DNA from: an uncultured Caldisericota bacterium
GTDB lineage: Bacteria; Caldisericota; Caldisericia; B22-G15
Assembly (NCBI GenBank): GCA_964640995.1
Contig: CAZXJJ010000002.1
Location: 146,728-210,727, forward strand
Reading direction: 5' to 3'
Length of the DNA: 64,000 bases
The position numbers were made by a program, and so were the translations under genes. How positions within the stretch are numbered: the stretch's first letter is position 1; each line of letters starts with the position of its first letter. The notes below the pieces were generated by a model that was not told the origin of the DNA, did no database searches, and saw only the letters and a program-made list of their open reading frames with translations. Shown piece by piece: positions 1 to 64,000 of this stretch.

Positions 1-783
1 GGAAAAAGAAGTTCATTTTATATTGAAAAAGAAGGAGCAGGTCAGGTTACACTCGTTGGTCCTCCAAATTCTGGAAAATCGACTCTTTTTTATTTATTAT
101 CATCTGTTCAATCTGAAATTGGAGATTATCCATTTACAACAAAGGCACCAATAGTTGGAATGGTTCCATTTGAAGATATAAAAATTCAATTTATTGACCT
201 TCCTCCAATAAGTGAAGATAGTGATTATACACTTTTTGATATCATAAGAAACTCTGATCTAATTTTAATTGTTTTATCCTTTGATATGAATTTAAATGAA
301 GAATTTGAAAAAATCATAAAAATTCTTGATGATAAGGGGATAAAACTTCTTGGTGAAGGAACAAGTGAGGATTATCTTTTTGGTCCATTAAATAAAAGAG
401 GGCTTGTTTTTATTAACAAATCAGATTTGTTAAGTCAAGAAGAAATTGATAAATTATTACAAAATTTTAAAACTAATCTTCCCATAATTTTCGGATCATC
501 TGAATTAATATTAAATATTGAAGAATTGATTAAAAAAGTTTTTGAAGGATTAAATATAATAAGAGTTTATACAAAAGAACCAGGAAAACCTCCAGATATG
601 ACTGACCCACTTATTTTAAAAAAAGGAGCAACGGTTTTGGATGCAGCTTACAAATTACACAAAGAAATCGCAAAAAATTTAAAATATGCTCGACTTTGGG
701 GTTCAAGTAGATTTGAGGGTCAACAGGTCAATAGAGATTATGTTTTACAAGATAAAGATATTGTTGAATTTCATACAAAGTGA
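1..783 (+). CDS. OBG/DRG-type GTP-binding protein with C-terminal TGS-like domain (5' partial, N-terminus outside window)
   Basis: Frame 1 is open from nt 1 (GKRSSFYIEKEGAGQVTLVGPPNSGKSTLF...). P-loop G1 GPPNSGKS, G2 FTT, G3 DLPP, and a C-terminal TGS-like segment (RVYTKEPGKPPD...DIVEF). ORF-track 160..783 is only the tail after an internal Met. Confidence 0.6.
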   Translation, partial: GKRSSFYIEKEGAGQVTLVGPPNSGKSTLFYLLSSVQSEIGDYPFTTKAPIVGMVPFEDIKIQFIDLPPISEDSDYTLFDIIRNSDLILIVLSFDMNLNEEFEKIIKILDDKGIKLLGEGTSEDYLFGPLNKRGLVFINKSDLLSQEEIDKLLQNFKTNLPIIFGSSELILNIEELIKKVFEGLNIIRVYTKEPGKPPDMTDPLILKKGATVLDAAYKLHKEIAKNLKYARLWGSSRFEGQQVNRDYVLQDKDIVEFHTK

Positions 784-1634
784 AAAAATTTAAGTTCATC
801 TTTTTTCTAATTTTATTTTTTTTCATAATCTATTTTCTTTTTACTATTGATGTTTTAAATTTTATAAAAATATATTATATTCAATTGATATCAATTTTGA
901 TTGCTTATTTTATTTTAAATATATTTACTATAAGGGGAAGGTATTTTATACTCATTTTGACTTTAATTTTCTTTATTTTTTATTTTTATATTTATCCTAA
1001 TTACATAGAAAAAAGAGTTTTATATTCCGAAACTTTTAAAGAAAAAAGCAAAATAGAATTATTAAATGTTAATTTAAATGTTGAAAATGGGGTTTTAAAA
1101 CTTGTCGGTGATAAGATAGATGAAGATTTTATTTTTGATTATTCTTCATTTAAAAAGATCTATCTATTCAAAAAAATATCAAAAGATAATGCAATATATT
1201 CTCTTATACAAAATAAGATTTTGAAAAAAGATATTAATAATTCAAAAGAGTATAATTTAATTTTTAATGAGACCAAAAAATTAAATTTTTCTGTTCAAGG
1301 AAAATCTTTATATTATGATTTTGACTTTTCAAATATTTTATTAAACGAATTTTTACTCAATTCTAATTCATCATTTATTAACATTAGGTTGCCACAAAAT
1401 TCTAACAATTTATTAATTAAATTAAATTTAAAACCATCTTTTATAAAAATTGGTTTAAGGAAGAATTTCTATATAGAAGTTATATTAAATGAAAAAAATT
1501 CAATGTGTAACCTTAAAGATTTAGGATTTAAATTAAAAAATAATAAAGAATACTATTTTGATGGGGGAGAAAATAAAATTTATATTGAAATTAACACATA
1601 CTCTTCCTATTTAGATTTTTATTTTCTGGATTAA
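780..1634 (+). CDS. hypothetical membrane-anchored protein
   Basis: 284-aa ORF; GTG start overlaps the upstream stop (GTGA). Three N-terminal hydrophobic segments followed by an Asn/Lys-rich soluble region; no recognisable catalytic motif. Confidence 0.4.
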   Translation: MKKFKFIFFLILFFFIIYFLFTIDVLNFIKIYYIQLISILIAYFILNIFTIRGRYFILILTLIFFIFYFYIYPNYIEKRVLYSETFKEKSKIELLNVNLNVENGVLKLVGDKIDEDFIFDYSSFKKIYLFKKISKDNAIYSLIQNKILKKDINNSKEYNLIFNETKKLNFSVQGKSLYYDFDFSNILLNEFLLNSNSSFINIRLPQNSNNLLIKLNLKPSFIKIGLRKNFYIEVILNEKNSMCNLKDLGFKLKNNKEYYFDGGENKIYIEINTYSSYLDFYFLD

Positions 1635-1667
1635 AATAAGAATATATTTTATTATCTGGAGGTCTTT

Positions 1668-2834
1668 ATGCTTAATATAATTTTAACAGGATTAACCTCT
1701 TTTTTAACAGATATAAGTACTGAAATGTTCTATCCTCTAATTTCACTTTACATTGTTGCACTTGGTGGAGGACCAGAAATTATAGGTGTAATTGAAGGAA
1801 TTGCCGAAAGTTTAGCAAGTTTACTTAAAGTTTTTTCAGGGAATTTATCAGACATTATTAAAAAAAGGAAGCCACTAGCAATATTTGGTTATTCATTTTC
1901 AGTTATTGGAAAAATTTTTATGTATTTTGCTCAAAGTTGGGGTGGAGTTTTTATTGGAAGAGTAATTGATAGAATAGGAAAAGGAATTAGAACTGCTCCA
2001 AGAGATGCTCTAATTGCAGAATCTGTTAATGAAAAAAGAGGAAGAGCATTTGGATTACACAGAACAATGGATACTCTTGGGGCCTTTTTTGGTGTTTTAA
2101 TATCTATTCTTTTAATTAAAAGATTTGAACTTTTATCAATAGAAAAAGGTTTAAGTGTATCAAATTTTTTACCTATTTTTAGATACATTATTTTATTTAG
2201 CATAATTCCTGGAATTTTAGGTGTATCAATTCTATTTTTTGTTAAAGAAACAGCATCAGGAATACCTCTTGGAAAAAAAATAATATTAAATCTAAAAATA
2301 ATACCCAAGAAATTAAAGGGCTTTCTTCTTGTAACTCTAATTTTTACATTTGGTAATTCATCAAATCAATTTCTTTTATTAAAAGCAAAAAATATAGGAT
2401 TTTCTATTATCTCAATTCTTACTCTTTATCTTGTTTATAATATAACTTATGCACTCTTTTCTTATCCATTAGGAAGACTATCAGATAAAATAGGAAGAAA
2501 ATGGATAATTTTGACAGGTTATTTGATATATGGATTAGTTTATCTTTCTTATGCTTTTGCTAAAAGTGTAATATTGATTTATATTTTATTTGCAATTTAT
2601 GGATTATATTCTGCTTTTACAGAAGGGGTTGAAAAAGCACTAGTTTCAGATATTTCACCAGCTGAATTAAAAGGAAGTTTGATTGGACTTCATGCAACAC
2701 TTGTTGGTATAGGACTTTTTCCTGCATCTTTAATTGGTGGTCTTTTGTGGCAATATATTTCACCACAGGCAACCTTTATATTTGGTGGAATTATGGGAAT
2801 AATTGCTTCAATTGGGATGATGTTGGCTGTATAA
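1668..2834 (+). CDS. MFS transporter
   Basis: 388 aa, about 12 hydrophobic segments; MFS-type loop motifs GRVIDRIGKGIR and LGRLSDKIGRK; RBS GGAGG upstream. Confidence 0.75.
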   Translation: MLNIILTGLTSFLTDISTEMFYPLISLYIVALGGGPEIIGVIEGIAESLASLLKVFSGNLSDIIKKRKPLAIFGYSFSVIGKIFMYFAQSWGGVFIGRVIDRIGKGIRTAPRDALIAESVNEKRGRAFGLHRTMDTLGAFFGVLISILLIKRFELLSIEKGLSVSNFLPIFRYIILFSIIPGILGVSILFFVKETASGIPLGKKIILNLKIIPKKLKGFLLVTLIFTFGNSSNQFLLLKAKNIGFSIISILTLYLVYNITYALFSYPLGRLSDKIGRKWIILTGYLIYGLVYLSYAFAKSVILIYILFAIYGLYSAFTEGVEKALVSDISPAELKGSLIGLHATLVGIGLFPASLIGGLLWQYISPQATFIFGGIMGIIASIGMMLAV

Positions 2835-2841
2835 TTTAATC

Positions 2842-4065
2842 ATGAAAAAGATAAAATATTTAAAATGTATTCATTGTGGAAGTGAATATGAAGCAACAGA
2901 GGTCAATTATACATGTCCAAAATGTGGTATAGATGGAATTCTCTTTGTTGAACTTGATTATGAAAAAATAAATTTTAATAAAGAAATTTTAAAATATAGA
3001 CCAAATAATATTTTAAGATACCATGAACTTTTTCCTATAAAAGATGTTGATAATTCTCCACCATTAAATGTTGGTATGACACCTCTTTATAAATCAAAAA
3101 GATTAAATGATTTTCTTGGATTAAAAAATTTATATATAAAAGATGATGGTAGAAATCCTACTGCATCATTTAAAGATAGAGCATCATTTATTGTTGTTAA
3201 AAAAGCAATGGAACTTGGCTTTAATTCAATTACAACTGCATCAACTGGCAATGCAGCATCTTCTCTTGCAGGAATTTCAGCAAGTGTTGGTATAAAAACA
3301 TATATATTTGTGCCCGAGACTGCACCAAGAGCAAAAATTGCACAACTCCTCTCTTTTGGTGCAAATGTTTTTGCTGTACAGGGAAGTTATGATGATTGTT
3401 TTGACCTTTGCATACAAGCAAGTGATGAGTTTGGTTGGTATAATAGAAACACTGCTTATAACCCATATACAATTGAAGGCAAAAAGAGTGTTTCATTTGA
3501 AATTTGGGAGCAGATGAATTTTGAAGTTCCAGATAAAATTTTTGTATCAGTTGGAGATGGAGTCATTTATAGCGGAGTTTATAAAGGGTTCTATGATTTA
3601 TATAACTTAAAATTAATTGATAAAATGCCTCAAGTTATTGGTGTACAAGCAGAGGGCTCTTCTCCAATTGTAAAGGCCTATATTGAAAATAAAGAAAAAG
3701 TGGAACCAATCGAAAATCCTAAAACAGTTGCAGATTCAATATGTGTAGGTCATCCAAGAAATGGAAATATGGCTCTAAAATTTGCAAGAAAATATAATGG
3801 AAGTTTTGTTTCTGTTAAAGATGGAGAAATTTTAAATGCAATTCCTCTTCTTGGAAAACTCACTGGTGTATTTGGTGAGCCTGCAGGAGTAACTCCTTTT
3901 GCAGGTTTAATAAAAATGAAAAATGAAAACAAAATAGATGAAAATGAAAAAATTGTTGTAATAATTTCAGGAAATGGATTAAAAGATATTGAATCAGCAA
4001 TAAAAAGCACAGGAGAACCAAATTATATAAAGCTTGATATAAATGAAATAAGAAAATATATTTGA
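2842..4065 (+). CDS. thrC: threonine synthase (PLP-dependent, N-terminal zinc ribbon)
   Basis: N-terminal CxxC...CxxC ribbon (CIHCG...CPKCG); PLP-lysine motif NPTASFKDRASF; glycine-rich PLP-binding region; 407 aa. Confidence 0.7.
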   Translation: MKKIKYLKCIHCGSEYEATEVNYTCPKCGIDGILFVELDYEKINFNKEILKYRPNNILRYHELFPIKDVDNSPPLNVGMTPLYKSKRLNDFLGLKNLYIKDDGRNPTASFKDRASFIVVKKAMELGFNSITTASTGNAASSLAGISASVGIKTYIFVPETAPRAKIAQLLSFGANVFAVQGSYDDCFDLCIQASDEFGWYNRNTAYNPYTIEGKKSVSFEIWEQMNFEVPDKIFVSVGDGVIYSGVYKGFYDLYNLKLIDKMPQVIGVQAEGSSPIVKAYIENKEKVEPIENPKTVADSICVGHPRNGNMALKFARKYNGSFVSVKDGEILNAIPLLGKLTGVFGEPAGVTPFAGLIKMKNENKIDENEKIVVIISGNGLKDIESAIKSTGEPNYIKLDINEIRKYI

Positions 4066-4087
4066 TAAAATAAATTTATTAAAGGAG

Positions 4088-4462
4088 GTGAAAAAGATGG
4101 ATGGATCATTTTGGGAAAAAATTAAAAAAGGTTTGCAAATTAGTGCTGAAAAAACAAAAGAATTTGCAGAAATTGCAAATATTAAAGGCGCAATTCTCAT
4201 TTTAGAGAACAAAAAGGGAGGAAAACTTAAAGAACTTGGTACAAAAGTTTATGACTTTTATAAACAGGGTAAAACAAAAGATGAAATTTTTGAGGCAATA
4301 AATTCTATTTTTGAAGAGATAAAGAAAATAGAAAATGAAATAAAAGAAAGAGAAGAGGAGATTGAAAAAATTAAATCTCAAAAGGATATAAAGGATGAGG
4401 AGGTTAAGAAAATAGAGGAGGAAGTAAAAAAGGAAGTTAAAGAGGAAGAGAAAGAGCAATGA
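4088..4462 (+). CDS. hypothetical Lys/Glu-rich coiled-coil protein
   Basis: 124 aa, strong RBS AAAGGAGGTG upstream; C-terminal half is a KE-rich low-complexity helix (EEIEKIKSQKDIKDEEVKKIEEEVKKEVKEEEKEQ). Confidence 0.35.
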   Translation: MKKMDGSFWEKIKKGLQISAEKTKEFAEIANIKGAILILENKKGGKLKELGTKVYDFYKQGKTKDEIFEAINSIFEEIKKIENEIKEREEEIEKIKSQKDIKDEEVKKIEEEVKKEVKEEEKEQ

Positions 4463-5535
4463 TGAATTATGCCATAAAAAATTTTATTGAACTTTGTAAA
4501 ATTCCCTCTCCTTCAGGAAAAGAAGAAAAAGTAAGAGAAAAAATTTTAGAACTATATAAAGATCTTGGAGAATGGAAAATAGATAAAACAGGAAATATGT
4601 ATTTGAAAGTTGGAAAAGGAGACAAAGCACTTTTATTAAATGCACATATAGATACAGTTCCTGTTGATGGCGATAATATAAATATCATTGTTGAAAATGG
4701 AGTTATCAAGACAGATGGAAAAACAATTTTAGGTGCAGATGACAAATCTGGTGTTATTGCAATTCTTGAAGGTATTAAGAGAAAAAAAGATGAACTTAAA
4801 GGAGTAGTTGACATAGTTTTAACAGTTGAGGAGGAAACTGGACTTAAAGGAGCAAAAAATTTAGATTTATCATTACTTGAAGCAAAAGATGGATTTGTTT
4901 TTGATATGCATAATCCACCAGGTGAAATTGTTACTGAATCACCATATCACAATACTTTTAAATTTTTCATTTATGGTAAAGCTTCCCACGCAGGAGCAGA
5001 ACCTGAAAAAGGAATAAATGCAATTTTACTGTCCTCAAGAGCAATAAATAGAATTAAAATAGGGAAAATTGATGATGAAACAACTGCAAACATTGGAGTT
5101 ATAAAAGGTGGTAGCGCAACAAATGTTGTACCTGATTATGTTGAAATTCATGGTGAAGCAAGAAGTAGAGATGAGAATAAACTTTTAAATTTAACTGATG
5201 AGATTATAAATATTTTTACAGAAGAGGTTGAAAAAGGCGGAGGTAGGTTAGATTATTATTTAAATAGAGAATATAATGGATATAAATTTTCAGAAAATGA
5301 TAAATTAATTTTATTAATAAAAAAAGTTTTTGAATCACTAAATATTAAACCTATTACAAGACCAACTATGGGTGGTTCTGATTCAAACATATTCCATGAA
5401 AAAGGGATAAAAACAATAGTTCTTTCTTGTGGAATGATGAATGTTCATACAAAAGAAGAATATATAAAAATTGAAGATTTAGAAAAAACTATAAATGTTG
5501 TTGAAAAGATAATCGATTTCTACTTTGAGGAATAA
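4459..5535 (+). CDS. M20/M42-family metallopeptidase
   Basis: Metal-ligand motifs NAHIDTVPV and GADDKSGV, and EETGLKG; 358 aa; start overlaps upstream stop. Confidence 0.6.
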   Translation: MMNYAIKNFIELCKIPSPSGKEEKVREKILELYKDLGEWKIDKTGNMYLKVGKGDKALLLNAHIDTVPVDGDNINIIVENGVIKTDGKTILGADDKSGVIAILEGIKRKKDELKGVVDIVLTVEEETGLKGAKNLDLSLLEAKDGFVFDMHNPPGEIVTESPYHNTFKFFIYGKASHAGAEPEKGINAILLSSRAINRIKIGKIDDETTANIGVIKGGSATNVVPDYVEIHGEARSRDENKLLNLTDEIINIFTEEVEKGGGRLDYYLNREYNGYKFSENDKLILLIKKVFESLNIKPITRPTMGGSDSNIFHEKGIKTIVLSCGMMNVHTKEEYIKIEDLEKTINVVEKIIDFYFEE

Positions 5536-6065
5536 TGGAAAAAAAGATAAGTGAATATCTGGTTTTCGATGGAAAACTTATAAAAGTTTTTGAAAGAAAA
5601 GTATTGGTTAATGAAAATAGAGAAACCTTAAGAGAAATTGTAATTCACCCTGGTGCAGTAGGAATAATTGCTTTAACAAGAGAGAAAAAATTAATTCTTG
5701 TTAGACAATTTAGAGCCCCTTTTGAAAAAGAACTTCTAGAAATTCCAGCAGGAAAATTAGAAAAAGGTGAGGACCCTCTTGTTTGTGCCAAAAGAGAACT
5801 TTTGGAAGAAACAGGTTTCTCTGGGGATTTTGAAAAAATAGGTACATTTACATCATCTCCTGGTTTCACAAATGAAATAATTCATATATTTCTATGTAAA
5901 AACGCCTTCTTTTATTCGAATGAATTTAAACATGAAGGAGAAATTGAAAAGGTAGTTTTATTTGATATAGAAGAGGCTTATAAACTTCTTTTAAGAGGTG
6001 AAATAGAAGACCTCAAAACCGCTTTTTCAATTTCATACATACATGAAAACTCTAAATCTATTTGA
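5535..6065 (+). CDS. NUDIX hydrolase (ADP-ribose pyrophosphatase-like)
   Basis: Nudix box GKLEKGEDPLVCAKRELLEETGF; 176 aa. Confidence 0.8.
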   Translation: MEKKISEYLVFDGKLIKVFERKVLVNENRETLREIVIHPGAVGIIALTREKKLILVRQFRAPFEKELLEIPAGKLEKGEDPLVCAKRELLEETGFSGDFEKIGTFTSSPGFTNEIIHIFLCKNAFFYSNEFKHEGEIEKVVLFDIEEAYKLLLRGEIEDLKTAFSISYIHENSKSI

Positions 6066-6960
6066 AACCTTCATTTCCTATCTCGAATTTGAAAAAGAGT
6101 TTTCAAAAAATACAATTGAATCATATAAAAATGATTTAGAAGATTTCAAAGAATATCTTGATTTAATTAATAAAACTCCAGAAGATACAGACAAAAAAGA
6201 CGCCTTCAACTATTTAATATTTCTTTCAAAAAAGAAACTTAAACCATCTTCCTTAAGAAGAAAAATATCAGCAATAAGATCTTTTTACAAATTTTTGATT
6301 AAAGAGGAACTAATTAAAAAAGACCCAACAGTTGATTTGACATTTCCAAAAAATGAGAAAAGGCTTCCACAAGTTTTGACAATTGAAGAAATAGAAAAAC
6401 TAATTAATATTATTGATAATAAAACAGTTAAGGGAAAAAGAGACAAAGCAATAATTGAACTTTTATATAGTTCTGGTTTAAGGGTTTCAGAAATACTCAA
6501 TTTAAAAATTAATGACCTTGATTTTGAGAATAATTACTTAAAATGTTTTGGAAAGGGAAGCAAAGAAAGAATTGTTCCATTTGGTGAACTTGCAAAAACG
6601 TACATAATTGACTACCTAAAAGAAAGAGAGAGATTGAAAATTGATAGTGAACTTTTATTTGTAAACAAAAAAGGTGAAAAATTATTAAGACAGCATATAA
6701 ATAATTTATTAAGAATTTATTCAAAAAAAGCAAAACTTAAGAAAAATGTTCATCCTCATATGTTAAGGCATTCATTCGCAACACATCTTCTTGAAAGAGG
6801 AGCAGATTTAAGAAGTGTGCAGGAACTATTGGGTCATGTTGATATTTCAACTACACAAATATATACTCATTTAACCAAAGATTATTTAAGAGAGATTTAT
6901 CTCTCAACACATCCTTTGTGGAGGAAAAATGATAAAAAGAGTAATACTAGTGATTCTTGA
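6043..6960 (+). CDS. xerC: site-specific tyrosine recombinase XerC/XerD family
   Basis: RDKAIIELLYSSGLRVSE and C-terminal HPHMLRHSFATHLLERGADLRSVQELLGHVDISTTQIYTHL with catalytic Tyr; 305 aa, the size of a chromosomal Xer rather than a phage integrase. Confidence 0.8.
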   Translation: MKTLNLFETFISYLEFEKEFSKNTIESYKNDLEDFKEYLDLINKTPEDTDKKDAFNYLIFLSKKKLKPSSLRRKISAIRSFYKFLIKEELIKKDPTVDLTFPKNEKRLPQVLTIEEIEKLINIIDNKTVKGKRDKAIIELLYSSGLRVSEILNLKINDLDFENNYLKCFGKGSKERIVPFGELAKTYIIDYLKERERLKIDSELLFVNKKGEKLLRQHINNLLRIYSKKAKLKKNVHPHMLRHSFATHLLERGADLRSVQELLGHVDISTTQIYTHLTKDYLREIYLSTHPLWRKNDKKSNTSDS

Positions 6961-8086
6961 TGGAGTAGGAGTTGGTGGAGCAAAAGATGCTAAAGAATTT
7001 GGAGATGAGAATAGTAATACATTGCTTAATGTAATAGAAAAAACAGGAATAAAACTTCCAAACTTAACAAACTTTGGGATGTTAAATTTACTTTACAATA
7101 TGAAAATTGAGACTCTATCTTCTTATGGAATTTTAAAAGAAGAATCTCCAGGAAAAGATACAACGACAGGTCATTGGGAATTAATGGGAGTAAAACTCAC
7201 AAAGCCATTTCCAGTTTACCCTAATGGTTTTCCAGATGAAATAATTAAAGAGTTTGAAAAAAGAATAGGAAAAAAGGTTTTATGGAACAAACCAGCATCT
7301 GGAACCGAAATTATAAAAAATTTAGGTGAAGAGCACATCAAAACTGGATATCCAATAGTTTATACTTCTGCTGATTCAGTTTTTCAAATTGCAGCACATG
7401 TTGATCTAATACCTTTAAATGAACTATACAAGATGTGTGAAATAGCAAGGGAAATTCTGAAAGGAGAACACGCTGTTGCAAGAGTAATAGCAAGACCCTT
7501 TGCAGGTGAGATAGGAAAATTTTATAGAACTCCTGATAGAAAAGATTATTCCCTTGAACCTCCAGAAGAAACTCTTCTTGACATTATGATAAAGAAGGGA
7601 TTCAAAACTTTTGGTATTGGAAAAGTATATGATATTTTTGCAAAAAGAGGCTTTTCTCAAATAGTGCATATAGAAAATAACACAGAAAACATGGCAGTTT
7701 TGTTAAAAGCAACAATTGAGGAAAGGGATTATTCTTTAATTTTTACAAACCTTGTTGATTTTGATATGAATTATGGACATAGAAGAGATCTTTGGGGATT
7801 TGCAAATGCTCTACTTGAGTTTGATGGTTTTTTAGGAAATTATTTAAGATGGCTAAAAGATGATGATATTCTAATAATAACAGCAGATCATGGAAATGAC
7901 CCAACATTTTTAAAACATACAGATCATACAAGAGAAAATGTTCCAATTTTTATTTATGGGAAAAATATTAAGAGAAATAATTACATCGGAATTAATAAAT
8001 TTTCTGATCTTAGTGCAACAATAGGTGAAATTTTTGGTCTGAAAACTAACTACGGTAAATCTTTTTTTAAAAAAATTGTGGTATAA
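6929..8086 (+). CDS. deoB: phosphopentomutase
   Basis: N-terminal VILVILDGVGVGG, TTTGHWELMGV, and C-terminal ITADHGNDPT, typical of DeoB in the alkaline-phosphatase superfamily; 385 aa. Confidence 0.8.
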   Translation: MIKRVILVILDGVGVGGAKDAKEFGDENSNTLLNVIEKTGIKLPNLTNFGMLNLLYNMKIETLSSYGILKEESPGKDTTTGHWELMGVKLTKPFPVYPNGFPDEIIKEFEKRIGKKVLWNKPASGTEIIKNLGEEHIKTGYPIVYTSADSVFQIAAHVDLIPLNELYKMCEIAREILKGEHAVARVIARPFAGEIGKFYRTPDRKDYSLEPPEETLLDIMIKKGFKTFGIGKVYDIFAKRGFSQIVHIENNTENMAVLLKATIEERDYSLIFTNLVDFDMNYGHRRDLWGFANALLEFDGFLGNYLRWLKDDDILIITADHGNDPTFLKHTDHTRENVPIFIYGKNIKRNNYIGINKFSDLSATIGEIFGLKTNYGKSFFKKIVV

Positions 8087-8096
8087 TAAAAAATGC

Positions 8097-8449
8097 GGGG
8101 GCGAAAGGAGCTCGACATGGAATGGAGGTTTAAACCAGCAGGTGGGTTTGAGAGAACCCTAAAACTCTCAAAAGACTTAAAATGCCAACACAAATTATGC
8201 TTTTGCAGTAGCATAAGTTCTACTGCCAGTTTGGGAGATTCTGGTCTCCTTGGTCTCTCAAGCTGAGGCGAAAAGGAGACTCGCCTTTATCCTCATCCTC
8301 TGGGATAAAGGTTAAAAATATGAGGATACGCTTCTCTCCTCTGTGCCTGTTCAGAAGAGAGAAGAAGAGAAAGAAATAACAGGCTAAACCTGTAGAAGGT
8401 TTAAACTGAGATTCCATGGACGCGGGTTCAATTCCCGCCGCCTCCACCA
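8097..8449 (+). ncRNA. ssrA: tmRNA (transfer-messenger RNA)
   Basis: GC-rich island in AT-rich DNA. 5' GGGGGCGAAAGG pairs with the 3' acceptor ...GGACGCGGGTTCAATTCCCGCCGCCTCCACCA (tRNA-Ala-like T-arm and CCA). Internal tag frame 8184..8216 GCC AAC ACA AAT TAT GCT TTT GCA GTA GCA TAA encodes ANTNYAFAVA. The 76-aa minus-strand ORF 8220..8450 is spurious. Confidence 0.85.
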
Positions 8450-8455
8450 ATTTAA

Positions 8456-10135
8456 ATGGATATAAAAAAATTAAGTGAATTTATAAAATATCTTGAAATC
8501 TCCTCTTTTTTACATGATATAGGAAAAATTTCTTCTCATTTTTTATTATCAAAAGATAAAGATTTAAACATTAAAGATCAACATGCAGTTTTAATTTTTG
8601 AAGATAAATTAGGAGAAAACTTAAATAAATTTTTAAGAACTCCATTAAGTAAAAAATTTCCAAATTTTAAAGACCTCTTGGAAGAGATTGCGCCTATTAA
8701 TTTTATTTGTTCTCATCATGGTTGTGAAAGATGTAAATTTTCAAATGGATGTAAAAAGTATGATAAAAATTTTTTTATAAAGATACTTCAAATATCAGAT
8801 CGACTTGATTCATCAAATCCACCGAACAGCGGAAAACAACCATTTTATTCTGTCTATATTCAAGACTTTTTTGGAAATGTTAAAAAAATAGATTTTGAAA
8901 GAATTGATTTATTAAGAATAAAATTTTTAAATCTTCTTGATTATTATATTCATAATTTGAATAGAGAAGAGGTTTTTAAAATTTCAAAATTATTTATGGA
9001 AAATGCTTTATCAGAGACAAGAAGTGGAGCAAATGATATAAATTTATACAATCACTCAAAAGCAACATCTTCTGTTTTTAAAATAATTCTTTTTGACTAT
9101 TTCTATTTTGGATTAGAACCTCCATCATCAATCTTTGATGTTGAAATAAAATTTTTAAGAACAAAAGGAGGTTTTAAAAAATTAATAGAAGAAGAAATAT
9201 CATTTGGAAATTTAATTTTTGCTTTAGAGGATTTTGAATATTATATTACAGGAAAAGGGGTAGATAAATTATTTTTAAAGATAAATAGATTAGATGGTAT
9301 TTTTGTTGATGAAATTAATATCAATAAAACAAAAAATAAATATTTTTATCCTATAAATCCGGAGGAAATTTTAAAAACAATTTTTGTAAAAATTCCTGAA
9401 GATATTGGCTTAACTTTTGAAGATATTATAAAGGGAACTATGGAGTTAATTAATTATGGAAGATATAGTGAATTTCGAGAATTAAAATTAAAAATTAAAG
9501 GTGTTAAAAAACATATAAGAAATCTTAAAAGAGGAAATAAAATTAAAGAAGTTCAAAAGAAGATTAAAGAATTTAAAAAATTAGAGAGTAGATTTAATTA
9601 TCTTAAAAAACTATTGAATAAAGATTTTAATCTCAATAATATTGAAAAATTTTTAATGAAAACTCTTGCGCCAATTAGACCCCCCTCAATATCAAAATTT
9701 TCAGAGTATATACTCGATTTAATGAAAAAAAAGAAACTTAATTTAAATGAAATCGCTTTTGAAGTTTTTTTAAAAAAACCACTGACACTATCAAGAATTA
9801 TCCAATATAATTTTGATTTAATTAAATATAGAAAGATAGAAAAAATACCTAAGTTTATTGGAAAAGTTAAATATACAAACAAAAAACCAATAGAAAAATA
9901 TTATGAAATAAAAGAAGTCATAAATGAGAATGGAGATATAATAATAAAATTAAAAAATGGTAAAACTTTAAAAATACCTGTAACATATAACCAAAAAGAG
10001 ATTGATAAATTAAATCTATATTTTATTGGAAAGATAGATAGAAGTGACTCTTTAATATTTCCTTTGGGTAAAGGTAGAAGTTTAATTCATATTACAAAAT
10101 TAAGAGAGAAAGATAAAATAAAATTGATAATTTAA
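8456..10135 (+). CDS. hypothetical protein with N-terminal HD-like metal-binding motif set and Cys4 cluster (orphan, tmRNA-adjacent)
   Basis: 559-aa ORF starting 7 nt after the tmRNA CCA. LHDIGK at aa 19-24 with no upstream His, then H28, H43, CSHHGCERCKFSNGC (aa 85-99) and ISDRLD (about aa 113); the rest is Lys-rich with no motif I recognise and no GGDD. Confidence 0.5.
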   Translation: MDIKKLSEFIKYLEISSFLHDIGKISSHFLLSKDKDLNIKDQHAVLIFEDKLGENLNKFLRTPLSKKFPNFKDLLEEIAPINFICSHHGCERCKFSNGCKKYDKNFFIKILQISDRLDSSNPPNSGKQPFYSVYIQDFFGNVKKIDFERIDLLRIKFLNLLDYYIHNLNREEVFKISKLFMENALSETRSGANDINLYNHSKATSSVFKIILFDYFYFGLEPPSSIFDVEIKFLRTKGGFKKLIEEEISFGNLIFALEDFEYYITGKGVDKLFLKINRLDGIFVDEININKTKNKYFYPINPEEILKTIFVKIPEDIGLTFEDIIKGTMELINYGRYSEFRELKLKIKGVKKHIRNLKRGNKIKEVQKKIKEFKKLESRFNYLKKLLNKDFNLNNIEKFLMKTLAPIRPPSISKFSEYILDLMKKKKLNLNEIAFEVFLKKPLTLSRIIQYNFDLIKYRKIEKIPKFIGKVKYTNKKPIEKYYEIKEVINENGDIIIKLKNGKTLKIPVTYNQKEIDKLNLYFIGKIDRSDSLIFPLGKGRSLIHITKLREKDKIKLII

Positions 10136-10136
10136 T

Positions 10137-11075
10137 TTATTCTCTGCTATAAGGTTTACCAACTGATGCTGGAAATTCAATTTGTTTTTTGAATATCATC
10201 ATTACAAGTAAAACTGAAATAAAAGGAAGCATCAAGAAAAATTGATATGGAATTCTTTGAGAAATTACCTGTAATCTGAATGCTATAACCTCAATCGCTG
10301 CAAATAAAAAGCCACCAAGAATTGCTCTTTGTGGTCTCCAACTTGCAAATATTGCAATTCCAACAGCCATAAAACCTCTTCCTGCTGATATGTCTGGAGT
10401 ATAGGTTCCTGTTATTACAATTGGCAAATAAGCACCAGAAATTCCAATTAAAATTGAACCAATTACAGTTGATAATATTCTTCTTTTTGTAACATTTACA
10501 CCAACAACATCTGCTGCCCTAGGATTTTCTCCAATTGCTCTTGTCTCAAGTCCAATTTTAGTTCTATAATAAAACCACCATGCAAAAATAATTACAAAAT
10601 ATAAAAAATAAACAATTACATCTTGATTTAAAAATGCTGAAACAATTGGTATTCTATTTAAAAAAGGATTGCTTATTGCTGGAGTTTTTGGTGCTCTTGG
10701 AGCAGTGAGTCTTACTCCAATTATTAATTTATAGAAAAGATCTGAAAGTCCTGTTCCTAAAATTACAAGAGATATACCAAGAACAAATTGGTTCACTTTA
10801 AATTTTTCATGAATTAATGAAAGAATCAGTCCAAAAATTCCTCCTAAAATAGCACCAACAATAAAGCCTAAAATTGAATTTTGAGACAAATAACTTACTA
10901 TAAAGCCTAAGGAAGCAGAAGCAAGCATTATACCTTCTCCAGAAACATTAAAAATTCCGGATCTTCCAGCAATAACAATTCCTAAACTTGTTAATGTATA
11001 AACAACTGCGTAAGTAATTGTTTGAGAGATAAATGAATTTATAGCATTTAACATTTTATTTTTTCCTCCTTTCAA
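10137..11075 (-). CDS. ABC transporter permease (nucleoside/BMP-type, second permease)
   Basis: 312-aa polytopic membrane protein in operon with another permease, a tandem-ABC ATPase and a BMP-family binding protein. True start is probably the internal Met at about 11054, abutting the upstream stop. Confidence 0.75.
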   Translation of the reverse strand: MKGGKNKMLNAINSFISQTITYAVVYTLTSLGIVIAGRSGIFNVSGEGIMLASASLGFIVSYLSQNSILGFIVGAILGGIFGLILSLIHEKFKVNQFVLGISLVILGTGLSDLFYKLIIGVRLTAPRAPKTPAISNPFLNRIPIVSAFLNQDVIVYFLYFVIIFAWWFYYRTKIGLETRAIGENPRAADVVGVNVTKRRILSTVIGSILIGISGAYLPIVITGTYTPDISAGRGFMAVGIAIFASWRPQRAILGGFLFAAIEVIAFRLQVISQRIPYQFFLMLPFISVLLVMMIFKKQIEFPASVGKPYSRE

Positions 11076-12105
11076 ATGCCTCTCTGAATATCACAATGAA
11101 AAGAACAATTAATGCTTGAGCAACAAAAACCATTTCAACTGGAATTTGCATTGTTCTTTGAAGAGCATCAGCACCAACAAGCAAAACAGACATTAAAAAT
11201 GCAGCAACAGGTACTCCAATTGGGTTCCCAGAAACTATTAAACTTGTTAAAATTCCAAAAATTCCATATTGTGCGCCACTTGTTTGAGCAAAACCTTCAA
11301 TCAATTTCTTATGTATATTAATAACTTCAAGTGTTCCACCAAGACCTGCAAGTGCTCCTGAAACAAAAAATGTTATAAGTATTGTTTTATGAAAATTTAT
11401 TCCATAAGTTTGTGCAGCATCTAAATTATAACCAATTGCTTTTATTTCATACCCGAGTTTTGTTTTTAAAATCAAAATATAAACAAAGACAATTGTAATA
11501 ACTGCAAAAATTATTGAGTAAGGAATACCATAAATAATTCCTAATGTACCTGATTTTGGAAGTGGTAAAGTAATTGGATGACCCTCAAATGGGTCTCTAT
11601 AAAGTGGATTTGTTGCAATAAAATTTAAAAATTGCATTGCTACAAAATTTAACATTATTGTTGAAATTATTGGGTTTATATCAAACTTTGCTGTAAGATA
11701 TCCAGCAATCAAAGCAAAAAGACCACCTGCAACAATTCCAGAAAAAATTAGAAGTGGAATCATAACAAAAGATGGTAAATTTAATCCAAATTGATTTGAA
11801 ATTGTGAGTCCTACAACAGAAGCAATAGTCCCACCAACAAGCATCTGACCAAATGCTCCAATATTAAAAAACTTAATCATAAAAGGAATTGTAAATGCAT
11901 AAGTTGTAAAAATTAAAGGAATTGTTTTTTTAATTGTTTCTTGAAAACCAAACGATGATCTAAATGAAGTTGTAAGTAGTGTCCTTAAAACTCTTAAAAC
12001 ATTGTATCTAAAAAGCAAAGAAATTATGGAAATAACAAGAAATGCTAGAAAAATCGAAAGTAAATATATGACAAAGTTTTTTAAAAATTTTTTCATATCT
12101 CTCAT
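11056..12105 (-). CDS. ABC transporter permease (nucleoside/BMP-type, first permease)
   Basis: 349 aa, multiple TM segments; translationally coupled to the ATPase upstream and permease downstream. Confidence 0.75.
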   Translation of the reverse strand: MRDMKKFLKNFVIYLLSIFLAFLVISIISLLFRYNVLRVLRTLLTTSFRSSFGFQETIKKTIPLIFTTYAFTIPFMIKFFNIGAFGQMLVGGTIASVVGLTISNQFGLNLPSFVMIPLLIFSGIVAGGLFALIAGYLTAKFDINPIISTIMLNFVAMQFLNFIATNPLYRDPFEGHPITLPLPKSGTLGIIYGIPYSIIFAVITIVFVYILILKTKLGYEIKAIGYNLDAAQTYGINFHKTILITFFVSGALAGLGGTLEVINIHKKLIEGFAQTSGAQYGIFGILTSLIVSGNPIGVPVAAFLMSVLLVGADALQRTMQIPVEMVFVAQALIVLFIVIFREAFERRKK

Positions 12106-13640
12106 GCCTCTCCTCCAATCATAAGAAGGCCTATCTTGAATTTATCAAAATCTTTTCTTTCAAAAATTCCTTTAACCCCTCCTTTATGTAAAACAAGAAT
12201 TCTATCACAAAGAATAAGAAGTTCATCTAAATCTTCTCCAATCCAAAGAACACCGCTTCCATTATCTCTTGTTTCAACAAGTTTCCTAAATATAAATTCA
12301 ACTGTTGAAAAATCAAGACCTGATGTAGGATTATGTGTAACAAGAACTTTTATTGGATTTACAAATGATCTTCCAATTATAACTTTTTGTATATTTCCAC
12401 CTGATAATCTTCTAATTTGTAACTCTTCTGTTGGTGTATAAACATTAAATTTTTTGATTACATCTTTTGTAACCTCTCTTACTACATTCCATTTTGTAAA
12501 TATTTTTCTTTCAAGAAATCTATCTTCAAAATGGTGACCTAGTAAAACATTTTCAACAATTGTTCCATCTGGCAATATACCTTCTTTTATTCTATCTTCT
12601 GGTGTGTAAAAAAGTCCTTTTGAAAAAACCTCAATTGTTGATAAATTTTTTATTGATTCTCCATCAAAAATAATATCACCATCTTTCATAAGTTTCGGAT
12701 TAACAATAACTTGAGCAAGTTCTTTTTCGCCATTTCCAGAGACAGATGCAACACCTAAAATTTCTCCTCCAAAAAGTTCAAAAGATACATTTTTTAAACC
12801 AACAGATTTTTCAGTTGGTTCAACATTAACATTTTTCAAAACAAGAATTGGTTTTTCACTTTTTCTTTTTTGTGGAGGTAATTCAACCTTTGGAAGTGCA
12901 CTTTCTGTAACTTTAAGATCTTTTTCTTGAAACATAAGTTTTACAATTTTTTCTGTTGTCATCTCATCTTTGTTTAAAGTTCCCTGAACTTTTCCTTTTC
13001 TTAAAATTGTTACTCTATCACAAGCAAACAAAACTTCTCTCATTTTATGTGTGATAAAAATTATTGTTACACCCTTTTCAACAAGTGTTTTTAAAGTTTT
13101 TAAAAGTTGTTGAAATTCACTTTCAACAAGAGATGTTGTTGGTTCATCTAAAATAAGAAGTTTTGCTCCTCTAAAAAGTGCTCTAACTATTTCAATTTTT
13201 TGTTTTATACCTGCAGGTAAATCTTTAACCTTTACATCAAGTGGAAATTCAAAACCGAGTTCTTTTGAAATTTTAACAATTTTCTCTTTTTCCTTCTCAT
13301 AAAGAAGTTTATACTTATCATACTCAGTTCCAAGAATTATATTTTCAAGTGCAGTAAATTGAGGAACAAGGGTTGAAACTTGATGAACCATTCCAATTCC
13401 AAGTTTTATTGAGTCAAATGGAGAAGAAATTTTAACCTTTTTCCCTTCAATATAAATTTCTCCTTCATCTGGAGAATATAATCCATAAAGAACATTCATG
13501 AGGGTAGATTTACCTGCGCCATTTTCACCTAAAAGTCCATGAATTTCTCCTTTATAAACTGAAAAATTTACATTATCTAATGCAACAACCTCTCCAAAAA
13601 CTTTTCTTATATTTTTTAATTCAACAAAAATTTCTTTCAT
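12102..13640 (-). CDS. ABC transporter ATP-binding protein with duplicated ATPase domains
   Basis: 512 aa; first domain Walker A GENGAGKST, signature LSGGEKQ-like and Walker B LLILDEPT; second degenerate ABC domain (SGGNIQKV). Typical of nucleoside/sugar CUT2-type importers. Confidence 0.8.
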   Translation of the reverse strand: MKEIFVELKNIRKVFGEVVALDNVNFSVYKGEIHGLLGENGAGKSTLMNVLYGLYSPDEGEIYIEGKKVKISSPFDSIKLGIGMVHQVSTLVPQFTALENIILGTEYDKYKLLYEKEKEKIVKISKELGFEFPLDVKVKDLPAGIKQKIEIVRALFRGAKLLILDEPTTSLVESEFQQLLKTLKTLVEKGVTIIFITHKMREVLFACDRVTILRKGKVQGTLNKDEMTTEKIVKLMFQEKDLKVTESALPKVELPPQKRKSEKPILVLKNVNVEPTEKSVGLKNVSFELFGGEILGVASVSGNGEKELAQVIVNPKLMKDGDIIFDGESIKNLSTIEVFSKGLFYTPEDRIKEGILPDGTIVENVLLGHHFEDRFLERKIFTKWNVVREVTKDVIKKFNVYTPTEELQIRRLSGGNIQKVIIGRSFVNPIKVLVTHNPTSGLDFSTVEFIFRKLVETRDNGSGVLWIGEDLDELLILCDRILVLHKGGVKGIFERKDFDKFKIGLLMIGGEA

Positions 13641-13647
13641 AATTTAT

Positions 13648-13680
13648 AAAAAAATAGGGGAGGTACTATAACCTCCCCTT
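13648..13680 (-). terminator. intrinsic terminator/attenuator between binding-protein gene and ATPase gene
   Basis: On the minus strand: AGGGGAGGT-tatagt-ACCTCCCCT (9-bp GC-rich stem) followed by ATTTTTTTAT. Lies between the stop of the BMP gene (13699) and the start of the ATPase gene (13640). Confidence 0.55.
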
Positions 13681-13698
13681 ATGTAAATATTTAAAATT

Positions 13699-14706
13699 TT
13701 ATGGGTTTATAGCATCAAGTTTTTCAATAACTTTTATCTTGCCAGATGCAACATCGTCTGCAATTTGTTTAACTTTTGCATTGATTTCATCACTTACATT
13801 TTTAATTGGAAATTGAGTATATCTTGCTTTACCTTCTCCATATTCAAGCATCAAAAATCCACCCTTCTCTCCCTTTAAAACTCTTCCAACAACCTCTCTA
13901 AGTGGAACTCTAAAATCAAAAAGGTCTGCAGTTAAATAATTCTGAGGTGCTTGTGATGCTTTATCTGTATATTTAACAGTTATATAAACTGGTCTTTTTG
14001 CTTCAGAAAGTGCATTATAAATACCATAATTTCCAAGATTTACTGAACTTAAAATAACATCAACTCCTTTTGCAATTAAACTTTCTGCTGCTTGTCTTGC
14101 CTTAAGGGGATCATTAAAATCTCCTGCATAAACATAATCAAGTGTTGCTTTTGAATCTAAATCTTTAATTGCTTGTTTTATTGCATTTATCTCGCCATAT
14201 GTAAATGGCATTTCAAGTCCACCAATATACCCAATTTTCCCGGTTTCTGTTTTAAGTGCTGCAAGTGCACCTAAAACATAGAAACCAGTATGGAAATTTC
14301 TATGGAAATACCAAACATTTGGCTTTTTATCTTTTGGTTCTGTATCAACTTCTACAATAAAAGTTACATTTGGATTTTCATCAGCAAGTTTTAATGCTGC
14401 AGAATTAAACTGTCCACCATGAACCCAAATAATGTTAAAACCATCTGCAATGTATTCTTTCATGACTCTCTCAACATCAGGAACTGCAACTTTTTCAGAA
14501 TAGGCAATTTCAATGTCATATTCTTTTCCAATCTCCTGAGTTGCTATGTAACCAAGTGTATTGTAATCTGCATCTTGAATTGAACCAGGCATTACTGTTG
14601 CAAGTTTGTAAACTGGTTTTTGTTCTTCTGCTTTTTTACATGAAGCAAGTGGCAAAAGAGCCAACAGGCCAATCAAAATGAATAACAATAATATGCTTTT
14701 TTTCAT
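13699..14706 (-). CDS. BMP-family ABC transporter substrate-binding lipoprotein (nucleoside-binding type)
   Basis: Lipoprotein signal LLALLPLASCKK; 335 aa; BMP/PnrA-like periplasmic binding fold; first gene of the transporter operon; RBS AGGAGG upstream. Confidence 0.75.
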   Translation of the reverse strand: MKKSILLLFILIGLLALLPLASCKKAEEQKPVYKLATVMPGSIQDADYNTLGYIATQEIGKEYDIEIAYSEKVAVPDVERVMKEYIADGFNIIWVHGGQFNSAALKLADENPNVTFIVEVDTEPKDKKPNVWYFHRNFHTGFYVLGALAALKTETGKIGYIGGLEMPFTYGEINAIKQAIKDLDSKATLDYVYAGDFNDPLKARQAAESLIAKGVDVILSSVNLGNYGIYNALSEAKRPVYITVKYTDKASQAPQNYLTADLFDFRVPLREVVGRVLKGEKGGFLMLEYGEGKARYTQFPIKNVSDEINAKVKQIADDVASGKIKVIEKLDAINP

Positions 14707-14756
14707 AAAAACCTCCTTTTAGGATAGATATATTTTAATTATAACATCAATTTATA

Positions 14757-14784
14757 TTGACAAAAATTTCTAATAATATAAAAT
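14757..14784 (+). promoter_or_regulatory. candidate sigma70-type promoter of the rpsP operon
   Basis: TTGACA (14757-14762), 16-nt spacer, TAAAAT (14779-14784), about 35 nt upstream of the rpsP start. Confidence 0.4.
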
Positions 14785-14818
14785 TTATATTAACCTGTTT
14801 CCTTTGGAGGTGATAAGG

Positions 14819-15064
14819 TTGGTAAAGATAAAGTTAAGAAGAATGGGCAAAAAGAAAGAGCCATACTATAGGCTAATTGTTATTGACAGCAGAAAACAGC
14901 CCAAAAGTTCTTATATAGAAAGTTTGGGCAGTTATAATCCACGCTCCAAAGGAGAGGAATTAATGGTAAACCTGGAGCGGTTGGAGTATTGGTTGAGCAA
15001 AGGTGCTCAACCTACAGATTCAGTTAAAAACCTTATTAAAAAGTTGAAGGAGGTTAAACAATGA
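14819..15064 (+). CDS. rpsP: 30S ribosomal protein S16
   Basis: From TTG 14819 the translation is MVKIKLRRMGKKKEPYYRLIVIDSR...; RBS GGAGGTG 6 nt upstream. ORF-track start 14804 is an upstream in-frame TTG. Confidence 0.85.
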   Translation: MVKIKLRRMGKKKEPYYRLIVIDSRKQPKSSYIESLGSYNPRSKGEELMVNLERLEYWLSKGAQPTDSVKNLIKKLKEVKQ

Positions 15065-15291
15065 AGGACTTGCTTGAAGAGATTGTAAAAGCATTGGTTG
15101 ATCATCCAGAGGATGTAAAAGTACAGGCAGTTGAAGGTGAACAGGCTGTTGTTTATGAAGTAAAAGTTAGTGCAGATGATATTGGTAAAGTTATTGGGAA
15201 ACAGGGAAGAACAGCAAACGCTTTAAGAACATTAGTCAGAGCAGCAGCCAGTAAATCAGGTAAGAATGCTATGGTAAACATTCTCTCTTAA
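15061..15291 (+). CDS. KH-domain RNA-binding protein (UPF0109/YlqC-like)
   Basis: 76 aa; KH GxxG loop VIGKQGRTANALR; canonical position after rpsP. Confidence 0.75.
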   Translation: MKDLLEEIVKALVDHPEDVKVQAVEGEQAVVYEVKVSADDIGKVIGKQGRTANALRTLVRAAASKSGKNAMVNILS

Positions 15292-15316
15292 TAAGAGAGA
15301 TATTCTTTTTCAAACT

Positions 15317-15339
15317 CCCCGGAGAATTTCTCTCCGGGG
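15317..15339 (+). terminator. GC-rich hairpin between tandem KH genes (candidate attenuator/terminator)
   Basis: CCCCGGAGA-atttc-TCTCCGGGG, perfect 9-bp stem, followed by TTCATTC (weak U-tract). Confidence 0.35.
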
Positions 15340-15382
15340 TTCATTCAAAATCATCAAAACAAATTTAATATGGAGGTAGATT

Positions 15383-15631
15383 ATGGCAAATGCAACAAAC
15401 GCTTCAAATCTTTTAGAAAAACTTGTAAAGATTATTGTTGATTATCCTGAAAAGGTTCAGGTTAAAAAAATTGAAGGTTCATCTACTGTTATTTATGAAG
15501 TTAAGGTTGGTCAAGAGGACATCGGTAAAGTAATTGGGAAACAGGGTAAAACAGCAGAAGCATTAAGAACTATTGTTCAAGCAATTTCAAGAAAATCTGG
15601 AAAAAGCACAATAGTTTCTATTCTTTCCTAG
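15383..15631 (+). CDS. KH-domain RNA-binding protein, tandem paralog
   Basis: 82 aa; same architecture as the upstream KH protein (VIGKQGKTAEALRTIV, ~50% identity by eye); own RBS GGAGG. Confidence 0.7.
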   Translation: MANATNASNLLEKLVKIIVDYPEKVQVKKIEGSSTVIYEVKVGQEDIGKVIGKQGKTAEALRTIVQAISRKSGKSTIVSILS

Positions 15632-15647
15632 GTAAAGGTTAAATAAA

Positions 15648-16052
15648 GTGTTAATTAAAAGACAGGTCCTTGTTAAATCCTTTGTTACAGAGGATTTAAA
15701 AAGGGATTTAATTGAAAGATTTAACAAATTAATTGAATTATCTGAAAAGAGAATTTCAGAAATTGTCTCCGAAGAGAAAAAACTACTTCTTACTGCACCA
15801 ACTATTGAACCTGCATATCTTCAAGCAGTTAAAAACAAGATAAAAGAACAAAAAGAAGAGGAAGAAAGAATAAAAGAAAACTTAATTAAAGAAAGAGAGA
15901 ACATTAAACTTCTTAAAGATGGAGAATTTTACCTTCACGGAGTTGTAGAAGGTTTTGTTGATGTAAAAGAAGGAGATGATTTCTGGAAAAAAATCCAAGA
16001 AACTGAAATCATTTTAAGGGATGGGAAGGTTGTTGAAATAAAGAATGAGTAA
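15648..16052 (+). CDS. YlqD-like protein
   Basis: 134 aa, GTG start; sits between the KH gene and rimM as ylqD does in the Bacillus rpsP operon; charged helical N-terminus. Confidence 0.45.
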   Translation: MLIKRQVLVKSFVTEDLKRDLIERFNKLIELSEKRISEIVSEEKKLLLTAPTIEPAYLQAVKNKIKEQKEEEERIKENLIKERENIKLLKDGEFYLHGVVEGFVDVKEGDDFWKKIQETEIILRDGKVVEIKNE

Positions 16053-16548
16053 ATACATAACCATCGGGGAGATTGTTTCTTTATGGGGGGTCTCCCCTTC
16101 TTTTGTTATAAAAAAAGAAACAAATAATATTGATAGATTTAAAAATATAGAAAAAATATTAGTTCAAATCCAAGATGAAGAACCTGAAGAGATCCCAATT
16201 TTAGAAATAATTGATCATGAAGATATAGTTATTGTTAAACTCAAAGATAAACCAAAAGATTCTTTAGAAAGTTATATTGGAAAATATGTTGTTATAAAGC
16301 AAGAGGATCTCAAACAATTAAAAGAAGATGAATATTATATATTTCAATTGATGAATCTTGATGTTTATGATAGTGAAGATAGATATTTAGGAAAAGTAAC
16401 AAATTTTATTTCAAATCCTAATGCAAATGATGTTATTGTAGTAAAAAATGAAAAAGAGGTTCTTATTCCATTTATGAAAATCTATATAAAAGAAATTAAT
16501 TTAGAAAAAAATTATATTAAACTTAACAAAAAATTAGATGAATTATAA
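16045..16548 (+). CDS. rimM: 16S rRNA processing protein RimM
   Basis: 167 aa; N-terminal ITIGEIVSLWGV (RimM-like) and C-terminal PRC-barrel-like region; conserved position before trmD. Confidence 0.7.
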   Translation: MSKYITIGEIVSLWGVSPSFVIKKETNNIDRFKNIEKILVQIQDEEPEEIPILEIIDHEDIVIVKLKDKPKDSLESYIGKYVVIKQEDLKQLKEDEYYIFQLMNLDVYDSEDRYLGKVTNFISNPNANDVIVVKNEKEVLIPFMKIYIKEINLEKNYIKLNKKLDEL

Positions 16549-17306
16549 TGGAATTTATAATAATCTCAATTTTTCCACAAATTTTTGAGTGTTACTTTTC
16601 TTTAAGTTTACCTAAAAAAGCAATAGAAAAAAATCTTATTAATTTTTATTTAATCTCTCCAAGAGAATTTTCTGAAGATAAGCATAAAAAGGTTGATGAT
16701 TATACATATGGTGGTGGACCTGGAATGGTGCTTATGTTTCCACCACTAAAAAAAAGTATTGATAAAGCAAAAGAAATTTCAAAAGAGACACATATTATTC
16801 TTCTTTCTCCTTCAGGAATAAAATTCAATCAGAAATTAGCAAAAGAACTTGCTCAATACAAATCTCTCACTTTTCTTTGTGGACATTATGAAGGAGTTGA
16901 TGAGAGAATAAAAAATTATATTGATGAAGAAATCTCCATAGGTGATTACATAACTTCTGGAGGAGAAATACCAACCCTAATAATAATAGATACTATTTTA
17001 AGAATAATTCCAGGTTTTTTAAAAAGAGAAGAAACAAAAGTAATTGAGAGTTTTGAAAATGGTCTTATTGAATATCCTCAATATACCAGACCAAGAGAGT
17101 ATGAAGATTTAAAAGTTCCGGATGTTCTTTTATCTGGAAACCATAAAGAGATTGTAAAATTTAGAAAAAAAGAGTCACTTAAAAGGACTCTTTTATTAAG
17201 AACAGATTTATTATTGAATAAAACTCTTACAGATGAGGAAAAATCATTACTTATAGAAATATTTGATGAAATTTTATCTTTTTATAATAAACTAAATATA
17301 GAATGA
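16548..17306 (+). CDS. trmD: tRNA (guanine37-N1)-methyltransferase
   Basis: DDYTYGGGPGMVLM and C-terminal TrmD region; 252 aa; coupled to rimM. Confidence 0.85.
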   Translation: MEFIIISIFPQIFECYFSLSLPKKAIEKNLINFYLISPREFSEDKHKKVDDYTYGGGPGMVLMFPPLKKSIDKAKEISKETHIILLSPSGIKFNQKLAKELAQYKSLTFLCGHYEGVDERIKNYIDEEISIGDYITSGGEIPTLIIIDTILRIIPGFLKREETKVIESFENGLIEYPQYTRPREYEDLKVPDVLLSGNHKEIVKFRKKESLKRTLLLRTDLLLNKTLTDEEKSLLIEIFDEILSFYNKLNIE

Positions 17307-17869
17307 AACTTTATATAGCATTAATACATTATCCAGTTTATGATATAAATAAAAAAATTATAGTTTCATCAATTGTTCCTTATGATATTGTTGATATAAG
17401 CAGAGCATCAAGGACATACGGAGTTAAAAAATATTTTATAGTTCACCCTTTTAAAGCACAAAGAGACACAATAAAAAGAATAATTGATTTCTGGACAAAA
17501 GAAAAAGGGAGTTTTTATAATGAAGATAGAAAAGAAGCGCTTAAACTTTTAAGCATTAAGAGAAATTTAAATGAAGTAATAAAATTTATTGAAAAAGAAG
17601 AAAAAGAAAAACCTAAAATTATCTTAACAAGTGCAAGAAAATTTGAAAATAATATAAATTATGAAAAATTAAAAGAAATTATTATGGAATATCCAGTTTT
17701 AATTGTTTTTGGAACAGGTTGGGGAATTGTTGTTGATAAAGTTAAACATGATTATATTTTAGAACCGATTTATGGTTTCCCAAAAGAAAATAGTTATAAC
17801 CATTTAACTGTAAGATCTGCATGTTCGATTATTCTTGATAGAATCACAAAATTATTTTCTTCTTCTTAA
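17303..17869 (+). CDS. putative SPOUT-class RNA methyltransferase-like protein
   Basis: 188 aa; C-terminal LIVFGTGWGI and NHLTVRSACSIILDRI resemble SPOUT motifs; occupies the slot after trmD where rplS usually lies. Confidence 0.45.
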   Translation: MKLYIALIHYPVYDINKKIIVSSIVPYDIVDISRASRTYGVKKYFIVHPFKAQRDTIKRIIDFWTKEKGSFYNEDRKEALKLLSIKRNLNEVIKFIEKEEKEKPKIILTSARKFENNINYEKLKEIIMEYPVLIVFGTGWGIVVDKVKHDYILEPIYGFPKENSYNHLTVRSACSIILDRITKLFSSS

Positions 17870-18883
17870 AACATAAATAAAAATTGGTGCTCCAATTAGA
17901 GAAGTCAAAATTCCTATAGGAATCTCTGATGAAGTTAAAGTTCTCGATATGTTATCTATTAATAAAAGATAAAATGAACCAAAAAGAATAGTAAAAGGTA
18001 CAAGTTTTCTGAAATCTGATCCAAGTATAAATCTACCAATATGAGGGACAGCAAGACCCACCCATCCAATTATTCCAGAGATTGAAACAGATGTTGCTGT
18101 CAATATTGTTGTTAAAACAATTATTAAACCTTTAAGTAGTTTTGGATTCTCACCTAGAGAAATTGCTTCTTCATCTCCAAGAGAAATTATATTTAATTTC
18201 CATCTTAGTAAAAAAAGAAAAATAATTCCTATTATAAAAATTGGGAATGTTAAAAAAAGTTCACTTTTAGAAATTGAATTAAAAGAACCCATAAGCCAAA
18301 AAACAATAGTTGGTAATTTTTGCATTGGATCAAGATAATATTTAACAAGAGAGAGAAGTGAAGAAAAAATATTACCAACAATAAAACCTGATAAGACTAA
18401 ATTAATATTAGAATTACTTCTTAAACTTCCACTTATAAAATATGTTAATAATACAGATAAAATACCAAAAATGAAAGATAGAATTTCAATATAGAAAAAA
18501 TTTTTACCAATTAAAACTCCTAATGCTGCACCAAATCCTGCTCCTCCTGAAATTCCGAGAATAAAAGGAGAAACAAGAGGGTTATTAAAAATTCCTTGAA
18601 GGGACAATCCACTAATTGAAAGAGAGGAGCCAACTAACATTGAAATTAAAATTCTTGGTAATCTCACATCAAACACAATCAATTTAATGTTAGGGTCTAA
18701 ATTATAATTTTTTTTAGTGAGAAAGGAGAGAAAAAATTTAATAATATCTTCTATCTTTAATGAATATCTTCCAATTGAAATTGAAAATAAAAATAAAAAA
18801 AGATTTAAAAAAATCAAAATAATAATTGTTAATAAAAATATGTTTCTAAATTTTTTCTTTTGGTATGATAAATTTTTTTCCAT
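17852..18883 (-). CDS. FecCD-family ABC transporter permease (iron-siderophore/cobalamin type)
   Basis: 343 aa, about 9 TM segments, FecCD/BtuC-like glycine-rich region (GGAGFGAALGVLIG). Confidence 0.75.
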   Translation of the reverse strand: MEKNLSYQKKKFRNIFLLTIIILIFLNLFLFLFSISIGRYSLKIEDIIKFFLSFLTKKNYNLDPNIKLIVFDVRLPRILISMLVGSSLSISGLSLQGIFNNPLVSPFILGISGGAGFGAALGVLIGKNFFYIEILSFIFGILSVLLTYFISGSLRSNSNINLVLSGFIVGNIFSSLLSLVKYYLDPMQKLPTIVFWLMGSFNSISKSELFLTFPIFIIGIIFLFLLRWKLNIISLGDEEAISLGENPKLLKGLIIVLTTILTATSVSISGIIGWVGLAVPHIGRFILGSDFRKLVPFTILFGSFYLLLIDNISRTLTSSEIPIGILTSLIGAPIFIYVLRRRK

Positions 18884-19622
18884 CTACATATATTACATCA
18901 ACATCTATTGAATAAACCTTTTTTATATTATCTTTATTTAAAACAATTTCAGGAGTACCAAAAGAAATGATCTTGTTTTTATTTATTAGCAATATTTTAT
19001 CAGAAAGGTTAATTGCTTCATTTGGATCATGCATTGTTATTATAACTGTTAAATTTCTTTTTTCTTTTAAATCTTTTATTTTTTCAAGAACAAAAATTTT
19101 ATTTCTAAAATCAAGAAATGCTGTAGGTTCATCAAGAAGTAATACATCTGTTTCTTGTGCTATTGCTCTTGCAATGAGAACAAGTCGAAGTTCTCCACCA
19201 CTCAAATCTGTGTAGGGTCTATCTTTTAAGTGAATTATGCCCAAATCCTTAAGAGATTTCTCAACAACTTCTTTGTCTTCTTCTTTTGGAATTGAGTAAT
19301 TTTCAATGTATGGATTTCTTCCCATCAAAACAAAATCAAAAACTGAAAATGGAAAATTAGGTTTATGAATTTGTGGCACATAAGAAATCTCTTTGCTTAA
19401 TTCTTTATAAGAATATTCATTTAAATTTTTTCCTGAAATTATTATATTTCCACCTTTTGGTATTAATATTTTTTGAATGAGTTTAAGAAGAGTGGTTTTA
19501 CCAGATCCATTTGGACCAAGAATTGTTAAAATTTCTCCACTTTCAATTTCAATAGAAAAATTTTTAAAAATCTCTGAATCATAATATCCAAAATTTAAAT
19601 CTTTAATAACTATCTTTCTCAT
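18846..19622 (-). CDS. ABC transporter ATP-binding protein (FecE/BtuD type)
   Basis: Walker A GPNGSGKTT, signature LSGGELRL, Walker B LLLDEPT; 258 aa. Confidence 0.85.
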   Translation of the reverse strand: MRKIVIKDLNFGYYDSEIFKNFSIEIESGEILTILGPNGSGKTTLLKLIQKILIPKGGNIIISGKNLNEYSYKELSKEISYVPQIHKPNFPFSVFDFVLMGRNPYIENYSIPKEEDKEVVEKSLKDLGIIHLKDRPYTDLSGGELRLVLIARAIAQETDVLLLDEPTAFLDFRNKIFVLEKIKDLKEKRNLTVIITMHDPNEAINLSDKILLINKNKIISFGTPEIVLNKDNIKKVYSIDVDVIYVDGKKFIIPKEKI

Positions 19623-19624
19623 AA

Positions 19625-21040
19625 TTAATTATTTAATATCTCCTCAATCTCTTTTTGATTTATATTATAATCGAAAATATTTTTATAAAAATCTTTAATT
19701 TCTTTTTCTATATTTATTTTTAAAATATCTCCATTAATTTTCTCTGCAAGCCAAATAATTCCCAAGATTGATTCAACAGAAGGAAGATCATATGAAAGTA
19801 TAAATGAAGGGAATTTATAAACCTTTTTTTCCTTAATTGCCTTAATTTCTTGAAGTTCTTTTTTATTTAAGATATCTTCTTTTGTTCCGAGAAAATATGA
19901 TGGGTAAAAAATAAATTCAGGATTAAATTTTAAAAGATCTTCAATAGAAATTTCAATTTTACCACCTTTTATATTTTTTGTTACACTCTCACCACCTGCT
20001 ATATCAACCATAAATGTTTGATAAAAATCGCTTCCAAAAGATTTTAAAATTGTTTCACCAATGATATAAACTTTTTTCTTCGTTACTCCTTTCATTGATT
20101 TTTCAATATAATCTTTCATTGTTTGATAATAACTTATAATTTTCTTTGCCTCATCTATTTTATTTAAAGCTTCACCAAGAATTTCAATCGATTTAAGGAG
20201 ATTTTCTGGGGTTTCATGATTTAATAAAAGAACAGGTAAATTAACCTCTTCAATTTTCTTTATATTTGTATAATGTGGAGTTATTATTATATCAGTTTTA
20301 AGTGAAATTAATGTTTCAACATTAAAATCTTTAAAACTTCCTATTTCAGGTAATTTATCATATTGAGGATAAATTTTTTTGATATTTTCAAAATGAACAA
20401 CTTTCTCTCCAGTGACTCTTCCAACAAGTTTATCGTGTTCTTTAAGTGAAAAAAGAATAATTGTTGACATTGGATAAAGAGAGACAATTCTATATATTTT
20501 TTTTGGGATAATTACTTTTCTACCATTTGAGTCAATTATTTCTTTAGTATCTCTATCTATTTTTATTATTATTGAACTATCCTTAGAATTATACTCTACT
20601 GTTCCTCCTAAATTTTCTATTATAAATCTTAAAGGTATATATGTCCTTGAATATAATACAAAAGGTTTAATTTTTTCATCATTGTCAATTTTTTTAACTT
20701 TTCCATTTACATAAGCACTATTTTTATCAATTGTTAAAACAATTAAATTATTTTTAAATCTTATTTCAATTTCTTTTGTTTTTTGTTTCCAAATAACTTC
20801 ACCCCCTATACTTTCAACAATTGATCTTAAAGGAACAAATGTTCTTCCAAATTTCACTATTGGTTTAATACTCTTATTTGAATCAAAATAGAGTTTATAA
20901 CCATTGATATAAAAATAGTTTTCATTTAACTTAAAAATTATTTCTGCTGGAAATCTTATTTCTTGTGTTGAAATTTTATTAATCGGTATTAATGAAAAGA
21001 CAATAAATAAAACTAATAGAATAGATAATATTTTTTTCAT
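19625..21040 (-). CDS. periplasmic binding protein (Fe/B12 class) with two N-terminal copper-amine-oxidase N-terminal-like domains
   Basis: Signal peptide; two repeats of the CuAO_N-like motif (RTFVPLRSIVESIGGEV, RTYIPLRFIIENLGGTV); C-terminal class III binding-protein region (RIVSLYPMSTIILFSL...). Confidence 0.65.
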   Translation of the reverse strand: MKKILSILLVLFIVFSLIPINKISTQEIRFPAEIIFKLNENYFYINGYKLYFDSNKSIKPIVKFGRTFVPLRSIVESIGGEVIWKQKTKEIEIRFKNNLIVLTIDKNSAYVNGKVKKIDNDEKIKPFVLYSRTYIPLRFIIENLGGTVEYNSKDSSIIIKIDRDTKEIIDSNGRKVIIPKKIYRIVSLYPMSTIILFSLKEHDKLVGRVTGEKVVHFENIKKIYPQYDKLPEIGSFKDFNVETLISLKTDIIITPHYTNIKKIEEVNLPVLLLNHETPENLLKSIEILGEALNKIDEAKKIISYYQTMKDYIEKSMKGVTKKKVYIIGETILKSFGSDFYQTFMVDIAGGESVTKNIKGGKIEISIEDLLKFNPEFIFYPSYFLGTKEDILNKKELQEIKAIKEKKVYKFPSFILSYDLPSVESILGIIWLAEKINGDILKINIEKEIKDFYKNIFDYNINQKEIEEILNN

Positions 21041-21762
21041 AATGGCCTCCTTTTAATAGTTACAAAATCAACTAGATTCTTTAAATTTTGAATGCTTCCA
21101 CCTTGTGAAATTACATTAAAAATTTTAACATTATCTTTTGGAATAATTCCTCCTAATATATCAACTCCATAATCAAATAAAACTTCAGATAAAGGAGTTG
21201 ATGGACCAAAGATAATTATGTATTTTCCCTTTGCAAGTTCTAAAATTCTTTTAATTGATTTATTAACAAAAGTGGAACCTGTTATTGCTATTATATCTCC
21301 TTTTGGAATTAAATATTCTTGGAAAGTGTCAAGATAATCATCTTCTCTTGGTTTTCTTTCAATAATAATTATTTCTTTTGCAACGCCTTCGAGTTTTTTT
21401 ATATCTTCAAAGTGTCCTATAAAAACTATTCTTTTATCTTTACCTTTTTCGACTAAATAATCAATAATATTTATAATTTCATACTCTTTTGGAACTTCTA
21501 TTAAAGAGTTTAAAGTTGCTAAACCTAAACCAATTTTTAAGGTATCGTAAGTTCTAAGATAATTTAAAATCTCTTCTGCATATTTTCCCTCAAAATTCCC
21601 TGCATCTTCAATTCCTGATTGATGTTTATTATTATCATAGGTCATGGATATTCCAACTTTTTCTGTTAAAACTGCAATCCATCTTACACCTACACAAAGA
21701 TTATTTATTTTTGTATCGAATTTTTCTTTGATTGATGTAATTAAATCTTCATAAAGATCCAC
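21037..21762 (-). CDS. DUF364/DUF4213-like Rossmann-fold protein (putative metal-chelation domain)
   Basis: 241 aa; architecture and motifs (IVFIGHF, GSTFVN, IIFGPSTP) resemble the DUF364 family often linked to metal/cobamide transporters; family assignment from memory. Confidence 0.4.
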   Translation of the reverse strand: MDLYEDLITSIKEKFDTKINNLCVGVRWIAVLTEKVGISMTYDNNKHQSGIEDAGNFEGKYAEEILNYLRTYDTLKIGLGLATLNSLIEVPKEYEIINIIDYLVEKGKDKRIVFIGHFEDIKKLEGVAKEIIIIERKPREDDYLDTFQEYLIPKGDIIAITGSTFVNKSIKRILELAKGKYIIIFGPSTPLSEVLFDYGVDILGGIIPKDNVKIFNVISQGGSIQNLKNLVDFVTIKRRPL

Positions 21763-22255
21763 AACATACCTCCGATAAAATCTTTTCTATTATTTCCTCT
21801 CTATTTTCATTATTAATCTTATAAACATAACCAAGTTTAGTTATTAACTCTAAAAATTGGGTCTTCCTATTTTTAATAACAACAAAGCACCATTTGTTTG
21901 AATTTAAAATTTCAATTACTTTATTTTTAAATTTTTTAGATTCATCCTCTAAAAAACCGAGTTCATCCATAACAATTAAATCAGTATATTTATAAGCATT
22001 CTCAAGTGCTCTTACCCCTAAATCTTCAAAGGTGTTTGAAAAAATTAATAGATTACCATCAATATTATGCATTGCAACGATCTCTTCTTCATTTGTTAAT
22101 AAATCTTTTAATTTAAAACCAATTCTAATTTCATTTATATAAAATGGATATGTTATAAAACCACCATATTTTAAATTTAGTTTGCCTAAAATAGTATTTA
22201 AAACAAAACTTTTTCCAGATTTAATTTCTCCTTCAATTATAATATTCTTATTCAT
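21749..22255 (-). CDS. P-loop NTPase (THEP1/CobU-like)
   Basis: 168 aa; Walker A GEIKSGKS, Walker B LIVMDELG. Confidence 0.5.
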   Translation of the reverse strand: MNKNIIIEGEIKSGKSFVLNTILGKLNLKYGGFITYPFYINEIRIGFKLKDLLTNEEEIVAMHNIDGNLLIFSNTFEDLGVRALENAYKYTDLIVMDELGFLEDESKKFKNKVIEILNSNKWCFVVIKNRKTQFLELITKLGYVYKINNENREEIIEKILSEVCCGSL

Positions 22256-22324
22256 AGCAAAAATCTTACTATAATTATGTACATTTTTTTGCTAAATGTC
22301 AAGAATGATAGTAAAAATTTAAAT

Positions 22325-23427
22325 TTATTTTTCCATAGATATAGTTACTTTTTTAGTTTGTGCCTCCCAAAAAACTTCAGCACCAAATGTTTCAGCAATA
22401 ATTCTTATTGGCACAAAAGTTCTACCCTTTGTTATTTCTGCTTCAGCATCAAGAGTAATTTTTTGGTTATCAATGAGTGCTTCTTTTTTACCAATAAACA
22501 AAGTTATTTTATTATTTTTGTAGAAAATATAAACTTCTTGAACTTTTCCTAACTTCGGATAATAATCTACAGTAGCTCCTAAACCTTCTGATATAAATCT
22601 TAAAGGCACCATTGTTCTTCCAGGTGGCTTTATATGCGGTTCTGCATCAAGAATGTATAGATTTTTATTAATATAGACTTCAACTTTTCCAATAAAGAGT
22701 TCAATTATAGTTTGTTTAACTTTTGGTATAACATTTACTATAACTTTGATCTCTTTTTCTCCAAAATTTCCAATTATTTTTATTTTTCCTTCATTAATTC
22801 CACCTTTAAGACCTGTTGTATTTATATTAATATTTATAAGTCCTGCATTTCCTTCAAATGATTTTGGTTCAACTGAAATCCATGAATTAAGCGAATTAAA
22901 AGAGGCTGAAATTATTCCTCTTCCGGAATTCCAGAAATTAATACTTTTGCTTTGAGAATCACCTTCAAGTATTGAACCAAAATCAAGTAAATCTTTTTCT
23001 AAAGAAATCTAGGCATAGTCTCTTCCTCAGTCATTTTAAATGTATGTTCTTTAACAAAAGGATTATCATTTAATACAGATCTCCAGAGTTCATCTTCAGT
23101 TATAATTAATGGTTTTTCATTTGACCCTTTAAGATGAATTATCATTATCTCATCACCATTTGGTACAAGATAGATATAAAATAGTTCCTTATTTTTTGCA
23201 GCTCTTTCATAAGAAAAATTTACTACTCCATCAAAAGAAAGAACCTCAACCAAAAGGGTTGCCTCTTTTAACTCATTACCATTAGAATCAGCCAAATTGA
23301 CCAGAATACTTGCTTGAGGAATTAATGGTTGATTCGGCCTCTCCTCAATCTTACTTATTATTCCTACATTTTTATATTCATATTCACATCTATATGTAAT
23401 TCCTATTTTCCTATTTTTTCGCCTGAA
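22325..23427 (-). pseudogene. frameshifted or non-canonically initiated ORFs encoding a C-terminal copper-amine-oxidase N-terminal-like domain
   Basis: Frame B is open 23008..22325 but has no ATG/GTG/TTG before Met at 22612; frame A is open 23427..22999 and overlaps B by 7 nt at A/T runs. The C-terminal 95 aa carry CuAO_N-like motifs (MVPLRFISEGLGATV, RTFVPIRIIAETFGAEV). Confidence 0.4.
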
Positions 23428-26192
23428 TCATGAACTCCATTGAAATTTTTATCCTGGAAGAAACCATGATTTATAAAAATTTTATCTATTTTATCTCTTG
23501 TAGATGTATCTATATATTTTCCTCTTAGTGCCTCATAAAGTTCTTTTATATTTTTAATCTTTTTGTCTTTTAATAAGCAAAATAAATCTTGCCATTTTGG
23601 AAATGAAAAATCATCATCATCTTTTTTATTAATTTCTTCATACCATTCATCACTATCAAGTAAATCAAGTAATAATCCTACTGTTCCAAATTCTTCATCT
23701 GATTCAGATACCCTTACTGGGTATTGTTCAATTTTTGGAGGAGAAATATTTGTATTTATTTTTTCATACATAAGTTTTCCATTAACACATTTAATATGGT
23801 TTCTATTAACTTTTTCATAAAGACCAGTTGAAGGGTTCTTATATTCATAAACAGCAGTATCAGATCTAAATTTTTCATTTTCAAGATCATTTTCTTCATT
23901 TTCCCATCTATAGGTTCCATTTCTTTGATTTAATAAATTAGAACAACATGTGCCTTTTAATTTTAAAATTCTTAAAATAATAATTGAAGTTGATTCAGCA
24001 AATCCTTCCATCAGTGAATCGCCAGTTGTGTCATTCATAATACCTCCGTGATTTTTTCTTTTGTTTCTCCCTGTCTCTTCATAAGTTGCTGTTCCAACAA
24101 GAGAGTGATGAAGAAAATGTCCAAATTCATGCCACTCTCTGTTCATTGGTCTATCATTAGAAGTTAAATTGCTGTCAGATGTTTTTATGTTAATTTTTCT
24201 TTCAGTATATCTGTAAAAAGTTCTATCTTCATTACTATAAGCACAAACATTTATTGGTAGCATAGATTTTTCTATCATATCATTACCATTACATCTTTCA
24301 TTTCTAAAGATGCTAAAGGCTTCATCCATATGACAGAAAATTTGAGCAACTGCTCTTGGATCATATCCATTATCCATAAAATCTTTTGGAAAAGTAATGT
24401 CAGTATCTTTACCTATAATTATTTCTCTATTTAATTCCTTTAAAGGGCAAGGTTTATTTTCATTTTTTATATTTACTTTCAAAAAGAAAATTTTCTTGCA
24501 ATCACTATAAGACACTTTAAATTCTTTTGTTTCAAAAAGAACCACAATTACATAATCAAACTTACAATCATTATCATTAAAAGAAAATTTAAATTTTCCT
24601 TCAGAATCAGTAAAGGTTTCCAGGTAATATTTTTTATGTGGAAGATTTGAATCAAAAGAATCATCAAGAGTATAACCTGGTTGTTCTGATGAAATCTTAT
24701 CTTTGAAATAACCTTCTTTTAATTTAAAATCTTTATCAACACTACATTTTGGTTCATAGTTTAAAAACAAAAGAACTTTTGCTCCTTTTAAAACACATTC
24801 TTTATTCTCAATATTTATAAATTTTAAAATCCCATAAATTTCTCTTGTTGTAGGACATACAGAAATTTTTAATTCTTTGATTATCTCTTTAATACAAGGT
24901 GGAGAAGGTGAGATTTGAAATTTAATGTCATATCTTAAATAGAAAGGTGCTTTATTTGGATTATCTTTTATTTCAAAAGTAATAATAATTTCTCTTTCTT
25001 CATTTACAGGTAAATTAAAATTTTCGGGATAAATTTTAATTTCGTATTTTTGTTCATCTTTAGCATCTTTGTCTTTTAATTCAATAATTACCTTAACACT
25101 TATTTTAATATTACCAATGTTTTTTGCTAATATTTTTATACTTTTAGTATTTTCTTTTTCGATATACTCTCCTCCATATTTTATATCAGTGCATGTAGGA
25201 CAAAAAATTATCTCTTCAGGATCAGATATGAATATGTTACATTCAGGTTTTATTATTTCAATAGGATAAATCCATTCACCATCATAATAACCTGTTAAAT
25301 TGATATAATCACCCTTTTTAAATTTACCAAGATCTTCATCTCTAAGTATAACTTTATATCTTTTATTATCCTCTCCATATATTCTCATATTTTTCTCTTT
25401 TTCATTTATTTCCTCAACAATACCTGAAATGGATAATTTTTGTGAAGATTTAGCAATTATTCTTATGCTTCTACTTCCTATCGCACCGTAATAAGTTGAA
25501 TACTTTGTATTAAAATTTATTTCTATTATCTCTTCTCCAGAAATAAAATTCTGAGTTTTAACTTTTATAGAAATAATTTTTATCTCATAAGGAAAAAGTG
25601 TAATATTTTTAGTAAAAATAACACCTATAATTCTTCCCTCAAAATATTCTTTTGAAGAAAAAAGAGTTAAATAACTTTCGCAGGATCCATTCTTTATTTC
25701 AAAGTTTATTGTTTTTTCGCTAAAAGGTAATATTGTTATAGTTATTTCTTTTGGAAGAATATCAAATTCTGGAAATAAAACTTTTAATTTTACTGTTAAA
25801 GTTTTTTCTGATGGAGGTACTGGTGGATTTGGTGGAGTTACTATCCACTCAAATTTTACTTTTATATACCCAACATAATCTTGTGGAATTAAATTTTTAG
25901 ACGAAATAATTACATCTATGGTGATACTTTGAGAAGGACCCACAGTATAAGGGCCAGGAGATTTTATTAAAATCCAACTTTCTAAAGTTGAAAAAGTTAC
26001 ATAAGCACTTAAAGTTTGCGAAAGATTTGTTGCTGTTACTTTGACTGTAGTTTCTTTATCAGGGCATAATGTTATTTCTATAATATCTCCATTTTCAAAT
26101 CTAACATTTCTTTGATCGGTTGTTGATTGAACAATTTGAATATTTATTAAACTTATAGATATTATAAATAAAATTATAATAAATCTTTTTAT
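23403..26192 (-). CDS. large secreted protein with HExxH zinc-metallopeptidase-like motif
   Basis: Frame open from the TGA at 26199-26201 down to 23403 (929 codons). No canonical start until GTG at 25943, yet the upstream in-frame sequence after a GGAGG RBS encodes a signal-peptide-like KRFIIILFIISISLINIQIVQS. Candidate start is ATA at 26190-26192. C-terminal region has REWHEFGHFLHH and a downstream MEGFAE. Confidence 0.5.
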   Translation of the reverse strand: MKRFIIILFIISISLINIQIVQSTTDQRNVRFENGDIIEITLCPDKETTVKVTATNLSQTLSAYVTFSTLESWILIKSPGPYTVGPSQSITIDVIISSKNLIPQDYVGYIKVKFEWIVTPPNPPVPPSEKTLTVKLKVLFPEFDILPKEITITILPFSEKTINFEIKNGSCESYLTLFSSKEYFEGRIIGVIFTKNITLFPYEIKIISIKVKTQNFISGEEIIEINFNTKYSTYYGAIGSRSIRIIAKSSQKLSISGIVEEINEKEKNMRIYGEDNKRYKVILRDEDLGKFKKGDYINLTGYYDGEWIYPIEIIKPECNIFISDPEEIIFCPTCTDIKYGGEYIEKENTKSIKILAKNIGNIKISVKVIIELKDKDAKDEQKYEIKIYPENFNLPVNEEREIIITFEIKDNPNKAPFYLRYDIKFQISPSPPCIKEIIKELKISVCPTTREIYGILKFINIENKECVLKGAKVLLFLNYEPKCSVDKDFKLKEGYFKDKISSEQPGYTLDDSFDSNLPHKKYYLETFTDSEGKFKFSFNDNDCKFDYVIVVLFETKEFKVSYSDCKKIFFLKVNIKNENKPCPLKELNREIIIGKDTDITFPKDFMDNGYDPRAVAQIFCHMDEAFSIFRNERCNGNDMIEKSMLPINVCAYSNEDRTFYRYTERKINIKTSDSNLTSNDRPMNREWHEFGHFLHHSLVGTATYEETGRNKRKNHGGIMNDTTGDSLMEGFAESTSIIILRILKLKGTCCSNLLNQRNGTYRWENEENDLENEKFRSDTAVYEYKNPSTGLYEKVNRNHIKCVNGKLMYEKINTNISPPKIEQYPVRVSESDEEFGTVGLLLDLLDSDEWYEEINKKDDDDFSFPKWQDLFCLLKDKKIKNIKELYEALRGKYIDTSTRDKIDKIFINHGFFQDKNFNGVHDSGEKIGK

Positions 26193-26273
26193 CCCTCCTC
26201 ACCTCCGTGGAAATAATATTAATAATTATTTACAATTTAATTATATAATAAAATTTGTATAAGGAGGAATTTT

Positions 26274-27245
26274 ATGAAAAGATTTTTTATTTTCACAACA
26301 ACTTTAATAATTTCATTATTGATTGTCGTTTCGCCTGTTTTTGGTTGGTCAAGTCATGGTAAAATGACTTACTATGTTACAAATGATGTTGAATGGTTGA
26401 ATAAATTTAATAATATTACAATTACAGAATATTCATATAGTGATATTGATACAGAGCCATATAACCCGGATTTTAAAATTGTTTATAAGGAAGGAAATAT
26501 TGGAGAAAAAACAACTGCTCTTGAAATTCTATCAATTTATGCTGATGAACCTGACTGGGATATGGATCGCAATTTAAAACTTTCTCCTTTTCAAAAAATA
26601 ACAGGTGGCTCTTCTGGGTGGAGACATCAATATTTTATAACTTTATTTGGAATTGTAAGATTAGGAAAAGCACCAGATAGAGCACAATATTTTTATAATT
26701 TAGCACTTAAAGCATTTGATAGAGGTGATTTTTATTGGGGTTTCAGATTTTTTGCTCGCTCACTTCACTATCTTGAAGATTTAACACAACCACTTCATTC
26801 TTTTCCTCTTCCTTACTCAATTGTTTTAAAAAATATTTTTGATTTGAATGGACTTATTAAAATTGGAGAGAATCACCATTATGCATTAGAAGATTATCAA
26901 GAGGTTCAAGTTGATATTTTAAGAAAAGTTTATCTTGAAGCACTTTATACAGATGAAACTTTTGATGTCAGAACAATTAGAAGATTAGGAGTTTTAAATG
27001 CTTTTAGAGCAAGAAAAGATAGTGGCAAAATTTTTAGAATTCAAGAAAAGTTTTATGGAAAAGAGATAAATAATAAAAATGGCTTTTCTATTAATAAAGA
27101 TGAATACAGAGTACTTATTAATAATGAATACCAAGATGAATATGATGAAGTAATTAAAAAACATTTAACAAATTTTGCAAAAACAGTTAACACTGCTCTT
27201 AAACTTCTTCAAAATGATTTATCTAAAATGGGTGTTTTAGACTAA
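26274..27245 (+). CDS. secreted zinc-dependent S1/P1-nuclease / phospholipase-C superfamily protein
   Basis: Signal peptide, predicted mature N-terminus WSSHGK (Trp1/His metal ligands); LHYLEDLTQPLHSF resembles the S1/P1 H-x-x-D-x-x-QPLH motif; HHYALEDY; 323 aa. Confidence 0.55.
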   Translation: MKRFFIFTTTLIISLLIVVSPVFGWSSHGKMTYYVTNDVEWLNKFNNITITEYSYSDIDTEPYNPDFKIVYKEGNIGEKTTALEILSIYADEPDWDMDRNLKLSPFQKITGGSSGWRHQYFITLFGIVRLGKAPDRAQYFYNLALKAFDRGDFYWGFRFFARSLHYLEDLTQPLHSFPLPYSIVLKNIFDLNGLIKIGENHHYALEDYQEVQVDILRKVYLEALYTDETFDVRTIRRLGVLNAFRARKDSGKIFRIQEKFYGKEINNKNGFSINKDEYRVLINNEYQDEYDEVIKKHLTNFAKTVNTALKLLQNDLSKMGVLD

Positions 27246-27304
27246 TTTTTTAACTAATGCATTAACTTTACATTTAAATTAAATTAATTTATAATTTTAG
27301 TTGC

Positions 27305-27398
27305 GGAGAGATGGCCGAGTGGCTGAAGGCACCTGCCTGCTAAGCAGGTGACGGGGTGAAAACTCCGTTCGCGGGTTCGAATCCCGCTCTCTCCGCCA
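27305..27398 (+). tRNA. tRNA-Ser (anticodon GCU)
   Basis: GGAGAGA acceptor pairing with TCTCTCC, discriminator G, CCA encoded; anticodon loop CTGCTAA; long variable arm; T-loop GGTTCGAATCC. Confidence 0.9.
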
Positions 27399-27407
27399 CT
27401 TTATTTT

Positions 27408-27484
27408 GCGCCCATAGCTCAATTGGATAGAGCGGCGGACTACGGATCCGCAGGTTGTGGGTTCAACTCCCGCTGGGCGCGCCA
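27408..27484 (+). tRNA. tRNA-Arg (anticodon ACG)
   Basis: GCGCCCA/TGGGCGC acceptor, D-loop AATTGGAT, anticodon loop CTACGGA, T-loop TTCAACT, CCA encoded. Confidence 0.9.
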
Positions 27485-27489
27485 TTCTG

Positions 27490-30315
27490 ATGAATAATAA
27501 CTATATATTTGTTAAAGGTGCAAGAGTACACAATTTAAAAAATATTGATATAAAAATCCCAAGAAACAAATTGGTTGTGATAACTGGATTATCTGGTTCA
27601 GGCAAATCTTCTCTTGCTTTTGATACAATTTATGCTGAAGGTCAAAGAAGATATGTCGAATCTCTCTCTTCATATGCAAGACAATTTCTTGAACTTATGG
27701 ATAAACCAGATGTTGATTTTATTGAAGGTTTATCTCCTGCAATTGCAATAGATCAGAAAGCTACTACTCATAATCCAAGGTCAACTGTTGGAACAATGAC
27801 AGAAATTTATGACTATCTCCGACTACTTTTTGCAAGAATTGGAACTCCACATTGTCCTGAATGTGGAAGAGAGATAAGAAAGCAAACTCCACAAGAAATT
27901 GTTGATCAAATTCTCTCTTTTCCAAAAAACACAAAAATTATAATTCTCTCTCCTGTTGTAATTGGTAGAAAAGGAGAGTACAAAAATCTTTTTGAAAAAT
28001 TAAGAAAAGAAGGTTTTGTTAGAGTAAGAGTTGATAAGATAATTTATACCCTTGAAGAAGAAATAATATTAGATAAAAATAAAAAACATGACATTGATAT
28101 TGTTATTGATAGATTAATTATTCAAGATGATATTAAAGGAAGATTAACAGATTCGGTCGAACTTTCATTAAAATATTCAGAGGGTCTTGTAAAAGTTTTA
28201 AATGTTGAAAACAATGAAGAAATTATATTTTCATCAAGATTTGCTTGTCCTCATTGTGGAATTTCTCTTCCAGAAATTGAACCAAGACTATTTTCTTTTA
28301 ACTCTCCGTTTGGTGCTTGTGAAGAGTGTCAAGGTTTGGGATTTAAAATGGTTGTTGACCCAGATTTAATAATTCCAAATAAAAATTTATCAATTAGAGA
28401 AGGTGCAATAAAAGTTGCTGGATTTCAAAGTGAAGATGGATATACAATAGGTATTTTAGATGACCTTCTATCTAGTTTTGGATATAATGTTGATAAAAAA
28501 ATAAGTGATTTGGATGAAGAAGTTTTAGATATATTGTTTTATGGAACTAAAAGTAAATATTGGCATTCCACAAAATTAAGAAAGGGTTATAGACACTATA
28601 TCTATTGGGAAGGACTTGTTCCTATAATTGAAAGAAGATATAAAGAGACAGAATCATTTGAGATGAAAGAGTATTACGAAAAGTTTATGAGGTTTTTACC
28701 ATGTCCAGTTTGTAATGGAAAAAGATTAAAAAAAGAAGCCCTTGCTGTAAAAATCGGTGGTAAAAACATTTCAAAAATAACTGAAATGAATATTGAAGAT
28801 TGTTTGAAATTTTTTGAAAATTTATCTTTAACTGAAACACAAAATATAATTGCAAAACAGATACTTAAAGAGATAAAATCAAGACTCAAATTTTTAATTG
28901 ATGTGGGATTAAATTATTTAACACTAAACAGAGAATCAAGGTCTCTTTCAGGAGGTGAAGCACAAAGAATTAGACTTGCAACTCAAATTGGCTCTGGTTT
29001 AACTGGAGTCTTATATGTTTTAGATGAACCAACAATAGGACTTCATTATAGAGATACTAAAAGGTTATTGGACTCATTAAAAAGATTAAGAGACCTTAGC
29101 AATACTTTAATTGTTGTTGAACATGATGAACAAATAATAAAAGAATCTGACTGGATAATAGATATGGGTCCAGGTGCAGGAGAAAATGGTGGTAGAGTTG
29201 TTTTTGAAGGAAAATTTAATGAAATTATAAATGATAATGATTCTTTAACTGGTAAATATCTCTCTGGAAAATTAAAAATTGAAATTCCAACTAAAAGAAG
29301 AAAGGGAAATGGAAAATGTTTCGAAATAATTGGTGCAAAAGAACATAATTTAAAAAATATAAATGTGAAGATTCCTTTAAATACATTTACATGTATAACA
29401 GGAGTATCTGGTTCAGGAAAATCAACATTGATTTATGACATTTTATATAAGGGACTCGCAGGAATTTTTTACAACTCAAGTGAAAAACCAGGAAATTTCA
29501 AAGAATTTAGAGGTTTAGAAAATATTGATAGAGTTGTTCTAGTTGATCAATCTCCAATTGGAAGAACCCCAAGATCAAATCCCGCAACTTATACAAATGT
29601 TTTTACTCCAATTAGAGAACTATTTTCAAAAACAAGAGAGGCAAGAGAAAGAGGTTATACTCCTGGAAGATTTTCATTTAATGTCAGAGGTGGAAGATGT
29701 GAAGCATGTGAAGGTGCAGGAATTAAAAAAATTGAAATGCAATTTCTTCCAGATGTTTATGTTACCTGTGAAGTTTGTCAAGGAAAAAGATACAATAGAG
29801 AGACACTTGAAATTGAATGGAAGGGAAAAAATATTTCAGATGTCTTAAATATGACTGTTGATGAAGCATTTGAATTCTTTGAAAACATTGAACCGATAAA
29901 AAGAAAACTAAAACTATTAAAAGATGTTGGACTTGGTTATATTAAACTTGGTCAACCTGCACCAACTCTTTCTGGTGGAGAAGCACAGAGAGTAAAACTT
30001 GCTTATGAGCTATCAAAAAGTTTTAAAGGTCATACACTTTACCTTCTCGATGAACCAACAACAGGACTTCATTTTGATGATGTTAAAAAACTTTTGAATG
30101 TTTTAAATAGATTGGTAGAAAAAGGAAATACTGTTGTTGTCATAGAGCATCATCCAGATGTAATAAAAAGTGCAGATTACATTATAGATCTTGGACCAGA
30201 GGGTGGAGATGAGGGTGGATTTATAGTTGGAGAGGGAACTCCTGAAGAAATTGCTACAAATTATAACTCTTATACTGGAGAATTATTAAGAAAAATTTTG
30301 AATATTAAAAATTAA
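27490..30315 (+). CDS. uvrA: excinuclease ABC subunit A
   Basis: Starts [21 protein letters not shown]; two ABC modules ([20 protein letters not shown]; two LSGGE signatures) and zinc-finger Cys pairs. ORF-track start 27457 would overlap tRNA-Arg. Confidence 0.95.
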
Positions 30316-30321
30316 TATTCT

Positions 30322-31233
30322 CTAATTCAATTTAAAGAAAAAAATTGAAGTTGGCGAAATCTTTCTCTGTTCGAAAGTTAAAATCTTAAGAAATTCTAAA
30401 TATAAAGCCTTTCTTAAAGATAAAACTTCTCTTTCTAAAAGAATATACTCATTTATTAAATTAGTAAGTGTTCCTTTGTTGAAGTTTTCAGTTTTGAGGG
30501 CTTCTTTTTGTTTTTGATTATTCTCTTTTATTTTTTCTAAAATAACTTTCTCTTTTTCTTTTTCATTTTTAAACAACTCTTTCACTTTTTCAATTTGTTG
30601 ATCAGTGAGATTAAGTCTCCTTTTTAGAAATTGCAAATCAAGATAATACATTAATTTTAACTTTTTAGAATTCTCCTTTTCTATCATTTCTTTAAGATTT
30701 TTTCTCTGCTTTTCAGATAAATTTAGTCCTCTACCAACTTTTATATAATTTCTTATTTTTTGGTTGAAATTTTCAAGTTTTTCCTTAATAAAATCTGGCA
30801 TAAAACCTTTAGATTTTATAATTGAAAATTCAGTAAATGTTGGGAAAAATTTTATTTGTTCTTTATTTAAAATGGATATTATATTTAGATATGCATCTTT
30901 CTTTAAATTTGAAAGATCAACTAAGTTTTTTATTTGTGATTCAACAAGAAAATTTAGCTCTTTTTCATTTAAAACTTCTTTTGAGAGTAAAACTTTTTCT
31001 TTTTCACTATTTTCCTTTATTTTCTTTAGAATCTCTTCTCTTTTATCTCTTAATTCTTTTAATATTTTCTCAATTTTTTCTTTCTGTTCGTATGTTAAAT
31101 TTAATTTTTTAATGTTGAATGGTGGAAATTTTTCTTGAGAATTTTTTAGAAAATTACCTGCATAAACTCCAGTTAAAACTATTAAACCTGAAAGTAAGAT
31201 TATAAGAATTGTTATTAAAATTTTTTTATTCAT
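30322..31233 (-). CDS. periplasmic LTXXQ-motif protein (Spy/CpxP-family-like)
   Basis: Signal peptide/anchor, then repeated LTxxQ-type motifs (LNLTYEQKEKI, LNLSEKQRKNL, LNLTDQQIEKV, LTFEQRK) in a KE-rich helical protein; 303 aa. Confidence 0.5.
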   Translation of the reverse strand: MNKKILITILIILLSGLIVLTGVYAGNFLKNSQEKFPPFNIKKLNLTYEQKEKIEKILKELRDKREEILKKIKENSEKEKVLLSKEVLNEKELNFLVESQIKNLVDLSNLKKDAYLNIISILNKEQIKFFPTFTEFSIIKSKGFMPDFIKEKLENFNQKIRNYIKVGRGLNLSEKQRKNLKEMIEKENSKKLKLMYYLDLQFLKRRLNLTDQQIEKVKELFKNEKEKEKVILEKIKENNQKQKEALKTENFNKGTLTNLINEYILLEREVLSLRKALYLEFLKILTFEQRKISPTSIFFFKLN

Positions 31234-31287
31234 AATGCCTCACCTCCACCTATTTATACAAACAAAATTCAATTTTGTTACAAGGTA

Positions 31288-31375
31288 TGGTGCCGGAGGT
31301 GGGAATCGAACCCACACGGACTCATCGTCCGAGGGATTTTAAGTCCCTTGCGTCTGCCTGTTCCGCCACTCCGGC
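31288..31375 (-). tRNA. tRNA-Leu (anticodon UAA)
   Basis: Reverse complement reads GCCGGAGTGGCGGAACAGG...AGGGACTTAAAATCCCT...GGTTCGATTCCCAC...CTCCGGCACCA; long variable arm, anticodon TAA. Confidence 0.9.
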
Positions 31376-31377
31376 AC

Positions 31378-31452
31378 TGGAGGCGGCACCCGGATTTGAA
31401 CCGGGGAATAACGGTTTTGCAGACCGTCGCCTTACCACTTGGCTATGCCGCC
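31378..31452 (-). tRNA. tRNA-Cys (anticodon GCA)
   Basis: Reverse complement reads GGCGGCATAGCCAAGTGGTAAGGC...GGTCTGCAAAACC...GGTTCAAATCCGGGTGCCGCCTCCA; 2 nt from tRNA-Leu. Confidence 0.9.
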
Positions 31453-31517
31453 AACACCTAAGTTTATTTATATCAAACTTAAATATTATTTCAAGTTATT
31501 TGATAAAATATAGAAAT

Positions 31518-32297
31518 ATGAGTTATTTTTTTGTAGATTCACATATTCATCTTGATATGAAAATTTTTGATTCAGATAGAGAATTCGTAATAAAAGAATC
31601 TATTGAGAATGGTGTAAAATATTTACTTAATGTTGGTTATGATTATGAATCCTCTTTAAATTCACATAAATTATCCAAAACATATGAATTTATCTATGCT
31701 TCTCTTGGTTTTCATCCACATGATGCAAAAAATTTTAAAGATAAACATTTAAATGAATTTGAAAAATTTATAAAAGATAACAAAAAAGTTGTGGCAATCG
31801 GAGAAATTGGTTTAGATTATTATAGGAATCTTTCACCAAAAGAAACCCAAATAGAAGTTTTCGAAAAACAGATTGAATTTTCAAAAGAGATTAATTTACC
31901 AATTATAATACATGAAAGAGATAGTTTTTGGGATACAGTAGAAATTTTAAAAAAATATAAAGGCAAAATAAGAGGAGTATTTCATTGTTTTGGCGGAGAT
32001 ATATCAAAGTTAAAAGAAGTTATAAATTTAGGTTTTTATTTAGGAATTGGAGGAACCATAACATATCCAAAAAATAATATCTTAAGAGAAACAGTAATAA
32101 GGGCTCCAATTGAAAGAATTTTGCTAGAAACAGATGCTCCATATCTTCCTCCTCAGAATTTTAGAGGAAAAAGAAATGAACCTAAATTTTTAATATATAC
32201 TGCCGAATATTTAGCAAAATTATTTAATATATCAATGGAAAAATTATCAGAAATAACTAACAAAAACTTTTCAGAATTATTTAAAATATCTTTTTAA
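31518..32297 (+). CDS. tatD: TatD-family metal-dependent hydrolase (DNase)
   Basis: Starts MSYFFVDSHIHLD; motifs GEIGLDY, IIHERD, ETDAPYL; 260 aa. ORF-track start 31275 is an artefactual extension across the tRNA genes. Confidence 0.85.
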   Translation: MSYFFVDSHIHLDMKIFDSDREFVIKESIENGVKYLLNVGYDYESSLNSHKLSKTYEFIYASLGFHPHDAKNFKDKHLNEFEKFIKDNKKVVAIGEIGLDYYRNLSPKETQIEVFEKQIEFSKEINLPIIIHERDSFWDTVEILKKYKGKIRGVFHCFGGDISKLKEVINLGFYLGIGGTITYPKNNILRETVIRAPIERILLETDAPYLPPQNFRGKRNEPKFLIYTAEYLAKLFNISMEKLSEITNKNFSELFKISF

Positions 32298-32385
32298 AAT
32301 ATCAAATTTTTTTATGCCAAAAATCTTGACATAAAATATAAAATAAAATATCTTAATATTTATAAACCCTTTTTAGGAGGTTAGA
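32298..32385 (+). promoter_or_regulatory. candidate promoter region for the amino-acid ABC transporter operon
   Basis: TTGACA at 32326-32331 with a weak -10 (TATCTT) 17 nt downstream; RBS AGGAGG before ATG 32386. Confidence 0.3.
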
Positions 32386-33396
32386 ATGTTTAAAAAAGTT
32401 TTACTCATTATTATTATTTTCACACTTTTTGGAATTTTCATTGGTTGTAGAACAGGAAGTCAAACAACACTTTCAGGTGTACTAAAAGATGAAAATGGTG
32501 AACCTATGAAAGATGTCAAAATTAATCTTGATTCTCTTTCAGTATCAACTAATGATAAAGGAAAGTTTGTTTTCAAAAATTTAGAAGAGAGGAGTTATAA
32601 CTTATCTGTAAATTTAGAAGGATATTATCCAATAAATCAAAGAGTTAATATATCAAAAGGTGCAAATAGTATAAATTTAACTTTAAAAATGACAACTTTA
32701 TTAAAAGCAAAAAACAGAGGATATTTACTAGTTGGTTCTGATGTAACTTATCCTCCATTTGAGTTTATGGAAAATGGAAAGCCGGTTGGCTTTGATATTG
32801 ATTTAATAAATTTAATTGCTCAAGGGATGGGTTTAAATGGTGCGCAAATAATTGATACTGCATGGGATGGAATTTTTGCTGCATTAAAAACAGAAAAATT
32901 TGATGTAATTATTTCATCTGTAACAATAACAGAAGATAGAAAAAAGGAGATGTTATTCTCCGATCCATATTATGATTCAGGACAAATTATTGCAGTAAGA
33001 AGAGAAGATACAAGAATAAATAATGAAAATGATCTAGTTGGTAAAATTGTTGGAGTTCAAATAAATACAACAGGTGATTTTACAGCACAAAAAATTTCAG
33101 GAATAAAAGAAATCAAAAGATATGATGATATACAACAGGCATTTCAAGATCTTGAACTCGGAAGAATTGATGCAGTTTTAAATGATTTGCCTGTAAATGC
33201 ATGGTTTGCAAAAGAGAGAAAAAATGTTAAACTTGTTGGAAAACTTTTAACAGTTGAACAATATGGAATTTGTGCTCGACTTGAAGATCAAACTTTAATT
33301 AATGAAATAAATAGAGCACTCAAAAATTTAAGGGAGAGTGGAAAATATAGAGAAATTTATGTAAAGTGGTTTGGCGTCGAACCTCCTCAAAAGTAA
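32386..33396 (+). CDS. polar amino-acid ABC transporter substrate-binding protein with N-terminal beta-sandwich (carboxypeptidase-regulatory-like) domain
   Basis: Lipoprotein-like signal (FIGCRTG); about 80-aa Ser/Asn-rich beta domain; then type-3 binding-protein region (VGSDVTYPPFEF, DVIISSVTITEDRKK). Confidence 0.75.
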   Translation: MFKKVLLIIIIFTLFGIFIGCRTGSQTTLSGVLKDENGEPMKDVKINLDSLSVSTNDKGKFVFKNLEERSYNLSVNLEGYYPINQRVNISKGANSINLTLKMTTLLKAKNRGYLLVGSDVTYPPFEFMENGKPVGFDIDLINLIAQGMGLNGAQIIDTAWDGIFAALKTEKFDVIISSVTITEDRKKEMLFSDPYYDSGQIIAVRREDTRINNENDLVGKIVGVQINTTGDFTAQKISGIKEIKRYDDIQQAFQDLELGRIDAVLNDLPVNAWFAKERKNVKLVGKLLTVEQYGICARLEDQTLINEINRALKNLRESGKYREIYVKWFGVEPPQK

Positions 33397-33405
33397 AGTA
33401 TAAAG

Positions 33406-34074
33406 ATGACTGGTCTTGATTTCAGATTATCACTTTTACTTAACTCCATACCAATTTTACTCAATGGAGCAAGATATACAATTCTTTTTTCAGTAATTTC
33501 AATAATTTTTGGTATAATTATAGGGCTTTGTGCCTCCTTACTTAAAATATCAAAAAATGTGATTTTAAGAACAATTGGGAGTACCTATATAGAAATCATA
33601 AGAGGTACTCCCCTTCTCCTCCATATAATGGTTGCCTATTATGGTCTTGCTGCATTTAATATAAAACTTGACTATTTCACAGCAGGAGTCCTTGCTTTAT
33701 CAATAAATTCAGGAGCATATTGTGGAGAAATTTTTAGAGCAGGAATTGAATCAATAGAGAAAGGACAAATGGAAGCTGCAAGATCTGTTGGAATGACCTA
33801 TGGACAAGCAATGAGATATGTAATTTTACCTCAAGCATTCAAAAGAGTTATTCCACCATTGACAAATGAATTTGTTGCAATGCTTAAAGATTCATCTTTA
33901 CTCTCAATAATTGCTGTTCCAGAACTCCTTAGAAATGCAAGACAACTCATGGGGACAAAAGCAAATGTTTGGACACCACTAATTGGCGCTGCATTGATTT
34001 ATCTTGTTTTAACACTTCCGCTTACAAGACTTGCTTATGTTTTAGAAAGGAGGATGGCTAAAGGTGGCATATAA
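33406..34074 (+). CDS. amino-acid ABC transporter permease (His/Glu/Gln/Arg family)
   Basis: 222 aa, about 5 TM segments, EAA-like loop ([23 protein letters not shown]). Confidence 0.8.
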
Positions 34075-34813
34075 CAACAATAATGTTATTTTAAAGATAA
34101 GAAACCTCAACAAACATTTTGGAAGATTAGATGTACTTAAAAATATAAATTTAGATTTACATAAACAAGAGGTTCTTGTAATAATTGGACCCTCAGGTGC
34201 AGGAAAATCAACTCTTATTAGATGTATAAATAGATTAGAAGAACCAACTTCAGGTGAAATATACTTTGATGGAGAGAAAATTGACAAGAATACAGATTAT
34301 AACAAATTAAGAGAAAGAATTGGAATGGTTTTTCAGAGATTTAACCTTTTTCACCATTTGACTGCTCTTGAAAATATAACACTTCCATTAAAAGTTGTAA
34401 AAAAGAAAACTGATTCAGATGCGAAAAAAATTGCTTTTGAATATCTTGAAAAAGTTGGACTTAAAGATAGAGCAAATCATTATCCTATACAACTTTCAGG
34501 TGGTGAACAACAAAGAGTTGCAATTGCAAGAGCACTTGCACTTCAACCAGAAATTATGCTCTTTGATGAACCAACATCTGCAATTGATGTTGAATTAATT
34601 AAAGATGTTCTTGATGTTATGAAAATTCTTGCAAGAGATGGTATGACAATGATTGTTGTTTCACATGAAATGGGTTTTGCAAAAGAAGTTGGAGATAGAA
34701 TAATATTCATGGATAAAGGTGAAATAGTTGAAGAGAATGACCCTCAAGAATTTTTTAGAAATCCGAAAACAGAAAGAGCAAAACAATTCCTTTCAAGAAT
34801 AATTAATATTTAA
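34064..34813 (+). CDS. amino-acid ABC transporter ATP-binding protein
   Basis: Walker [10 protein letters not shown], signature [15 protein letters not shown], Walker [10 protein letters not shown]; 249 aa. Confidence 0.85.
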
Positions 34814-34868
34814 AAAATCAATTTTCATTGTATAATTAAATTTGACTTCTTTTTAAAGGAGAGATTAT

Positions 34869-35699
34869 ATGTATCCAATTTTTATTAGAATTGGTGATTT
34901 TGCTCTAAGATGGTATGGAGTAACAATTGCACTTTCAGTTATAATTGGAATTATTTATGCACATAGAGAATTTAAAAAAATAGGAATAAATGATGATATT
35001 TTTTATGATTATGTTATCTGGCTAATATTTGTTGGAGTTCTTGGTGCAAGGTTATTCAATATTTTGTTTAATACTCCTCTTTACTATTTTACTAATCCTA
35101 TTAGAATTTTTTATTTATGGGAAGGTGGTTTATCATATCTCGGAATAGTTGTTTTTGGATATATTTTTTCATATTACTATTGGAAAAAAAAAGGAAATCT
35201 TTTCTATAAAGTTGCAGATATTGCATCAATTCCTCTTGCACTTGGTTGGGGAATTGGAAGAATAGGTTGTACACTTAATGGATGTTGCTATGGAAAACCT
35301 ACGGGACTCCCATTTCCATTCTCCATAACTTTTACAAACCCAGAATCATTTGCACCAATAGGAATTTCAAGATACCCTACACAACCACTTTTATCAATTC
35401 TTGGTTTTATAACATTTTTTGTACTTATCAAATTAAGAAAAAAGATAAAAGTTAATGGAGCAATTTTTTCACTATTTTTAGTTTTTTATAGCATCTCAAC
35501 ATTTTTTGTTGAATTTTTAAGAGGAGATCACACTCCTATTTTTGGATTAACACCATCACAATGGGGAACTTTTCCTTTACTTATTTTTGCATATCTATTC
35601 TATAAATCTTCTCCCAGCCTAAAGCATGAAAAAGAAAAACTTGAAATTGAAAATCCTTCAGATGTTCAAAATGAGAAAAAAGATGATGAGATGAATTAA
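34869..35699 (+). CDS. lgt: prolipoprotein diacylglyceryl transferase
   Basis: Polytopic membrane protein with Lgt-like GIGRIGCTLNGCCYGKP signature and YLWEGGLSY region; 276 aa. Confidence 0.8.
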   Translation: MYPIFIRIGDFALRWYGVTIALSVIIGIIYAHREFKKIGINDDIFYDYVIWLIFVGVLGARLFNILFNTPLYYFTNPIRIFYLWEGGLSYLGIVVFGYIFSYYYWKKKGNLFYKVADIASIPLALGWGIGRIGCTLNGCCYGKPTGLPFPFSITFTNPESFAPIGISRYPTQPLLSILGFITFFVLIKLRKKIKVNGAIFSLFLVFYSISTFFVEFLRGDHTPIFGLTPSQWGTFPLLIFAYLFYKSSPSLKHEKEKLEIENPSDVQNEKKDDEMN

Positions 35700-36441
35700 A
35701 AAAGCATATAAAAGATGATCCGCTTCCAGACATTATAACATTAATTGCAAAGTGCTTTAAAAGAAAATTTTTTATATCTTTTAACTCTGGTTTCATTTTA
35801 AAAGCAAATTCTTCTAAATCATTTTTTAAATATTGAATAAAATCATCACCAAATAATATTTTATCAAGAACTTTATCAGTAAAAATTTCTTTTTTCTCAA
35901 TTTTATCTATAGCACCATAAACTTCTTTTGTTGAAATTTTTATATTTGGATAAATGACAGAAAAGAAAAACTCTTTATCTTTTGCATAAATTGGAAATAC
36001 TTTTTCGCCTTTATTTTCAATTATTAAGAGTTTTTCTTCTCTTAAAAAAAGATTTACATCAGAACCTAACTCTTTTCCAATTTCAAAAAGTGCTTCTTCT
36101 TGAAGAGGATAGTTAAAAATTTGGTTTAAAGATAAAAGAACTCTTGCGGCATTTGAACTTCCTCCACCAAGACCACTTTCTATCGGAATATTCTTTTTTA
36201 TTCTTATTTTTATTTTTTCTTTTATATTTGTAATTTCAAAAAATTTTTTCTTTGTCTTTTCAACAATATCATTATTAATAAAAGCATCTTCATATAAAAC
36301 TTTATCTTCTCCAAATTCAAAATAAATTTCATCATAAATAGGAATTTTTAAAACTAAACTTTTAATTGAATGATATCCATCTGGAAGTTTTGATAATATA
36401 TCAAGTGTTAAGTTTATTTTCGCTTCTGATAAAAATTTCAT
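35581..36441 (-). CDS. ispE: 4-diphosphocytidyl-2-C-methyl-D-erythritol kinase
   Basis: GHMP-kinase motifs KINLTLDI and PIESGLGGGSSNAA; 286 aa; 3' end overlaps the lgt 3' end by 119 bp (convergent). Confidence 0.8.
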   Translation of the reverse strand: MKFLSEAKINLTLDILSKLPDGYHSIKSLVLKIPIYDEIYFEFGEDKVLYEDAFINNDIVEKTKKKFFEITNIKEKIKIRIKKNIPIESGLGGGSSNAARVLLSLNQIFNYPLQEEALFEIGKELGSDVNLFLREEKLLIIENKGEKVFPIYAKDKEFFFSVIYPNIKISTKEVYGAIDKIEKKEIFTDKVLDKILFGDDFIQYLKNDLEEFAFKMKPELKDIKNFLLKHFAINVIMSGSGSSFICFFNSSHHLFSHFEHLKDFQFQVFLFHALGWEKIYRIDMQK

Positions 36442-37177
36442 ATAAATTTATATATTCTTCAACACTCAAATTTTCTGGTCTTAAATTTAGATCAAGTGAT
36501 AAATCTTCACTTATTAAACTAGATAAAACTTTTTTAATCTTTTTTCTTCTTTTTGAAAAAATCTCTTTTAAAAATTTTTCATAATTTTCAAATTTTTCTT
36601 CCCATAACCTTTTTCTTTTAAAATAAATAAATATAGAATCAACATCGGGTCTTGGATAAAAGTTATTTTTATTGAAAATTTTGATATTCCTCAAATCAAA
36701 AAAAGTTTGTATAAATATTGAAATAGCACCATAACTTTTTGAATTTTCTTTTGATAAAATTCTTTCACCTAACTCCTTTTGTATCATGAAATATCCATCA
36801 ATTAAACCATTAATTTTTGAACATTTTTTTAAAATTTCAGTTGAAGTTGAATATGGAAGATTTGAAAAAAATCTAAATTTTTCAGGAAAATTTTCTTCTT
36901 TTAAAAAATCCATTAATTTTATCTCTATATTTTTATAAAAAATTATATTTTCACATATAATTTCTTTTAATCTCTCATCTATCTCATAAGAAATTACTTT
37001 ATTAACTCTTTTTGCTATTTCTTTTGTTACATCCCCTATTCCAGTTCCGACTTCAATAATTATGTCATCTTCACTAAAATCTGTTAAATTTATTAATTCT
37101 TCTCTATTACCTATGAAAAAATTTTGTCCTAAACTCTTTTTAAATCTAAATTTTTTTAAGAAGTCTTTTTTATTCAA
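36401..37177 (-). CDS. rsmA: 16S rRNA (adenine1518/1519-N6)-dimethyltransferase
   Basis: KKSLGQNFF N-terminal motif and SAM-binding EVGTGIGDVT; 258 aa. Confidence 0.85.
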   Translation of the reverse strand: MNKKDFLKKFRFKKSLGQNFFIGNREELINLTDFSEDDIIIEVGTGIGDVTKEIAKRVNKVISYEIDERLKEIICENIIFYKNIEIKLMDFLKEENFPEKFRFFSNLPYSTSTEILKKCSKINGLIDGYFMIQKELGERILSKENSKSYGAISIFIQTFFDLRNIKIFNKNNFYPRPDVDSIFIYFKRKRLWEEKFENYEKFLKEIFSKRRKKIKKVLSSLISEDLSLDLNLRPENLSVEEYINLYEIFIRSENKLNT

Positions 37178-37557
37178 AATTTAAGCTCTTCTGAAATATC
37201 ACCAATTATTGGAATTTTCCAGAATTTTCCAAGAAGCGCCTCTATAAAAGCATATAGCGCAATAAGAAAAACTATAACTCCTATTATGTATTTGAAAACC
37301 CAACCAATAAAAGGAATCATGCCAAGAACCCAAATAATAACTTCAACAATGAATAAAACAAAACCTTGCTTTGCATGAGAGTTAACTAATGGATCATCTT
37401 TAACTAATACAAGAGGTATTATAAAGAGAAATGGTATGTAACTTATTGCAGAAATTATCCTTTTTTCATCCTCTCTATCTATTTTTATCTCCATTCTTTC
37501 TCCTCCTCTTGTTTTTACTCTCTTTAAGTTTTTTGATCTCTTTTTCAAGTTCTTCAA
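37174..37557 (-). CDS. small membrane protein (DUF4870-like)
   Basis: 127 aa, 2-3 TM segments with a SHAKQG-type motif; likely real start at internal Met (MEIKIDRED, about 37494). Confidence 0.4.
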   Translation of the reverse strand: MKNLKKRSKNLKRVKTRGGERMEIKIDREDEKRIISAISYIPFLFIIPLVLVKDDPLVNSHAKQGFVLFIVEVIIWVLGMIPFIGWVFKYIIGVIVFLIALYAFIEALLGKFWKIPIIGDISEELKF

Positions 37558-38179
37558 TCTTTCTTAAAAGATAATCGTTTTTCTCTTCAAGGGTTGTGTC
37601 AAGATAAAGTTCAGGCATCATAGGTAAATTAAAGTTTATATCATCATCATATTCAGTTATATCCTCATATGGTATTGTATTTATATCTTGTATAATTTGA
37701 ATCATCCTTTTTTCTTTTAACTCTTCTTCATCTTCAATATCTTTATTGATTTTATTTAAAAGTACAGTTGGAACAAAAATAACAATTTTACCATCCTCTG
37801 TTTTACCTATAGTGCCATATCTTTCTTTGAATTCAAGAATAAAAGATGGTGAAACCATGTAAATATGATTATCTTCATCAACAAAAACAACAGATGCCTT
37901 TATTGGTTTCTTTTTTTTCAATTCATCAAATTTTTTTATAAAATCTTTAACATAATCACTTTCAATTATTACACATTTATCGCCAAAGTGGTAAGAGTTA
38001 AAAAATTTAAAATGTTTGCTCATTCCTTTAATTATTGAATGTGTTTTAAGTAGAATAAAAAAAGAATTAGAATTCACATAATAACTATTCTTATCTATTT
38101 TAACAATCTTTTCAATGTCATCTGTAAAGGTTTCTTTAAGGGTTTTTTTCAATAAAAGTTTAACATCTTCTTTTATCAT
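37475..38179 (-). CDS. hypothetical protein
   Basis: 234 aa, soluble, C-terminal KE-rich coiled coil and basic tail; no recognisable motif. Confidence 0.3.
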   Translation of the reverse strand: MIKEDVKLLLKKTLKETFTDDIEKIVKIDKNSYYVNSNSFFILLKTHSIIKGMSKHFKFFNSYHFGDKCVIIESDYVKDFIKKFDELKKKKPIKASVVFVDEDNHIYMVSPSFILEFKERYGTIGKTEDGKIVIFVPTVLLNKINKDIEDEEELKEKRMIQIIQDINTIPYEDITEYDDDINFNLPMMPELYLDTTLEEKNDYLLRKIEELEKEIKKLKESKNKRRRKNGDKNR

Positions 38180-38198
38180 AAATTACATTTTACCACAA

Positions 38199-39473
38199 TT
38201 AAAAAGAAATAGTGTATTTTGTTTTTGGTAGAATCCCATAAGGATCAAGAAAAGGTTTTTTGATATCTAATAAAATATCATAATTAATTCCTGAATGATT
38301 TGTTCCAATAACTATTAAATCGAAACTTTTAAGTTTAGTTTTTGTAATCTTTTCGCTCTCTAAAATTTTATCTTTTACAACAATCTTATCAATAAAAGGA
38401 TCAAAATATGAAACCTTTATGCCTTTATTAATAAGTAACTCTATAAATTTTAATGGCTGAGAGTTTCTTATATCATTAACATCTTTTTTATAAGTGACTC
38501 CAATAACAAAAACTTTTTTCTTTTTTAAATATTTTTTGATCTTCTCAAGCCAGAAATAGGGCATGCTTTTATTTATTAAATTTGAATATTCAATGGAAGA
38601 AAATCTAAAGCCCAACTTTTTTCCTCTTTCTACCAAAAACATGGGAACAGTTGGAATACAATCTCCTCCAACTCCCCAATTTGGATAAAATGGAACAAAA
38701 CCATATGGTTTGGTTTTAGCACCTTCTATTATTTCAAAAATATCAACTCCTTCTTTTGATGTTAGTTTTGCAAATTCATTTATAAAAGAGATATTTATAA
38801 ATCTAAAACTGTTCTCAAGTAATTTTATGTATTCTGCAACTTTTGTTGATGATACTGGTATAACTCTTGTAAAGATATGAGAATAAAAGAAAGTTCCAAT
38901 AGAAAGAGAATCCTTATCAATTCCACTTATAATTTTTGGAATCTCTTCAACTGGATAATCACTTCCTGGATTTATTCTTTCAGGAGAAAAACAAAGATAA
39001 AAATTTTTACCGCTTTTCTTTAGTTTTGAGTAAATTAATTCTTCTGTTGTTCCAGGTGGTAAAGTACTTTCAAAAATAATAAGATTACCATCTTTTAAAT
39101 TCTTTCTTATATCTCTTACAGCTTTCAGAACAAACTTTAATTCAGGATTTTCACTTTCATTTAAAGGGGTTGGAACAGAAACAATAAAAATATCGATATT
39201 TTTAAGATCATCAACTTTATTTGTTGGAAAAAAACTTTTATTTAAAAAATTTTGAATTTCACTATTCTTTACATCAACAACATAAGATTTACCTTTTTTT
39301 AATAAATTTATCTTCTCAACTGAAAGGTCATATCCAACTACATTAAAACCTCTATTTAAAATGACTCTTGCAAGAGTTAATCCTACATAACCTAAACCAA
39401 TTATCCCTATCTTTATTTCTCTATTTTTAATTTTATCTTTTAATTCTAAGAAATTCTCTTCCATATTTTGCAT
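38199..39473 (-). CDS. nucleotide-sugar dehydrogenase (UDP-glucose/UDP-ManNAc dehydrogenase family)
   Basis: N-terminal Rossmann GIIGLGYVGL; 424 aa with central and C-terminal dehydrogenase regions. Confidence 0.8.
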   Translation of the reverse strand: MQNMEENFLELKDKIKNREIKIGIIGLGYVGLTLARVILNRGFNVVGYDLSVEKINLLKKGKSYVVDVKNSEIQNFLNKSFFPTNKVDDLKNIDIFIVSVPTPLNESENPELKFVLKAVRDIRKNLKDGNLIIFESTLPPGTTEELIYSKLKKSGKNFYLCFSPERINPGSDYPVEEIPKIISGIDKDSLSIGTFFYSHIFTRVIPVSSTKVAEYIKLLENSFRFINISFINEFAKLTSKEGVDIFEIIEGAKTKPYGFVPFYPNWGVGGDCIPTVPMFLVERGKKLGFRFSSIEYSNLINKSMPYFWLEKIKKYLKKKKVFVIGVTYKKDVNDIRNSQPLKFIELLINKGIKVSYFDPFIDKIVVKDKILESEKITKTKLKSFDLIVIGTNHSGINYDILLDIKKPFLDPYGILPKTKYTISF

Positions 39474-40704
39474 TATCCTTTAATTCCTCTTCTATTACTA
39501 TTAATCTATTATATTTTGTAACTCTCTCTCCTCTTGCAGGTGCACCAGTTTTAATTTGAAAACTTTGTGTCGCAACTGAGAAATCAGAGATAAATGTGTC
39601 GGAAGTTTCACCAGATCTATGAGAAATTATATAATTATATCCATATTTTCTTGCAATATTAATAACTTCAAGTGTTTCTGTGAGAGTTCCAATTTGATTT
39701 AGTTTAATAAGAATTGCATTTGCAATACCATTCTCAATTCCAAAAAGAAACTTTTCTTTGTTTGTTACAAAAATATCATCTCCAACAATCTGAATTTTAT
39801 CTTTAACCTCTTTTGTAAACATTTTCCATGATTCATAATCTTCTTCATCAAATGGATCTTCAATTGAAATTATTAGATATTTTTCAATTAATTTTAAATA
39901 ATATTCTATTAAGTCATCTCCATTTATCTCTTTTCCTTCAAAAAAATACTTTCCATCTTTAAAGAAACTTGATGCAGCACAGTCAAGTGCTATAAAAATC
40001 TCTTCCCCTAACTTATATTTCGTCTTTTCAATTGCTTCAATAATGAGTTTAATTGCTTCTTCATTATTGCTTAAAAAAGGAGAAAAACCACCTTCATCTC
40101 CAATTCCTACTGATAATCCTTTACTTTTCAAAACCTCTTTTAGTTTCATGTAAATTTCAGCACTTGCTTTTATTGAATCTTTAAAAGAGTTGAAACCATA
40201 TGGTACTATCATAAATTCTTGAATATCAATGTTATTTTCTGCATGTTTACCACCATTTATGATATTTAAAAATGGAACTGGAAGAACATTAGAGAATAAT
40301 CCTCCAATATACCTATATAGAGGTATACCCAAAAATGCACTTGCTGCTCTTGCAACTGCAAGAGAAACTCCAAGAATTGCATTTGCACCAATATTACTTT
40401 TATTTTTAGTCCCATCTAAATTGATCATTCTTCTATCAATCTCTTCCTGATCTAAAACATCAATTCCTAAAATTTCTGGTGCAATTAAAAGTTCAATATT
40501 TTTAATTGCTTTTTGAACTCCTCTTCCAAAAAATCTCTCATCCTCATCTCTTAATTCAACTGCTTCATATTTTCCTTTTGAAGCACCAGATGGAACTTGA
40601 GCAATGCCTTTAAAACCGGATATTGTTGTCACCTCAACTTCAAGAGTAGGATTTCCTCTTGAATCTAAAATCTCTCTTCCTTTAACCTCAATAATCTCTT
40701 CCAT
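39433..40704 (-). CDS. eno: enolase
   Basis: N-terminus EIIEVKGREILDSRGNPTLEVEV; SHRSGETSDTFI; 423 aa. Confidence 0.95.
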   Translation of the reverse strand: MEEIIEVKGREILDSRGNPTLEVEVTTISGFKGIAQVPSGASKGKYEAVELRDEDERFFGRGVQKAIKNIELLIAPEILGIDVLDQEEIDRRMINLDGTKNKSNIGANAILGVSLAVARAASAFLGIPLYRYIGGLFSNVLPVPFLNIINGGKHAENNIDIQEFMIVPYGFNSFKDSIKASAEIYMKLKEVLKSKGLSVGIGDEGGFSPFLSNNEEAIKLIIEAIEKTKYKLGEEIFIALDCAASSFFKDGKYFFEGKEINGDDLIEYYLKLIEKYLIISIEDPFDEEDYESWKMFTKEVKDKIQIVGDDIFVTNKEKFLFGIENGIANAILIKLNQIGTLTETLEVINIARKYGYNYIISHRSGETSDTFISDFSVATQSFQIKTGAPARGERVTKYNRLIVIEEELKDNAKYGREFLRIKR

Positions 40705-40721
40705 AAATTCCCTCCTTAAAT

Positions 40722-41501
40722 TTATGATTCAATTGCATAAATTGCAGCACCAATTGCTCCAATAATTTGAGGATTTTTTGGTACATTAATTTTAACCTTG
40801 AGTATATCCTCAAGTGCTTTTACAACTCCTGAATTTTTTGCAACGCCACCTGTCATTGTAATCTCTTCTTCATAATTTACTCTTTTTAAAAGTGTAACTG
40901 CTCTTTTTGCAACAGAATAGTTTAGTCCTTTTATTATATCTTCTTTTTTTACACCTTCATGAATAAGTGATATTATTTCAGATTCAGCAAATACAGTGCA
41001 GATATTTGAAATTTCAATTAAATTATTTGACCTATCATGCAAAAGACCAAATTCATCAAGATCTATTTGAAGAGCATGAGACATAACCTCAAGAAATCTT
41101 CCTGTTCCAGCAGCGCATTTATCATTCATTACAAAATCAAGCACATTTCCCTTATCTCCAAGTTTAATTGCTTTACTATCTTGCCCTCCAATATCAATAA
41201 TTGTTTTTGTTTTAGGAAATAAAAAGTATGCACCTTTTGCATGACAAGAAATTTCGGTTTTTGTTAAATCTGTGAAGTCAACACTTATTCTTCCATATCC
41301 AGTAGCAAGAATTTTTTCAATATCTTTTTTATCGAGTTTTTCTTCTTTCAAAATTTCACCAAGAAGGGAGATTGCAGTTTTATTTCCATTTGCTCCAGTA
41401 GGAGATATTTTATAATTTAATATTTCAATTTCACTCTCTTTTTTTATAAGAACAACTTTTGTTGCAACAGAACCAATATCAACACCAAAATAATAACTCA
41501 T
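40722..41501 (-). CDS. CoA-substrate-specific enzyme activase (BadF/BadG/BcrA/BcrD / HgdC-like ATPase)
   Basis: N-terminal GVDIGSVATKVV (ASKHA ATPase), cluster-ligand Cys contexts DKCAAGTGRFLE and ISNICTVFAESE; 259 aa. Confidence 0.75.
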   Translation of the reverse strand: MSYYFGVDIGSVATKVVLIKKESEIEILNYKISPTGANGNKTAISLLGEILKEEKLDKKDIEKILATGYGRISVDFTDLTKTEISCHAKGAYFLFPKTKTIIDIGGQDSKAIKLGDKGNVLDFVMNDKCAAGTGRFLEVMSHALQIDLDEFGLLHDRSNNLIEISNICTVFAESEIISLIHEGVKKEDIIKGLNYSVAKRAVTLLKRVNYEEEITMTGGVAKNSGVVKALEDILKVKINVPKNPQIIGAIGAAIYAIES

Positions 41502-42736
41502 CCTAATACCTCCAAAAAACCTTCAACTCTTGTTTTGATCTGTTCTTTTGGGAAATTAGTTTCATCAACAAGGTCTCCATCAATAATTATAGTTGGAATT
41601 CCTGAATTTATTAATTTTTTTCTTAAAAGATATGAACTTCCTGCTCCTTGTCTACATCCCCATTGATTAAAAATAACAACTCCATCAATTTTATATTCAT
41701 CTATAATTTGCATTGCGGTTTTATACCTTTCATCTAAATTAGAGAAAATTTTGTAATTAATTAATTTTTTTGCAATTGACCTAAATGGATCAATTTTATC
41801 AAACTCATCCCAATAGACATTACTTGTTTCTTCAAAAACAATAAAAGCACCTTTTTTATTTAAAAAATCAAATAGGTCAACCTTGAAATATGGTCCAAGG
41901 TGCATCCAGTAAATTCTATTTTTTACCTTTATTCCAAAACCCTCTTCATATAGAAGTTTAAGTTTATCTCTTAAAAGTTTAAAGAAATCTCTACCATATT
42001 CTGAACCAAAAGCAGAAAAAATCATTCCAAGATATCCTAAAAATTTTCTTCCATCAATTAATATTCTCTTTTTTCTTAATTCATTTATCTCAATAAGATA
42101 TTTTCTTGCTTCATTTGATAATTCAATCGCTTTCTCAAGAGTTTTAATTGGATTTTTTACTTTCAATTCCTTTGAAAGATATAAAAATATATCATAAAGT
42201 CTTTTTGAAAGGTAATTTATATTTTCATCATTTAATTCTTCTGGAATATCTATTACAATATACTCACCGCCAAACATCTTTGAGATAAGATAAAAAGAGT
42301 GTACTGCTGAATGACATGGTTTATCAGTTGTTACAATGTAGTTTGGCTGTGGTAGAAACCCCATTTTTATAAGTCCAATTAAATTTCTATGTACACTACA
42401 ATTATCTTTAGAAAATAAAATCTCATCACTTTCAAAAAGAGCGGAATTACTTATTCCAAAATTAGCACTTACAGCAGATGCAACCTCTGGAAGAATTGGA
42501 AATGTATTTAATGCAAAAAGTAGCTCAGTTGGTGTAAAAACATTTGTCATAATAACTTTACTTCCTTTGCTAAAATTTTTTTTAAATAATTCCAAAGAAA
42601 ACCTGATAGAAACTTTACCAATTTCATCTGGTCTCAATATTTGGTTTAATACACCATAAACAAGTGGGTATATGAATTTTTTTCTCAAAATTTTTTGAAA
42701 AAATTTAGGAGAGACTTTTGATAGCTCAAGTCTCAT
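41498..42736 (-). CDS. 2-hydroxyacyl-CoA dehydratase family subunit (HgdA/B-like)
   Basis: 412 aa, Cys-containing dehydratase-like region; translationally coupled to the second subunit and the activase. Confidence 0.6.
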   Translation of the reverse strand: MRLELSKVSPKFFQKILRKKFIYPLVYGVLNQILRPDEIGKVSIRFSLELFKKNFSKGSKVIMTNVFTPTELLFALNTFPILPEVASAVSANFGISNSALFESDEILFSKDNCSVHRNLIGLIKMGFLPQPNYIVTTDKPCHSAVHSFYLISKMFGGEYIVIDIPEELNDENINYLSKRLYDIFLYLSKELKVKNPIKTLEKAIELSNEARKYLIEINELRKKRILIDGRKFLGYLGMIFSAFGSEYGRDFFKLLRDKLKLLYEEGFGIKVKNRIYWMHLGPYFKVDLFDFLNKKGAFIVFEETSNVYWDEFDKIDPFRSIAKKLINYKIFSNLDERYKTAMQIIDEYKIDGVVIFNQWGCRQGAGSSYLLRKKLINSGIPTIIIDGDLVDETNFPKEQIKTRVEGFLEVLG

Positions 42737-43793
42737 TTAACATCTCCATGAATGCCTCAATTCTTGTTCTAATTTGTCCTTTAATATTCATAGAGTAATC
42801 ATCTTCAATTATAAGCAAAGGAATATTTTCTTTATTTAATCTTTCTTTAATTAAAGGTATGTAAAAATTAAGAGGATCACAATATTTCAAATTATAAACT
42901 ATAACTCCTTTTAAAGAGAGTTCTTTAAATCTTTTTATAATATTTTCAATTTTCTCCTCTAAAACTCTCCTTCTAACACATCCCTCTCTTTGCAAATAAT
43001 ATTTTGCTAGGGTATAAATTGGGTCTAATGAATAATCATTAACTAATTCTAAATTTTTATAACCAAAGCATGAGTCATCATAAAAAATCTCATAACCTAA
43101 TGATTCTACATACTCTATAAAACTTAATGGAAAAATGGTTGAAAAAAGATAAAATTTTTCTTTTTTTTCTATTTTAATTTCATTTTCTATTTTGATATTT
43201 ATTTTCAAGAAATCTTCAATATCAATAGTTTGGAAAATTAAATTTAAATAAAATCCTAATAGTGTTGAATTGTATTTTTTAAATTCTTCTATGGTACTTT
43301 TTAATTTTTTTCTCCCTTCATTAAATAACTCAATAGATTTAATTAACTTTTCAAAATCTAAAGTATTATTTAAATCTTTGAAGAGTCCTTCAAATTGTAA
43401 TTTCAAAAAGTTAATATCACTTTCTTTTTCATTGAATGGTATTTTTAAATAATAACTCTTATTAAAAAAATCTAACTCTTTATAAATTTCATAAACTCTT
43501 CTTGAAGAATCACATCCATCTGTAAATATGAACCTTTTGTCTCTTAAATTGTTCTTAATTGAAAATTCAATTGTACTCTTTAAATATGGACAAATATATT
43601 TTGGTGAAACTTCATCAGAATAAACAAATTGGGTTGAATCAGTTACAAATCTTACGGGTCTAAAATTTGAAGCATGAATTATTTCAACTGGTACATATGA
43701 ACAAAAATAAAAAATTGATTTATCATTATTCAAATTATTTTTAAAATTTTCTATGTAAAAACTTTTAATCTCCTCTAAATCTTTAAAATTCAT
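42726..43793 (-). CDS. 2-hydroxyacyl-CoA dehydratase family subunit (HgdB-like)
   Basis: 355 aa; conserved Cys (GCDSSRR, CFGYKN, YCDPLNF); first gene of the three-gene module. Confidence 0.6.
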   Translation of the reverse strand: MNFKDLEEIKSFYIENFKNNLNNDKSIFYFCSYVPVEIIHASNFRPVRFVTDSTQFVYSDEVSPKYICPYLKSTIEFSIKNNLRDKRFIFTDGCDSSRRVYEIYKELDFFNKSYYLKIPFNEKESDINFLKLQFEGLFKDLNNTLDFEKLIKSIELFNEGRKKLKSTIEEFKKYNSTLLGFYLNLIFQTIDIEDFLKINIKIENEIKIEKKEKFYLFSTIFPLSFIEYVESLGYEIFYDDSCFGYKNLELVNDYSLDPIYTLAKYYLQREGCVRRRVLEEKIENIIKRFKELSLKGVIVYNLKYCDPLNFYIPLIKERLNKENIPLLIIEDDYSMNIKGQIRTRIEAFMEMLNET

Positions 43794-43863
43794 AATAAAT
43801 ATTATAACCTAATTTTTTGTGGTATATTTAAAAAGATAATTTAAAAATAAAAAAGGAGGAAAG

Positions 43864-44613
43864 ATGAAAGCAATAGTTGTTTTAAGACCATCTATGTCAA
43901 AAAGATTAATCGCTAAAGGTGTTAAAGAACTTTTAAACTCAATGGGTGTTTTAAATAAAGGAATTATTTTTATTGGTTTGGGCTCAACAAATGGATTCAT
44001 TGTTGAAGAACTTCTTGGAAAAAATTTTGAAAAAGAAAAATATATGGCAGGATATATTGGTGATTGCAAACTATCTGTTTTAGATAAAGAAATAAGATTG
44101 AATCCAATAATCTTAATTGATGGTAAACTTTCTGAAGAGAATCCAGATGAAGTTGTAAAAAGAATGGGAAAAAATGATGTTTTTATAAAAGGAGCAAATG
44201 CTATTGACCCACAGGGAAACATTGGAGTTATTGTTGCAGATAAAAGTGGTGGAACAGTTGGAAGGTACATTGGAACTGTTCTTACAAGAGGAGTCAAGTG
44301 GATTGCACCAGTTAGTATGGGTAAACTTATACCAGATGTAGTTGAAGCATCTTATTTTGCAAAAATAGAAGAAATTGATTTAAGCATGGGGCTTCCATCT
44401 GCAATATTTCCAATTGTAAATGCTTTACCTTTTACAGAAATTGATGCGCTTGATATTCTTTTTGAAGTTGACGCAACTCTTCTTGCAAAAGGAGGACTTT
44501 GGGAGGATGAAGGTTCAATTGTTCTTGGAATTGAAGGTGAAGATGAAAATGTAAAGAAAGCATTTGAATATATAGAATCAATAAAAGAGGAAAAATTACC
44601 AAAGCATAAATAA
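43864..44613 (+). CDS. hypothetical protein
   Basis: 249 aa, strong RBS AAAGGAGGA; divergent from the dehydratase module; Gly-rich loops (GLGSTNG, ADKSGGTVG) but no motif I can assign. Confidence 0.35.
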   Translation: MKAIVVLRPSMSKRLIAKGVKELLNSMGVLNKGIIFIGLGSTNGFIVEELLGKNFEKEKYMAGYIGDCKLSVLDKEIRLNPIILIDGKLSEENPDEVVKRMGKNDVFIKGANAIDPQGNIGVIVADKSGGTVGRYIGTVLTRGVKWIAPVSMGKLIPDVVEASYFAKIEEIDLSMGLPSAIFPIVNALPFTEIDALDILFEVDATLLAKGGLWEDEGSIVLGIEGEDENVKKAFEYIESIKEEKLPKHK

Positions 44614-44633
44614 TAGAGATTAAAATATTAAAA

Positions 44634-45908
44634 TTAATAACTTGGATATGTAATAGTTATTAATTTTGAATTAGGGTCCCAATCTACTTTACATCCAAGA
44701 TTTTCTGCAACAAATCTTATAGGAAGCATAGTTCTTCCTTGAATAATAAGAGGAACTACCTTAGGATTATTTGGGTCAATAGGGGTTTCAAGTCCATTTA
44801 CTCTTCCCTTATTTTTATTAATCCAGAGTTCTATAACTTTTTCTTTAAGGGAGATAGTAACTTTCTTTTCATTTGGGTCCCAATTTATTTCTGCTCCTAA
44901 TGGTTCTGCTACATATCTTATTGGTAAATAAATTCTTCCTTCAATGATTATTGGGGAGACATCTATTGTTTGAGAAGAGTAATTTATATACATTGTCTTA
45001 CTTCCTATTTGAAGTTTAAGGATTTTTCTTTTTATGTAAGTTACTTTATAAACTTGTTCTTTTTCATTATCTAATTTATCAACTACTTTAAATCTTAACT
45101 CATTATCCCCTTCTTTTAAAAGAACATAAGTTTCAAAATTTCCTAGGTTATCAAGTTTTAACTCAATATTATTAATTGATGCATTTCTTACACCAACTCC
45201 TTCATCATAAATTTTACCCACAACTTTTAAATTCTCATCATAAGTTTCAAGAGGCAATTTTACATTTAATTTTGGTGGTGTTTTATCAAGAAAAACAATT
45301 AAATTATATGTTGATATATTTCCTCTATTATCCTCAGCTGATATAATAAATTCATTTTTACCTTCTTTTAATTTATAATTAGCATCAAAAGATGAACATC
45401 CACACTGGTTAATTTTGACTCCATTCACTAAAAGATCTTTGAGTCCGCTCATATTATCCCTTACACCAATTAAAATATATAAATTTTCATCATTTGTGTA
45501 AAAATTATTTTGTTCAGGTTTTACTATTCTTAATTCTGGTGGTTTATCATCAATAATTTTAATTGATACTATATTTGATGGTTCAGAATATTTTTCATCT
45601 TTATCAACAGATTTAACCATATAAAAATATGTTTTATCTAAAAAAATTGAATAATCAAGAAAATACATCTGATCTTTGTTATAAGTTTTTCCTATATAAA
45701 CTAAATTTTTATCATTTTCACCTCTATAAACTTCAAAATATTGAATTGTATCATCTTGTTTTTCTATCTCCCAAGTAATTCTAACCTTATAATCTTCCTG
45801 AATTGCTTTAACATTAATAGGTTTTGCAGGATATGATTTTGAAAATAAATTTTCACCTATAAAAATTGTTGATAGTAAAATTAAAAAAATAATAACTCTT
45901 TTAATCAT
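44634..45908 (-). CDS. cell-envelope protein with fibronectin-III/Ig-like region and two C-terminal copper-amine-oxidase N-terminal-like domains
   Basis: Signal peptide; beta-rich N-terminal region; two C-terminal CuAO_N-like repeats (LPIRYVAEPLGAEINWDPNEKKVTISL, LPIRFVAENLGCKVDWDPNSKLITITY). Confidence 0.55.
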   Translation of the reverse strand: MIKRVIIFLILLSTIFIGENLFSKSYPAKPINVKAIQEDYKVRITWEIEKQDDTIQYFEVYRGENDKNLVYIGKTYNKDQMYFLDYSIFLDKTYFYMVKSVDKDEKYSEPSNIVSIKIIDDKPPELRIVKPEQNNFYTNDENLYILIGVRDNMSGLKDLLVNGVKINQCGCSSFDANYKLKEGKNEFIISAEDNRGNISTYNLIVFLDKTPPKLNVKLPLETYDENLKVVGKIYDEGVGVRNASINNIELKLDNLGNFETYVLLKEGDNELRFKVVDKLDNEKEQVYKVTYIKRKILKLQIGSKTMYINYSSQTIDVSPIIIEGRIYLPIRYVAEPLGAEINWDPNEKKVTISLKEKVIELWINKNKGRVNGLETPIDPNNPKVVPLIIQGRTMLPIRFVAENLGCKVDWDPNSKLITITYPSY

Positions 45909-46323
45909 TTAAACCTCCAAATTTTTCTAAAGTATACTCTTTAATTTTATCTCTTACTTCTCTAAATTTATTTAATTTCTCTTCTTTGCTTCCTTCAAAT
46001 GAAGAAGGGTCTTCAAAACTATTGTGAAGGTATTCTTTAGCACCTGGAAAGAAAGGACAATTCTCTTTTGCATTATCACAAACAGTTACAACATAATCAA
46101 ATTTTTCTCCTTTAAACTCTAAAACACTTTTTGATCTATGTTTTGAAATATCAATTCCAATCTCTTCCATGACTTTAATTGCAAAGGGATTTACAGAGGT
46201 TGGTTTAGTTCCTGCACTAAAACCTATAAATTTATCTTTCAAATAAAAATTAATAATTCCCTCAGCCATTTGAGACCTTGCAGAATTATGTGTACATATA
46301 AATAAAATTTTCTTTTTCTCCAT
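45901..46323 (-). CDS. arsC: arsenate reductase / low-molecular-weight phosphotyrosine phosphatase family
   Basis: N-terminal P-loop ILFICTHNSARSQMAEG (CX5R-type); 140 aa. Confidence 0.6.
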   Translation of the reverse strand: MEKKKILFICTHNSARSQMAEGIINFYLKDKFIGFSAGTKPTSVNPFAIKVMEEIGIDISKHRSKSVLEFKGEKFDYVVTVCDNAKENCPFFPGAKEYLHNSFEDPSSFEGSKEEKLNKFREVRDKIKEYTLEKFGGLND

Positions 46324-46325
46324 CT

Positions 46326-46613
46326 TTAATTTATTATATAAATTTTCTTTTTATATACTAAAATGCTAATTATTATTGTTAAATAATGATTAAGAAAAAG
46401 AAAGAATGATCCACCAAAAATAATTAAATAGTAAATTTGATTTTTTGTTAAGGTATATTTTAAATTTAACATTACTCGAATATTTACTCCTGTAAAAGGA
46501 TCCTTTATAGCTATATAACCTGAGATGGAGAACATTATAAATAGTAAGAGAAACATTAAAGGAAAAAATAGAAAAATTAATATTTTAAAAACTAAATCAA
46601 TGAATTGATTCAT
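46326..46613 (-). CDS. small hypothetical membrane protein
   Basis: 95 aa, 2-3 hydrophobic segments; coupled between mntP and arsC. Confidence 0.3.
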   Translation of the reverse strand: MNQFIDLVFKILIFLFFPLMFLLLFIMFSISGYIAIKDPFTGVNIRVMLNLKYTLTKNQIYYLIIFGGSFFLFLNHYLTIIISILVYKKKIYIIN

Positions 46614-47188
46614 AAAATATGTTCTAATAAAATTTTAATTCCTATTGAAATTAATATCAATCCACCCAAAATTTCTGCTCCTTTTTTAAAGATTTTACCC
46701 AATAAAAAACCAGAATAAACTGAAATCATAGTTAATGTAAAAGTTGTAATACCTATAAAAATTGATGGGAATAAAATTTTTGTTTTAAGAAGAGAAAGAG
46801 AAATACCAACTGCAAATGCATCAATACTTGTTGCTATTGAAAGAAAGAGAAGTGTAATGAATCTATCTGTATTTATTTTGTTTTCACAATCATTTTTGAA
46901 GCTTTCAAAAATCATTTTTGCACCAACAAAAATTAATATAAAAAAGGCAACCCAATGATCATAATCTTTAATAAAACTCAAAAGTTCTCTTCCAATTAAA
47001 TATCCAATAAACACCATTCCAAATTGGAAAAAACCAAATGAGAAAGAAATTTTTAAAGGATAATAAAAATTAAATTTTTTCTTGGTAATTCCACATGAAA
47101 GACCAACTGCAAAAGCATCCATAGAAAGTGCTATTCCAATCAATAAAATTGAAATTAATGTTAAACTGTCTCCATTTAAACTTATCAC
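46610..47188 (-). CDS. mntP: manganese efflux pump MntP (DUF204)
   Basis: Duplicated SMDAFAVG / SIDAFAVG motifs in a 6-TM protein; 192 aa. Confidence 0.75.
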   Translation of the reverse strand: MISLNGDSLTLISILLIGIALSMDAFAVGLSCGITKKKFNFYYPLKISFSFGFFQFGMVFIGYLIGRELLSFIKDYDHWVAFFILIFVGAKMIFESFKNDCENKINTDRFITLLFLSIATSIDAFAVGISLSLLKTKILFPSIFIGITTFTLTMISVYSGFLLGKIFKKGAEILGGLILISIGIKILLEHIL

Positions 47189-47252
47189 TCTTTTTTTCCT
47201 TCCTCTTTATAATTCACTTTATTATTATATAATTTTTAAAGGAGAGTTTATA

Positions 47253-50048
47253 ATGAAAAAAATAATTATTAGTTTTTTATTAATAATATTATTCATTAAG
47301 ATTTTTCCCATAAAGTTTTTAAATTCACAGGATTTAAACAATATTGAATTTTTTCTTCTAAAAGATGAAGAACAAAAAATTGTGACTATTGGAAAAGGGG
47401 AATTTAAAAATTTCTCTTATAATTTATCAACCAAGGATAATTTATTCACATTTATTATTTCAGGAAAGGGCAATTTAATTTTTAAAATAATTTTTAAAGA
47501 AATGGAGAAAGTATTTCCTGAAATAGATGGAGTATTTATATCACCATTTTATATATTAAAAGACAAAGAAGAAAAGTTATTTATGTTTTCTGTTGATTCT
47601 AGTGGTCTACATTACTTTGAAGTAAAAGAAAAAGAAGAAAACTTTGAAATAAATTATAATATATATTCAAATAAGAAAGAGTTGATTAAATTTAGAATAG
47701 TTAAAGTTAATTCAATTTTTGATGCATTTGAAGATTACTATAAATTTTATAAAATTAAAGATAGAAAAATTGATTTAGGAGGCCTGATATTACCTAATAT
47801 CTCTCTAACAAATATTATAAATAATGTTGGAATTGAAAATTTTAATATTAAAGGAAGAATAATTGATCCAAAAGAGCAGTATGCGCCTGAAAGAATACTT
47901 GAGGGTATAAAATATAAAATAAAAAATTTTGTTTTATTTGACCCAATAAAATTGAAGTTTGAAAATATAGATATAAATAAAATAGAAAAGGAGCTATTTT
48001 TTAATGAGAATCCATATTATAAATTAATGGGTATCCAAATTTTAACTTCATCTATAAAAAATAAAGATGGAAGTATTATTAAAATAGAAAAAAAAAGTGA
48101 GCCAACTTTAAAAATTGTTTCAGGTGAAAAAGTTCCAGATTATAAAGAAAATTCAGTTGATACAATAATTTTTTTAAATCCAGAACAAAATTTTTTAAAA
48201 AACAAGGGAATAAGTTCATTTGATATTTATTATTCAAGATACATTTATCCACTAAATATAGCTATAACAATATCAAATAGACAACTTGAAATTAAAGGTG
48301 AAAATGAAGCAAGGTATCATGGTCTTGCCTTAGATTTTTCTGATGTTGAAGATTTTTTTAATTTTGATAAGAAAAAGTTTAATAATAATCCAAAATCATT
48401 TATAGATGGAGAAGTTGCACAATTTTATTGTTCAAATCTATATAATTTTTTAAATAGTTTACAAAAAAATTATCCAGTTCTCTCAATCAATCCAAAATAT
48501 TATCAACTAATAATGAATTCAGATTTAATTTATAAAGAGATTGAAGATTTAAATTATTTAAATAATTTACCTATTGAAAGAGTTATTGTTCCTAATAGAC
48601 CAATTGTCTTTTCATTTAGACTAAAAAATGAAGATATAAATGAAAGTGTTTTAAATAAAATTTTTAAAAACTCTTTAATTTATGGAGTTTATCCAACATT
48701 TTCAAAACCTCAAGATGAACCATATTCAATATGGGATAATGTGGAGAAATTAAAACTTTTGGCTAATTATAAGGATTTTTATGATTTAATAGGAAAAATT
48801 GAATCTAAAGGTTTTATAGGCAAAAGCATCGCAACTATTGAAAATGGATATATATATCAATTTGGAGATTTTCCAGATATTTTTTTTACAATTAATGGAT
48901 ATGGAAAAATTAAAATTGAAAAAAGCGCTCTTGAATCGCAAGGTAATATTTCTATAATAAATCCCCTCAATAATGAAAAAGTTGAATTTTATGAGGAAGG
49001 AAACAACATAATAATAGATTCATGGGGGCTAAATGTTATAAATATAAAAAATGAAAACATCCAAACACAATCTGAAAACCAGAATATATCAAAATTCTCA
49101 AAGTTTGAAAATAAGAAAATTTCAATTTTAATTTTCGTTTCAGTTTTATTTTTTGTATTTTTAAATCTATTATTAAGAAAAATAAACTTGATTATCAATA
49201 TTAAACCAACTTATATTATTTTTACTTTATTAATTTTATCCTTAATCATAAATCAATTTTTGGGGTTATCATCTCCATTTTATATTCTATTATTAATAGG
49301 AATATATTTTATTTTTACCTCAACTTTTTCTTCACTTACAAAAAAATCTTTTCTATTAAATTTTTCTCTTGTTTTTCTATTATCCTCTCTTATCTTTTAC
49401 ATTTTAAATGGTAATCAAGCAATTTTTTCGCCACCATATTATCTTTTTTACAACACTTATTTTATTTCTATTATATTAACCTATTTTGTTTTTATCTTTT
49501 ATCATTTTGAATGGAAAAAGATTTATGATATATTAATTTTCTCAACAATTTTAATTGTCATTTTAATTTCAAATCCAACAAGAAATCCATTTTATTCGCC
49601 TCCAATTGATTATACATTTTTAATATCATCTCTAATTCTTGCGCTTTTTATTTTCTTACTATCTAAAAATTTATTAAAAATTATATTATTTTCTTTATTT
49701 GCTTTTCTTATCATTAATTATATTTTCATAGATAAAATCTATTTTTATCTTCTTTCAAAAGAAATATTTATTTCAGTTGATTTTATTCAAAATTTAACTT
49801 TACTTTTTGCTCTTTCAATTATTTTTATATATTTTTCAAAATCAAAATTTAAAACTAAAACAAAATTGGTTTATAACTTTTTAATAATATTTTTTATAGT
49901 TGTATCAATATACTTAAATAGAATTCTTTTGGTCTCTCCCAATATTTTTGGTATTATATCAAGCATAATAAAGTTAATTTTTTATATAATTTTAATAATA
50001 TATTTGATTTTCTTTGTTGAATCAACATTTATTAAAAAGGAGGAGTAA
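47253..50048 (+). CDS. large membrane protein: signal peptide, ~650-aa extracytoplasmic domain, C-terminal polytopic domain
   Basis: Start ATG 47253 (MKKIIISFLLIILF) with RBS AAAGGAGAG; C-terminal ~300 aa has about 10 hydrophobic helices. ORF-track start 47082 is an extension into mntP. Confidence 0.5.
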   Translation: MKKIIISFLLIILFIKIFPIKFLNSQDLNNIEFFLLKDEEQKIVTIGKGEFKNFSYNLSTKDNLFTFIISGKGNLIFKIIFKEMEKVFPEIDGVFISPFYILKDKEEKLFMFSVDSSGLHYFEVKEKEENFEINYNIYSNKKELIKFRIVKVNSIFDAFEDYYKFYKIKDRKIDLGGLILPNISLTNIINNVGIENFNIKGRIIDPKEQYAPERILEGIKYKIKNFVLFDPIKLKFENIDINKIEKELFFNENPYYKLMGIQILTSSIKNKDGSIIKIEKKSEPTLKIVSGEKVPDYKENSVDTIIFLNPEQNFLKNKGISSFDIYYSRYIYPLNIAITISNRQLEIKGENEARYHGLALDFSDVEDFFNFDKKKFNNNPKSFIDGEVAQFYCSNLYNFLNSLQKNYPVLSINPKYYQLIMNSDLIYKEIEDLNYLNNLPIERVIVPNRPIVFSFRLKNEDINESVLNKIFKNSLIYGVYPTFSKPQDEPYSIWDNVEKLKLLANYKDFYDLIGKIESKGFIGKSIATIENGYIYQFGDFPDIFFTINGYGKIKIEKSALESQGNISIINPLNNEKVEFYEEGNNIIIDSWGLNVINIKNENIQTQSENQNISKFSKFENKKISILIFVSVLFFVFLNLLLRKINLIINIKPTYIIFTLLILSLIINQFLGLSSPFYILLLIGIYFIFTSTFSSLTKKSFLLNFSLVFLLSSLIFYILNGNQAIFSPPYYLFYNTYFISIILTYFVFIFYHFEWKKIYDILIFSTILIVILISNPTRNPFYSPPIDYTFLISSLILALFIFLLSKNLLKIILFSLFAFLIINYIFIDKIYFYLLSKEIFISVDFIQNLTLLFALSIIFIYFSKSKFKTKTKLVYNFLIIFFIVVSIYLNRILLVSPNIFGIISSIIKLIFYIILIIYLIFFVESTFIKKEE

Positions 50049-51571
50049 TGGCAAAATTACTAATTGATGGAAATAGTTTAACAATAGAAGACCTTGTTTC
50101 AGTTGTCAGATTTAGGAAGGGTGTTGAACTTTCTCCTTATGCAATTGATAAAATAGATGATGCAAGAAGAATTTTAGAAATTATCTCAAAAAGAGATGAA
50201 CCTATTTATGGAGTAAATACAGGGCTTGGAAAATTATGTAATGTTAAAATAAGTAAAGAAAATTTATTAAAACTACAAGAAAATATAGTTCACTCTCATA
50301 ATATTAATATAAAACCATACTCTTCAAAAGAGATAGTTAGAGGGACAATGCTTATAAGAGCAAATTCACTTGCAAAAGGGTTTTCTGGAATAAGAAGAGA
50401 AATTATAGAAAGAATAATTCTTTTTTTAAATGAAGATATAGTGCCTTACATAACACAAAAAGGGTCGCTTGGAGCATCAGGTGATCTTATTCCTCTTGCA
50501 TCACTTGCTGCTTTTTTAATGGGAGAGGGAAAAGGAATATATAAGGGAAAGGAGTTTAAATCAATTGATATACACAAAAAATTAAATATTGAGCCTTTCA
50601 CTTTTTTAGAGAAAGAAGCACTATCTTTGATAAATGGAACATCATTTTCTCTTGCAATAGCATCAATTTCAGCATTTGATGCAAAACAAATTCTTAAAAA
50701 TGCCATAATTTCAGGAGCATTAAGTATGGAGGCACTTCTTGCTTCTTCCACACCTTTCAACCCTCTAATTCATAAGGCAAAACCTCAAACTGGCCAAGGA
50801 GTTATTGCTTATGCTATAAACTTACTTATTGAAGGTAGCACATTTATAAATTCAGTTAAAGATAAAGTCCAAGATTCATATGTAATTAGATGTTTACCAC
50901 AAATTTATGGCTCTGTTTACAATACATTAAAATTTGTTGAAAAAAATTTAACAATTGAACTTAATTCAGCATCAGATAATCCTCTTGTTTTTGCCGAAGA
51001 AAATCTTATCCTTTCTGGTGGAAATTTTCATGGATCTTTTATTTCAACTAACTCAGATTTTCTTTCAATTGAGTTAACTATTATGAGTAATAATATAGAA
51101 AGAAGAATAAATAGATTAATGAACCCAAATTTATCTTATGGACTTCCTCCATTTTTAATTGAGAATAGTGGACTTAACACAGGTTTAATGTTAATGCAGT
51201 ATCTTGCAGCATCTATTGTAAGCGAAAATAGAATTCTCTCTTACCCTGCATCTGTAACTTCAATGTCTGTTTCATGTGACCAAGAAGATGATACAAGTAT
51301 GTCGAGTAATTCTGCAAAAAAATTAAGACAAATTGTTGATAATTTATATACAATTATTTCTATTGAATTAATTTCAGCAATTCAAGCACTCTCTTTTAGA
51401 AGTGGAAAACTAGGAATAGGAACATTAGAAGCATATAAAATTTTAAGAGATGTTTATCAACCTATCACAAAAGATGAAAATTTGACATCAACAATTGAAA
51501 AAGTAAAAGAATTGGTTTTTGATGGAAGTATAGTAAAAGAGGTAGAAAAAGAGGTTGGGGAACTTTTCTAA
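50048..51571 (+). CDS. hutH: aromatic amino-acid ammonia-lyase family enzyme (histidine ammonia-lyase-like, MIO cofactor)
   Basis: GSLGASGDLIPLA contains the Ala-Ser-Gly triad that forms the MIO cofactor; 507 aa; start coupled (ATGG) to the upstream membrane-protein stop. No hutU/hutI nearby, so substrate is uncertain. Confidence 0.75.
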   Translation: MAKLLIDGNSLTIEDLVSVVRFRKGVELSPYAIDKIDDARRILEIISKRDEPIYGVNTGLGKLCNVKISKENLLKLQENIVHSHNINIKPYSSKEIVRGTMLIRANSLAKGFSGIRREIIERIILFLNEDIVPYITQKGSLGASGDLIPLASLAAFLMGEGKGIYKGKEFKSIDIHKKLNIEPFTFLEKEALSLINGTSFSLAIASISAFDAKQILKNAIISGALSMEALLASSTPFNPLIHKAKPQTGQGVIAYAINLLIEGSTFINSVKDKVQDSYVIRCLPQIYGSVYNTLKFVEKNLTIELNSASDNPLVFAEENLILSGGNFHGSFISTNSDFLSIELTIMSNNIERRINRLMNPNLSYGLPPFLIENSGLNTGLMLMQYLAASIVSENRILSYPASVTSMSVSCDQEDDTSMSSNSAKKLRQIVDNLYTIISIELISAIQALSFRSGKLGIGTLEAYKILRDVYQPITKDENLTSTIEKVKELVFDGSIVKEVEKEVGELF

Positions 51572-52235
51572 ATATATTGGAATAGATGAATCTGGAAAAG
51601 GTGATTTTTTTGGAAACCTTGTTGTTGCCGGTGTAATCTTTTATAAAGAAAAAGAAGAAATTTTTAAACTTTTAAATGTTAGGGATTCTAAAAAAATAGA
51701 AGATAAAAGAATAAAATTTCTATCAAAAGAAATAATAAAGTATCTTCCTTATGAAATAGTATCTATTTCACCAAAAAAATTTAATGAATTGTATCAAAAT
51801 TTTAAAAATATAAATTTAATTCTTTCTTGGGCATATAGCAAGATCATTAAAAATCTTCTTGAGATTGATAAGGTTTCCCTTATTATGATTGATAAATTTA
51901 CAAACAAAAATTATATTGATCTATTTTTAAAGGAAGATCAAAAAAACATTGAGAGAATAGAGATTATTAAAGGAGAAAAAGATTTAGGAATTGCGTGTGC
52001 ATCAATTCTTGCAAGAGATGCTTTTTTAAAATCTATATACTCTTTAGAGAGAAAATGGAGTTTTTCATTTCAAAAAGGCGCAGGAGATATTGTTATTGAA
52101 AGTGGAGTTCTATTTGCTAAAAAATTTGGATTAGAAAAGTTAAATGAAGTCGCAAAAGTAAATTTTAAAAATTATAAAAAGATATTGGAAATTTTAAACA
52201 AAAGAGAGCTTTTTGATGGAGGAAGTTATGTTTGA
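51555..52235 (+). CDS. rnhB: ribonuclease HII
   Basis: IGIDESGKGDFFGNLVVAGV, DSKKI, ACASILARD; 226 aa; TTG start overlapping the upstream gene end. Confidence 0.7.
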   Translation: MGNFSKYIGIDESGKGDFFGNLVVAGVIFYKEKEEIFKLLNVRDSKKIEDKRIKFLSKEIIKYLPYEIVSISPKKFNELYQNFKNINLILSWAYSKIIKNLLEIDKVSLIMIDKFTNKNYIDLFLKEDQKNIERIEIIKGEKDLGIACASILARDAFLKSIYSLERKWSFSFQKGAGDIVIESGVLFAKKFGLEKLNEVAKVNFKNYKKILEILNKRELFDGGSYV

Positions 52236-52857
52236 CAAAAAAGAATTTATCGAAATTATAAAACTTATGTGGGAAAAAGAACTTATTGGTGGTTATGGCG
52301 GAAATATATCAATAAGAGAAAATGATAATCTTTTAATAACACCATCTGGAATGAATAAAAATTTTTTAAAAGAGGATGATTTAATTATAGTTAATATGAA
52401 TGGCGAGGTTTTGGAAGGAAAGGGCAAACCTTCAACAGAAATATTGATGCATTTTGAAATATACAAAAAAAGAGAAAATGTAAAAGCAATAATTCATTCT
52501 CACCCTTCTTATTCAGTTGCAATATGTATATCTGATATTGAAATTATGAATGAACTCTTACCAGAAACAATAATTTATCTTGGAAAAATAGGATTTGCAA
52601 AATACATAAAACCAGGAACTCTTGATCTTGCAAAAAGCGTTGCAGAGAGTTTAACTGATGGTGATGCATCTTTAATTGAAAACCATGGAGTTGTGGTAGT
52701 TGGAAAAAATTTAATTGATGCATACAGTAAAATTGAACTTCTTGAAGAGTTTTCAAAATCATTTATCTATTCAAAATTATTAGGAAAAGTTAAAAAACTT
52801 CCAGAAGAGGATGTAAGATATTTCTTTGAGGTTTATAAATATTTAGGAAAAATTTAA
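52213..52857 (+). CDS. class II aldolase/adducin-family protein
   Basis: Metal-binding IIHSHPSYS and ENHGVVVVG; 214 aa. Confidence 0.7.
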   Translation: MMEEVMFDKKEFIEIIKLMWEKELIGGYGGNISIRENDNLLITPSGMNKNFLKEDDLIIVNMNGEVLEGKGKPSTEILMHFEIYKKRENVKAIIHSHPSYSVAICISDIEIMNELLPETIIYLGKIGFAKYIKPGTLDLAKSVAESLTDGDASLIENHGVVVVGKNLIDAYSKIELLEEFSKSFIYSKLLGKVKKLPEEDVRYFFEVYKYLGKI

Positions 52858-52859
52858 AA

Positions 52860-53237
52860 CTATTTTATCTCTTCCCACAAGGAATCAAGTTTATTTATAT
52901 TTAACTCTTTTAAATTTAACTTTCTTTCTAAAGCTATTTTTTTCATTTTTTCTATTCTTTCTTTAAATTTATCAAAACTTTTTATAAGAGTATCTAAAAT
53001 ATCTAAATTTAAAAATCTAGATAAATTAACTATTGTGATAATTATGTCCCCAAATTCTTCTTCTATTTCTTCTTTTTTATCTCTTTTGAGCGCTTCTCTT
53101 AACTCTTTTATCTCTTCTTCAAGTTTATCTAAAACACCAAATGCACTATCCCAATCAAATCCATATTCATTTCTCAAAAAATTTTGATAATCAATTATTT
53201 CTTTTATAATTTCTCTCTCTTTTTCCACTCTTCCCAT
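52860..53237 (-). CDS. MazG-type nucleotide pyrophosphohydrolase domain (likely second half of a split gene)
   Basis: 125 aa with GFDWDS and EEIKELREAL/EEEFGDIII (EExxE-type) motifs; overlaps the upstream ORF by 34 nt in another frame. Confidence 0.55.
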   Translation of the reverse strand: MGRVEKEREIIKEIIDYQNFLRNEYGFDWDSAFGVLDKLEEEIKELREALKRDKKEEIEEEFGDIIITIVNLSRFLNLDILDTLIKSFDKFKERIEKMKKIALERKLNLKELNINKLDSLWEEIK

Positions 53238-54040
53238 CTCTCCTCTACATCTTTTGAATTATTTATAATCTCATCTTTAAAAACATGAGGATGTCTTCCT
53301 ACAAGTTTTTTTATAACTTTTGTTAAAACATCATTCATTTTAAACTCATTTTTTTCTTCTCCGATTACTATCTGAAAAAAAATTTCAAGCATTACATCTC
53401 CAAGTTCTTCTGAAATATTTTCAATATCATTTTTAAAAATTGCTTCTTTAAGCTCTTCAACTTCACTATCAAGATATTTCACAAGTGATTCTCTTGTTTG
53501 CTCTTTATCCCATGGGCACTCTTTTCTTAAAGTTTTAATAGTTTCATAAAAAATTTTAAAATTTAATTCTTCTTCATTAGGAATAATTGCAGGAAGAATT
53601 TCATTTAACTCATAAATAAAACTCTCCTGTTTGAGTGTTTCTATTCCAAAATTTCTTTTTTTTCTTAAAAGTTCGATACTCTCTTTTGGCGAATAACCTT
53701 TATATAAGAAATAAATTGCAATAAAAGTTCCTGTTCTACCAATTCCTGCATCACAATGTATGAGAGTTGGAATATTCCACTTTTCCATCAAATCTATCCA
53801 ATAAATAAATTTTTTTACTTGTTCAAAATTAGGAATATCAAAATCTTTTACTGGAAGATAAAGATATCTTATTTTATATTTTTGAAGCAAATAATCTGGT
53901 AATTTTCTCTCTGAAAAAGTTACAATTGATCTTATTTTATTTTCTTTTAAATATTTAAATTTTTCTTCACTATCTGGATATTCAGATGCAGCGAGAAAAT
54001 TATCAACAATCCAAGAAAAATTATTGAAAGGGTTTTGCAT
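53204..54040 (-). CDS. dual-specificity/tyrosine phosphatase domain fused to MazG nucleotide pyrophosphohydrolase domain
   Basis: N-terminal PTP signature HCDAGIGRTG (CX5R); C-terminal MazG domain (EVEELKEA, EELGDVMLEI, GRHPHVF, RWEEWKK). Confidence 0.6.
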   Translation of the reverse strand: MQNPFNNFSWIVDNFLAASEYPDSEEKFKYLKENKIRSIVTFSERKLPDYLLQKYKIRYLYLPVKDFDIPNFEQVKKFIYWIDLMEKWNIPTLIHCDAGIGRTGTFIAIYFLYKGYSPKESIELLRKKRNFGIETLKQESFIYELNEILPAIIPNEEELNFKIFYETIKTLRKECPWDKEQTRESLVKYLDSEVEELKEAIFKNDIENISEELGDVMLEIFFQIVIGEEKNEFKMNDVLTKVIKKLVGRHPHVFKDEIINNSKDVEERWEEWKKREKL

Positions 54041-54107
54041 ATGATAATTATATCATTTCTCTTCGTGTTATAATATTTTAAGTATGATTTTCATTAAGGA
54101 GGAATAG

Positions 54108-54959
54108 ATGTTTGAGATAACATATAAAGAAGAACTCTGTCCTACAATTTTTTTAATGAAAGTTAAAGCACCTCTTGTGGCAAAAAATGCAAAACCTGGT
54201 CAATTTTTTGTTTTAAGGGTCTATGAAAAGGGGGAAAGAATACCACTTACAATAGCAGATTATGAGAATGATGAAATTACTATGGTTTTTCAAACAGTTG
54301 GACTTACAACATATCTTTTATCTTATAAAGAGATCGGAGATACAATCTATGACATTGTAGGACCACTTGGAACTCCTTCAGAGATTCATAAATATGAAAA
54401 TGGTTCAATTGTTTTAATTGGCGGTGGAGTTGGAATTGCACCAATTTATCCAATTTTAAGAGGTTTCAAAGAAATTGGAAACAAAGTTATCTCTATCCTT
54501 GGAGCAAGAAGTAAAAATTTACTTTTCTGGGAAGATAGATTCAGAAAAATTTCAGATGAAGTTTTAATTACAACTGATGATGGAACTTATGGAAAAAAGG
54601 GTTTTGTAACAGATGCATTAAAAGAATTAATTGATAGAGGAGAAAGAATCGCTCAAGTTACTGCAATTGGTCCACCTATAATGATGAAAAATGTCGCAGA
54701 GCTTACAAGACCATATGGAATAAAAACGATTGTTAGCTTAAATTCAATTATGGTTGATGGTACAGGTATGTGTGGAGTATGCAGAGTTGAAGTTGGTAAT
54801 GAAACAAAATTAACATGTCAAGATGGTCCAGAATTTGATGGACATCTCGTTAATTTCCAGCTTCTTTTTGAAAGATTAAAAATGTACAGAAATGAAGAAC
54901 AAATTGCAATGAATTTCCTTGAAGAAAAAAGGAGGATGATCCATGGCTATAAATCCTAA
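54108..54959 (+). CDS. nfnA: NADH-dependent reduced ferredoxin:NADP oxidoreductase subunit A / sulfide dehydrogenase beta-like (PyrK-fold)
   Basis: FAD/NAD-binding fold with C-terminal 2Fe-2S motif GMCGVCRVEV...C; 283 aa; coupled to the GltD-like subunit. Confidence 0.7.
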   Translation: MFEITYKEELCPTIFLMKVKAPLVAKNAKPGQFFVLRVYEKGERIPLTIADYENDEITMVFQTVGLTTYLLSYKEIGDTIYDIVGPLGTPSEIHKYENGSIVLIGGGVGIAPIYPILRGFKEIGNKVISILGARSKNLLFWEDRFRKISDEVLITTDDGTYGKKGFVTDALKELIDRGERIAQVTAIGPPIMMKNVAELTRPYGIKTIVSLNSIMVDGTGMCGVCRVEVGNETKLTCQDGPEFDGHLVNFQLLFERLKMYRNEEQIAMNFLEEKRRMIHGYKS

Positions 54960-56361
54960 AAAAACTCCAATGAAGGAACAAGACCCAAAAGAGAGAATAA
55001 AAAATTTTGATGAAGTTCCATTTGGATATACAGAAGATGAAGCAACTATAGAAGCAGAAAGATGTCTTCAATGCAAAATTCCAAAATGCATTGAAGGATG
55101 TCCTGTTAATGTTGATATCCCAGGTTTTATAAAAGCAATAAAAGATACAGATTTTGATAGAGCAATTAAGATTATGAAAAATACAAATTCTCTTCCAGCA
55201 ATAACTGGAAGAGTTTGTCCTCAAGAAACTCAATGTGAAGAAAAATGCGTATTAGCAAAAAAATATGAACCAGTTGCAATAGGAAGATTAGAAAGGTTTA
55301 TTGCTGATTGGGATGCAAAAAGAGGAATGGTTATTCCTGAAATAAATGAAAGATATGATATTAAAGTTGCAATTGTTGGAGCAGGTCCAGCAGGTTTAAC
55401 TTGTGCAGCAGATCTTGCAAAATTTGGTTATGATGTAACAATATTTGAATCACTTCATGCCCCAGGTGGTGTTTTAATTTATGGAATTCCAGAATTCAGA
55501 TTACCTAAATCTATTGTCCAAAGAGAGGTAGAATATGTTAAAAAACTTGGAGTAAAAATTATTGCCAATGTTGTTGTTGGAAGAACATTCACTTTAAGAG
55601 ATCTATTCAATGAAGGATATAAAGCAATATTTTTAGGAACAGGTGCTGGTGCTCCACAATTTATGAATATTCAAGGAGAAAATTTACTTGGAATTCTTTC
55701 TGCAAATGAATACTTAACAAGAATAAATTTAATGAAAGCATATAAATTTCCAGAATATGACACACCCGTTAAAAAGGGAGGAGTTGTAGCTGTTATAGGA
55801 GCAGGAAATGTTGCAATGGATGCTGCAAGAAGTGCATTAAGAATGGGCGCTGAAAGAGTAATTGTTGTATATAGAAGAACAGAACAAGAAATGCCCGCAA
55901 GAGTTGAAGAGTATCACCATGCAATTGAAGAAGGAGTTGAATTTTTGTGGCTCACATGTCCAACAAGATATTTTGGAGATGAAAATGGATGGGTTAAAGA
56001 GATGGAAGTTATTAAAAATGAACTAGGTGAACCAGATGAATCTGGAAGAAGAAGACCTGTTCCAATTAAAGGAAGTGAATATAGGATTAAAGTTGATACA
56101 GTTATTGTTGCAATAGGAACAGTTCCAAACCCTCTTGTTGCTAGAACAAGTGGACTTAAAACTGGAAGACATGGAGTTGTATTAGCAGATGAAAATGGAA
56201 GAACATCCCTTGAAGGGGTTTGGGCAGGTGGAGATATTGTAACTGGTGCTGCAACTGTAATTCTTGCAATGGGTGCAGGTAAAAAAGCAGCACAAGATAT
56301 GGATAGATATTTAAAGGAAAAGTACATTCACAAAAGAGAATTTGTCTGGGCTTCAATTTAA
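54943..56361 (+). CDS. nfnB: NfnB / glutamate synthase small-subunit-like oxidoreductase
   Basis: N-terminal Fe-S cysteine cluster (CLQCKIPKCIEGCP, CPQETQCEEKC), FAD/NADPH Rossmann motifs VAIVGAGPAGL and VAVIGAGNVAMD; 472 aa. Confidence 0.8.
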   Translation: MAINPKKTPMKEQDPKERIKNFDEVPFGYTEDEATIEAERCLQCKIPKCIEGCPVNVDIPGFIKAIKDTDFDRAIKIMKNTNSLPAITGRVCPQETQCEEKCVLAKKYEPVAIGRLERFIADWDAKRGMVIPEINERYDIKVAIVGAGPAGLTCAADLAKFGYDVTIFESLHAPGGVLIYGIPEFRLPKSIVQREVEYVKKLGVKIIANVVVGRTFTLRDLFNEGYKAIFLGTGAGAPQFMNIQGENLLGILSANEYLTRINLMKAYKFPEYDTPVKKGGVVAVIGAGNVAMDAARSALRMGAERVIVVYRRTEQEMPARVEEYHHAIEEGVEFLWLTCPTRYFGDENGWVKEMEVIKNELGEPDESGRRRPVPIKGSEYRIKVDTVIVAIGTVPNPLVARTSGLKTGRHGVVLADENGRTSLEGVWAGGDIVTGAATVILAMGAGKKAAQDMDRYLKEKYIHKREFVWASI

Positions 56362-56376
56362 AATTGGAGGAACTAT

Positions 56377-57402
56377 TTGGAAAACATAAAAGAAGCCCTA
56401 ATTTATGAAAGGTTAGAAAAAAAAAGAGTTAGATGTAATTTATGTTATAAAAGGTGTTTAATCAAAGAGGGTGAATATGGTTTCTGTGGTGTTAGAAAAA
56501 ATATAGATGGGACTTTATTTACAACTATTTATGGAGTTATATCTTCAATTGCAATAGATCCAATAGAAAAAAAACCACTTTTTCACTTTTATCCAGGAAG
56601 CAAAACTCTTTCATTAGGAACATGGGGATGTAACCTTAGATGCGGTCATTGTCAAAACTGGCAAATTTCTTATGAAAATTATCATGATAAATTACTATCA
56701 ATGAGTAAATATTTAACACCTCAAGAACTAATAAATTTAGCAAAATCCTATAACTCAAAAGGCATCTCTTTTACTTACAATGAACCAACAATTTGGTTTG
56801 AATATACACTTGATGTTTTTAAACTTGCAAAAGAGAATGGTTTATATACAGTCTATGTGACAAATGGGACAATAACATCAGAAGGCCTAAATATAATTTC
56901 ACCTAATCTTGATGCATTTAGAGTTGATATAAAGGCATTTTATGATTCAAGTTTTAAAAAAATTACTGATGTTAAAGGCGCAAATTTTATTCTCGAAAGA
57001 GCAATTGAGGCAAAAAAACTTGGAATGCATGTTGAAGTTGTTACAAATGTTATACCAACTGTAAATGATTCAATAAAAGAAATGGAAGAACTTGCCAACT
57101 GGATTAAAGATAATCTTGGACCAAAAACTCCATGGCATATTACAAGATTTTACCCATATATGAACTTTTCTCATCTTATGCCTACACCAATAAAAACTCT
57201 TGAAATGATTAAAGAAATAGGAGATAAGATAGGCTTAAATTTTGTTTATATAGGAAATGTTTTTGGACATCCATTTGAAAATACTTATTGTCCAAATTGT
57301 AAAAGTTTGGTTGTAAAAAGAGCAGGCTTTGATATTCTTGATTATTGTGTAATTCATGGGAGATGTAAATTTTGTGGTTTCGATTTAAATATAAAAGAAT
57401 AA
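56377..57402 (+). CDS. radical SAM enzyme (AmmeMemoRadiSam-type / activating-enzyme-like)
   Basis: CNLRCGHCQNW radical-SAM CX3CX2C motif; N-terminal CxxC..C and C-terminal CPNC...CKFC clusters; 341 aa. Confidence 0.75.
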   Translation: MENIKEALIYERLEKKRVRCNLCYKRCLIKEGEYGFCGVRKNIDGTLFTTIYGVISSIAIDPIEKKPLFHFYPGSKTLSLGTWGCNLRCGHCQNWQISYENYHDKLLSMSKYLTPQELINLAKSYNSKGISFTYNEPTIWFEYTLDVFKLAKENGLYTVYVTNGTITSEGLNIISPNLDAFRVDIKAFYDSSFKKITDVKGANFILERAIEAKKLGMHVEVVTNVIPTVNDSIKEMEELANWIKDNLGPKTPWHITRFYPYMNFSHLMPTPIKTLEMIKEIGDKIGLNFVYIGNVFGHPFENTYCPNCKSLVVKRAGFDILDYCVIHGRCKFCGFDLNIKE

Positions 57403-58337
57403 TTTTTCTTTTTGTTATTTTGATTTTAATTTTTTTAATCTCCTGTAAAAAAAATTTATACACTTCAAAAGGTCTCTATATGGGTACTTTTTTGATAGTT
57501 AATATTGATAACAATCACAAAAATGTCATCAGTAAAATAAATGAAAAAGTAATTGAGATTGAAGAAAAATTTTCAAGGTTTAATGAAAATTCCTTCACTT
57601 CAAAAATTAATAAAAATAAAGGTGAGTGGATTCAAGTAGATGATGAATTTATTTATGTTCTGGAAAAGTCAATTTACTTTAATAAAATATCGAACAATGC
57701 ATTTAATCCATTGATTGGCGATATTGTAAATGAATGGGGTTTTTATGATGGAAATCATAAAATTCCAGATGATGAAATTTTAATTAAATTAATAAATGAA
57801 ATAGATATTAAAAATATATTGATTGATAAAGAAAAAAAATTGGTAAAAATTATCTATGGTTCTCTTGATTTTGGAGGAATAGTTAAAGGTTATGCCCTTG
57901 ATAAAATAAAAGAGATTTTAGAAGAAAATAAAGTTCAAGAAGCAGTGATTAATTTAGGTGGGAATATTTTGGTTTTTGGGAATAAAAAATTTAATGTAGG
58001 AGTGAAAAATCCAAGAGGAGAAGGAATAATTCACACATTTGAGGTCAAAAGTGGCTTTACAGTATCCACTTCTGGAGATTATGAAAATTTTTTTATAAAA
58101 AATGATAAAAGATATCATCACATAATAGATCCAAAGACAGGAAAACCTTCTCAAAGTGGAGTTATTGAAATTAGTGTAGTTTCAGAATCTGGAATTGATG
58201 GAGATGCTCTTTCAACAACTCTTTTTGTTCTTGGAAAAGAAAAGGGCGCAGAACTTATTAAAAATTATTTTAAAGGTGTTAATGTTCTTTTTGTTGATGA
58301 AAATCTAAACAAAGAATTTATAGATGAAAATAATTGA
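57372..58337 (+). CDS. apbE: FAD:protein FMN transferase (ApbE family) lipoprotein
   Basis: Lipobox LISCKK; ApbE-like core (GGIVKGYALD, VSTSGDYE, DALSTTLFVLG); 321 aa. Confidence 0.7.
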   Translation: MWFRFKYKRIIFLFVILILIFLISCKKNLYTSKGLYMGTFLIVNIDNNHKNVISKINEKVIEIEEKFSRFNENSFTSKINKNKGEWIQVDDEFIYVLEKSIYFNKISNNAFNPLIGDIVNEWGFYDGNHKIPDDEILIKLINEIDIKNILIDKEKKLVKIIYGSLDFGGIVKGYALDKIKEILEENKVQEAVINLGGNILVFGNKKFNVGVKNPRGEGIIHTFEVKSGFTVSTSGDYENFFIKNDKRYHHIIDPKTGKPSQSGVIEISVVSESGIDGDALSTTLFVLGKEKGAELIKNYFKGVNVLFVDENLNKEFIDENN

Positions 58338-58674
58338 TAAAGTTATTTTATTTTTATTGATTCCATTTTTTATTTTTTCTATTTTTTACTTTTCTTTTGA
58401 TATAGGGAATAAAACTCTTATCATATTAGATAAAAATGGTGAAAGAGAGTATAATTTATTTCAAAAAAAGATAATTGAATGTGAAGGAAAAATTGGAAAG
58501 GTTTTAGTGGAAATTGACAATGGAAAGGCAAGAGTTATTGAATCAAACTGCAAAGATAAATTATGTATCAAAAAAAGTTGGATTTCAAATATAGGTGAAT
58601 ATTCAATTTGTCTTCCAAATGAAGTTTTTATTATAATCAAAGGTAGAGGAAAAGTTGATGGAATGTCAGAGTAA
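58324..58674 (+). CDS. small membrane-anchored protein (NusG-domain-II-like)
   Basis: 116 aa, N-terminal TM anchor then beta-rich domain with Cys pairs; family assignment from memory. Confidence 0.35.
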   Translation: MKIIDKVILFLLIPFFIFSIFYFSFDIGNKTLIILDKNGEREYNLFQKKIIECEGKIGKVLVEIDNGKARVIESNCKDKLCIKKSWISNIGEYSICLPNEVFIIIKGRGKVDGMSE

Positions 58675-59194
58675 ATTAAGAAACCTGATAATAGTTTCTC
58701 TGTTTTTAGCGGGAGGAATTGCATTAAATTTAATTGAACCTCCGGTTTTATTTTTTATAGCACCTGGTATTAAAATTGGAATTGCTAATATTGCAACATT
58801 AATTACTCTTTGTTATTTTGGTTCAACATATTCTATTCTAGTTGGAATTTTAAGACCAATTTTAGTATCTCTTATCAAAGGTAATTTTTTTACACTTGAA
58901 TTTATTCTATCATTTGCTGGTTCAATTCTTGCAACTTTCTTCATGATAATATTTAAAAAAATCTTTAAAGAAAAAATCTCAATTGTTGGAGTTAGTATGA
59001 TTGGTGGAATTATGCATAATATTGGGCAATTTATAATGGTTTATTTTATATCTAAGATTGAGTATCTTTTTTATTATTTACCAATATTAATAATTTTTGG
59101 AGGAATTTCTGGTTTTGTAATTGGTTATATATCAAAGTTTTTATTAAAAAGATTAAAACAATATGAAGATGAAAAGAAAAAATCTCCCTGGTAA
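58655..59194 (+). CDS. Gx-transporter-family membrane protein (heptaprenyl diphosphate synthase component I-like)
   Basis: 179 aa, about 5 TM helices, Gly-rich helices; family assignment tentative. Confidence 0.4.
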   Translation: MMECQSKLRNLIIVSLFLAGGIALNLIEPPVLFFIAPGIKIGIANIATLITLCYFGSTYSILVGILRPILVSLIKGNFFTLEFILSFAGSILATFFMIIFKKIFKEKISIVGVSMIGGIMHNIGQFIMVYFISKIEYLFYYLPILIIFGGISGFVIGYISKFLLKRLKQYEDEKKKSPW

Positions 59195-59744
59195 AATAAA
59201 TCTTGTATCAAATTCAAAAAGAAGATTTGATATTCTAAGAAAATTTTTTTATGTTGAAAAAATTATTCCTAATTCAAAAGAAATAGAAGATGGCGATTTT
59301 ATAAAAATAACACTAGAAAATTCAAAAAATAAAGTTTTATCAATTAAAAGAAATTTATATGAAACTTATGTTTCAGGAGATACAGTTGTTGTTTTAGAAA
59401 ACAAAATATTTGGAAAACCAAAAAATGAAGAAGATGCTTTTAATATGTTAAACACTCTCTCAAATGAATGGCATATTGTTTGTTCTGGATTTTACTTTAT
59501 TTCTTTTGGTAAAGAAGGTATGGGTTATGATATTGCTAAAGTTAAATTTAAAGATTTAAAAAAAGAGGAAATTATTAATTATATTAAAACTCTTGAGCCA
59601 TTTGATAAAGCAGGTGGATATGCAATTCAAGGATTAGGAAGTTATCTTATAGAGAAATTCGAGGGTTGTTTTTTTACTATAGTTGGATTTCCTGTGGTAA
59701 AATTTATAAAGAAATTAAAGGAGGTAATTTTTGAGAATTCCTAA
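59163..59744 (+). CDS. maf: Maf-family nucleoside triphosphate pyrophosphatase
   Basis: LVSNSKRRFDIL, GKPKNEEDA, DKAGGYAIQG; 193 aa. Confidence 0.8.
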   Translation: MKMKRKNLPGKINLVSNSKRRFDILRKFFYVEKIIPNSKEIEDGDFIKITLENSKNKVLSIKRNLYETYVSGDTVVVLENKIFGKPKNEEDAFNMLNTLSNEWHIVCSGFYFISFGKEGMGYDIAKVKFKDLKKEEIINYIKTLEPFDKAGGYAIQGLGSYLIEKFEGCFFTIVGFPVVKFIKKLKEVIFENS

Positions 59745-60369
59745 AAATGCAGTTAATTTTAAGGGAACAAAAGATGGAATTGTTGCTTATGTTGACCTTT
59801 CGTATTCTTTTAATACAATATTGAAAGCACTTGAAAAGAAAATATCAGAAAGAGAGGATTTTTTCAGAGGAGGTTCAATAAAATTTTTCCCTGTAACTGG
59901 GACTTTCTCAGAAAATGAGATTTATGAAATTAAAAATTTAATGGAAAATAAATTTGATATAGATTGTGAATTTTTTGAAAAAGAGGGGGAAGTTCAAGTT
60001 TCTTATGAAAAAGATAAAAAAATGATTTTAAAAGATTTTCTTGTAATTAAAAGAATATTAAGGTCTGGACAAACATTAAATTATAGTGGAAATATAATTC
60101 TAATTGGCGATGTAAATGAAGATGCTGAAATAAGTGTAGGAGGAAGTTTATTTGTTTTTGGTTCTTTAAGAGGAAGTGTTACTGCTGGAAGAGATAGTGG
60201 AGAAGATGCTATAGTTGTTGCTACTAATTTAAGACCAAAAAGATTGCAAATTGGAGATATTGTTCTTGAAGAGGATATCTCTAAAAGAAGAAAAGAAGTT
60301 GCCTCAATTGCATTAGTTGAAAATGGAAAAATATTAATTTACCCATACAAAAACCTTTTCATTAGATAA
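59731..60369 (+). CDS. minC: septum site-determining protein MinC
   Basis: C-terminal beta-helix repeat region (GQTLNYSGNIILIGDVNEDAEISVGGSLFVFGSLRG); 212 aa; TTG start. Confidence 0.7.
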   Translation: MRIPKNAVNFKGTKDGIVAYVDLSYSFNTILKALEKKISEREDFFRGGSIKFFPVTGTFSENEIYEIKNLMENKFDIDCEFFEKEGEVQVSYEKDKKMILKDFLVIKRILRSGQTLNYSGNIILIGDVNEDAEISVGGSLFVFGSLRGSVTAGRDSGEDAIVVATNLRPKRLQIGDIVLEEDISKRRKEVASIALVENGKILIYPYKNLFIR

Positions 60370-60371
60370 GT

Positions 60372-61280
60372 ATGAAAAATTTATTAATAATTTTTATTTT
60401 AATTTTTTTAATTTTCTCATCTTGTATAACAAACAAAGGAACACTTTCAGTTGATTCATATCCAAAAGATGCTGAAGTTTATTTAAATGGTGAATATATT
60501 GGAAATACACCACTTACGGAAAAGATAAATTCTGGTAAATATAGTATAGAAGTTAGGAAAGAGGGTTATAAAAATTATTTTAAGGAAATAGAGATAAAAA
60601 GAGGCAGAGAAACTTTAGTTATTGCAAATCTTGAGAGAAAGGTTGGAGGAATTTCTGTTAAAACTGAACCCACTGGCGCAACTGTATATATAGATGGAAA
60701 AAATTATGGTTTAACTCCTTTAGAAATTTTTGACCTTGAAGTTGGAAAACATGAAGTTTTAATAACAAAAGAAGGTTACAAAAGTATAATAAAAGAAGTT
60801 GAAATAAAAGAAGAGATTGTTGAGATATCTGAAAAACTTATAAAAGGAGTAAGTAAAGCATATATCAATTCAAATCCAAGAGGGGCTACTGTTCTTATTG
60901 ATGGAAAAGAGATAGGAAAAACTCCTCTTGAAATAAAAGAAATATCATTAGGAAGACATTTTATTACTTTAAGAGCACTTGGATATGAAGAAATGACAAA
61001 AACAATTGATGTTAAAGAAGACATAAACACTTTCTCATTTAATCTAGTTCAATTAAATCATGCTTTAATTATAGAAACTGAACCAGAAGGTGCAACTGTA
61101 TATGTTGATGATGTAATTAAAGGTATAACACCACTTGAAGTAAGAAACTTAACTCCTCTTAAAAAATATAAAATAAAAATTGAACTTTCAGGATATTTGC
61201 CATATTTAACAGAAGTAACAATGCCAAAAGATGGTTCAATATTTTTACCAAAAATAAAACTTATGAAAACAAGCGGATGA
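60372..61280 (+). CDS. lipoprotein with four PEGA domains
   Basis: Lipobox FSSCIT; four repeats of the PEGA-like pattern (YPKDAEVYLNGEYIGNTPL, EPTGATVYIDGKNYGLTPL, NPRGATVLIDGKEIGKTPL, EPEGATVYVDDVIKGITPL). Confidence 0.6.
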   Translation: MKNLLIIFILIFLIFSSCITNKGTLSVDSYPKDAEVYLNGEYIGNTPLTEKINSGKYSIEVRKEGYKNYFKEIEIKRGRETLVIANLERKVGGISVKTEPTGATVYIDGKNYGLTPLEIFDLEVGKHEVLITKEGYKSIIKEVEIKEEIVEISEKLIKGVSKAYINSNPRGATVLIDGKEIGKTPLEIKEISLGRHFITLRALGYEEMTKTIDVKEDINTFSFNLVQLNHALIIETEPEGATVYVDDVIKGITPLEVRNLTPLKKYKIKIELSGYLPYLTEVTMPKDGSIFLPKIKLMKTSG

Positions 61281-61903
61281 TTAAAGTAGAAAAAGAGATT
61301 GTCAGTCCTTATAGAACAAATTGTTATTTTGTTCACAAAGATAAAGAAGGGGTTATAATAGACCCAGGTGGAGATTGCCATAAAATAAAAAATAAATTAG
61401 AAGAACTTAAAGATATTAAATTTGAATATGTTTTAAACACCCATGGCCATGAAGATCATACTTTTTGTGATAATTTTCTGAAAAAAAATTATAATATGAA
61501 AATTTTAATTCATAAAAATGATCTTTTTTTCATCTCAAATGGTGCAATAAATAAAAAATTTTGGTCTGATTTTGAAGAAGTTGAACCAGATATTTTGTTT
61601 AATGATGGAGATGAGTTTAATATAGGAGGGTTAAATATAAAAGTAATTCATACTGAAGGTCACACTCCTGGAAGTTCGATGTTTATGATTGATAATTTTA
61701 TCTTCTCTGGAGACACAATTTTTAAAGGAACAATAGGAAGAACAGATTTTGAATATTCAAGTAGTTCAAAAATGAAAAACTCAATTATAAAAATTTTAAA
61801 TATATTAAACAACAAAGATTATTTAATTTATCCTGGTCATGGACCTTTAACAAAATTAAGCGAAGAAAAAGAAAATTTAATTTATTTTCTCGAAATTTTA
61901 TAA
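61277..61903 (+). CDS. MBL-fold metallo-hydrolase
   Basis: HTHGHEDH (HxHxDH) zinc motif and downstream His/Asp ligands; 208 aa. Confidence 0.7.
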   Translation: MIKVEKEIVSPYRTNCYFVHKDKEGVIIDPGGDCHKIKNKLEELKDIKFEYVLNTHGHEDHTFCDNFLKKNYNMKILIHKNDLFFISNGAINKKFWSDFEEVEPDILFNDGDEFNIGGLNIKVIHTEGHTPGSSMFMIDNFIFSGDTIFKGTIGRTDFEYSSSSKMKNSIIKILNILNNKDYLIYPGHGPLTKLSEEKENLIYFLEIL

Positions 61904-61915
61904 TATAATTTTTAC

Positions 61916-62578
61916 ATGATAAAAGATTACATTGATATTCTAATAAAAATTATTGTTTCAATTATTTTAGGTGGATTAATAGGTCTTGAAAGAGAAAGAA
62001 GAAATAGACCTGCAGGTCTAAGAACACACATACTTGTATCACTTGGCTCTTGCCTTTTCACTATATCATCAATTGAATTTTCAAAAATTTATGGAAGCGG
62101 TGTCGACCCATCAAGGGTTGCTGCAAATATTGTTACAGGAGTAGGTTTCCTTGGTGCAGGAACAATTATGAAAGAAGGCTTAACAATAAAAGGATTAACA
62201 ACAGCTGCAACAATATGGCTCTCATCGGCAATAGGATTAACATGTGGACTTGGTTTTTACATTCCTGCAATTTTAACTACACTACTTGCATATTTGGTTT
62301 TAATTTTTGTTAGAGTTTTTGAATATGAAAGATTTAAAAAATATGAGGAAAATTTAAAAATATTTAATGTAAGAGTCACTGATAAACCTGGACAACTTGG
62401 AAAAATTGGAACAATTTTTGGAAAATATGGAATTCACATTAAAAATGTAAAATTTGAAAGAGATGAAAAATCTTTAAGCATTGAATTTGTAGTTTCCGTG
62501 CCTCAAAATATAGAAATAAAAGATGTTTGTAATCAACTCTCACAAGAGGATTTTGTCATAGAGGTTTCAACTGAATGA
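61916..62578 (+). CDS. mgtC: MgtC/SapB-family membrane protein with C-terminal ACT-like domain
   Basis: GGLIGLERERRNRPAGLRTH MgtC signature, 4-5 TM helices, soluble C-terminal domain; 220 aa. Confidence 0.7.
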   Translation: MIKDYIDILIKIIVSIILGGLIGLERERRNRPAGLRTHILVSLGSCLFTISSIEFSKIYGSGVDPSRVAANIVTGVGFLGAGTIMKEGLTIKGLTTAATIWLSSAIGLTCGLGFYIPAILTTLLAYLVLIFVRVFEYERFKKYEENLKIFNVRVTDKPGQLGKIGTIFGKYGIHIKNVKFERDEKSLSIEFVVSVPQNIEIKDVCNQLSQEDFVIEVSTE

Positions 62579-63648
62579 GAAGAGGTTATGTAGATCTTCC
62601 TCTTCATGCTGGAAAAGCACCAAAGTGGCTTTTTGAAAGAATGGTTAAACTTGCAAGAGAAATTTCTCTTGCAATAGTTTATCTATATGGAAAAGAAGAG
62701 TTATTAAATAGACTATCTGATCCATTTTGGTTTCAAGCATTTGGATGTATTCTTGGTTTTGATTGGCACTCATCTGGAGTCACAACAACTGTTACTGGTG
62801 CTTTAAAAGAAGGTTTAAAATTTGAAGAAAAAAACATTGGCTTATTTTTTGCTGGTGGTAAAGGAAAAAGAGCAATAAATACACCAAATGATATTGATAA
62901 TTGGATTGAAAAAGGATTAATAGATTTTGAGATAGGTAATTCATTAAAAAATTATTCTCGACTTATTGCAAAAGTTGATACTGTTGGACTTCAAGATGGT
63001 TTTTCAATTTATCACCATTTTTTTATATATTCAAAAGATGGAATTTGGGCAGTTATAGAACAAGGAATGAATGAAGAGAAAAGAATGGCGAGAAGGTATC
63101 ACTGGTTTTCAAAAGAGATAAAAAGTTTTGTATCTGACCCTCATAAAGGAATTGCTTCTGAATTAATTGTTAAACCATTAAACCTTGTTGATTCAAAAAT
63201 TGAAAAAACAAGAAATGAAATTTTAAATGTAGTAAATGAGACAAAAGATAATGATGTTATAAAAATTCTTGATAAAAGAAAAGCATGTTTTCCATTTCAT
63301 CATCCAATTATTTATGAAGATTATGATGAAAAGCGTCTTATAAATTTAATGAGTAAAATCAAAGAATATAAACCCAAAAATTTTGAAGAACTTCTTCTTT
63401 TTGAAGGTTTGGGAGAAAAATCTATGAGAGCCCTTGCTTTAGTTTCTCATCTTATTTTTGGTTCAGAACTATCTTTCAGAGACCCAGTTACATTTTCATT
63501 TGCTCATGGAGGAAAAGATGGTCATCCCTATCCAGTTGATAAAAAAATTTATGATACATCAATTGAAATTTTAAAACATGCTGTTGAAAAAACCAAATTA
63601 GGCGACCTCGAAAAATTAAAACTATTAAAAACCCTCTCAAAATTTTAA
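62575..63648 (+). CDS. DUF763-like protein
   Basis: 357 aa; N-terminal RRGYVDLPLHAGKAPKWL resembles the DUF763 signature; family assignment from memory. Confidence 0.45.
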   Translation: MRRGYVDLPLHAGKAPKWLFERMVKLAREISLAIVYLYGKEELLNRLSDPFWFQAFGCILGFDWHSSGVTTTVTGALKEGLKFEEKNIGLFFAGGKGKRAINTPNDIDNWIEKGLIDFEIGNSLKNYSRLIAKVDTVGLQDGFSIYHHFFIYSKDGIWAVIEQGMNEEKRMARRYHWFSKEIKSFVSDPHKGIASELIVKPLNLVDSKIEKTRNEILNVVNETKDNDVIKILDKRKACFPFHHPIIYEDYDEKRLINLMSKIKEYKPKNFEELLLFEGLGEKSMRALALVSHLIFGSELSFRDPVTFSFAHGGKDGHPYPVDKKIYDTSIEILKHAVEKTKLGDLEKLKLLKTLSKF

Positions 63649-63683
63649 TTTACATAATAACCCTTATTGCTCTAAAGATTAAA

Positions 63684-64000
63684 TTAAACTAATTCAGAAG
63701 TGCAGTTTGGGCATCTCTTTGCTTTTATAGGTATTTCAGTATAACAAAAGGGGCAAATTTTTGTTGTTGGTTCTTTAGGAACTTCAACTGGTTTTTTCTT
63801 TAATCTATTAATACCTTTAACAAGTAAAAATATACTAAATGCAATAATTAAAAAATCAACAACTGTTTGTAAAAATGCTCCATATTTAATAACTGCATCA
63901 CCAATTTTAAAGGATAAACCACTTACGTTAATTCCACCAATTATTAAACCAATAACTGGCATAAGAACATCTCCAACAAGTGAAGAAACTATTTTTCCAA
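63684..64000 (-). CDS. mscL: large-conductance mechanosensitive channel MscL with C-terminal zinc-ribbon extension (N-terminus outside window)
   Basis: Frame open to the window end; [28 protein letters not shown] matches the MscL periplasmic loop/TM2 region; C-terminal [21 protein letters not shown] is a CxxC...CxxC ribbon. Confidence 0.7.

Follow-up and report, generated by a model that had tools for sequence, protein, structure and literature searches.

The 559-residue open reading frame that begins directly behind the tmRNA gene in this window (the whole 64-kb stretch of DNA that was analysed, from an uncultured Caldisericota bacterium) encodes a miniaturised, solitary relative of Cas10, the large subunit of type III CRISPR systems. 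From its homology, domain map, conservation and synteny we infer its nuclease activity, substrate, co-transcription with ssrA and biological role: with a probability of about 0.6, it is a stand-alone, guide-independent nuclease of the Cas10c branch that is vertically inherited and, in the lineage of the window, expressed as a trailer of ssrA. It would have arisen by reduction of a Cas10 of the Csx11/"Cas10c" branch, in which the cyclase was already inactive. Four parts are still present in their original order: the permuted HD domain with every catalytic His and Asp, the first of the Palm-like domains, a portion of the helical middle and the C-terminal beta-barrel. The losses would comprise the zinc finger, the C-terminal helical domain and the core of the second Palm (cyclase) domain.

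The reading frame (8456..10135, plus strand) starts with ATG and cannot be extended in the 5' direction because an in-frame TAA codon directly precedes it. ARAGORN calls the tmRNA at 8097..8449 on the same strand, with the tag ANTNYAFAVA*, and its match to Rfam RF00023 scores 162 bits (gathering score 47; E 3e-64). The ATG begins at the seventh base past the tmRNA CCA, immediately behind the 6-nt spacer ATTTAA, much as the original prediction had placed it. That prediction had also recognised the flanking genes correctly: phosphopentomutase deoB (TIGR01696, 423 bits against a cutoff of 341) lies 5' of the tmRNA, and a Bmp-type ABC transporter (Pfam Bmp, BPD_transp_2 and ABC_tran in the syntenic locus L001) lies downstream on the opposite strand. 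Its observation that cyclase motif, cas genes and CRISPR array are all absent holds as well, in that no array was found in the 64-kb window and no cas gene among the window ORFs tested. A PADLOC "mad2" match at 36401-37174 proved to be RsmA/KsgA. The features of the locus are as follows.

8079..8087, plus strand: extended -10 promoter element TGGTATAAT of ssrA, overlapping the deoB stop codon, 9 nt ahead of the tmRNA 5' end
8097..8449, plus strand: tmRNA (ssrA), tag peptide ANTNYAFAVA, CCA encoded (ARAGORN; Rfam RF00023)
8450..8455, plus strand: 6-nt spacer ATTTAA, which includes the in-frame TAA and is too short for a promoter
8456..10135, plus strand: gene for the miniaturised solo Cas10c/Csx11-like protein, 559 aa
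8456..9115, plus strand: Cas10-type (permuted) HD nuclease domain, aa 1-220
8708..8752, plus strand: Cys cluster C85-x4-C90-x2-C93-x5-C99 around the HH motif, aa 85-99
9128..9355, plus strand: first Palm/RRM-like alpha-beta domain, without cyclase residues, aa ~225-300
9356..9850, plus strand: helical region in which helices 321-359 and 363-386 form a long hairpin, aa ~301-465 (model, alignment, hhalign)
9851..10132, plus strand: C-terminal beta-barrel with the end motif L-I-H-I-x-x-L-x-x-x-D-x-I, aa 466-559 (model, hhalign)

The N-terminal domain has the permuted arrangement of Cas10-type HD nucleases. An HD motif close to the N-terminus (LHDIGK at residues 19-24, with no histidine ahead of H20) is followed by H28 and H43, by the motif C85-S-H87-H88-G-C90-x2-C93-x5-C99, by ISDRLD at 113-118 and by a displaced histidine at the C-terminal end of the domain. 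All of the His, Asp and Cys motifs read from the sequence originally are present as given, and the likeness to the HD domain of Cas10/Csm1 then noticed is supported by matches to Cas10c/Csx11 models and to Csm1 folds. Within the family, H20, D21, G23, K24, H43, H87, H88, D115, Q128, R189, D194 and H200 are invariant, and H20, D21, K24, H43, H87, H88, D115, D194 and H200 are unchanged across solo proteins of only 22-31% identity. These residues match positions that are invariant or nearly invariant in real Cas10c; conversely, all HD residues invariant in bona fide Cas10c are invariant in the solo family.

Profile searches agree with this assignment, as only Cas3/Cas10-type HD models match the N-terminus. 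The PADLOC models for Cas10c (E 5e-18) and Csx11 (E 1e-10) match the N-terminus only; no full-length match to a Cas10 family model was obtained, PADLOC Cas10c (PDLC01314) being covered at positions 12-212 of 785 and TIGR02682 at positions 16-240 of 1007 (40.6 bits against a cutoff of 249). Pfam matches to the generic families HD (PF01966), HD_5 and HDOD were not listed even at E <= 10. Membership of the type I Cas3/Cas3'' nucleases was considered and rejected: Pfam Cas3_HD (E 0.088, 13.3 bits against 23.1) and TIGR01596 (13.5 bits against 43.45) both fall below threshold, and there is neither a Cas3 helicase domain in the protein nor a helicase gene beside it. The four cysteines of the protein all lie between residues 85 and 99, in a cluster that Cas10c does not possess and where model confidence is lower (pLDDT 59); the cluster is probably a metal site, binding Zn or Fe-S.

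Beyond the HD domain, the remaining ~430 residues had appeared to hold no recognisable motif, a view which is superseded by a profile-profile comparison of the solo family with 20 full-length Cas10c-like proteins. Residues 2-274 align with Cas10c 7-317 (probability 100, E 4e-48), and ~340 further residues are also collinear with Cas10c. In hhalign, residues 285-465 match Cas10c 446-579 with probability 84.5 and E 7e-6 (reversed control E 0.12), the homology of this middle segment thus being only moderate, and residues ~465-559 match Cas10c 689-853 with probability 97.5 and E 5e-12 (reversed control E 0.38). In the helical region H353 is invariant, and N356, P409 (in PIRPPS) and R447 are nearly so. 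Cas10c region 318-445 has no counterpart: the cysteines C398, C401, C416 and C419, invariant in Cas10c, are all missing from the window protein, which has no CxxC...CxxC zinc finger between Palm domains. Similarly, GGDD, GGDE and GDD do not occur in it, and no second Palm domain was found. The Palm2 core motif SP..F..VPA...FGKV.GRLP is retained in long solo proteins (P0064/67/72/75) and has been deleted in the window lineage, as have the zinc finger and the C-terminal helical domain.

Structure prediction and fold comparison, which the original prediction had proposed as a check, point to the same family. The AlphaFold2 model reached pLDDT 92 and pTM 0.91 once distant family members had been added to the alignment, compared with pLDDT 61 and pTM 0.44 from Caldisericia sequences alone, and its C-terminal barrel has eight strands with pLDDT >90. 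The best six Foldseek matches in the PDB are all Csm1; a PDB sequence search with the family profile returned only noise. A resemblance of the barrel to the TOBE domains of ModE/MalK (E about 1) was not significant.

Among known systems, the closest is Csx11, the III-C Cas10 (PDLC01314; TIGR02682), which was described as "inactivated Cas10 (Csx11 subfamily)" by Makarova et al. 2011 (PMC3150331). The two share the permuted HD domain down to its invariant residues, the first Palm-like domain including E-x-P-L-G-N-x-I-Y, and, in collinear order, the helical-region motifs and the C-terminal barrel with L-x-H-x3-I-x-K-G-D; neither has an active cyclase. They differ in size (about 1000 against about 560 residues). 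The solo protein lacks the CxxC...CxxC zinc finger and the C-terminal helical domain and, in the window lineage, also the Palm2 core, and it has gained the Cys4 cluster within its HD domain; its gene is a fixed chromosomal one that never adjoins RAMP, Cas6, Cas1 or Cas2 genes or arrays. Csm1 and Cmr2 of types III-A and III-B (for example PDB 6ifk_A, 6mua_A, 9x25_B and 6s6b_K) are 12-14% identical to it, and have an active GGDD cyclase and function only in crRNA complexes. The N-terminal subunits of split Cas10 (P0162 in L035; P0090 in L036/L037) resemble it in size (548-559 aa) and in a homologous HD and Palm1 module (hhalign E 2e-21 and 1e-26), yet their genes lie among those for RAMPs, Cas6, RT, Cas1 and Cas2 and fall outside the solo clan. 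A second gene follows each of them, and may encode the missing C-terminal half.

Although the protein had been taken for an orphan, it has 59 full-length homologues in Caldisericia (48-97% identity) and more distant relatives, 22-31% identical, in Caldisericales, Coprothermobacterota, Eremiobacterota and Lithacetigenota, and all database entries of the family are annotated "hypothetical protein". A search with a wider profile recovered almost only the same Caldisericia proteins and one new full-length Cas10, P0209. In neighbour-joining trees the solo proteins form one clan in 297 of 300 bootstraps, apart from the operon-borne split and full-length forms, and these sequences suggest a single origin. 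The family has dN/dS values of 0.11-0.22 in unsaturated pairs. The genuine Cas10 proteins (P0078, P0209, P0162 and P0090) are encoded in operons with RAMPs, Cas6, RT, Cas1 and Cas2; unlike these relatives, the solo gene was not found in a cas operon with Cas5/Cas7 RAMPs, and no RAMP or any other cas gene lies within about 6-10 kb at more than 30 solo loci from several phyla.

The position of the gene behind ssrA is likewise conserved. It directly follows the tmRNA in all 11 evaluable loci found with a tmRNA probe alone, with no presence/absence polymorphism among them, and in 9 of 9 homologue-derived loci that include upstream DNA. Across genomes, the position is kept down to 48% identity, and the junction persists where the deoB side differs (L045) or where the transporter side has been replaced by a methyltransferase (L004, L013 and L015). 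In other clades the neighbours are lipS1-lipS2, POR or tRNA-Gln. Taken together, sequence and synteny indicate that this is a vertically inherited, fixed chromosomal gene of Caldisericota and a few neighbouring phyla, and not mobile cargo.

With respect to expression, the only promoter-like element upstream of the reading frame is TGGTATAAT of ssrA, which is the same in 4 of 4 aligned loci, and the spacer contains no Shine-Dalgarno sequence, terminator or promoter. The 6-nt spacing recurs in L001, L004 and L013, and other genes of the window appear leaderless. In the window lineage the solo gene would thus lack a promoter and ribosome-binding site of its own, and would most likely form the 3' trailer of a tmRNA precursor whose transcription starts at the ssrA promoter; 3' maturation of the tmRNA would then free an mRNA to be translated leaderless or near-leaderless. 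Such co-transcription, while probable here, may not be universal, because the 27-29 nt spacers of L002 and L010-12 have their own A+T-rich, TATAAT/TATAAA-like boxes. In other lineages the solo gene overlaps the end of an upstream lipS2, DUF4129 or CPBP protease gene; a tie to lipoyl synthase, considered for the lipS1-lipS2-gene order of Caldisericales, was left as a lineage-specific operon arrangement.

The HD nuclease of known Cas10 proteins needs the crRNA complex to become active, and at the solo locus that complex is missing. According to the reading that we prefer, the protein alone would cleave single-stranded nucleic acid in a reaction that depends on divalent metal ions and needs neither a crRNA guide nor cyclic-oligoadenylate signalling, and the helical hairpin and beta-barrel would serve in substrate binding or regulation.

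The most serious alternative is that this HD nuclease, retained through its CRISPR ancestry, is a single-gene effector of innate anti-phage defence that degrades invader or host nucleic acid. Descent from a defence protein favours it, as does the finding that the solo gene is less conserved than all of its neighbours (76% against 81-94%, and 50% against 61-75%) and lower in G+C than its flanks (21-23% against 28-32%); fast divergence and low G+C are no less expected of an accessory or defence gene than of a housekeeping one. There is also a precedent in mCpol (minimal CRISPR polymerase) of the defence system Panoptes: this lone Palm/cyclase, a producer of 2'3'-c-di-AMP whose partner is a 2TM-beta effector near CBASS, shows a Cas10 fragment at work outside CRISPR-Cas (PMC12657230). 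However, mCpol is the opposite half of Cas10: the window protein is the HD half, has no cyclase motif and is not an mCpol, and its loci show no conserved partner or sensor gene and no defence island, the neighbours being deoB, XerD, ssrA, lipoyl synthase, POR and tRNA genes. Furthermore, conserved position and cross-phylum monophyly are unlike the patchy occurrence of island-borne defence genes, and no phage, plasmid or viral relative was found in BFVD, INPHARED, PLSDB or IMG/VR. A defence role is conceivable but rather unlikely.

HD domains may also be phosphohydrolases, and their substrate is not decidable from sequence alone. An enzyme of this kind, acting on nucleotides or signalling molecules instead of nucleic acid, would suit the NUDIX, deoB and Bmp-type transporter genes around it in the window lineage, and many such enzymes belong to the HD superfamily. 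This is nevertheless improbable, given that generic HD models fail to match where Cas3/Cas10-type models do, and that collinearity with Cas10c extends over the whole protein and takes in domains that belong to a nucleic-acid complex. The salvage context is itself lineage-specific, giving way to the methyltransferase or to lipS1-lipS2, POR and tRNA-Gln elsewhere; since it occurs in only part of one lineage, a functional tie to nucleoside salvage was rejected as a general explanation.

Two further readings are very unlikely. In the first, the protein would serve as large subunit in a type III system that is dispersed, with the genes for Cas5, Cas7, Cas11 and crRNA at other places in the genome. 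Split Cas10 proteins of about 550 residues do occur inside real type III operons, and arrays are absent from many III-C loci (PMC12669027). Against this stand the lack of neighbouring cas genes at the solo loci and the separateness of the solo clan from the operon-borne forms. In solved Csm/Cmr complexes, the zinc finger, Palm2 and the C-terminal helical domain contact Cas5 and Cas11, and it is these parts that have been deleted. In the second, which we hold to be an equally long shot, the promoter-less ssrA fusion would be functional, the nuclease serving ribosome rescue or RNA quality control by, for example, destroying damaged mRNAs after their release by trans-translation or processing the tmRNA precursor. 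If so, the repeated presence of tRNA-Gln beside the solo gene in Coprothermobacterota and Lithacetigenota would hint a second time at a tie to tRNA-like RNA, and a CRISPR effector domain would have been recruited into a core translation-surveillance pathway.

Finally, the original prediction of an insertion at the tmRNA 3' end, that is, of a nuclease recently acquired from a mobile element that split the salvage locus, retains almost no credibility: tmRNA 3' ends are recognised integration sites, the gene is low in G+C and it is "hypothetical" in all databases, but no second ssrA 3' end occurs in the 64 kb within 3 mismatches, flanking or att repeats and a downstream integrase were not found in the window, the sole recombinase is a conserved XerD upstream of deoB, every evaluable locus is occupied whichever flank has changed, and mobile-element relatives are lacking. 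An ssrA-targeted integrative element was rejected on these grounds, the solo gene sharing with the genomic islands at ssrA only its position immediately 3' of the tmRNA. Of the proposal of a single-gene nuclease of defence or mobile origin, the Cas10-type HD domain free of cas context thus survives and the mobile origin does not.

A literature search for a stand-alone Cas10 with an HD nuclease but without a cyclase found none described, and only mCpol surfaced. Solo Cas4, casposon Cas1 and mCpol are Cas proteins that have likewise departed from CRISPR-Cas, and they illustrate that immune modules arise from, and decay back to, ordinary cell functions. With its 6-nt coupling to ssrA, the gene would offer a clean natural example of a protein-coding mRNA that forms the trailer of a stable RNA. 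Should the protein prove to be an active nuclease that needs no guide, it would raise the questions of how the HD site of a Cas10 is controlled in the absence of a crRNA complex, which Cas10 domains are the minimum for folding and function on their own, and whether host nucleases of deep-branching bacteria can stem from type III effectors.

The reading frame directly 3' of the tmRNA gene (ssrA), referred to here as the solo gene, starts as originally predicted: its ATG begins at the seventh base past the CCA end of the tmRNA (8449), across the spacer ATTTAA. The TAA in this spacer is in frame with the solo ORF, and an earlier start is therefore impossible.

8456-10135, + strand: solo (mini-Cas10) gene, ATG-initiated ORF, 559 aa
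8097-8449, + strand: tmRNA (ssrA), by ARAGORN, tag ANTNYAFAVA*; Rfam 162 bits (gathering score 47)

Upstream of the tmRNA lie deoB (TIGR01696, 423 bits, cutoff 341) and, beyond it, XerD (TIGR02225, 351 bits, cutoff 330), while a convergent Bmp-type ABC transporter operon follows the solo gene at a distance of 1 nt. At this junction (10133-10139) 1 nt separates the mini-Cas10 stop codon from that of the ABC permease gene, with no terminator-like hairpin seen between them. The predicted absence of a cas gene and of a CRISPR array from the window was borne out by TRF, by a search for short-distance direct repeats, and by a scan of the unannotated ORFs, which gave no cas or defence match. Neither Pfam nor PADLOC gave a match for two large ORFs, at 23403-25943 (-, 846 aa) and 47082-50048 (+, 988 aa).

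The solo protein itself has no significant match in Pfam. Its N-terminal ~230 residues match the PADLOC model of Cas10c, the large subunit of type III-C systems (E 5e-18), and TIGR02682 Csx11 (E 1e-10). When 1.8 billion representative proteins were searched exhaustively by profile, the matches fell in three tiers, the first of which is the Caldisericia family itself. The second comprises proteins of 468-706 aa (E 1e-51 to 1e-30), several aligning across residues 3-458 and all annotated 'hypothetical', from Caldisericales (including Caldisericum), Coprothermobacterota, Candidatus Eremiobacterota and Ca. Lithacetigena/Psychracetigena. The third contains proteins of ~1000 aa that match residues ~8-220 only, and these are genuine Cas10; one of them, P0078, covers the Cas10c model in full (E 2e-145), and it sits, as do P0209, P0162 and P0090, in an operon with RAMPs, Cas6, RT, Cas1 and Cas2. 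Profiles of the solo family (A3, 25 sequences) and of full-length Cas10c-like proteins (A4, 20 sequences) were then compared, with reversed-sequence controls giving E 0.1-0.4.

Profile-profile alignment of the solo family with Cas10c
Window residues 2-274, Cas10c 7-317: probability 100, E 4e-48
Window residues 285-465, Cas10c 446-579: probability 84.5, E 7e-6
Window residues 465-559, Cas10c 689-853: probability 97.5, E 5e-12

At the level of these profiles, the solo protein is collinear with Cas10c throughout. Unlike Cas10c, it has no counterpart of residues ~318-445, which hold the invariant CxxC...CxxC Zn finger, of residues ~580-688 and the Palm2 core, or of the C-terminal ~150 residues. 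The Palm2 core is still kept in the long family members P0064, P0067, P0072 and P0075, but has been deleted in the window lineage.

Motifs and modelled domains of the solo protein
Residues 1-~220: HD domain (model)
Residues 19-24: LHDIGK motif, with no His in residues 1-19
Residues 28 and 43: H28 and H43, both present
Residues 85-99 (window 8708-8752): Cys/His cluster C85-S-H-H-G-C90-E-R-C93-x5-C99
Residues 113-118: ISDRLD motif
Residues ~225-300: alpha-beta Palm/RRM-like domain (model)
Residues 321-386: long helical hairpin (model)
Residues up to ~460: helical bundle (model)
Residues 471-557: eight-stranded beta-barrel (model)

All of the motifs listed in the original prediction were found, and GGDD, GGDE and GDD are absent from the protein. 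The HD motif lies at the extreme N-terminus with no preceding His, and the His of a conserved 'ND-x-x-L-x-x-HS' lies at the end of the domain. Type III Cas10 has its permuted HD motifs in this order (Makarova 2011, PMC3150331), and the central intuition of a Cas10-like permuted HD was therefore correct. Residues H20, D21, G23, K24, F29, K33, D41, H43 and H87, together with H88, L111, D115, Q128, R154, R189, D194, H200 and H353, are invariant in family members with only 22-31% identity to the window protein. Those of the HD site pair one-to-one with the invariant H25, D26, K29, H53, H101, D117, Q134, D208 and H214 of operon-borne Cas10c, in which N207 is a further, nearly invariant counterpart. 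Judged by these residues, the HD active site is intact.

The protein has just four cysteines, and these enclose the catalytic HH motif in a C-x4-C-x2-C-x5-C cluster; the cluster is probably a Zn or Fe-S site. Most of the stand-alone proteins keep it, while neither bona fide Cas10c nor the P0067/72/75 branch has it; confidence of the AF2 model is lower at residues 85-99.

The description of the protein as an orphan was its sole inaccurate word, since a protein search returned 59 homologues at 48-97% identity, all annotated 'hypothetical', of which 57 are 528-559 aa long and two are truncated; those with named sources come from Caldisericia/Caldiserica MAGs. The order XerD-deoB-tmRNA-solo gene is kept in loci with homologues at 76%, 57% and 50% identity, and in four further species-level genomes. 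To avoid circularity, metagenome contigs were also probed by means of the tmRNA alone, using a 34-nt pattern drawn from its tag-coding part. This gave 12 loci, including the window's own contig (FMJZ01051018.1), and the solo gene lies directly 3' of the tmRNA in 11; the twelfth extends just 92 nt past the tmRNA, too little for a judgement. The partners on either side vary, the downstream one being a Bmp ABC transporter or a UbiE-like methyltransferase, and in one relative deoB and the tmRNA are separated by an ORF for a lipoprotein-like product of 452 aa (L045, 3242-4600), yet the tmRNA-solo gene junction is unchanged throughout. Elsewhere in the window, two tandem KhpA-like KH-domain genes (15061-15291 and 15383-15631) lie between rpsP and ylqD-rimM-trmD, a duplication also kept in the related loci L001 and L002.

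Across more than 30 loci, no RAMP, Cas6 or Cas1/2 gene was found beside the family, nor any conserved partner gene. Its neighbours depend on the lineage, ssrA being that of the window lineage. In Caldisericales (L009, L016-L022, L024-L027) the solo gene is directly 3' of the two-component lipoyl synthase genes lipS1-lipS2 (NF053742, E 3e-81; NF053743, E 6e-94), with an overlap between the lipS2 stop and its own start in the majority of them. Taken with the family-specific Cys4 cluster, this adjacency may point to an Fe-S connection; alternatively, the adjacency may reflect operon hitch-hiking. A CPBP protease adjoins the gene in another Caldisericia clade, and in Coprothermobacterota and Ca. 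Lithacetigena/Psychracetigena (Lithacetigenota) a divergent tRNA-Gln(CTG) lies about 60-260 nt away, so that the family is found beside a tRNA-like gene in a second, independent setting.

tRNA-Gln(CTG) genes beside the solo gene, by locus
L006: 9668-9741
L023: 5647-5720
L028: 146-219
L029: 5825-5898
L033: 717-790

In an unrooted NJ tree of the shared N-terminal 298 columns, the stand-alone proteins form a single clan, apart from the full-length and split operon-borne forms (297/300 bootstraps). Because the full architecture is seen in their closest relatives and in every outgroup Cas10, parsimony suggests that they arose by reduction from a Csx11-like Cas10. In two type III operons (L035, 4161-7225; L036, 2211-4895), a ~550-aa HD plus Palm1 gene is followed by a separate 432- or 242-aa gene, apparently a split Cas10. 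The N-terminal half can thus exist as a separate polypeptide, and the split form is a plausible intermediate towards the solo form.

Purifying selection acts on the gene (dN/dS 0.11-0.22, unsaturated pairs). Each of its neighbours diverges more slowly than it does, and at 21-23% G+C it lies below its surroundings (28-32%). These two properties and its Cas10 ancestry would fit a role in innate defence, but vertical inheritance, fixed synteny, core-gene neighbourhoods and the lack of relatives in mobile elements favour a host function; we therefore argue that the gene was probably exapted by the host, and regard defence as rather unlikely. Less likely still are a role as nucleotide phosphohydrolase, which we consider improbable, and one as the trans-acting subunit of a dispersed type III system, for which the odds are long. 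Insertion at the tmRNA 3' end, as originally suggested, is close to untenable: with up to three mismatches allowed, the window has a single copy of the ssrA 3' end, the gene is not bordered by att-like repeats, no recombinase is present other than the conserved XerD beyond deoB, and no relatives were found in phage and plasmid collections (tblastn), IMG/VR (pattern-plus-tblastn scan) or BFVD (fold search). The solo gene belongs rather to a conserved family with a fixed place beside ssrA.

That the protein is functionally tied to trans-translation or tRNA-like RNAs, as its constant pairing with ssrA and, in other phyla, its tRNA-Gln neighbours could suggest, is very unlikely; the coupling to ssrA may be mere economical packing in a small, A+T-rich genome. 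The sole promoter-like element is the conserved extended -10 of ssrA (TGGTATAAT, 8079-8087), and a scan from the tmRNA to the solo ATG gave neither a promoter-like nor a terminator-like site, nor does the 6-nt spacer hold an SD sequence. On these grounds the ORF is probably a 3' trailer of the tmRNA precursor; once freed by 3' processing, it would be translated as an mRNA with little or no leader. A GGAGG-type SD precedes about half of the window genes. Several others (starts at 2842, 43793(-), 46323(-), 54040(-) and 61916) lack a Shine-Dalgarno and carry TATAAT 7-11 nt ahead of the ATG, a pattern that points to frequent leaderless translation in this organism. Sublineages with a 27-29-nt spacer carry a TATAAT-like box ~11 nt before the solo ATG, so that a leaderless promoter of its own is possible there; in other clades the gene has no upstream region of its own and overlaps the end of the preceding gene.

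By homology, the solo protein is a Cas10c derivative with a complete HD metal and catalytic constellation and no cyclase, encoded alone. By analogy with the Cas10 HD domain, it would be a divalent-metal-dependent nuclease acting on single-stranded nucleic acid, presumably without crRNA and without cOA signalling, and the helical hairpin and beta-barrel, both inherited from Cas10c, may serve oligomerisation, substrate binding or regulation.

No description of a stand-alone Cas10 of this type was found in the literature on solo, orphan or stand-alone Cas10 or on Caldisericum with tmRNA. One Cas10 fragment is known to work outside CRISPR, mCpol/Panoptes (PMC12657230), but this is the Palm/cyclase half, whereas the solo protein bears the HD domain and no cyclase. 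The 2025 CRISPR classification counts profile matches outside cas islands as false positives, and describes the very diverged III-I Cas10 within cas loci only (PMC12669027). With neither Zn finger nor Palm2, no cas operon and no full-length match to the family model, the solo protein falls outside Cas10 as operationally defined; it is nonetheless a clear homologue, probably with the HD chemistry retained, and represents a miniaturised, CRISPR-independent Cas10c. Its function is what we infer; its identification is solid, and unexpected for CRISPR evolution.

Follow-up and report, generated by a model that had tools for sequence, protein, structure and literature searches.

The window analysed here is a stretch of 64,000 nucleotides from an uncultured Caldisericota bacterium (contig CAZXJJ010000002.1 of GenBank assembly GCA_964640995.1), and the locus considered lies on its reverse strand, where three consecutive reading frames overlap. 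The large frame is open from 26198, after a TGA at 26201..26199, to a TAG at 23405..23403; ORF A is open at 23427..22999 and ORF B at 23008..22325. Re-reading of the sequence confirmed these coordinates, which had been given in an earlier sequence-only reading, together with the lack of any ATG, GTG or TTG in the large frame before the GTG at 25943, 85 codons in. That reading had given overlaps of 25 nt and 7 nt, of which the second is 7 nt without the stop codon and 10 nt with it. For the 66 ORFs in the window that reach 120 aa, the stretch between the preceding stop codon and the first canonical start has a median length of 4 codons and a 90th percentile of 12.5, and the longest, 85 codons, belongs to the large frame. 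No frame of the window has a longer run of codons lacking a start than the 132 of ORF B, and the pattern of split frames and missing starts exceeds chance expectation. Flanking genes are equal in length to those in relatives, and overlapping ORFs at 35.6-38.2 kb look by inspection like complete proteins. Frameshifts throughout the assembly were considered and rejected, as the rest of the window appears intact.

Five intact orthologs of 1272-1286 aa span approximately 100% of the fused frames. All three translations align along this one protein, which is encoded in the orthologs by one uninterrupted frame and not by three independent genes. The proposal that two single-nucleotide corrections would restore one secreted HExxH protein of about 1300 aa held with respect to the single protein (1286 aa when repaired) but not with respect to the corrections, since the first junction is an 8-bp duplication. 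Four of the five orthologs are syntenic, with the order uvrA, a 323-aa gene, the protease gene and NTPase_1-DUF364-Peripla_BP_2-ABC-FecCD; contigs L001, L003 and L052 share this neighbourhood on both sides and L002 on the upstream side only, and the ortholog P0005, located on the short contig L004, has different neighbours. A promoter-like site lies ahead of the NTPase_1, DUF364, binding-protein and ABC genes (Table 1), which suggests that they are independent of read-through from the broken gene. The neighbouring 471-aa ABC-transporter binding protein also carries Cu_amine_oxidN1.

Table 1. Features of the split protease locus (window positions)
Feature	Position	Strand	Basis or remark
Shine-Dalgarno region GGAGGTGAGGAGG, upstream of ancestral start	26194..26206	-	same GGAGG before ATG/TTG in orthologs L001-L004
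Lesion 1, ATG>ATA at ortholog start position	26190..26192	-	DNA comparison and protein alignment
Sec-type signal peptide (I/M)KRFIIILFIISISLINIQIVQS	26124..26192	-	aligned with hydrophobic leaders of 5/5 intact orthologs; called by inspection
N-terminal Ig-like beta-sandwich region, aa 24-440	24873..26123	-	weak matches only; conserved in orthologs
Transthyretin/CarboxypepD_reg-like beta-sandwich before catalytic domain, aa 441-560	24513..24872	-	AF2 model
Thermolysin-fold HExxH catalytic domain, aa 561-929	23406..24512	-	
Lesion 2, 8-bp tandem duplication (AAAATAGG followed by AAAATAGG)	23402..23417	-	ortholog DNA comparison
ORF A segment, post-protease beta-sandwich domain	23011..23401	-	collinear with ortholog aa ~930-1060, many invariant residues
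Lesion 3, one G lost, CCT GAG ATT > CCT AG ATT	23010..23011 (between)	-	leads to TAG 23001..22999
Ig-like (HYDIN/VesB/BACON-like) domain, start of ORF B frame	22847..23010	-	PF22544 E 4e-4, below curated cut-off
Two Cu_amine_oxidN1 ('stalk') repeats	22328..22717 (22717 approximate)	-	PF07833 E 6.4e-32, two stretches
Promoter-like site TTGACA-17-CATAAT downstream of gene	22274..22302	-	11/12 matches, consensus match only

The intact relatives are predicted to consist of a Sec signal peptide, Ig-like domains, a transthyretin-like sandwich and a thermolysin-fold HExxH domain, followed by two more beta-sandwich or Ig-like domains and then by two Cu_amine_oxidN1 repeats. The matches of the N-terminal region were to Pfam Cep192_D3 and, in P0001, to NCBIfam choice-of-anchor T. 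Foldseek matched the transthyretin-like sandwich to PA1324 and to dioxygenase beta-sandwiches, and 25 of the 55 family members have Pfam CarboxypepD_reg ahead of the HExxH domain. The precomputed Pfam annotation of P0005 also includes PF22544, marked as faint. The copper-amine-oxidase N-terminal-like domain with which ORF B had been said to end was identified as Cu_amine_oxidN1 (110.2 bits, gathering cut-off 24.2) and is present in all orthologs. Two C-terminal PF07833 repeats are likewise found in the 'stalk' proteins of Gram-positive-like and deep-branching bacteria, and this domain context indicates that the repeats probably tether the protein to the cell envelope.

The HEFGH motif of the catalytic domain corresponds to aa 688-692 (24131..24117), and the codon at 24008..24006 specifies the invariant EGFAE Glu, which is presumed to be the third zinc ligand. 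The domain has a thermolysin-like two-lobe fold, and H248, E249, H252 and E289 (A3 numbering) are invariant over 55 sequences, as are the same residues in A2. The alignment finally used was obtained by an exhaustive phmmer search, a word-index profile search having returned only 4 proteins. The domain of the window protein matched no Pfam or NCBIfam peptidase model and no PDB sequence, and no Pfam peptidase match, including the M4 models Peptidase_M4 and Peptidase_M4_C, was found in any of the 55 family members. The HExxH domain is a thermolysin-fold family so far lacking any model or annotation, with the signature RPMNREWHEFxH...NHxG..N.sT.DS..EGFAEF...EEFAVAGLLWDL.D; it comprises approximately 400 clusters at 50% identity from Caldisericota, Chloroflexota, Bacillota and several archaeal phyla, and its Caldisericia members have a large beta-rich insert. 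Identity to thermolysin-like zinc metallopeptidases (MEROPS clan MA(E) gluzincins: M4 thermolysin/LasB, M36 fungalysin, M1) is only 6%, and the second His and the Glu are spaced by 37 residues in this family, in contrast to 20 residues in thermolysin and 18 in M1. The motif residues are those of a putative clan MA gluzincin protease.

The upstream part of the large frame encodes (I)KRFIIILFIISISLINIQIVQS, with GGAGGTGAGGAGGG just before it. An anti-SD match of at least 6 nt is located ahead of the ATA at 26190-26192, and none is located ahead of the GTG at 25943. The suggestion that this ATA occupies the real start position was upheld by the orthologs, all of which begin with MKK there and whose start codons, aligned exactly with it, are ATG in L001-L003 and L052 and TTG in L004. 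The ATA is also present in contig L055 (GCA_900098825.1), which is 100% identical to the window over 23408..31316, a confirmation that is not fully independent if reads are shared with the MAG of the window. In E. coli, initiation at AUA reaches 1-2% of that at AUG (bioRxiv 10.1101/063800). Initiation at this codon is probably low in the host organism as well, and the gene is presumably non-functional in vivo, but the product of the large frame could stay active if AUA initiates better here than in E. coli.

At junction 1, the two copies of AAAATAGG (copy 1, 23417..23410; copy 2, 23409..23402) create the TAG that ends the large frame and shift the frame. The orthologs have a single copy at this position, within GAA AAx ATx GGA GTT ACA (E K I G V T), and the window protein has an additional KIG relative to them in the alignment. 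The duplication is also present in the Logan assembly of SRR7473445, and the Logan contig L054/L058 matches the window over 13625..26081, duplication included. Two ENA metagenome contigs terminate exactly at 23408 and 23409, which are the branch points expected of a bubble between one-copy and two-copy sequences; the one-copy sequence itself was not recovered. An in-frame one-copy allele may coexist, and an intact or less damaged allele may perhaps still be present in nature. Four hypothetical repaired proteins were looked up by exact match, and the collection contained none of them, which is uninformative rather than negative with regard to the one-copy allele.

At junction 2, the orthologs have CCT GAG, CCA GAA or CCA GAG, and the G lost from the window is not part of a homopolymer. 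A homopolymer error in the short A/T runs that had been noted in the overlaps is at odds with an 8-bp duplication at one and a G lost outside a homopolymer at the other. The deletion at 23010 is found only in the assembly of the window, the G being kept in the near-identical assemblies represented by L053/L059 and L054/L058, and may reflect either a consensus error or a minor allele.

With a probability of about 0.8, the three ORFs represent a recently inactivated copy of one gene for a secreted protein of approximately 1280 aa, an ordinary pseudogene. The base-level lesions relative to intact syntenic orthologs support the decaying pseudogene that was one of three alternatives put forward by the sequence-only reading. 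Three ordinary mutations would have disabled the gene, namely ATG>ATA at the start, the duplication at aa 929 and the single-G deletion at approximately aa 1060, by which the frame is shifted a second time. If some product is still made, it would be scarce and 929 aa long, with the protease domain retained and the C-terminal 357 aa, including the tether, lost. The locus resembles bacterial unitary, non-processed pseudogenes in having an intact syntenic ortholog in close relatives and several independent lesions, and differs from the usual ones in that sister assemblies whose compared flanks are identical carry different lesions and an in-frame allele is hinted at.

The second alternative, a homopolymer assembly error, is contradicted by the types of the lesions: one is a G>A substitution, one an 8-bp duplication and one the loss of a G outside any homopolymer, and none is a homopolymer-length change. 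It is also contradicted by the recurrence of two of the three in independent assemblies: another sequencing run, assembled by Logan, has the duplication, and a further ENA contig has the ATA. More generally, it is improbable that the gene is intact and that its lesions are an assembly or consensus artefact resulting from mixed-population MAG assembly or sequencing error. The G kept at 23010 in two other near-identical assemblies would fit such an artefact, and so would the contig breaks in two ENA assemblies exactly at the duplication, which suggest allele heterogeneity, and the divergence of contig L056 from the window, which sets in below 26223, immediately upstream of the start, and implies that the locus is strain-variable in metagenomes. 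However, four contigs show 0 differences in 28.5 kb of flanks, which indicates that random error is very low, and three errors in one gene with none elsewhere in the compared flanks would be unlikely.

The third alternative, recoding, in which one protein is made by AUA initiation and two programmed -1 ribosomal frameshifts, is highly improbable and has already been largely refuted. The near-cognate AUA after a strong SD is similar to the AUU-type start of infC and would give low-level initiation, and the adjacent overlapping frames with the A-rich A AAA TAG of junction 1 are similar to programmed -1 frameshifting in dnaX and IS elements. The duplication creates GGA-AAA-TAG, where A-AAA-TAG permits tRNA re-pairing, so that the Lys-tRNA in the P site could slip back by one base on AAA, the direction needed. 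In contrast to these known systems, nothing is conserved in the orthologs, which have ATG or TTG starts and unbroken frames; the RNA downstream of junction 1 is unstructured (fold z-score -1.04), and junction 2 (AGA TTT CTT TAG) offers no slippery site for -1 tRNA re-pairing. Furthermore, clonal relatives keep the G at junction 2 but bear other disabling lesions, contrary to what a conserved device would show.

The inactivation of the pseudogene is recent: relative to L052, an intact and close ortholog, dN/dS is 0.25; of the 501 columns that are invariant in the intact orthologs, the window differs at 21, which lies within the 15-30 seen for the four closer ones; and no catalytic-motif residue has changed. 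Recognisable frames and the lack of an excess of amino-acid changes are features shared with young pseudogenes. Accelerated evolution in the window lineage was considered and set aside, because the relative-rate test was significant with one outgroup only (chi-square 6.6 with P0001; 0.3-2.0 with the others) and because the divergence is mosaic.

Different lesions were found in the last 700 nt of the gene in different assemblies: the single-G deletion at 23010 in the window, a single-G deletion at 23049 in GCA_900096875.1 and a CAA>TAA change at 22360 in SRR7473445. Within the 7.6 kb of gene sequence compared, these are 3 separate events, versus 0 in 28.5 kb of flanks, for which a rough estimate is (0.21)^3 = 0.009. 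The protease gene and its 323-aa neighbour are also divergence hot spots between strains, with dS of up to 0.7 versus 0.006-0.08 in the flanks. Protein-pattern scans of the JGI metagenome and GTDB genome collections yielded no same-species contigs, only more distant relatives, and look-ups of P0002 and the NTPase neighbour yielded no further contigs. In a literature search on the assembly and run accessions, the only accession traced was SRR8369165, which is from hot-spring sediment.

As a sub-case of the pseudogene, the loss might be selected or switchable, with repeated independent knock-out of the surface protease or its tether in an otherwise clonal population, driven by escape from a phage or predator that uses the protease or by saving the cost of a shared exo-enzyme. 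On this view, the duplicated 8-mer would be a segregating, potentially reversible on/off allele. This is unlikely, although three assemblies with identical flanks are each disabled by a change of their own within the last 700 nt, the contig ends at 23408/23409 fit the predicted branch points, and the gene and its 323-aa neighbour are hot spots of divergence between strains. Only three genotypes are available; later lesions would be neutral if the start change or the duplication came first, and with approximately 7 kb of effectively neutral flanks the estimate becomes about 0.14, a weak enrichment. A phase-variable contingency tract is absent, as two copies of the 8-mer would be atypical of one. 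It is unlikely that an otherwise clonal Caldisericia population with at least 4 C-terminal lesions, a start-codon change and a segregating in-frame duplication allele is under ongoing selection for loss or release of the enzyme.

In conclusion, the three ORFs should be merged in annotation and flagged as one pseudogene instead of three hypothetical proteins; the deposited P0002, an 846-aa protein with a GTG start, is part of it. Since the types of the lesions are not those of a homopolymer artefact, the assembly can be trusted at the protease locus. The HExxH domain family could become a Pfam or MEROPS family, which would be of modest value. The several loss-of-function alleles among assemblies whose compared flanks are identical, likewise of modest value, may record how a gene was recently lost from a natural population; selected loss, if true, would mean that receptor escape or 'cheating' on a shared exo-enzyme had been observed in metagenomes, for a peptidase family that also occurs in Chloroflexota and several archaeal phyla.

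The coordinates and frames of the large HExxH ORF, ORF A and ORF B were as described in the sequence-only reading, as was the lack of a canonical start codon before GTG 25943. The in-frame stretch 5' of this GTG, which is the first ATG/GTG/TTG of the HExxH frame, encodes (I)KRFIIILFIISISLINIQIVQS and is preceded by GGAGGTGAGGAGGG. This start-less pattern is unusual for the window: among the 66 window ORFs with 120 aa or more, the first canonical start lay a median of 4 codons from the upstream stop (90th percentile, 12.5), and the HExxH ORF had the maximum, 85 codons, while the longest start-less stretch in any frame of the window was that of ORF B (132 codons). The sequence upstream of ATA 26192 matches the anti-SD over 6 nt or more, that upstream of GTG 25943 has no match, and the first canonical starts of ORF A and ORF B had matches of only 3 nt.

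A search with the conceptually fused protein of the three frames identified four full-length proteins of 1272-1286 aa (50-74% identity, ~100% coverage), one of which is named as a Caldisericia MAG protein, and also recovered P0002, the deposited 846-aa GTG-start annotation of the same locus. The 90% cluster of P0002 contains the fifth intact ortholog, P0008 (1283 aa, 83% identical). The window's neighbourhood was shared by four of the five intact genes, in L002 on the upstream side only, and includes uvrA and a 323-aa gene upstream and, downstream, genes for an NTPase_1 protein, a DUF364 protein, a Cu_amine_oxidN1-Peripla_BP_2 binding protein, an ABC ATPase and a FecCD permease; the short contig L004, which carries the intact ortholog P0005, has other neighbours. 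Because the orthologs are full-length, mostly syntenic and collinear through all three frames, the three ORFs are fragments of one orthologous gene, in agreement with the single secreted protein proposed earlier.

DNA comparison with the ortholog loci defined the lesions. The orthologs have GGAGG..ATG AAA AAA (L001-L003 and L052) or ..TTG AAA AAG (L004) where the window has GGAGGTGAGGAGGG ATA AAA AGA; the start codon differs by G>A at its third position, and this confirms the ATA as the true start position. At junction 1, between the large ORF and ORF A, the orthologs read GAA AAG ATA GGA GTT ACA TAT AGA TGC (E K I G V T Y R C) and the window reads GGC GAA AAA ATA GGA AAA TAG GAA TTA, with AAAATAGG present twice in tandem; the 8 additional bases shift the frame and create a new TAG, and in silico deletion of one copy restored GEKIGITYRC exactly. 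At junction 2, between ORF A and ORF B, the orthologs have CCT GAG TTA TCT TTA GAA AAA, CCA GAA ATT TCT, or CCA GAG ATT, and the window has CCT-AG ATT TCT TTA GAA AAA, in which a single non-homopolymer G is missing. The earlier suggestion of two single-nucleotide corrections was therefore incorrect for junction 1, where the lesion is an 8-bp duplication. The short A/T runs in the overlaps are incidental, and a homopolymer assembly artefact was ruled out at the base level, the lesions being a start-codon G>A, an 8-bp duplication and a non-homopolymer G loss.

Four public contigs matched the window almost exactly. L055 (GCA_900098825.1) was 100% identical over 23408..31316, including the ATA, and L056 was identical over 26223..32245. 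A Logan assembly contig from SRR7473445 (L054/L058) matched 13625..26081 with two differences only; it has the duplication and the G at 23010, and C>T at 22360 changes CAA to TAA 12 codons short of the normal stop. L053/L059 (GCA_900096875.1) matched 13625..23409, also with two differences: the G at 23010 is present and a different G, 23049, is missing, which is another frameshift. Other assemblies contain the ATA and the duplication as well, and the G deletion at 23010 is specific to the window's assembly, where it represents a minor allele or else an error in the consensus. Pairwise comparison of the four contigs with the window revealed no differences in ~28.5 kb outside the gene, so the random sequencing error must be very low, and three distinct mutational events in ~7.6 kb inside it, all disabling. 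The differences of the window from L058 and L059 (9.8-12.5 kb compared) are one nonsense mutation and two single-G deletions, all in the last 700 nt of the gene.

L055 ends at 23408 and L053/L059 begins at 23409, in two different ENA metagenome assemblies, and these positions are the last and first bases common to one-copy and two-copy AAAATAGG alleles. Since both stop at the duplication boundary, neither contig itself shows whether the duplication is present. Such ends would fit an unresolved de Bruijn bubble of the two alleles, suggesting that the duplication is polymorphic in the GCA_900098825.1 and GCA_900096875.1 samples and hinting that an in-frame allele coexists there. Four hypothetical repaired protein sequences were each looked up exactly, with no match.

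Recoding, in which an AUA start and frameshifts yield one protein, was also considered. The GGA AAA TAG made by the duplication would formally allow -1 re-pairing of Lys-tRNA, but this feature is missing from the orthologs, the RNA downstream of junction 1 is unstructured (z -1.04), and no re-pairing is possible at junction 2 (AGA TTT CTT TAG). AUA initiation in E. coli reaches only 1-2% of the AUG level (bioRxiv 10.1101/063800). Recoding was therefore rejected as very improbable. We conclude instead, with a probability of roughly 0.8, that a surface metalloprotease gene conserved in Caldisericia has recently become a real pseudogene at this locus, the alternative of the sequence-only reading that the ortholog-defined lesions and the reproduction of two of them support.

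Pfam analysis of the encoded protein identified C-terminal Cu_amine_oxidN1 repeats (E 6e-32) and otherwise weak Ig-like matches only, and the HExxH region had no NCBIfam match and no PDB sequence match. An exhaustive phmmer search collected 403 cluster representatives (E <= 1e-3), and distant relatives of this region occur in Chloroflexota, Bacillota, Altiarchaeota, Woesearchaeota, Methanosarcinales and Nitrososphaera. None of 55 family members matched a Pfam peptidase model, and 25 of the 55 have CarboxypepD_reg directly upstream of the HExxH domain; the family is unmodelled in Pfam and NCBIfam. Its signature is RPMNREWHEFxH...NHxG..N.sT.DS..EGFAEF...EEFAVAGLLWDL.D, with E, H-E-x-x-H, H, N, S and E-G invariant. 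Thermolysin was the closest of the compared entries listed (17.7, 247 residues aligned, 6% identity), followed by M36 fungalysin (15.7), LasB (15.4) and M1 aminopeptidases (12-13.5); Foldseek agreed (thermolysin, E 9e-4). These values point to the ancestral product as a secreted clan MA gluzincin of the thermolysin fold, a predicted protease, which the Cu_amine_oxidN1 repeats probably tethered to the envelope. In the neighbouring FecCD/ABC transporter, the 471-aa substrate-binding protein has an N-terminal Cu_amine_oxidN1 domain fused to Peripla_BP_2, suggesting that this organism generally uses Cu_amine_oxidN1 as a module for tethering to the envelope.

The divergence of window 22325..26192 was measured against the close intact ortholog at 3648..7499 of L052, from the hot-spring sediment run SRR8369165 (PMC9241837). 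The repaired gene had a dN/dS of 0.25 (dS 0.37), it deviates at 21 of 501 columns invariant across the five intact orthologs (15-30 columns for the four closer orthologs in leave-one-out counterparts), and all invariant catalytic-motif residues are kept, which indicates purifying selection until recently. The dS was mosaic along the gene (0.08 at aa 300-600 and ~0.7 at aa 0-150 and 750-900) and far above that of the downstream flanking genes (0.006-0.08), suggesting recombination between strains or diversifying pressure at a surface-protein locus. Positions 1-8 of L056 (FMJZ01047831.1), at the contig edge, diverge from window 26215..26222 just 5' of the protease RBS, a sign that this side of the locus is strain-variable in that metagenome.

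The divergently transcribed 323-aa secreted protein, a conserved neighbour at all of the five Caldisericia ortholog loci except L004, had no Pfam match and a weak match among PDB sequences, the zinc phospholipase C of Bacillus cereus (E 0.06); its mature N-terminus would begin near WSSHG. Divergence of its gene between strains is unusually rapid, with dS 0.23 and 86% aa identity against L052. The mechanical ORFs overlapping tRNAs (27297..27485 and the 5' ends of 27457..30315 and 31275..32297) were dismissed as ORF-listing artefacts.

Features of the locus and of the surrounding window
Feature	Position	Strand	Remarks
HExxH frame	26198 to TAG 23405..23403	-	preceding TGA 26201..26199
ORF A	23427..22999	-	
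ORF B	23008..22325	-	
Tandem copies of AAAATAGG	23417..23410 and 23409..23402	-	junction 1
Promoter-like site	22302..22274		TTGACA-17-CATAAT, ahead of NTPase_1/ABC genes
471-aa substrate-binding protein	19625..21040	-	
323-aa secreted protein	26274..27245	+	
tmRNA	8097..8449	+	tag peptide ANTNYAFAVA (ARAGORN; Rfam RF00023, 162 bits)
tRNA-Ser(GCT), tRNA-Arg(ACG)	27305..27484	+	between 323-aa gene and uvrA
tRNA-Leu(TAA), tRNA-Cys(GCA)	31288..31452	-	L055 end (31316) within tRNA-Leu
Lowest G+C of window	46000..50000		0.205-0.23
988-aa ORF	47082..50048		TTG start, inside lowest-G+C region

At best, the AUA start would yield a trace of a 929-aa product, which would keep the signal peptide, the Ig-like domains and the protease domain and lack the C-terminal 357 aa. 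Polar effects are not expected, because the downstream genes have a promoter-like site of their own. The sole unusual aspect of the locus is that the disabling lesions of this one gene differ between assemblies that match exactly throughout the flanks compared; neutral decay following a first hit and repeated, selected loss would each be compatible with this.

Follow-up and report, generated by a model that had tools for sequence, protein, structure and literature searches.

Whether the two repeats of a MazG-like protein are encoded here by one frameshifted gene or by two genes is the question raised by a locus in the window, the 64,000-nt stretch of Caldisericota DNA that was analyzed. The original prediction had placed a Cys phosphatase domain and the first MazG repeat in one ORF (ORF1) and the second repeat in an overlapping ORF (ORF2), and had left the choice between a frameshifted PTP-MazG-MazG gene and a genuine two-gene arrangement undecided. 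Both ORFs were recovered on the minus strand with all the motifs read in them (HCDAGIGRTG, RHPHVF, RWEEWKK and GFDW), and Pfam and NCBIfam matches agree with the domain assignments (Table 1). The explanation that we consider probable is an ancient, conserved gene fission, which gave two overlapping and probably translationally coupled cistrons whose products would reassemble as an NTP pyrophosphohydrolase of the MazG type with a Cys phosphatase attached.

Table 1. Features of the ORF1-ORF2 locus (positions are those of the window).
Feature	Position	Strand	Description
ORF1	53204..54040	-	278 aa; Cys-based PTP/DSP domain, then N-type MazG domain
PTP/DSP domain of ORF1 (aa 6-146)	53603..54025	-	VHZ/DUSP23 / Tk-PTP / SsoPTP-like
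P-loop HCDAGIGRTG (ORF1 aa 95-104)	53729..53758	-	Predicted catalytic Cys96 and Arg102; read directly
MazG domain 1 (ORF1 aa 162-277)	53210..53557	-	SExxE (E193, E196), EELGD (E211-D215), RHPHVF
ORF2	52860..53237	-	125 aa, or 122 aa from GTG at 53228; C-type MazG domain
ORF1/ORF2 overlap	53204..53237	-	34 nt; holds Lys-Lys codons AAA AAG (G_AAA_AAG, imperfect slippery motif)
SD-like element GTAGAGGAGAG	53238..53251	-	Directly 5' of ORF2 ATG; GAGG, then 4-nt spacer
Extended -10-like box TGaTATAAT	54047..54055	-	Consensus match; ends 6 nt before ORF1 ATG; no SD

ORF1 belongs to the Cys-based PTP/DSP superfamily, as judged by profile and by its HCx5R(S/T) P-loop. In Pfam, PTP-SAK (PF22784) matches residues 6-142 (77.8 bits, cut-off 27), and matches were also obtained to Tc-R-P (68.7 bits, cut-off 27), DSPc (46.3 bits, cut-off 33.5) and Y_phosphatase (39.4 bits, cut-off 20.9), and among PDB sequences 25xa_A matches the phosphatase domain (E-value = 1.6e-25). 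The AF2 model of the domain (pLDDT 93) superposes on VHZ 4erc with a TM score of 0.88 and an rmsd of 2.0 Å and on Tk-PTP with a TM score of 0.86; as modelled, the N-terminal domain of ORF1 has a PTP fold. The catalytic Cys and Arg, whose absence would have counted against the original prediction, are present as Cys96 and Arg102 and, together with Asp66, are invariant in all 28 aligned orthologs. The other P-loop residues H95, G99, G101, T103 and G104 are invariant as well, as is P70, and D66, which lies in a KDFDxP motif, is the putative general acid, to judge from its position alone. The MazG part of ORF1 is matched by Pfam MazG (PF03819) at residues 181-254 (78.7 bits, cut-off 22) and aligns to residues 17-125 of E. 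coli MazG (3cra). Among the aligned orthologs E193, E196, E212, G214 and D215 are invariant, with at least 90% conservation at E211; the first Glu of the EExx(E/D) motif is replaced by Ser or Asp in Caldisericia.

ORF2 also matches Pfam MazG (35.5 bits, cut-off 22), aligns to residues 157-259 of 3cra and carries the motifs GFDW, EExxE (E41, E42, E45), EExGD (E60-D64) and KFxxR, in which E41, E42, E45, E60, E61, G63 and D64 are invariant among orthologs. Each of the two ORFs spans just half of the tandem-MazG model NF007113/PRK09562: ORF1 covers positions 3-121 of 251 (125.7 bits) and ORF2 positions 148-249 (90.6 bits), and neither reaches the whole-protein cut-off of the tandem MazG equivalog (NF007113/PRK09562; TIGR00444), 208 bits.

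Analysis of orthologs revealed that the split is general in Caldisericia. All ORF1 clusters (27/27, all from Caldisericia, 53-98% identity) are separate proteins of 276-278 aa, ORF2 is represented in Caldisericia by about 60 clusters of separate proteins 122-128 aa long, and no fused or otherwise arranged Caldisericia ORF1/ORF2 protein was found among these clusters. In every orthologous locus fetched by exact-protein look-ups (10/10, 53-83% identity), ORF1 and ORF2 are adjacent and overlap by 31 or 34 nt, and ORF2 is read in the -1 frame: the offsets between the two starts, 800-812 nt in the window and the 10 loci, are all 2 mod 3. The dN/dS values, as calculated from the sequences, show purifying selection on all three domains (0.05-0.23 for PTP, 0.04-0.21 for the first MazG domain and 0.08-0.29 for ORF2). 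Because the split is old, conserved and under selection, it is a real and fairly ordinary gene fission rather than a sequencing error. Two separate genes throughout is the outcome that the original prediction had named as refuting a fused gene; of its alternatives the two-gene arrangement is upheld, the error or pseudogene is not, and a single ORF occurs only in other lineages. Ordinary MazG genes, which share the generic patterns ECPWD and RHPHVF, dominated the output of a contig scan with ORF1 and of a scan of metagenomes with the aligned orthologs; the two scans added one ortholog (L086) and a Coprothermobacter locus (L040).

In the window, the start of ORF2 lies 803 nt from that of ORF1 (803 mod 3 = 2), which places ORF2 in the -1 frame. 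The ORF2 ATG (53237..53235) is made from the ORF1 Arg-Trp codons AGA TGG, and across the 11 loci (window included) the start lies at AG(A/G)TGG and is ATG in eight and GTG in three. The Arg-Trp codons leave no choice but AG(A/G)TGG, just as RWE in frame 0 of ORF1 dictates MGR at the N-terminus of ORF2, so the conservation of neither is independent evidence. The SD-like duplex before ORF2 has an energy of -9.2 kcal/mol (median of window genes -6.4, random 20-mers -1.4), calculated with the canonical anti-SD sequence, which was assumed for this genome; a typical gene start in the genome has aGGAGG 4-7 nt upstream. In 9/11 loci the first ORF2 start is preceded by SD-like pairing at least as strong as -5.4 kcal/mol, and the remaining two have a start at ORF2 codon 4 with SD-like pairing of -5.2 and -8.2 kcal/mol. 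In each of the 11 loci, ORF2 has an ATG or GTG preceded by an SD-like element, with energies of -5.2 to -9.2 kcal/mol. The junction region is purine-rich (Glu/Lys/Arg codons), a composition that by itself yields SD-like strings and keeps all frames open. Same-strand overlaps of 8-29 nt are called between neighbouring genes in these genomes.

Upstream of ORF1, the -10-like box is kept in the window and 7/10 orthologous loci, and the SD energy is -1.8 kcal/mol. The pair is probably transcribed as a leaderless mRNA starting at this box, a function read from sequence; a simple promoter and terminator scan added nothing to what had been read by eye.

Outside Caldisericia, the three domains occur in a single ORF. 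Single-ORF PTP-MazG-MazG relatives of 376-414 aa (P0028/P0220 with 414 aa, P0219, P0221, P0222 and P0224) have the same domain order as ORF1 plus ORF2, share the MazG motifs and 31-37% identity over the full length, and differ in a linker that is 11-12 residues longer. HCx5R is retained in P0219-P0224 and P0028 as in ORF1. A 345-aa protein of Coprothermobacter platensis (L040 2809..3846) belongs to the same group, with the three domains in one ORF and in the same order; unlike in ORF1, the P-loop is degenerate, without Cys/Arg, in this protein and in P0228, P0230, P0243 and P0299. The single-ORF relatives adjoin an H+-PPase, and their gene neighbourhood differs from that of ORF1-ORF2. In P0028, a natural fusion, the MazG domains are joined by a 12-residue loop linker according to its AF2 model, and the model fits E. 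coli MazG with TM 0.73-0.77 and rmsd 4.2-4.3 Å. The window ORFs, modelled as a conceptual fusion with unpaired alignment rows, gave one continuous helix (262-293) with TM 0.40-0.43 and rmsd 18-22 Å against E. coli MazG. Both models are of monomers, although the protein acts as an oligomer.

Three other explanations were weighed against the fission. If the split were an error of sequencing or assembly (for example, A5 read in place of A6 at 53215-53219), the true gene would be a single 393-aa ORF; if it came from a frameshift that inactivated the gene recently, ORF2 would be a decaying remnant. Tandem MazG is normally one polypeptide, and the junction does hold a homopolymer and an (AG)n run (GGAAAAAGAGAGAGAAA) where one added A joins the frames, but the split recurs in all 10 loci and in the 27 ORF1 and about 60 ORF2 clusters, which come from numerous projects and assemblers and reach down to 53% identity, an independent assembly (GCA_900098825.1, contig FMSI01101941.1) shows no difference from the window over 2037 nt that span the junction, and the low dN/dS and invariant catalytic residues of ORF2 are not those of a remnant. 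This reading is already refuted by the comparative data, and we give it almost no weight. It is also unlikely, to a much lesser degree, that ORF1 and ORF2 are two functionally independent enzymes sharing a transcript, each forming its own homo-oligomer, with ORF2 as a single-domain MazG and no complex between them. Single-domain MazG proteins have been crystallised (2yxh, 116 aa, N-type; 1vmg), and both MazG domains of the locus keep their metal-binding motifs. Against this stand the adjacency and overlap of the ORFs in every locus fetched and the single architecture of their Caldisericia orthologs, neither of which was found fused or in another arrangement; in the common tandem ancestor, moreover, the N and C domains are packed together (P0028 model, 3cra). 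Strict co-inheritance and overlap, as read from the sequences, suggest matched expression of ORF1 and ORF2.

Programmed -1 frameshifting, by which ribosomes would slip back one base at the Lys-Lys codons (G/A/C_AAA_AAG) in the overlap and make a PTP-MazG-MazG fusion, with the ORF1 product as the non-shifted form as in dnaX tau/gamma, is not supported, and we regard it as improbable. ORF2 is always in the -1 frame, which opens merely 0-8 codons before the overlap, and the codons AAA AAG occur in the window and in four of the loci (L081, L167, L168 and L169), the last two with a perfect A_AAA_AAG; the large MGRT(Q/E)KELD clade is inferred to carry them too. Besides, an SD-like element about 15 nt upstream could stimulate slippage, as the upstream SD-like element does in dnaX frameshifting. 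AAG, which makes up 12% of Lys codons genome-wide, stands at the junction in all loci versus a background of 49% at comparable KK sites; as decisive evidence this enrichment was rejected, since it fits either slipperiness or Glu selection in the -1 frame with poly-A avoidance, and the loci are not independent samples. However, the heptamer is not conserved: it is perfect in L168 and L169 only, reads G_AAA_AAG in the window, L081 and L167, and gives way to TGG AAG AGA in L166, to TGG AAG AAG in several clusters and to just A_AAG in others. ORF2 remains intact where the slippery motif is absent (L166 and clusters P0131, P0133, P0134, P0138 and P0142), and it has its own start codon and SD-like element in every locus. 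The RNAalifold consensus energy is -1.0 kcal/mol, with the sole helix at least 35 nt downstream and 0 covarying pairs, and an Rfam scan of the whole window detected no frameshift or recoding element. Furthermore, the fused product would be short of 11-12 linker residues, and its model misses the MazG tandem arrangement. A dnaX-type site consists of A_AAA_AAG, an upstream SD and a downstream hairpin; the locus resembles it in the -1 relation, in AAA AAG in many loci (perfect in two) and in the upstream SD-like element, and differs in the unconserved motif, the lack of downstream structure and the separate start and SD of ORF2. The rare AAG at every junction and A_AAA_AAG in two loci mean that some frameshifting is possible in some lineages. 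In part of Caldisericia (the A/G/C_AAA_AAG loci and a lineage for which an A10 run is inferred), low-level -1 frameshifting or transcriptional slippage might, at rather long odds, give a third product beside the two proteins, a PTP-MazG-MazG with a continuous helix. If so, one locus would make three proteins, with recoding adjusting how much MazG(C) is free and how much tethered, and selection for recoding would have left its footprint in the AAG kept at the junction of every locus.

Under the favoured gene fission, the ancestor would have been a single PTP-MazG(N)-MazG(C) gene of the kind still intact in other lineages. In the Caldisericia lineage, about 11-12 codons of the inter-domain linker may have been lost and the frame broken, leaving two overlapping cistrons on one, probably leaderless, transcript, with ORF1 encoding a PTP-MazG(N) protein and ORF2 a MazG(C) protein. 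ORF2 would be initiated at the -1-frame ATG or GTG within the Arg-Trp codons of ORF1, or three codons later, aided by the SD-like GAGG/AGGTGG from Glu and Arg-Trp codons, by termination-reinitiation coupling with ORF1, or by both. The two polypeptides may then bind non-covalently and rebuild a tandem MazG-type NTP pyrophosphohydrolase, which would serve as a house-cleaning enzyme converting NTP to NMP and PPi; a phosphomonoesterase activity may be contributed by the VHZ-like Cys phosphatase. The coupling of phosphoprotein with (p)ppGpp/NTP hydrolysis put forward in the original prediction is speculation.

For annotation, ORF1 and ORF2 are two genes, which should not be merged, repaired or flagged as a pseudogene. 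The locus is a clean natural case of gene fission at a domain boundary, in which some 10 codons at the new N-terminus of ORF2 come from the sequence for the old C-terminal helix, translated in another frame, and a conserved Arg-Trp pair supplies the new start codon at no cost. The locus shows that a tandem MazG can persist when divided between two chains, and so offers a natural test of cooperation between its N and C domains. Little follows from this in practice unless the phosphatase proves to act on a nucleotide-derived substrate. The searchable literature yielded no paper on a PTP-MazG fusion and nothing usable on Caldisericia MazG or on the meaning of the Pfam name 'PTP-SAK', and no experimental characterisation was found of the three-domain PTP-MazG-MazG that is intact in other lineages.

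Among known systems, the closest comparison for the MazG part is E. coli MazG (3cra/3crc; NF007113/PRK09562, TIGR00444), both halves of which are matched by ORF1 residues 162-277 and ORF2 residues 24-125. The two ORFs share the RHPHVF, GFDW, EExxE, EExGD and KFxxR motifs with tandem MazG, although the N-domain EExxE of ORF1 begins with Ser or Asp. Unlike in E. coli MazG, the MazG domains of the window lie on two polypeptides in different frames, the linker between them is about 15 residues shorter (11-12 shorter than in the single-ORF relatives), and ORF1 has an extra N-terminal Cys phosphatase domain. For this domain the relatives are the small atypical DSP/PTPs, namely human VHZ/DUSP23 (4erc, 2img), Tk-PTP from Thermococcus (5z5a), SsoPTP from Sulfolobus (2i6i) and 25xa, with which ORF1 shares the HCx5R(S/T) P-loop and the conserved Asp (E-values 1.6e-25 to 4e-10) and, by model superposition, the same fold (TM 0.79-0.88, rmsd 1.9-2.4 Å). 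These proteins stand alone (about 150 aa), whereas the phosphatase of ORF1 is fused to a MazG domain. An unrelated enzyme-like domain at the N-terminus of tandem MazG is likewise seen in YabN (NF052436), whose model is matched in its MazG part by ORF1 with 125.6 bits and ORF2 with 86.9 bits, far under the cut-off of 525; in YabN that domain is tetrapyrrole-methylase-like, whereas in ORF1 it is a PTP/DSP and the gene of the window is split.

The original prediction placed a phosphatase-MazG gene next to an overlapping ORF with a second MazG repeat in a different frame, and this account of the ORFs and their domains was accurate: coordinates (see the table) and domains were confirmed, with ORF2 in the -1 frame and an overlap of 34 nt. 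In ORF1, the Cys-based phosphatase (PTP) domain spans residues 6-146 (Pfam PTP-SAK, 77.8 bits; Tc-R-P, 68.7; DSPc, 46.3; Y_phosphatase, 39.4), and a MazG domain lies C-terminal to it (MazG domain 1, residues 181-254, 78.7 bits, Pfam). Of the 251 positions in the NCBIfam tandem MazG model (NF007113/PRK09562), 3-121 are matched by ORF1 and 148-249 by ORF2, while residues 17-125 and 157-259 of E. coli MazG (PDB 3cra) align with ORF1 and ORF2, respectively. Both MazG domains have complete acidic motifs, and the P-loop of the PTP domain is complete. The start codons lie 803 nt from each other; at the junction (...GAG GAG AGA TGG GAA GAG TGG AAA AAG AGA GAG AAA TTA TAA) the ORF2 ATG is made of the final base of AGA and the initial two of TGG. 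The window, with a G+C content of only 27%, also carries the RNA genes listed.

Coordinates of the split pair, a single-ORF relative and RNA genes
Feature	Position	Strand	Remark
ORF1	window 54040..53204	-	278 aa, ORF list
ORF2	window 53237..52860	-	125 aa, ORF list
Region with extended -10-like box TGnTATAAT	window 54041..54055	-	box ends 6 nt 5' of ORF1 ATG
P0028 gene	L085 3001..4245		single-ORF relative of split pair
tmRNA gene	window 8097..8449	+	Rfam scan, 162 bits
tRNA gene pair	window 27305..27481	+	Rfam scan
tRNA gene pair	window 31291..31452	-	Rfam scan

A search with the conceptually joined protein (ORF1 and ORF2 artificially put in one frame, 393 aa) revealed 27 ortholog clusters with identities from 98% down to 53%, the named ones all from Caldisericia. 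All 27 ORF1 clusters are 276-278 aa long and cover only 70% of the query, and no joined Caldisericia protein was found among the matches, though it would be expected to score highest. With ORF2 as query, about 60 clusters of stand-alone Caldisericia proteins (122-128 aa) were obtained. In all ten orthologous loci fetched (ORF1 identity 53-83%; L081, L166, L167, L082/L083, L169, L170, L168, L086, L171 and L084), ORF2 lies in the -1 frame and shares 31 or 34 nt with ORF1. Between the frameshifted three-domain gene and the two-gene arrangement envisaged in the original prediction, the orthologs support two genes. The ORF2 start is a triplet from conserved Arg-Trp codons, ATG in 8 of 11 loci (window included) and GTG in the three where Arg is coded by AGG.

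Pairwise dN/dS values (Nei-Gojobori) were 0.05-0.23 in the PTP part, 0.04-0.21 in MazG domain 1 and 0.08-0.29 in ORF2 outside the overlap; selection maintains all three. Invariant residues include H95, C96, G99, G101, R102, T103, G104 and D66 in the phosphatase domain, among them the catalytic Cys and Arg (C96 and R102) on which the predicted activity depended, E193, E196, E212, G214, D215 and RHPHVF in the MazG domain of ORF1, and GFDW, K38, E41, E42, E45, E60, E61, G63, D64, N71, R74, K90, F91 and R94 in ORF2. A sequencing error or pseudogene was ruled out by the conserved split, the low dN/dS, the invariant catalytic residues and a separate public assembly (GCA_900098825.1), which agrees with the window at every base of a 2037-nt stretch spanning the junction.

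ORF2 is probably translated from its own start, as the second of two cistrons. Programmed -1 ribosomal frameshifting, with the heptamer at the junction as slippery site, would fit the constant -1 relation of ORF2 to ORF1, and AAA AAG does occur in many loci (G_AAA_AAG in the window, L081 and L167; perfect A_AAA_AAG in L168 and L169; C/G_AAA_AAG inferred from ORF2 N-termini for the MGRT(Q/E)KELD clade). Among the Lys codons of the window AAG is rare (12%), but every locus retains it at the junction (background at KK dipeptides preceding an A-initial codon, 49%). However, the heptamer varies (TGG AAG AGA in L166; TGG AAG AAG implied by protein clusters P0131, P0138 and P0142), other lineages have A_AAG only, and in lineages without the heptamer ORF2 is still intact and under purifying selection. 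No RNA structure near the site was detected by RNAalifold among 11 junctions (-1.0 kcal/mol, no covariation), and the Rfam scan of the window gave no match at the junction. Furthermore, all 11 loci have an ORF2 start codon with a Shine-Dalgarno (SD)-like element 5' of it. Scored with the canonical anti-SD (median -6.4 for long ORFs of the window and -1.4 for random 20-mers), the duplex energy is <= -5.4 kcal/mol at the first ORF2 start in nine of the 11, and L081 and L167 have an ATG/GTG at codon 4 (-5.2 and -8.2 kcal/mol). Strong aGGAGG sites are clearly in use in the genome. In the scanning/reinitiation model of Adhin and van Duin, post-termination ribosomes can reportedly restart at nearby upstream starts, so coupling across 31-34 nt is plausible. 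As the main route to the ORF2 domain, frameshifting is improbable. In P0168, an ORF2 ortholog with the N-terminus MGRIKKKKN, a run of about 10 A was back-inferred at the junction from the two frames; such a tract is liable to slippage during transcription or replication.

In the AF2 model of the conceptual fusion (pLDDT 93.4), a single unbroken helix (residues 262-293) crosses the junction. Its domains match E. coli MazG individually, but the whole model superposes only at TM 0.40-0.43 and rmsd 18-22 Å. The control model, of the natural fusion P0028 (pLDDT 91.7), shows residues 283-294 as a loop of low confidence and fits 3cra/3crc chain A over both domains (TM 0.73-0.77, rmsd 4.2-4.3 Å). Because the former misfits and the latter fits, a frameshift product would not be expected to rebuild the canonical intrachain packing. 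A separate ORF2 protein, by contrast, could take up the canonical place. We give this model-based argument as a whole moderate weight.

Full-library phmmer search identified single-ORF relatives (376-414 aa) whose match to ORF1 spans both its PTP and its MazG domain, and in the alignment a second MazG domain continues past the ORF1 match. The linker from Trp of RW to Gly of GFDW (alignment and hand count) is about 35-36 residues in these relatives and about 40 in E. coli MazG, but only about 24-25 in the joined Caldisericia protein. It might have been lost by deletion of about 11-12 codons, give or take one base, shifting the frame, and we infer one such event as the simplest history of the split. 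Both halves would have survived because the purine-rich stretch coding for Glu, Lys and Arg is open in all frames and Arg-Trp gives a -1-frame start codon.

The two genes form a unit of their own: NfnAB-like genes diverge from it, and genes for class II aldolase, RNase HII and histidine ammonia-lyase (HAL) are convergent with it. This order is kept in seven of ten orthologous loci; the neighbourhood gave no functional hint. The -10-like box is conserved in the window and seven of ten loci (L081, L166, L167, L082, L169, L170 and L168), in which no SD was found before the ORF1 ATG. The short distance from box to ATG and the missing SD suggest that ORF1 mRNA is leaderless, as it appears from the sequence. 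In the deepest loci (L086, L171 and L084), ORF1 has an SD and is coupled to an upstream gene (TAATG). Same-strand neighbours overlap by 17-23 nt in the mechanical ORF list (HAL/RNase HII, RNase HII/aldolase and NfnA/NfnB-like; window 50048..52857 and 54108..56361, both +) and by 8-29 nt in gene calls of the orthologous loci; long overlaps seem to be customary in this genome.

By sequence, the PTP domain is nearest to small atypical DSPs (PDB 25xa_A, E 1.6e-25; ShufPTP, Tk-PTP, DUSP23 and SsoPTP), and model superposition gave TM 0.88 and rmsd 2.0 Å with VHZ (4erc) and TM 0.86 with Tk-PTP. Its catalytic residues are strictly retained in Caldisericia. Among single-ORF relatives, P0219, P0220 (P0028 type), P0221, P0222 and P0224 keep the HCx5R loop; P0228, P0230, P0243 and P0299 have a degenerate P-loop (Cys and/or Arg lost) and intact MazG motifs, and a 345-aa protein of Coprothermobacter platensis DSM 11748 (L040 2809..3846) has a degenerate PTP domain without HCx5R. 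Since the loop is degenerate in several relatives, the domain could have a partly structural or regulatory role in them, and may be a pseudo-enzyme module in the P0228, P0230, P0243 and P0299 lineages. P0218 (603 aa) has four separate matches to the ORF1 PTP domain (E 7e-62) and appears to contain repeated PTP domains. The C. platensis and P0028 genes both adjoin, divergently, a membrane H+-pyrophosphatase gene, a suggestive neighbour for a PPi-producing enzyme.

MazG enzymes convert (d)NTPs to NMP and PPi in a house-cleaning role, and E. coli MazG is also tied to (p)ppGpp. By analogy, the products of ORF1 and ORF2 most likely form a heteromer restoring the tandem enzyme. Literature searches found no paper on the PTP-MazG fusion or its Caldisericia split, which is a tidy case of a gene fission in which a short N-terminus is overprinted, of use for annotation and for studying MazG domain cooperation. 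Mechanistically it is unsurprising; the component families are well known, and in its split state the enzyme is a variant of one already known.
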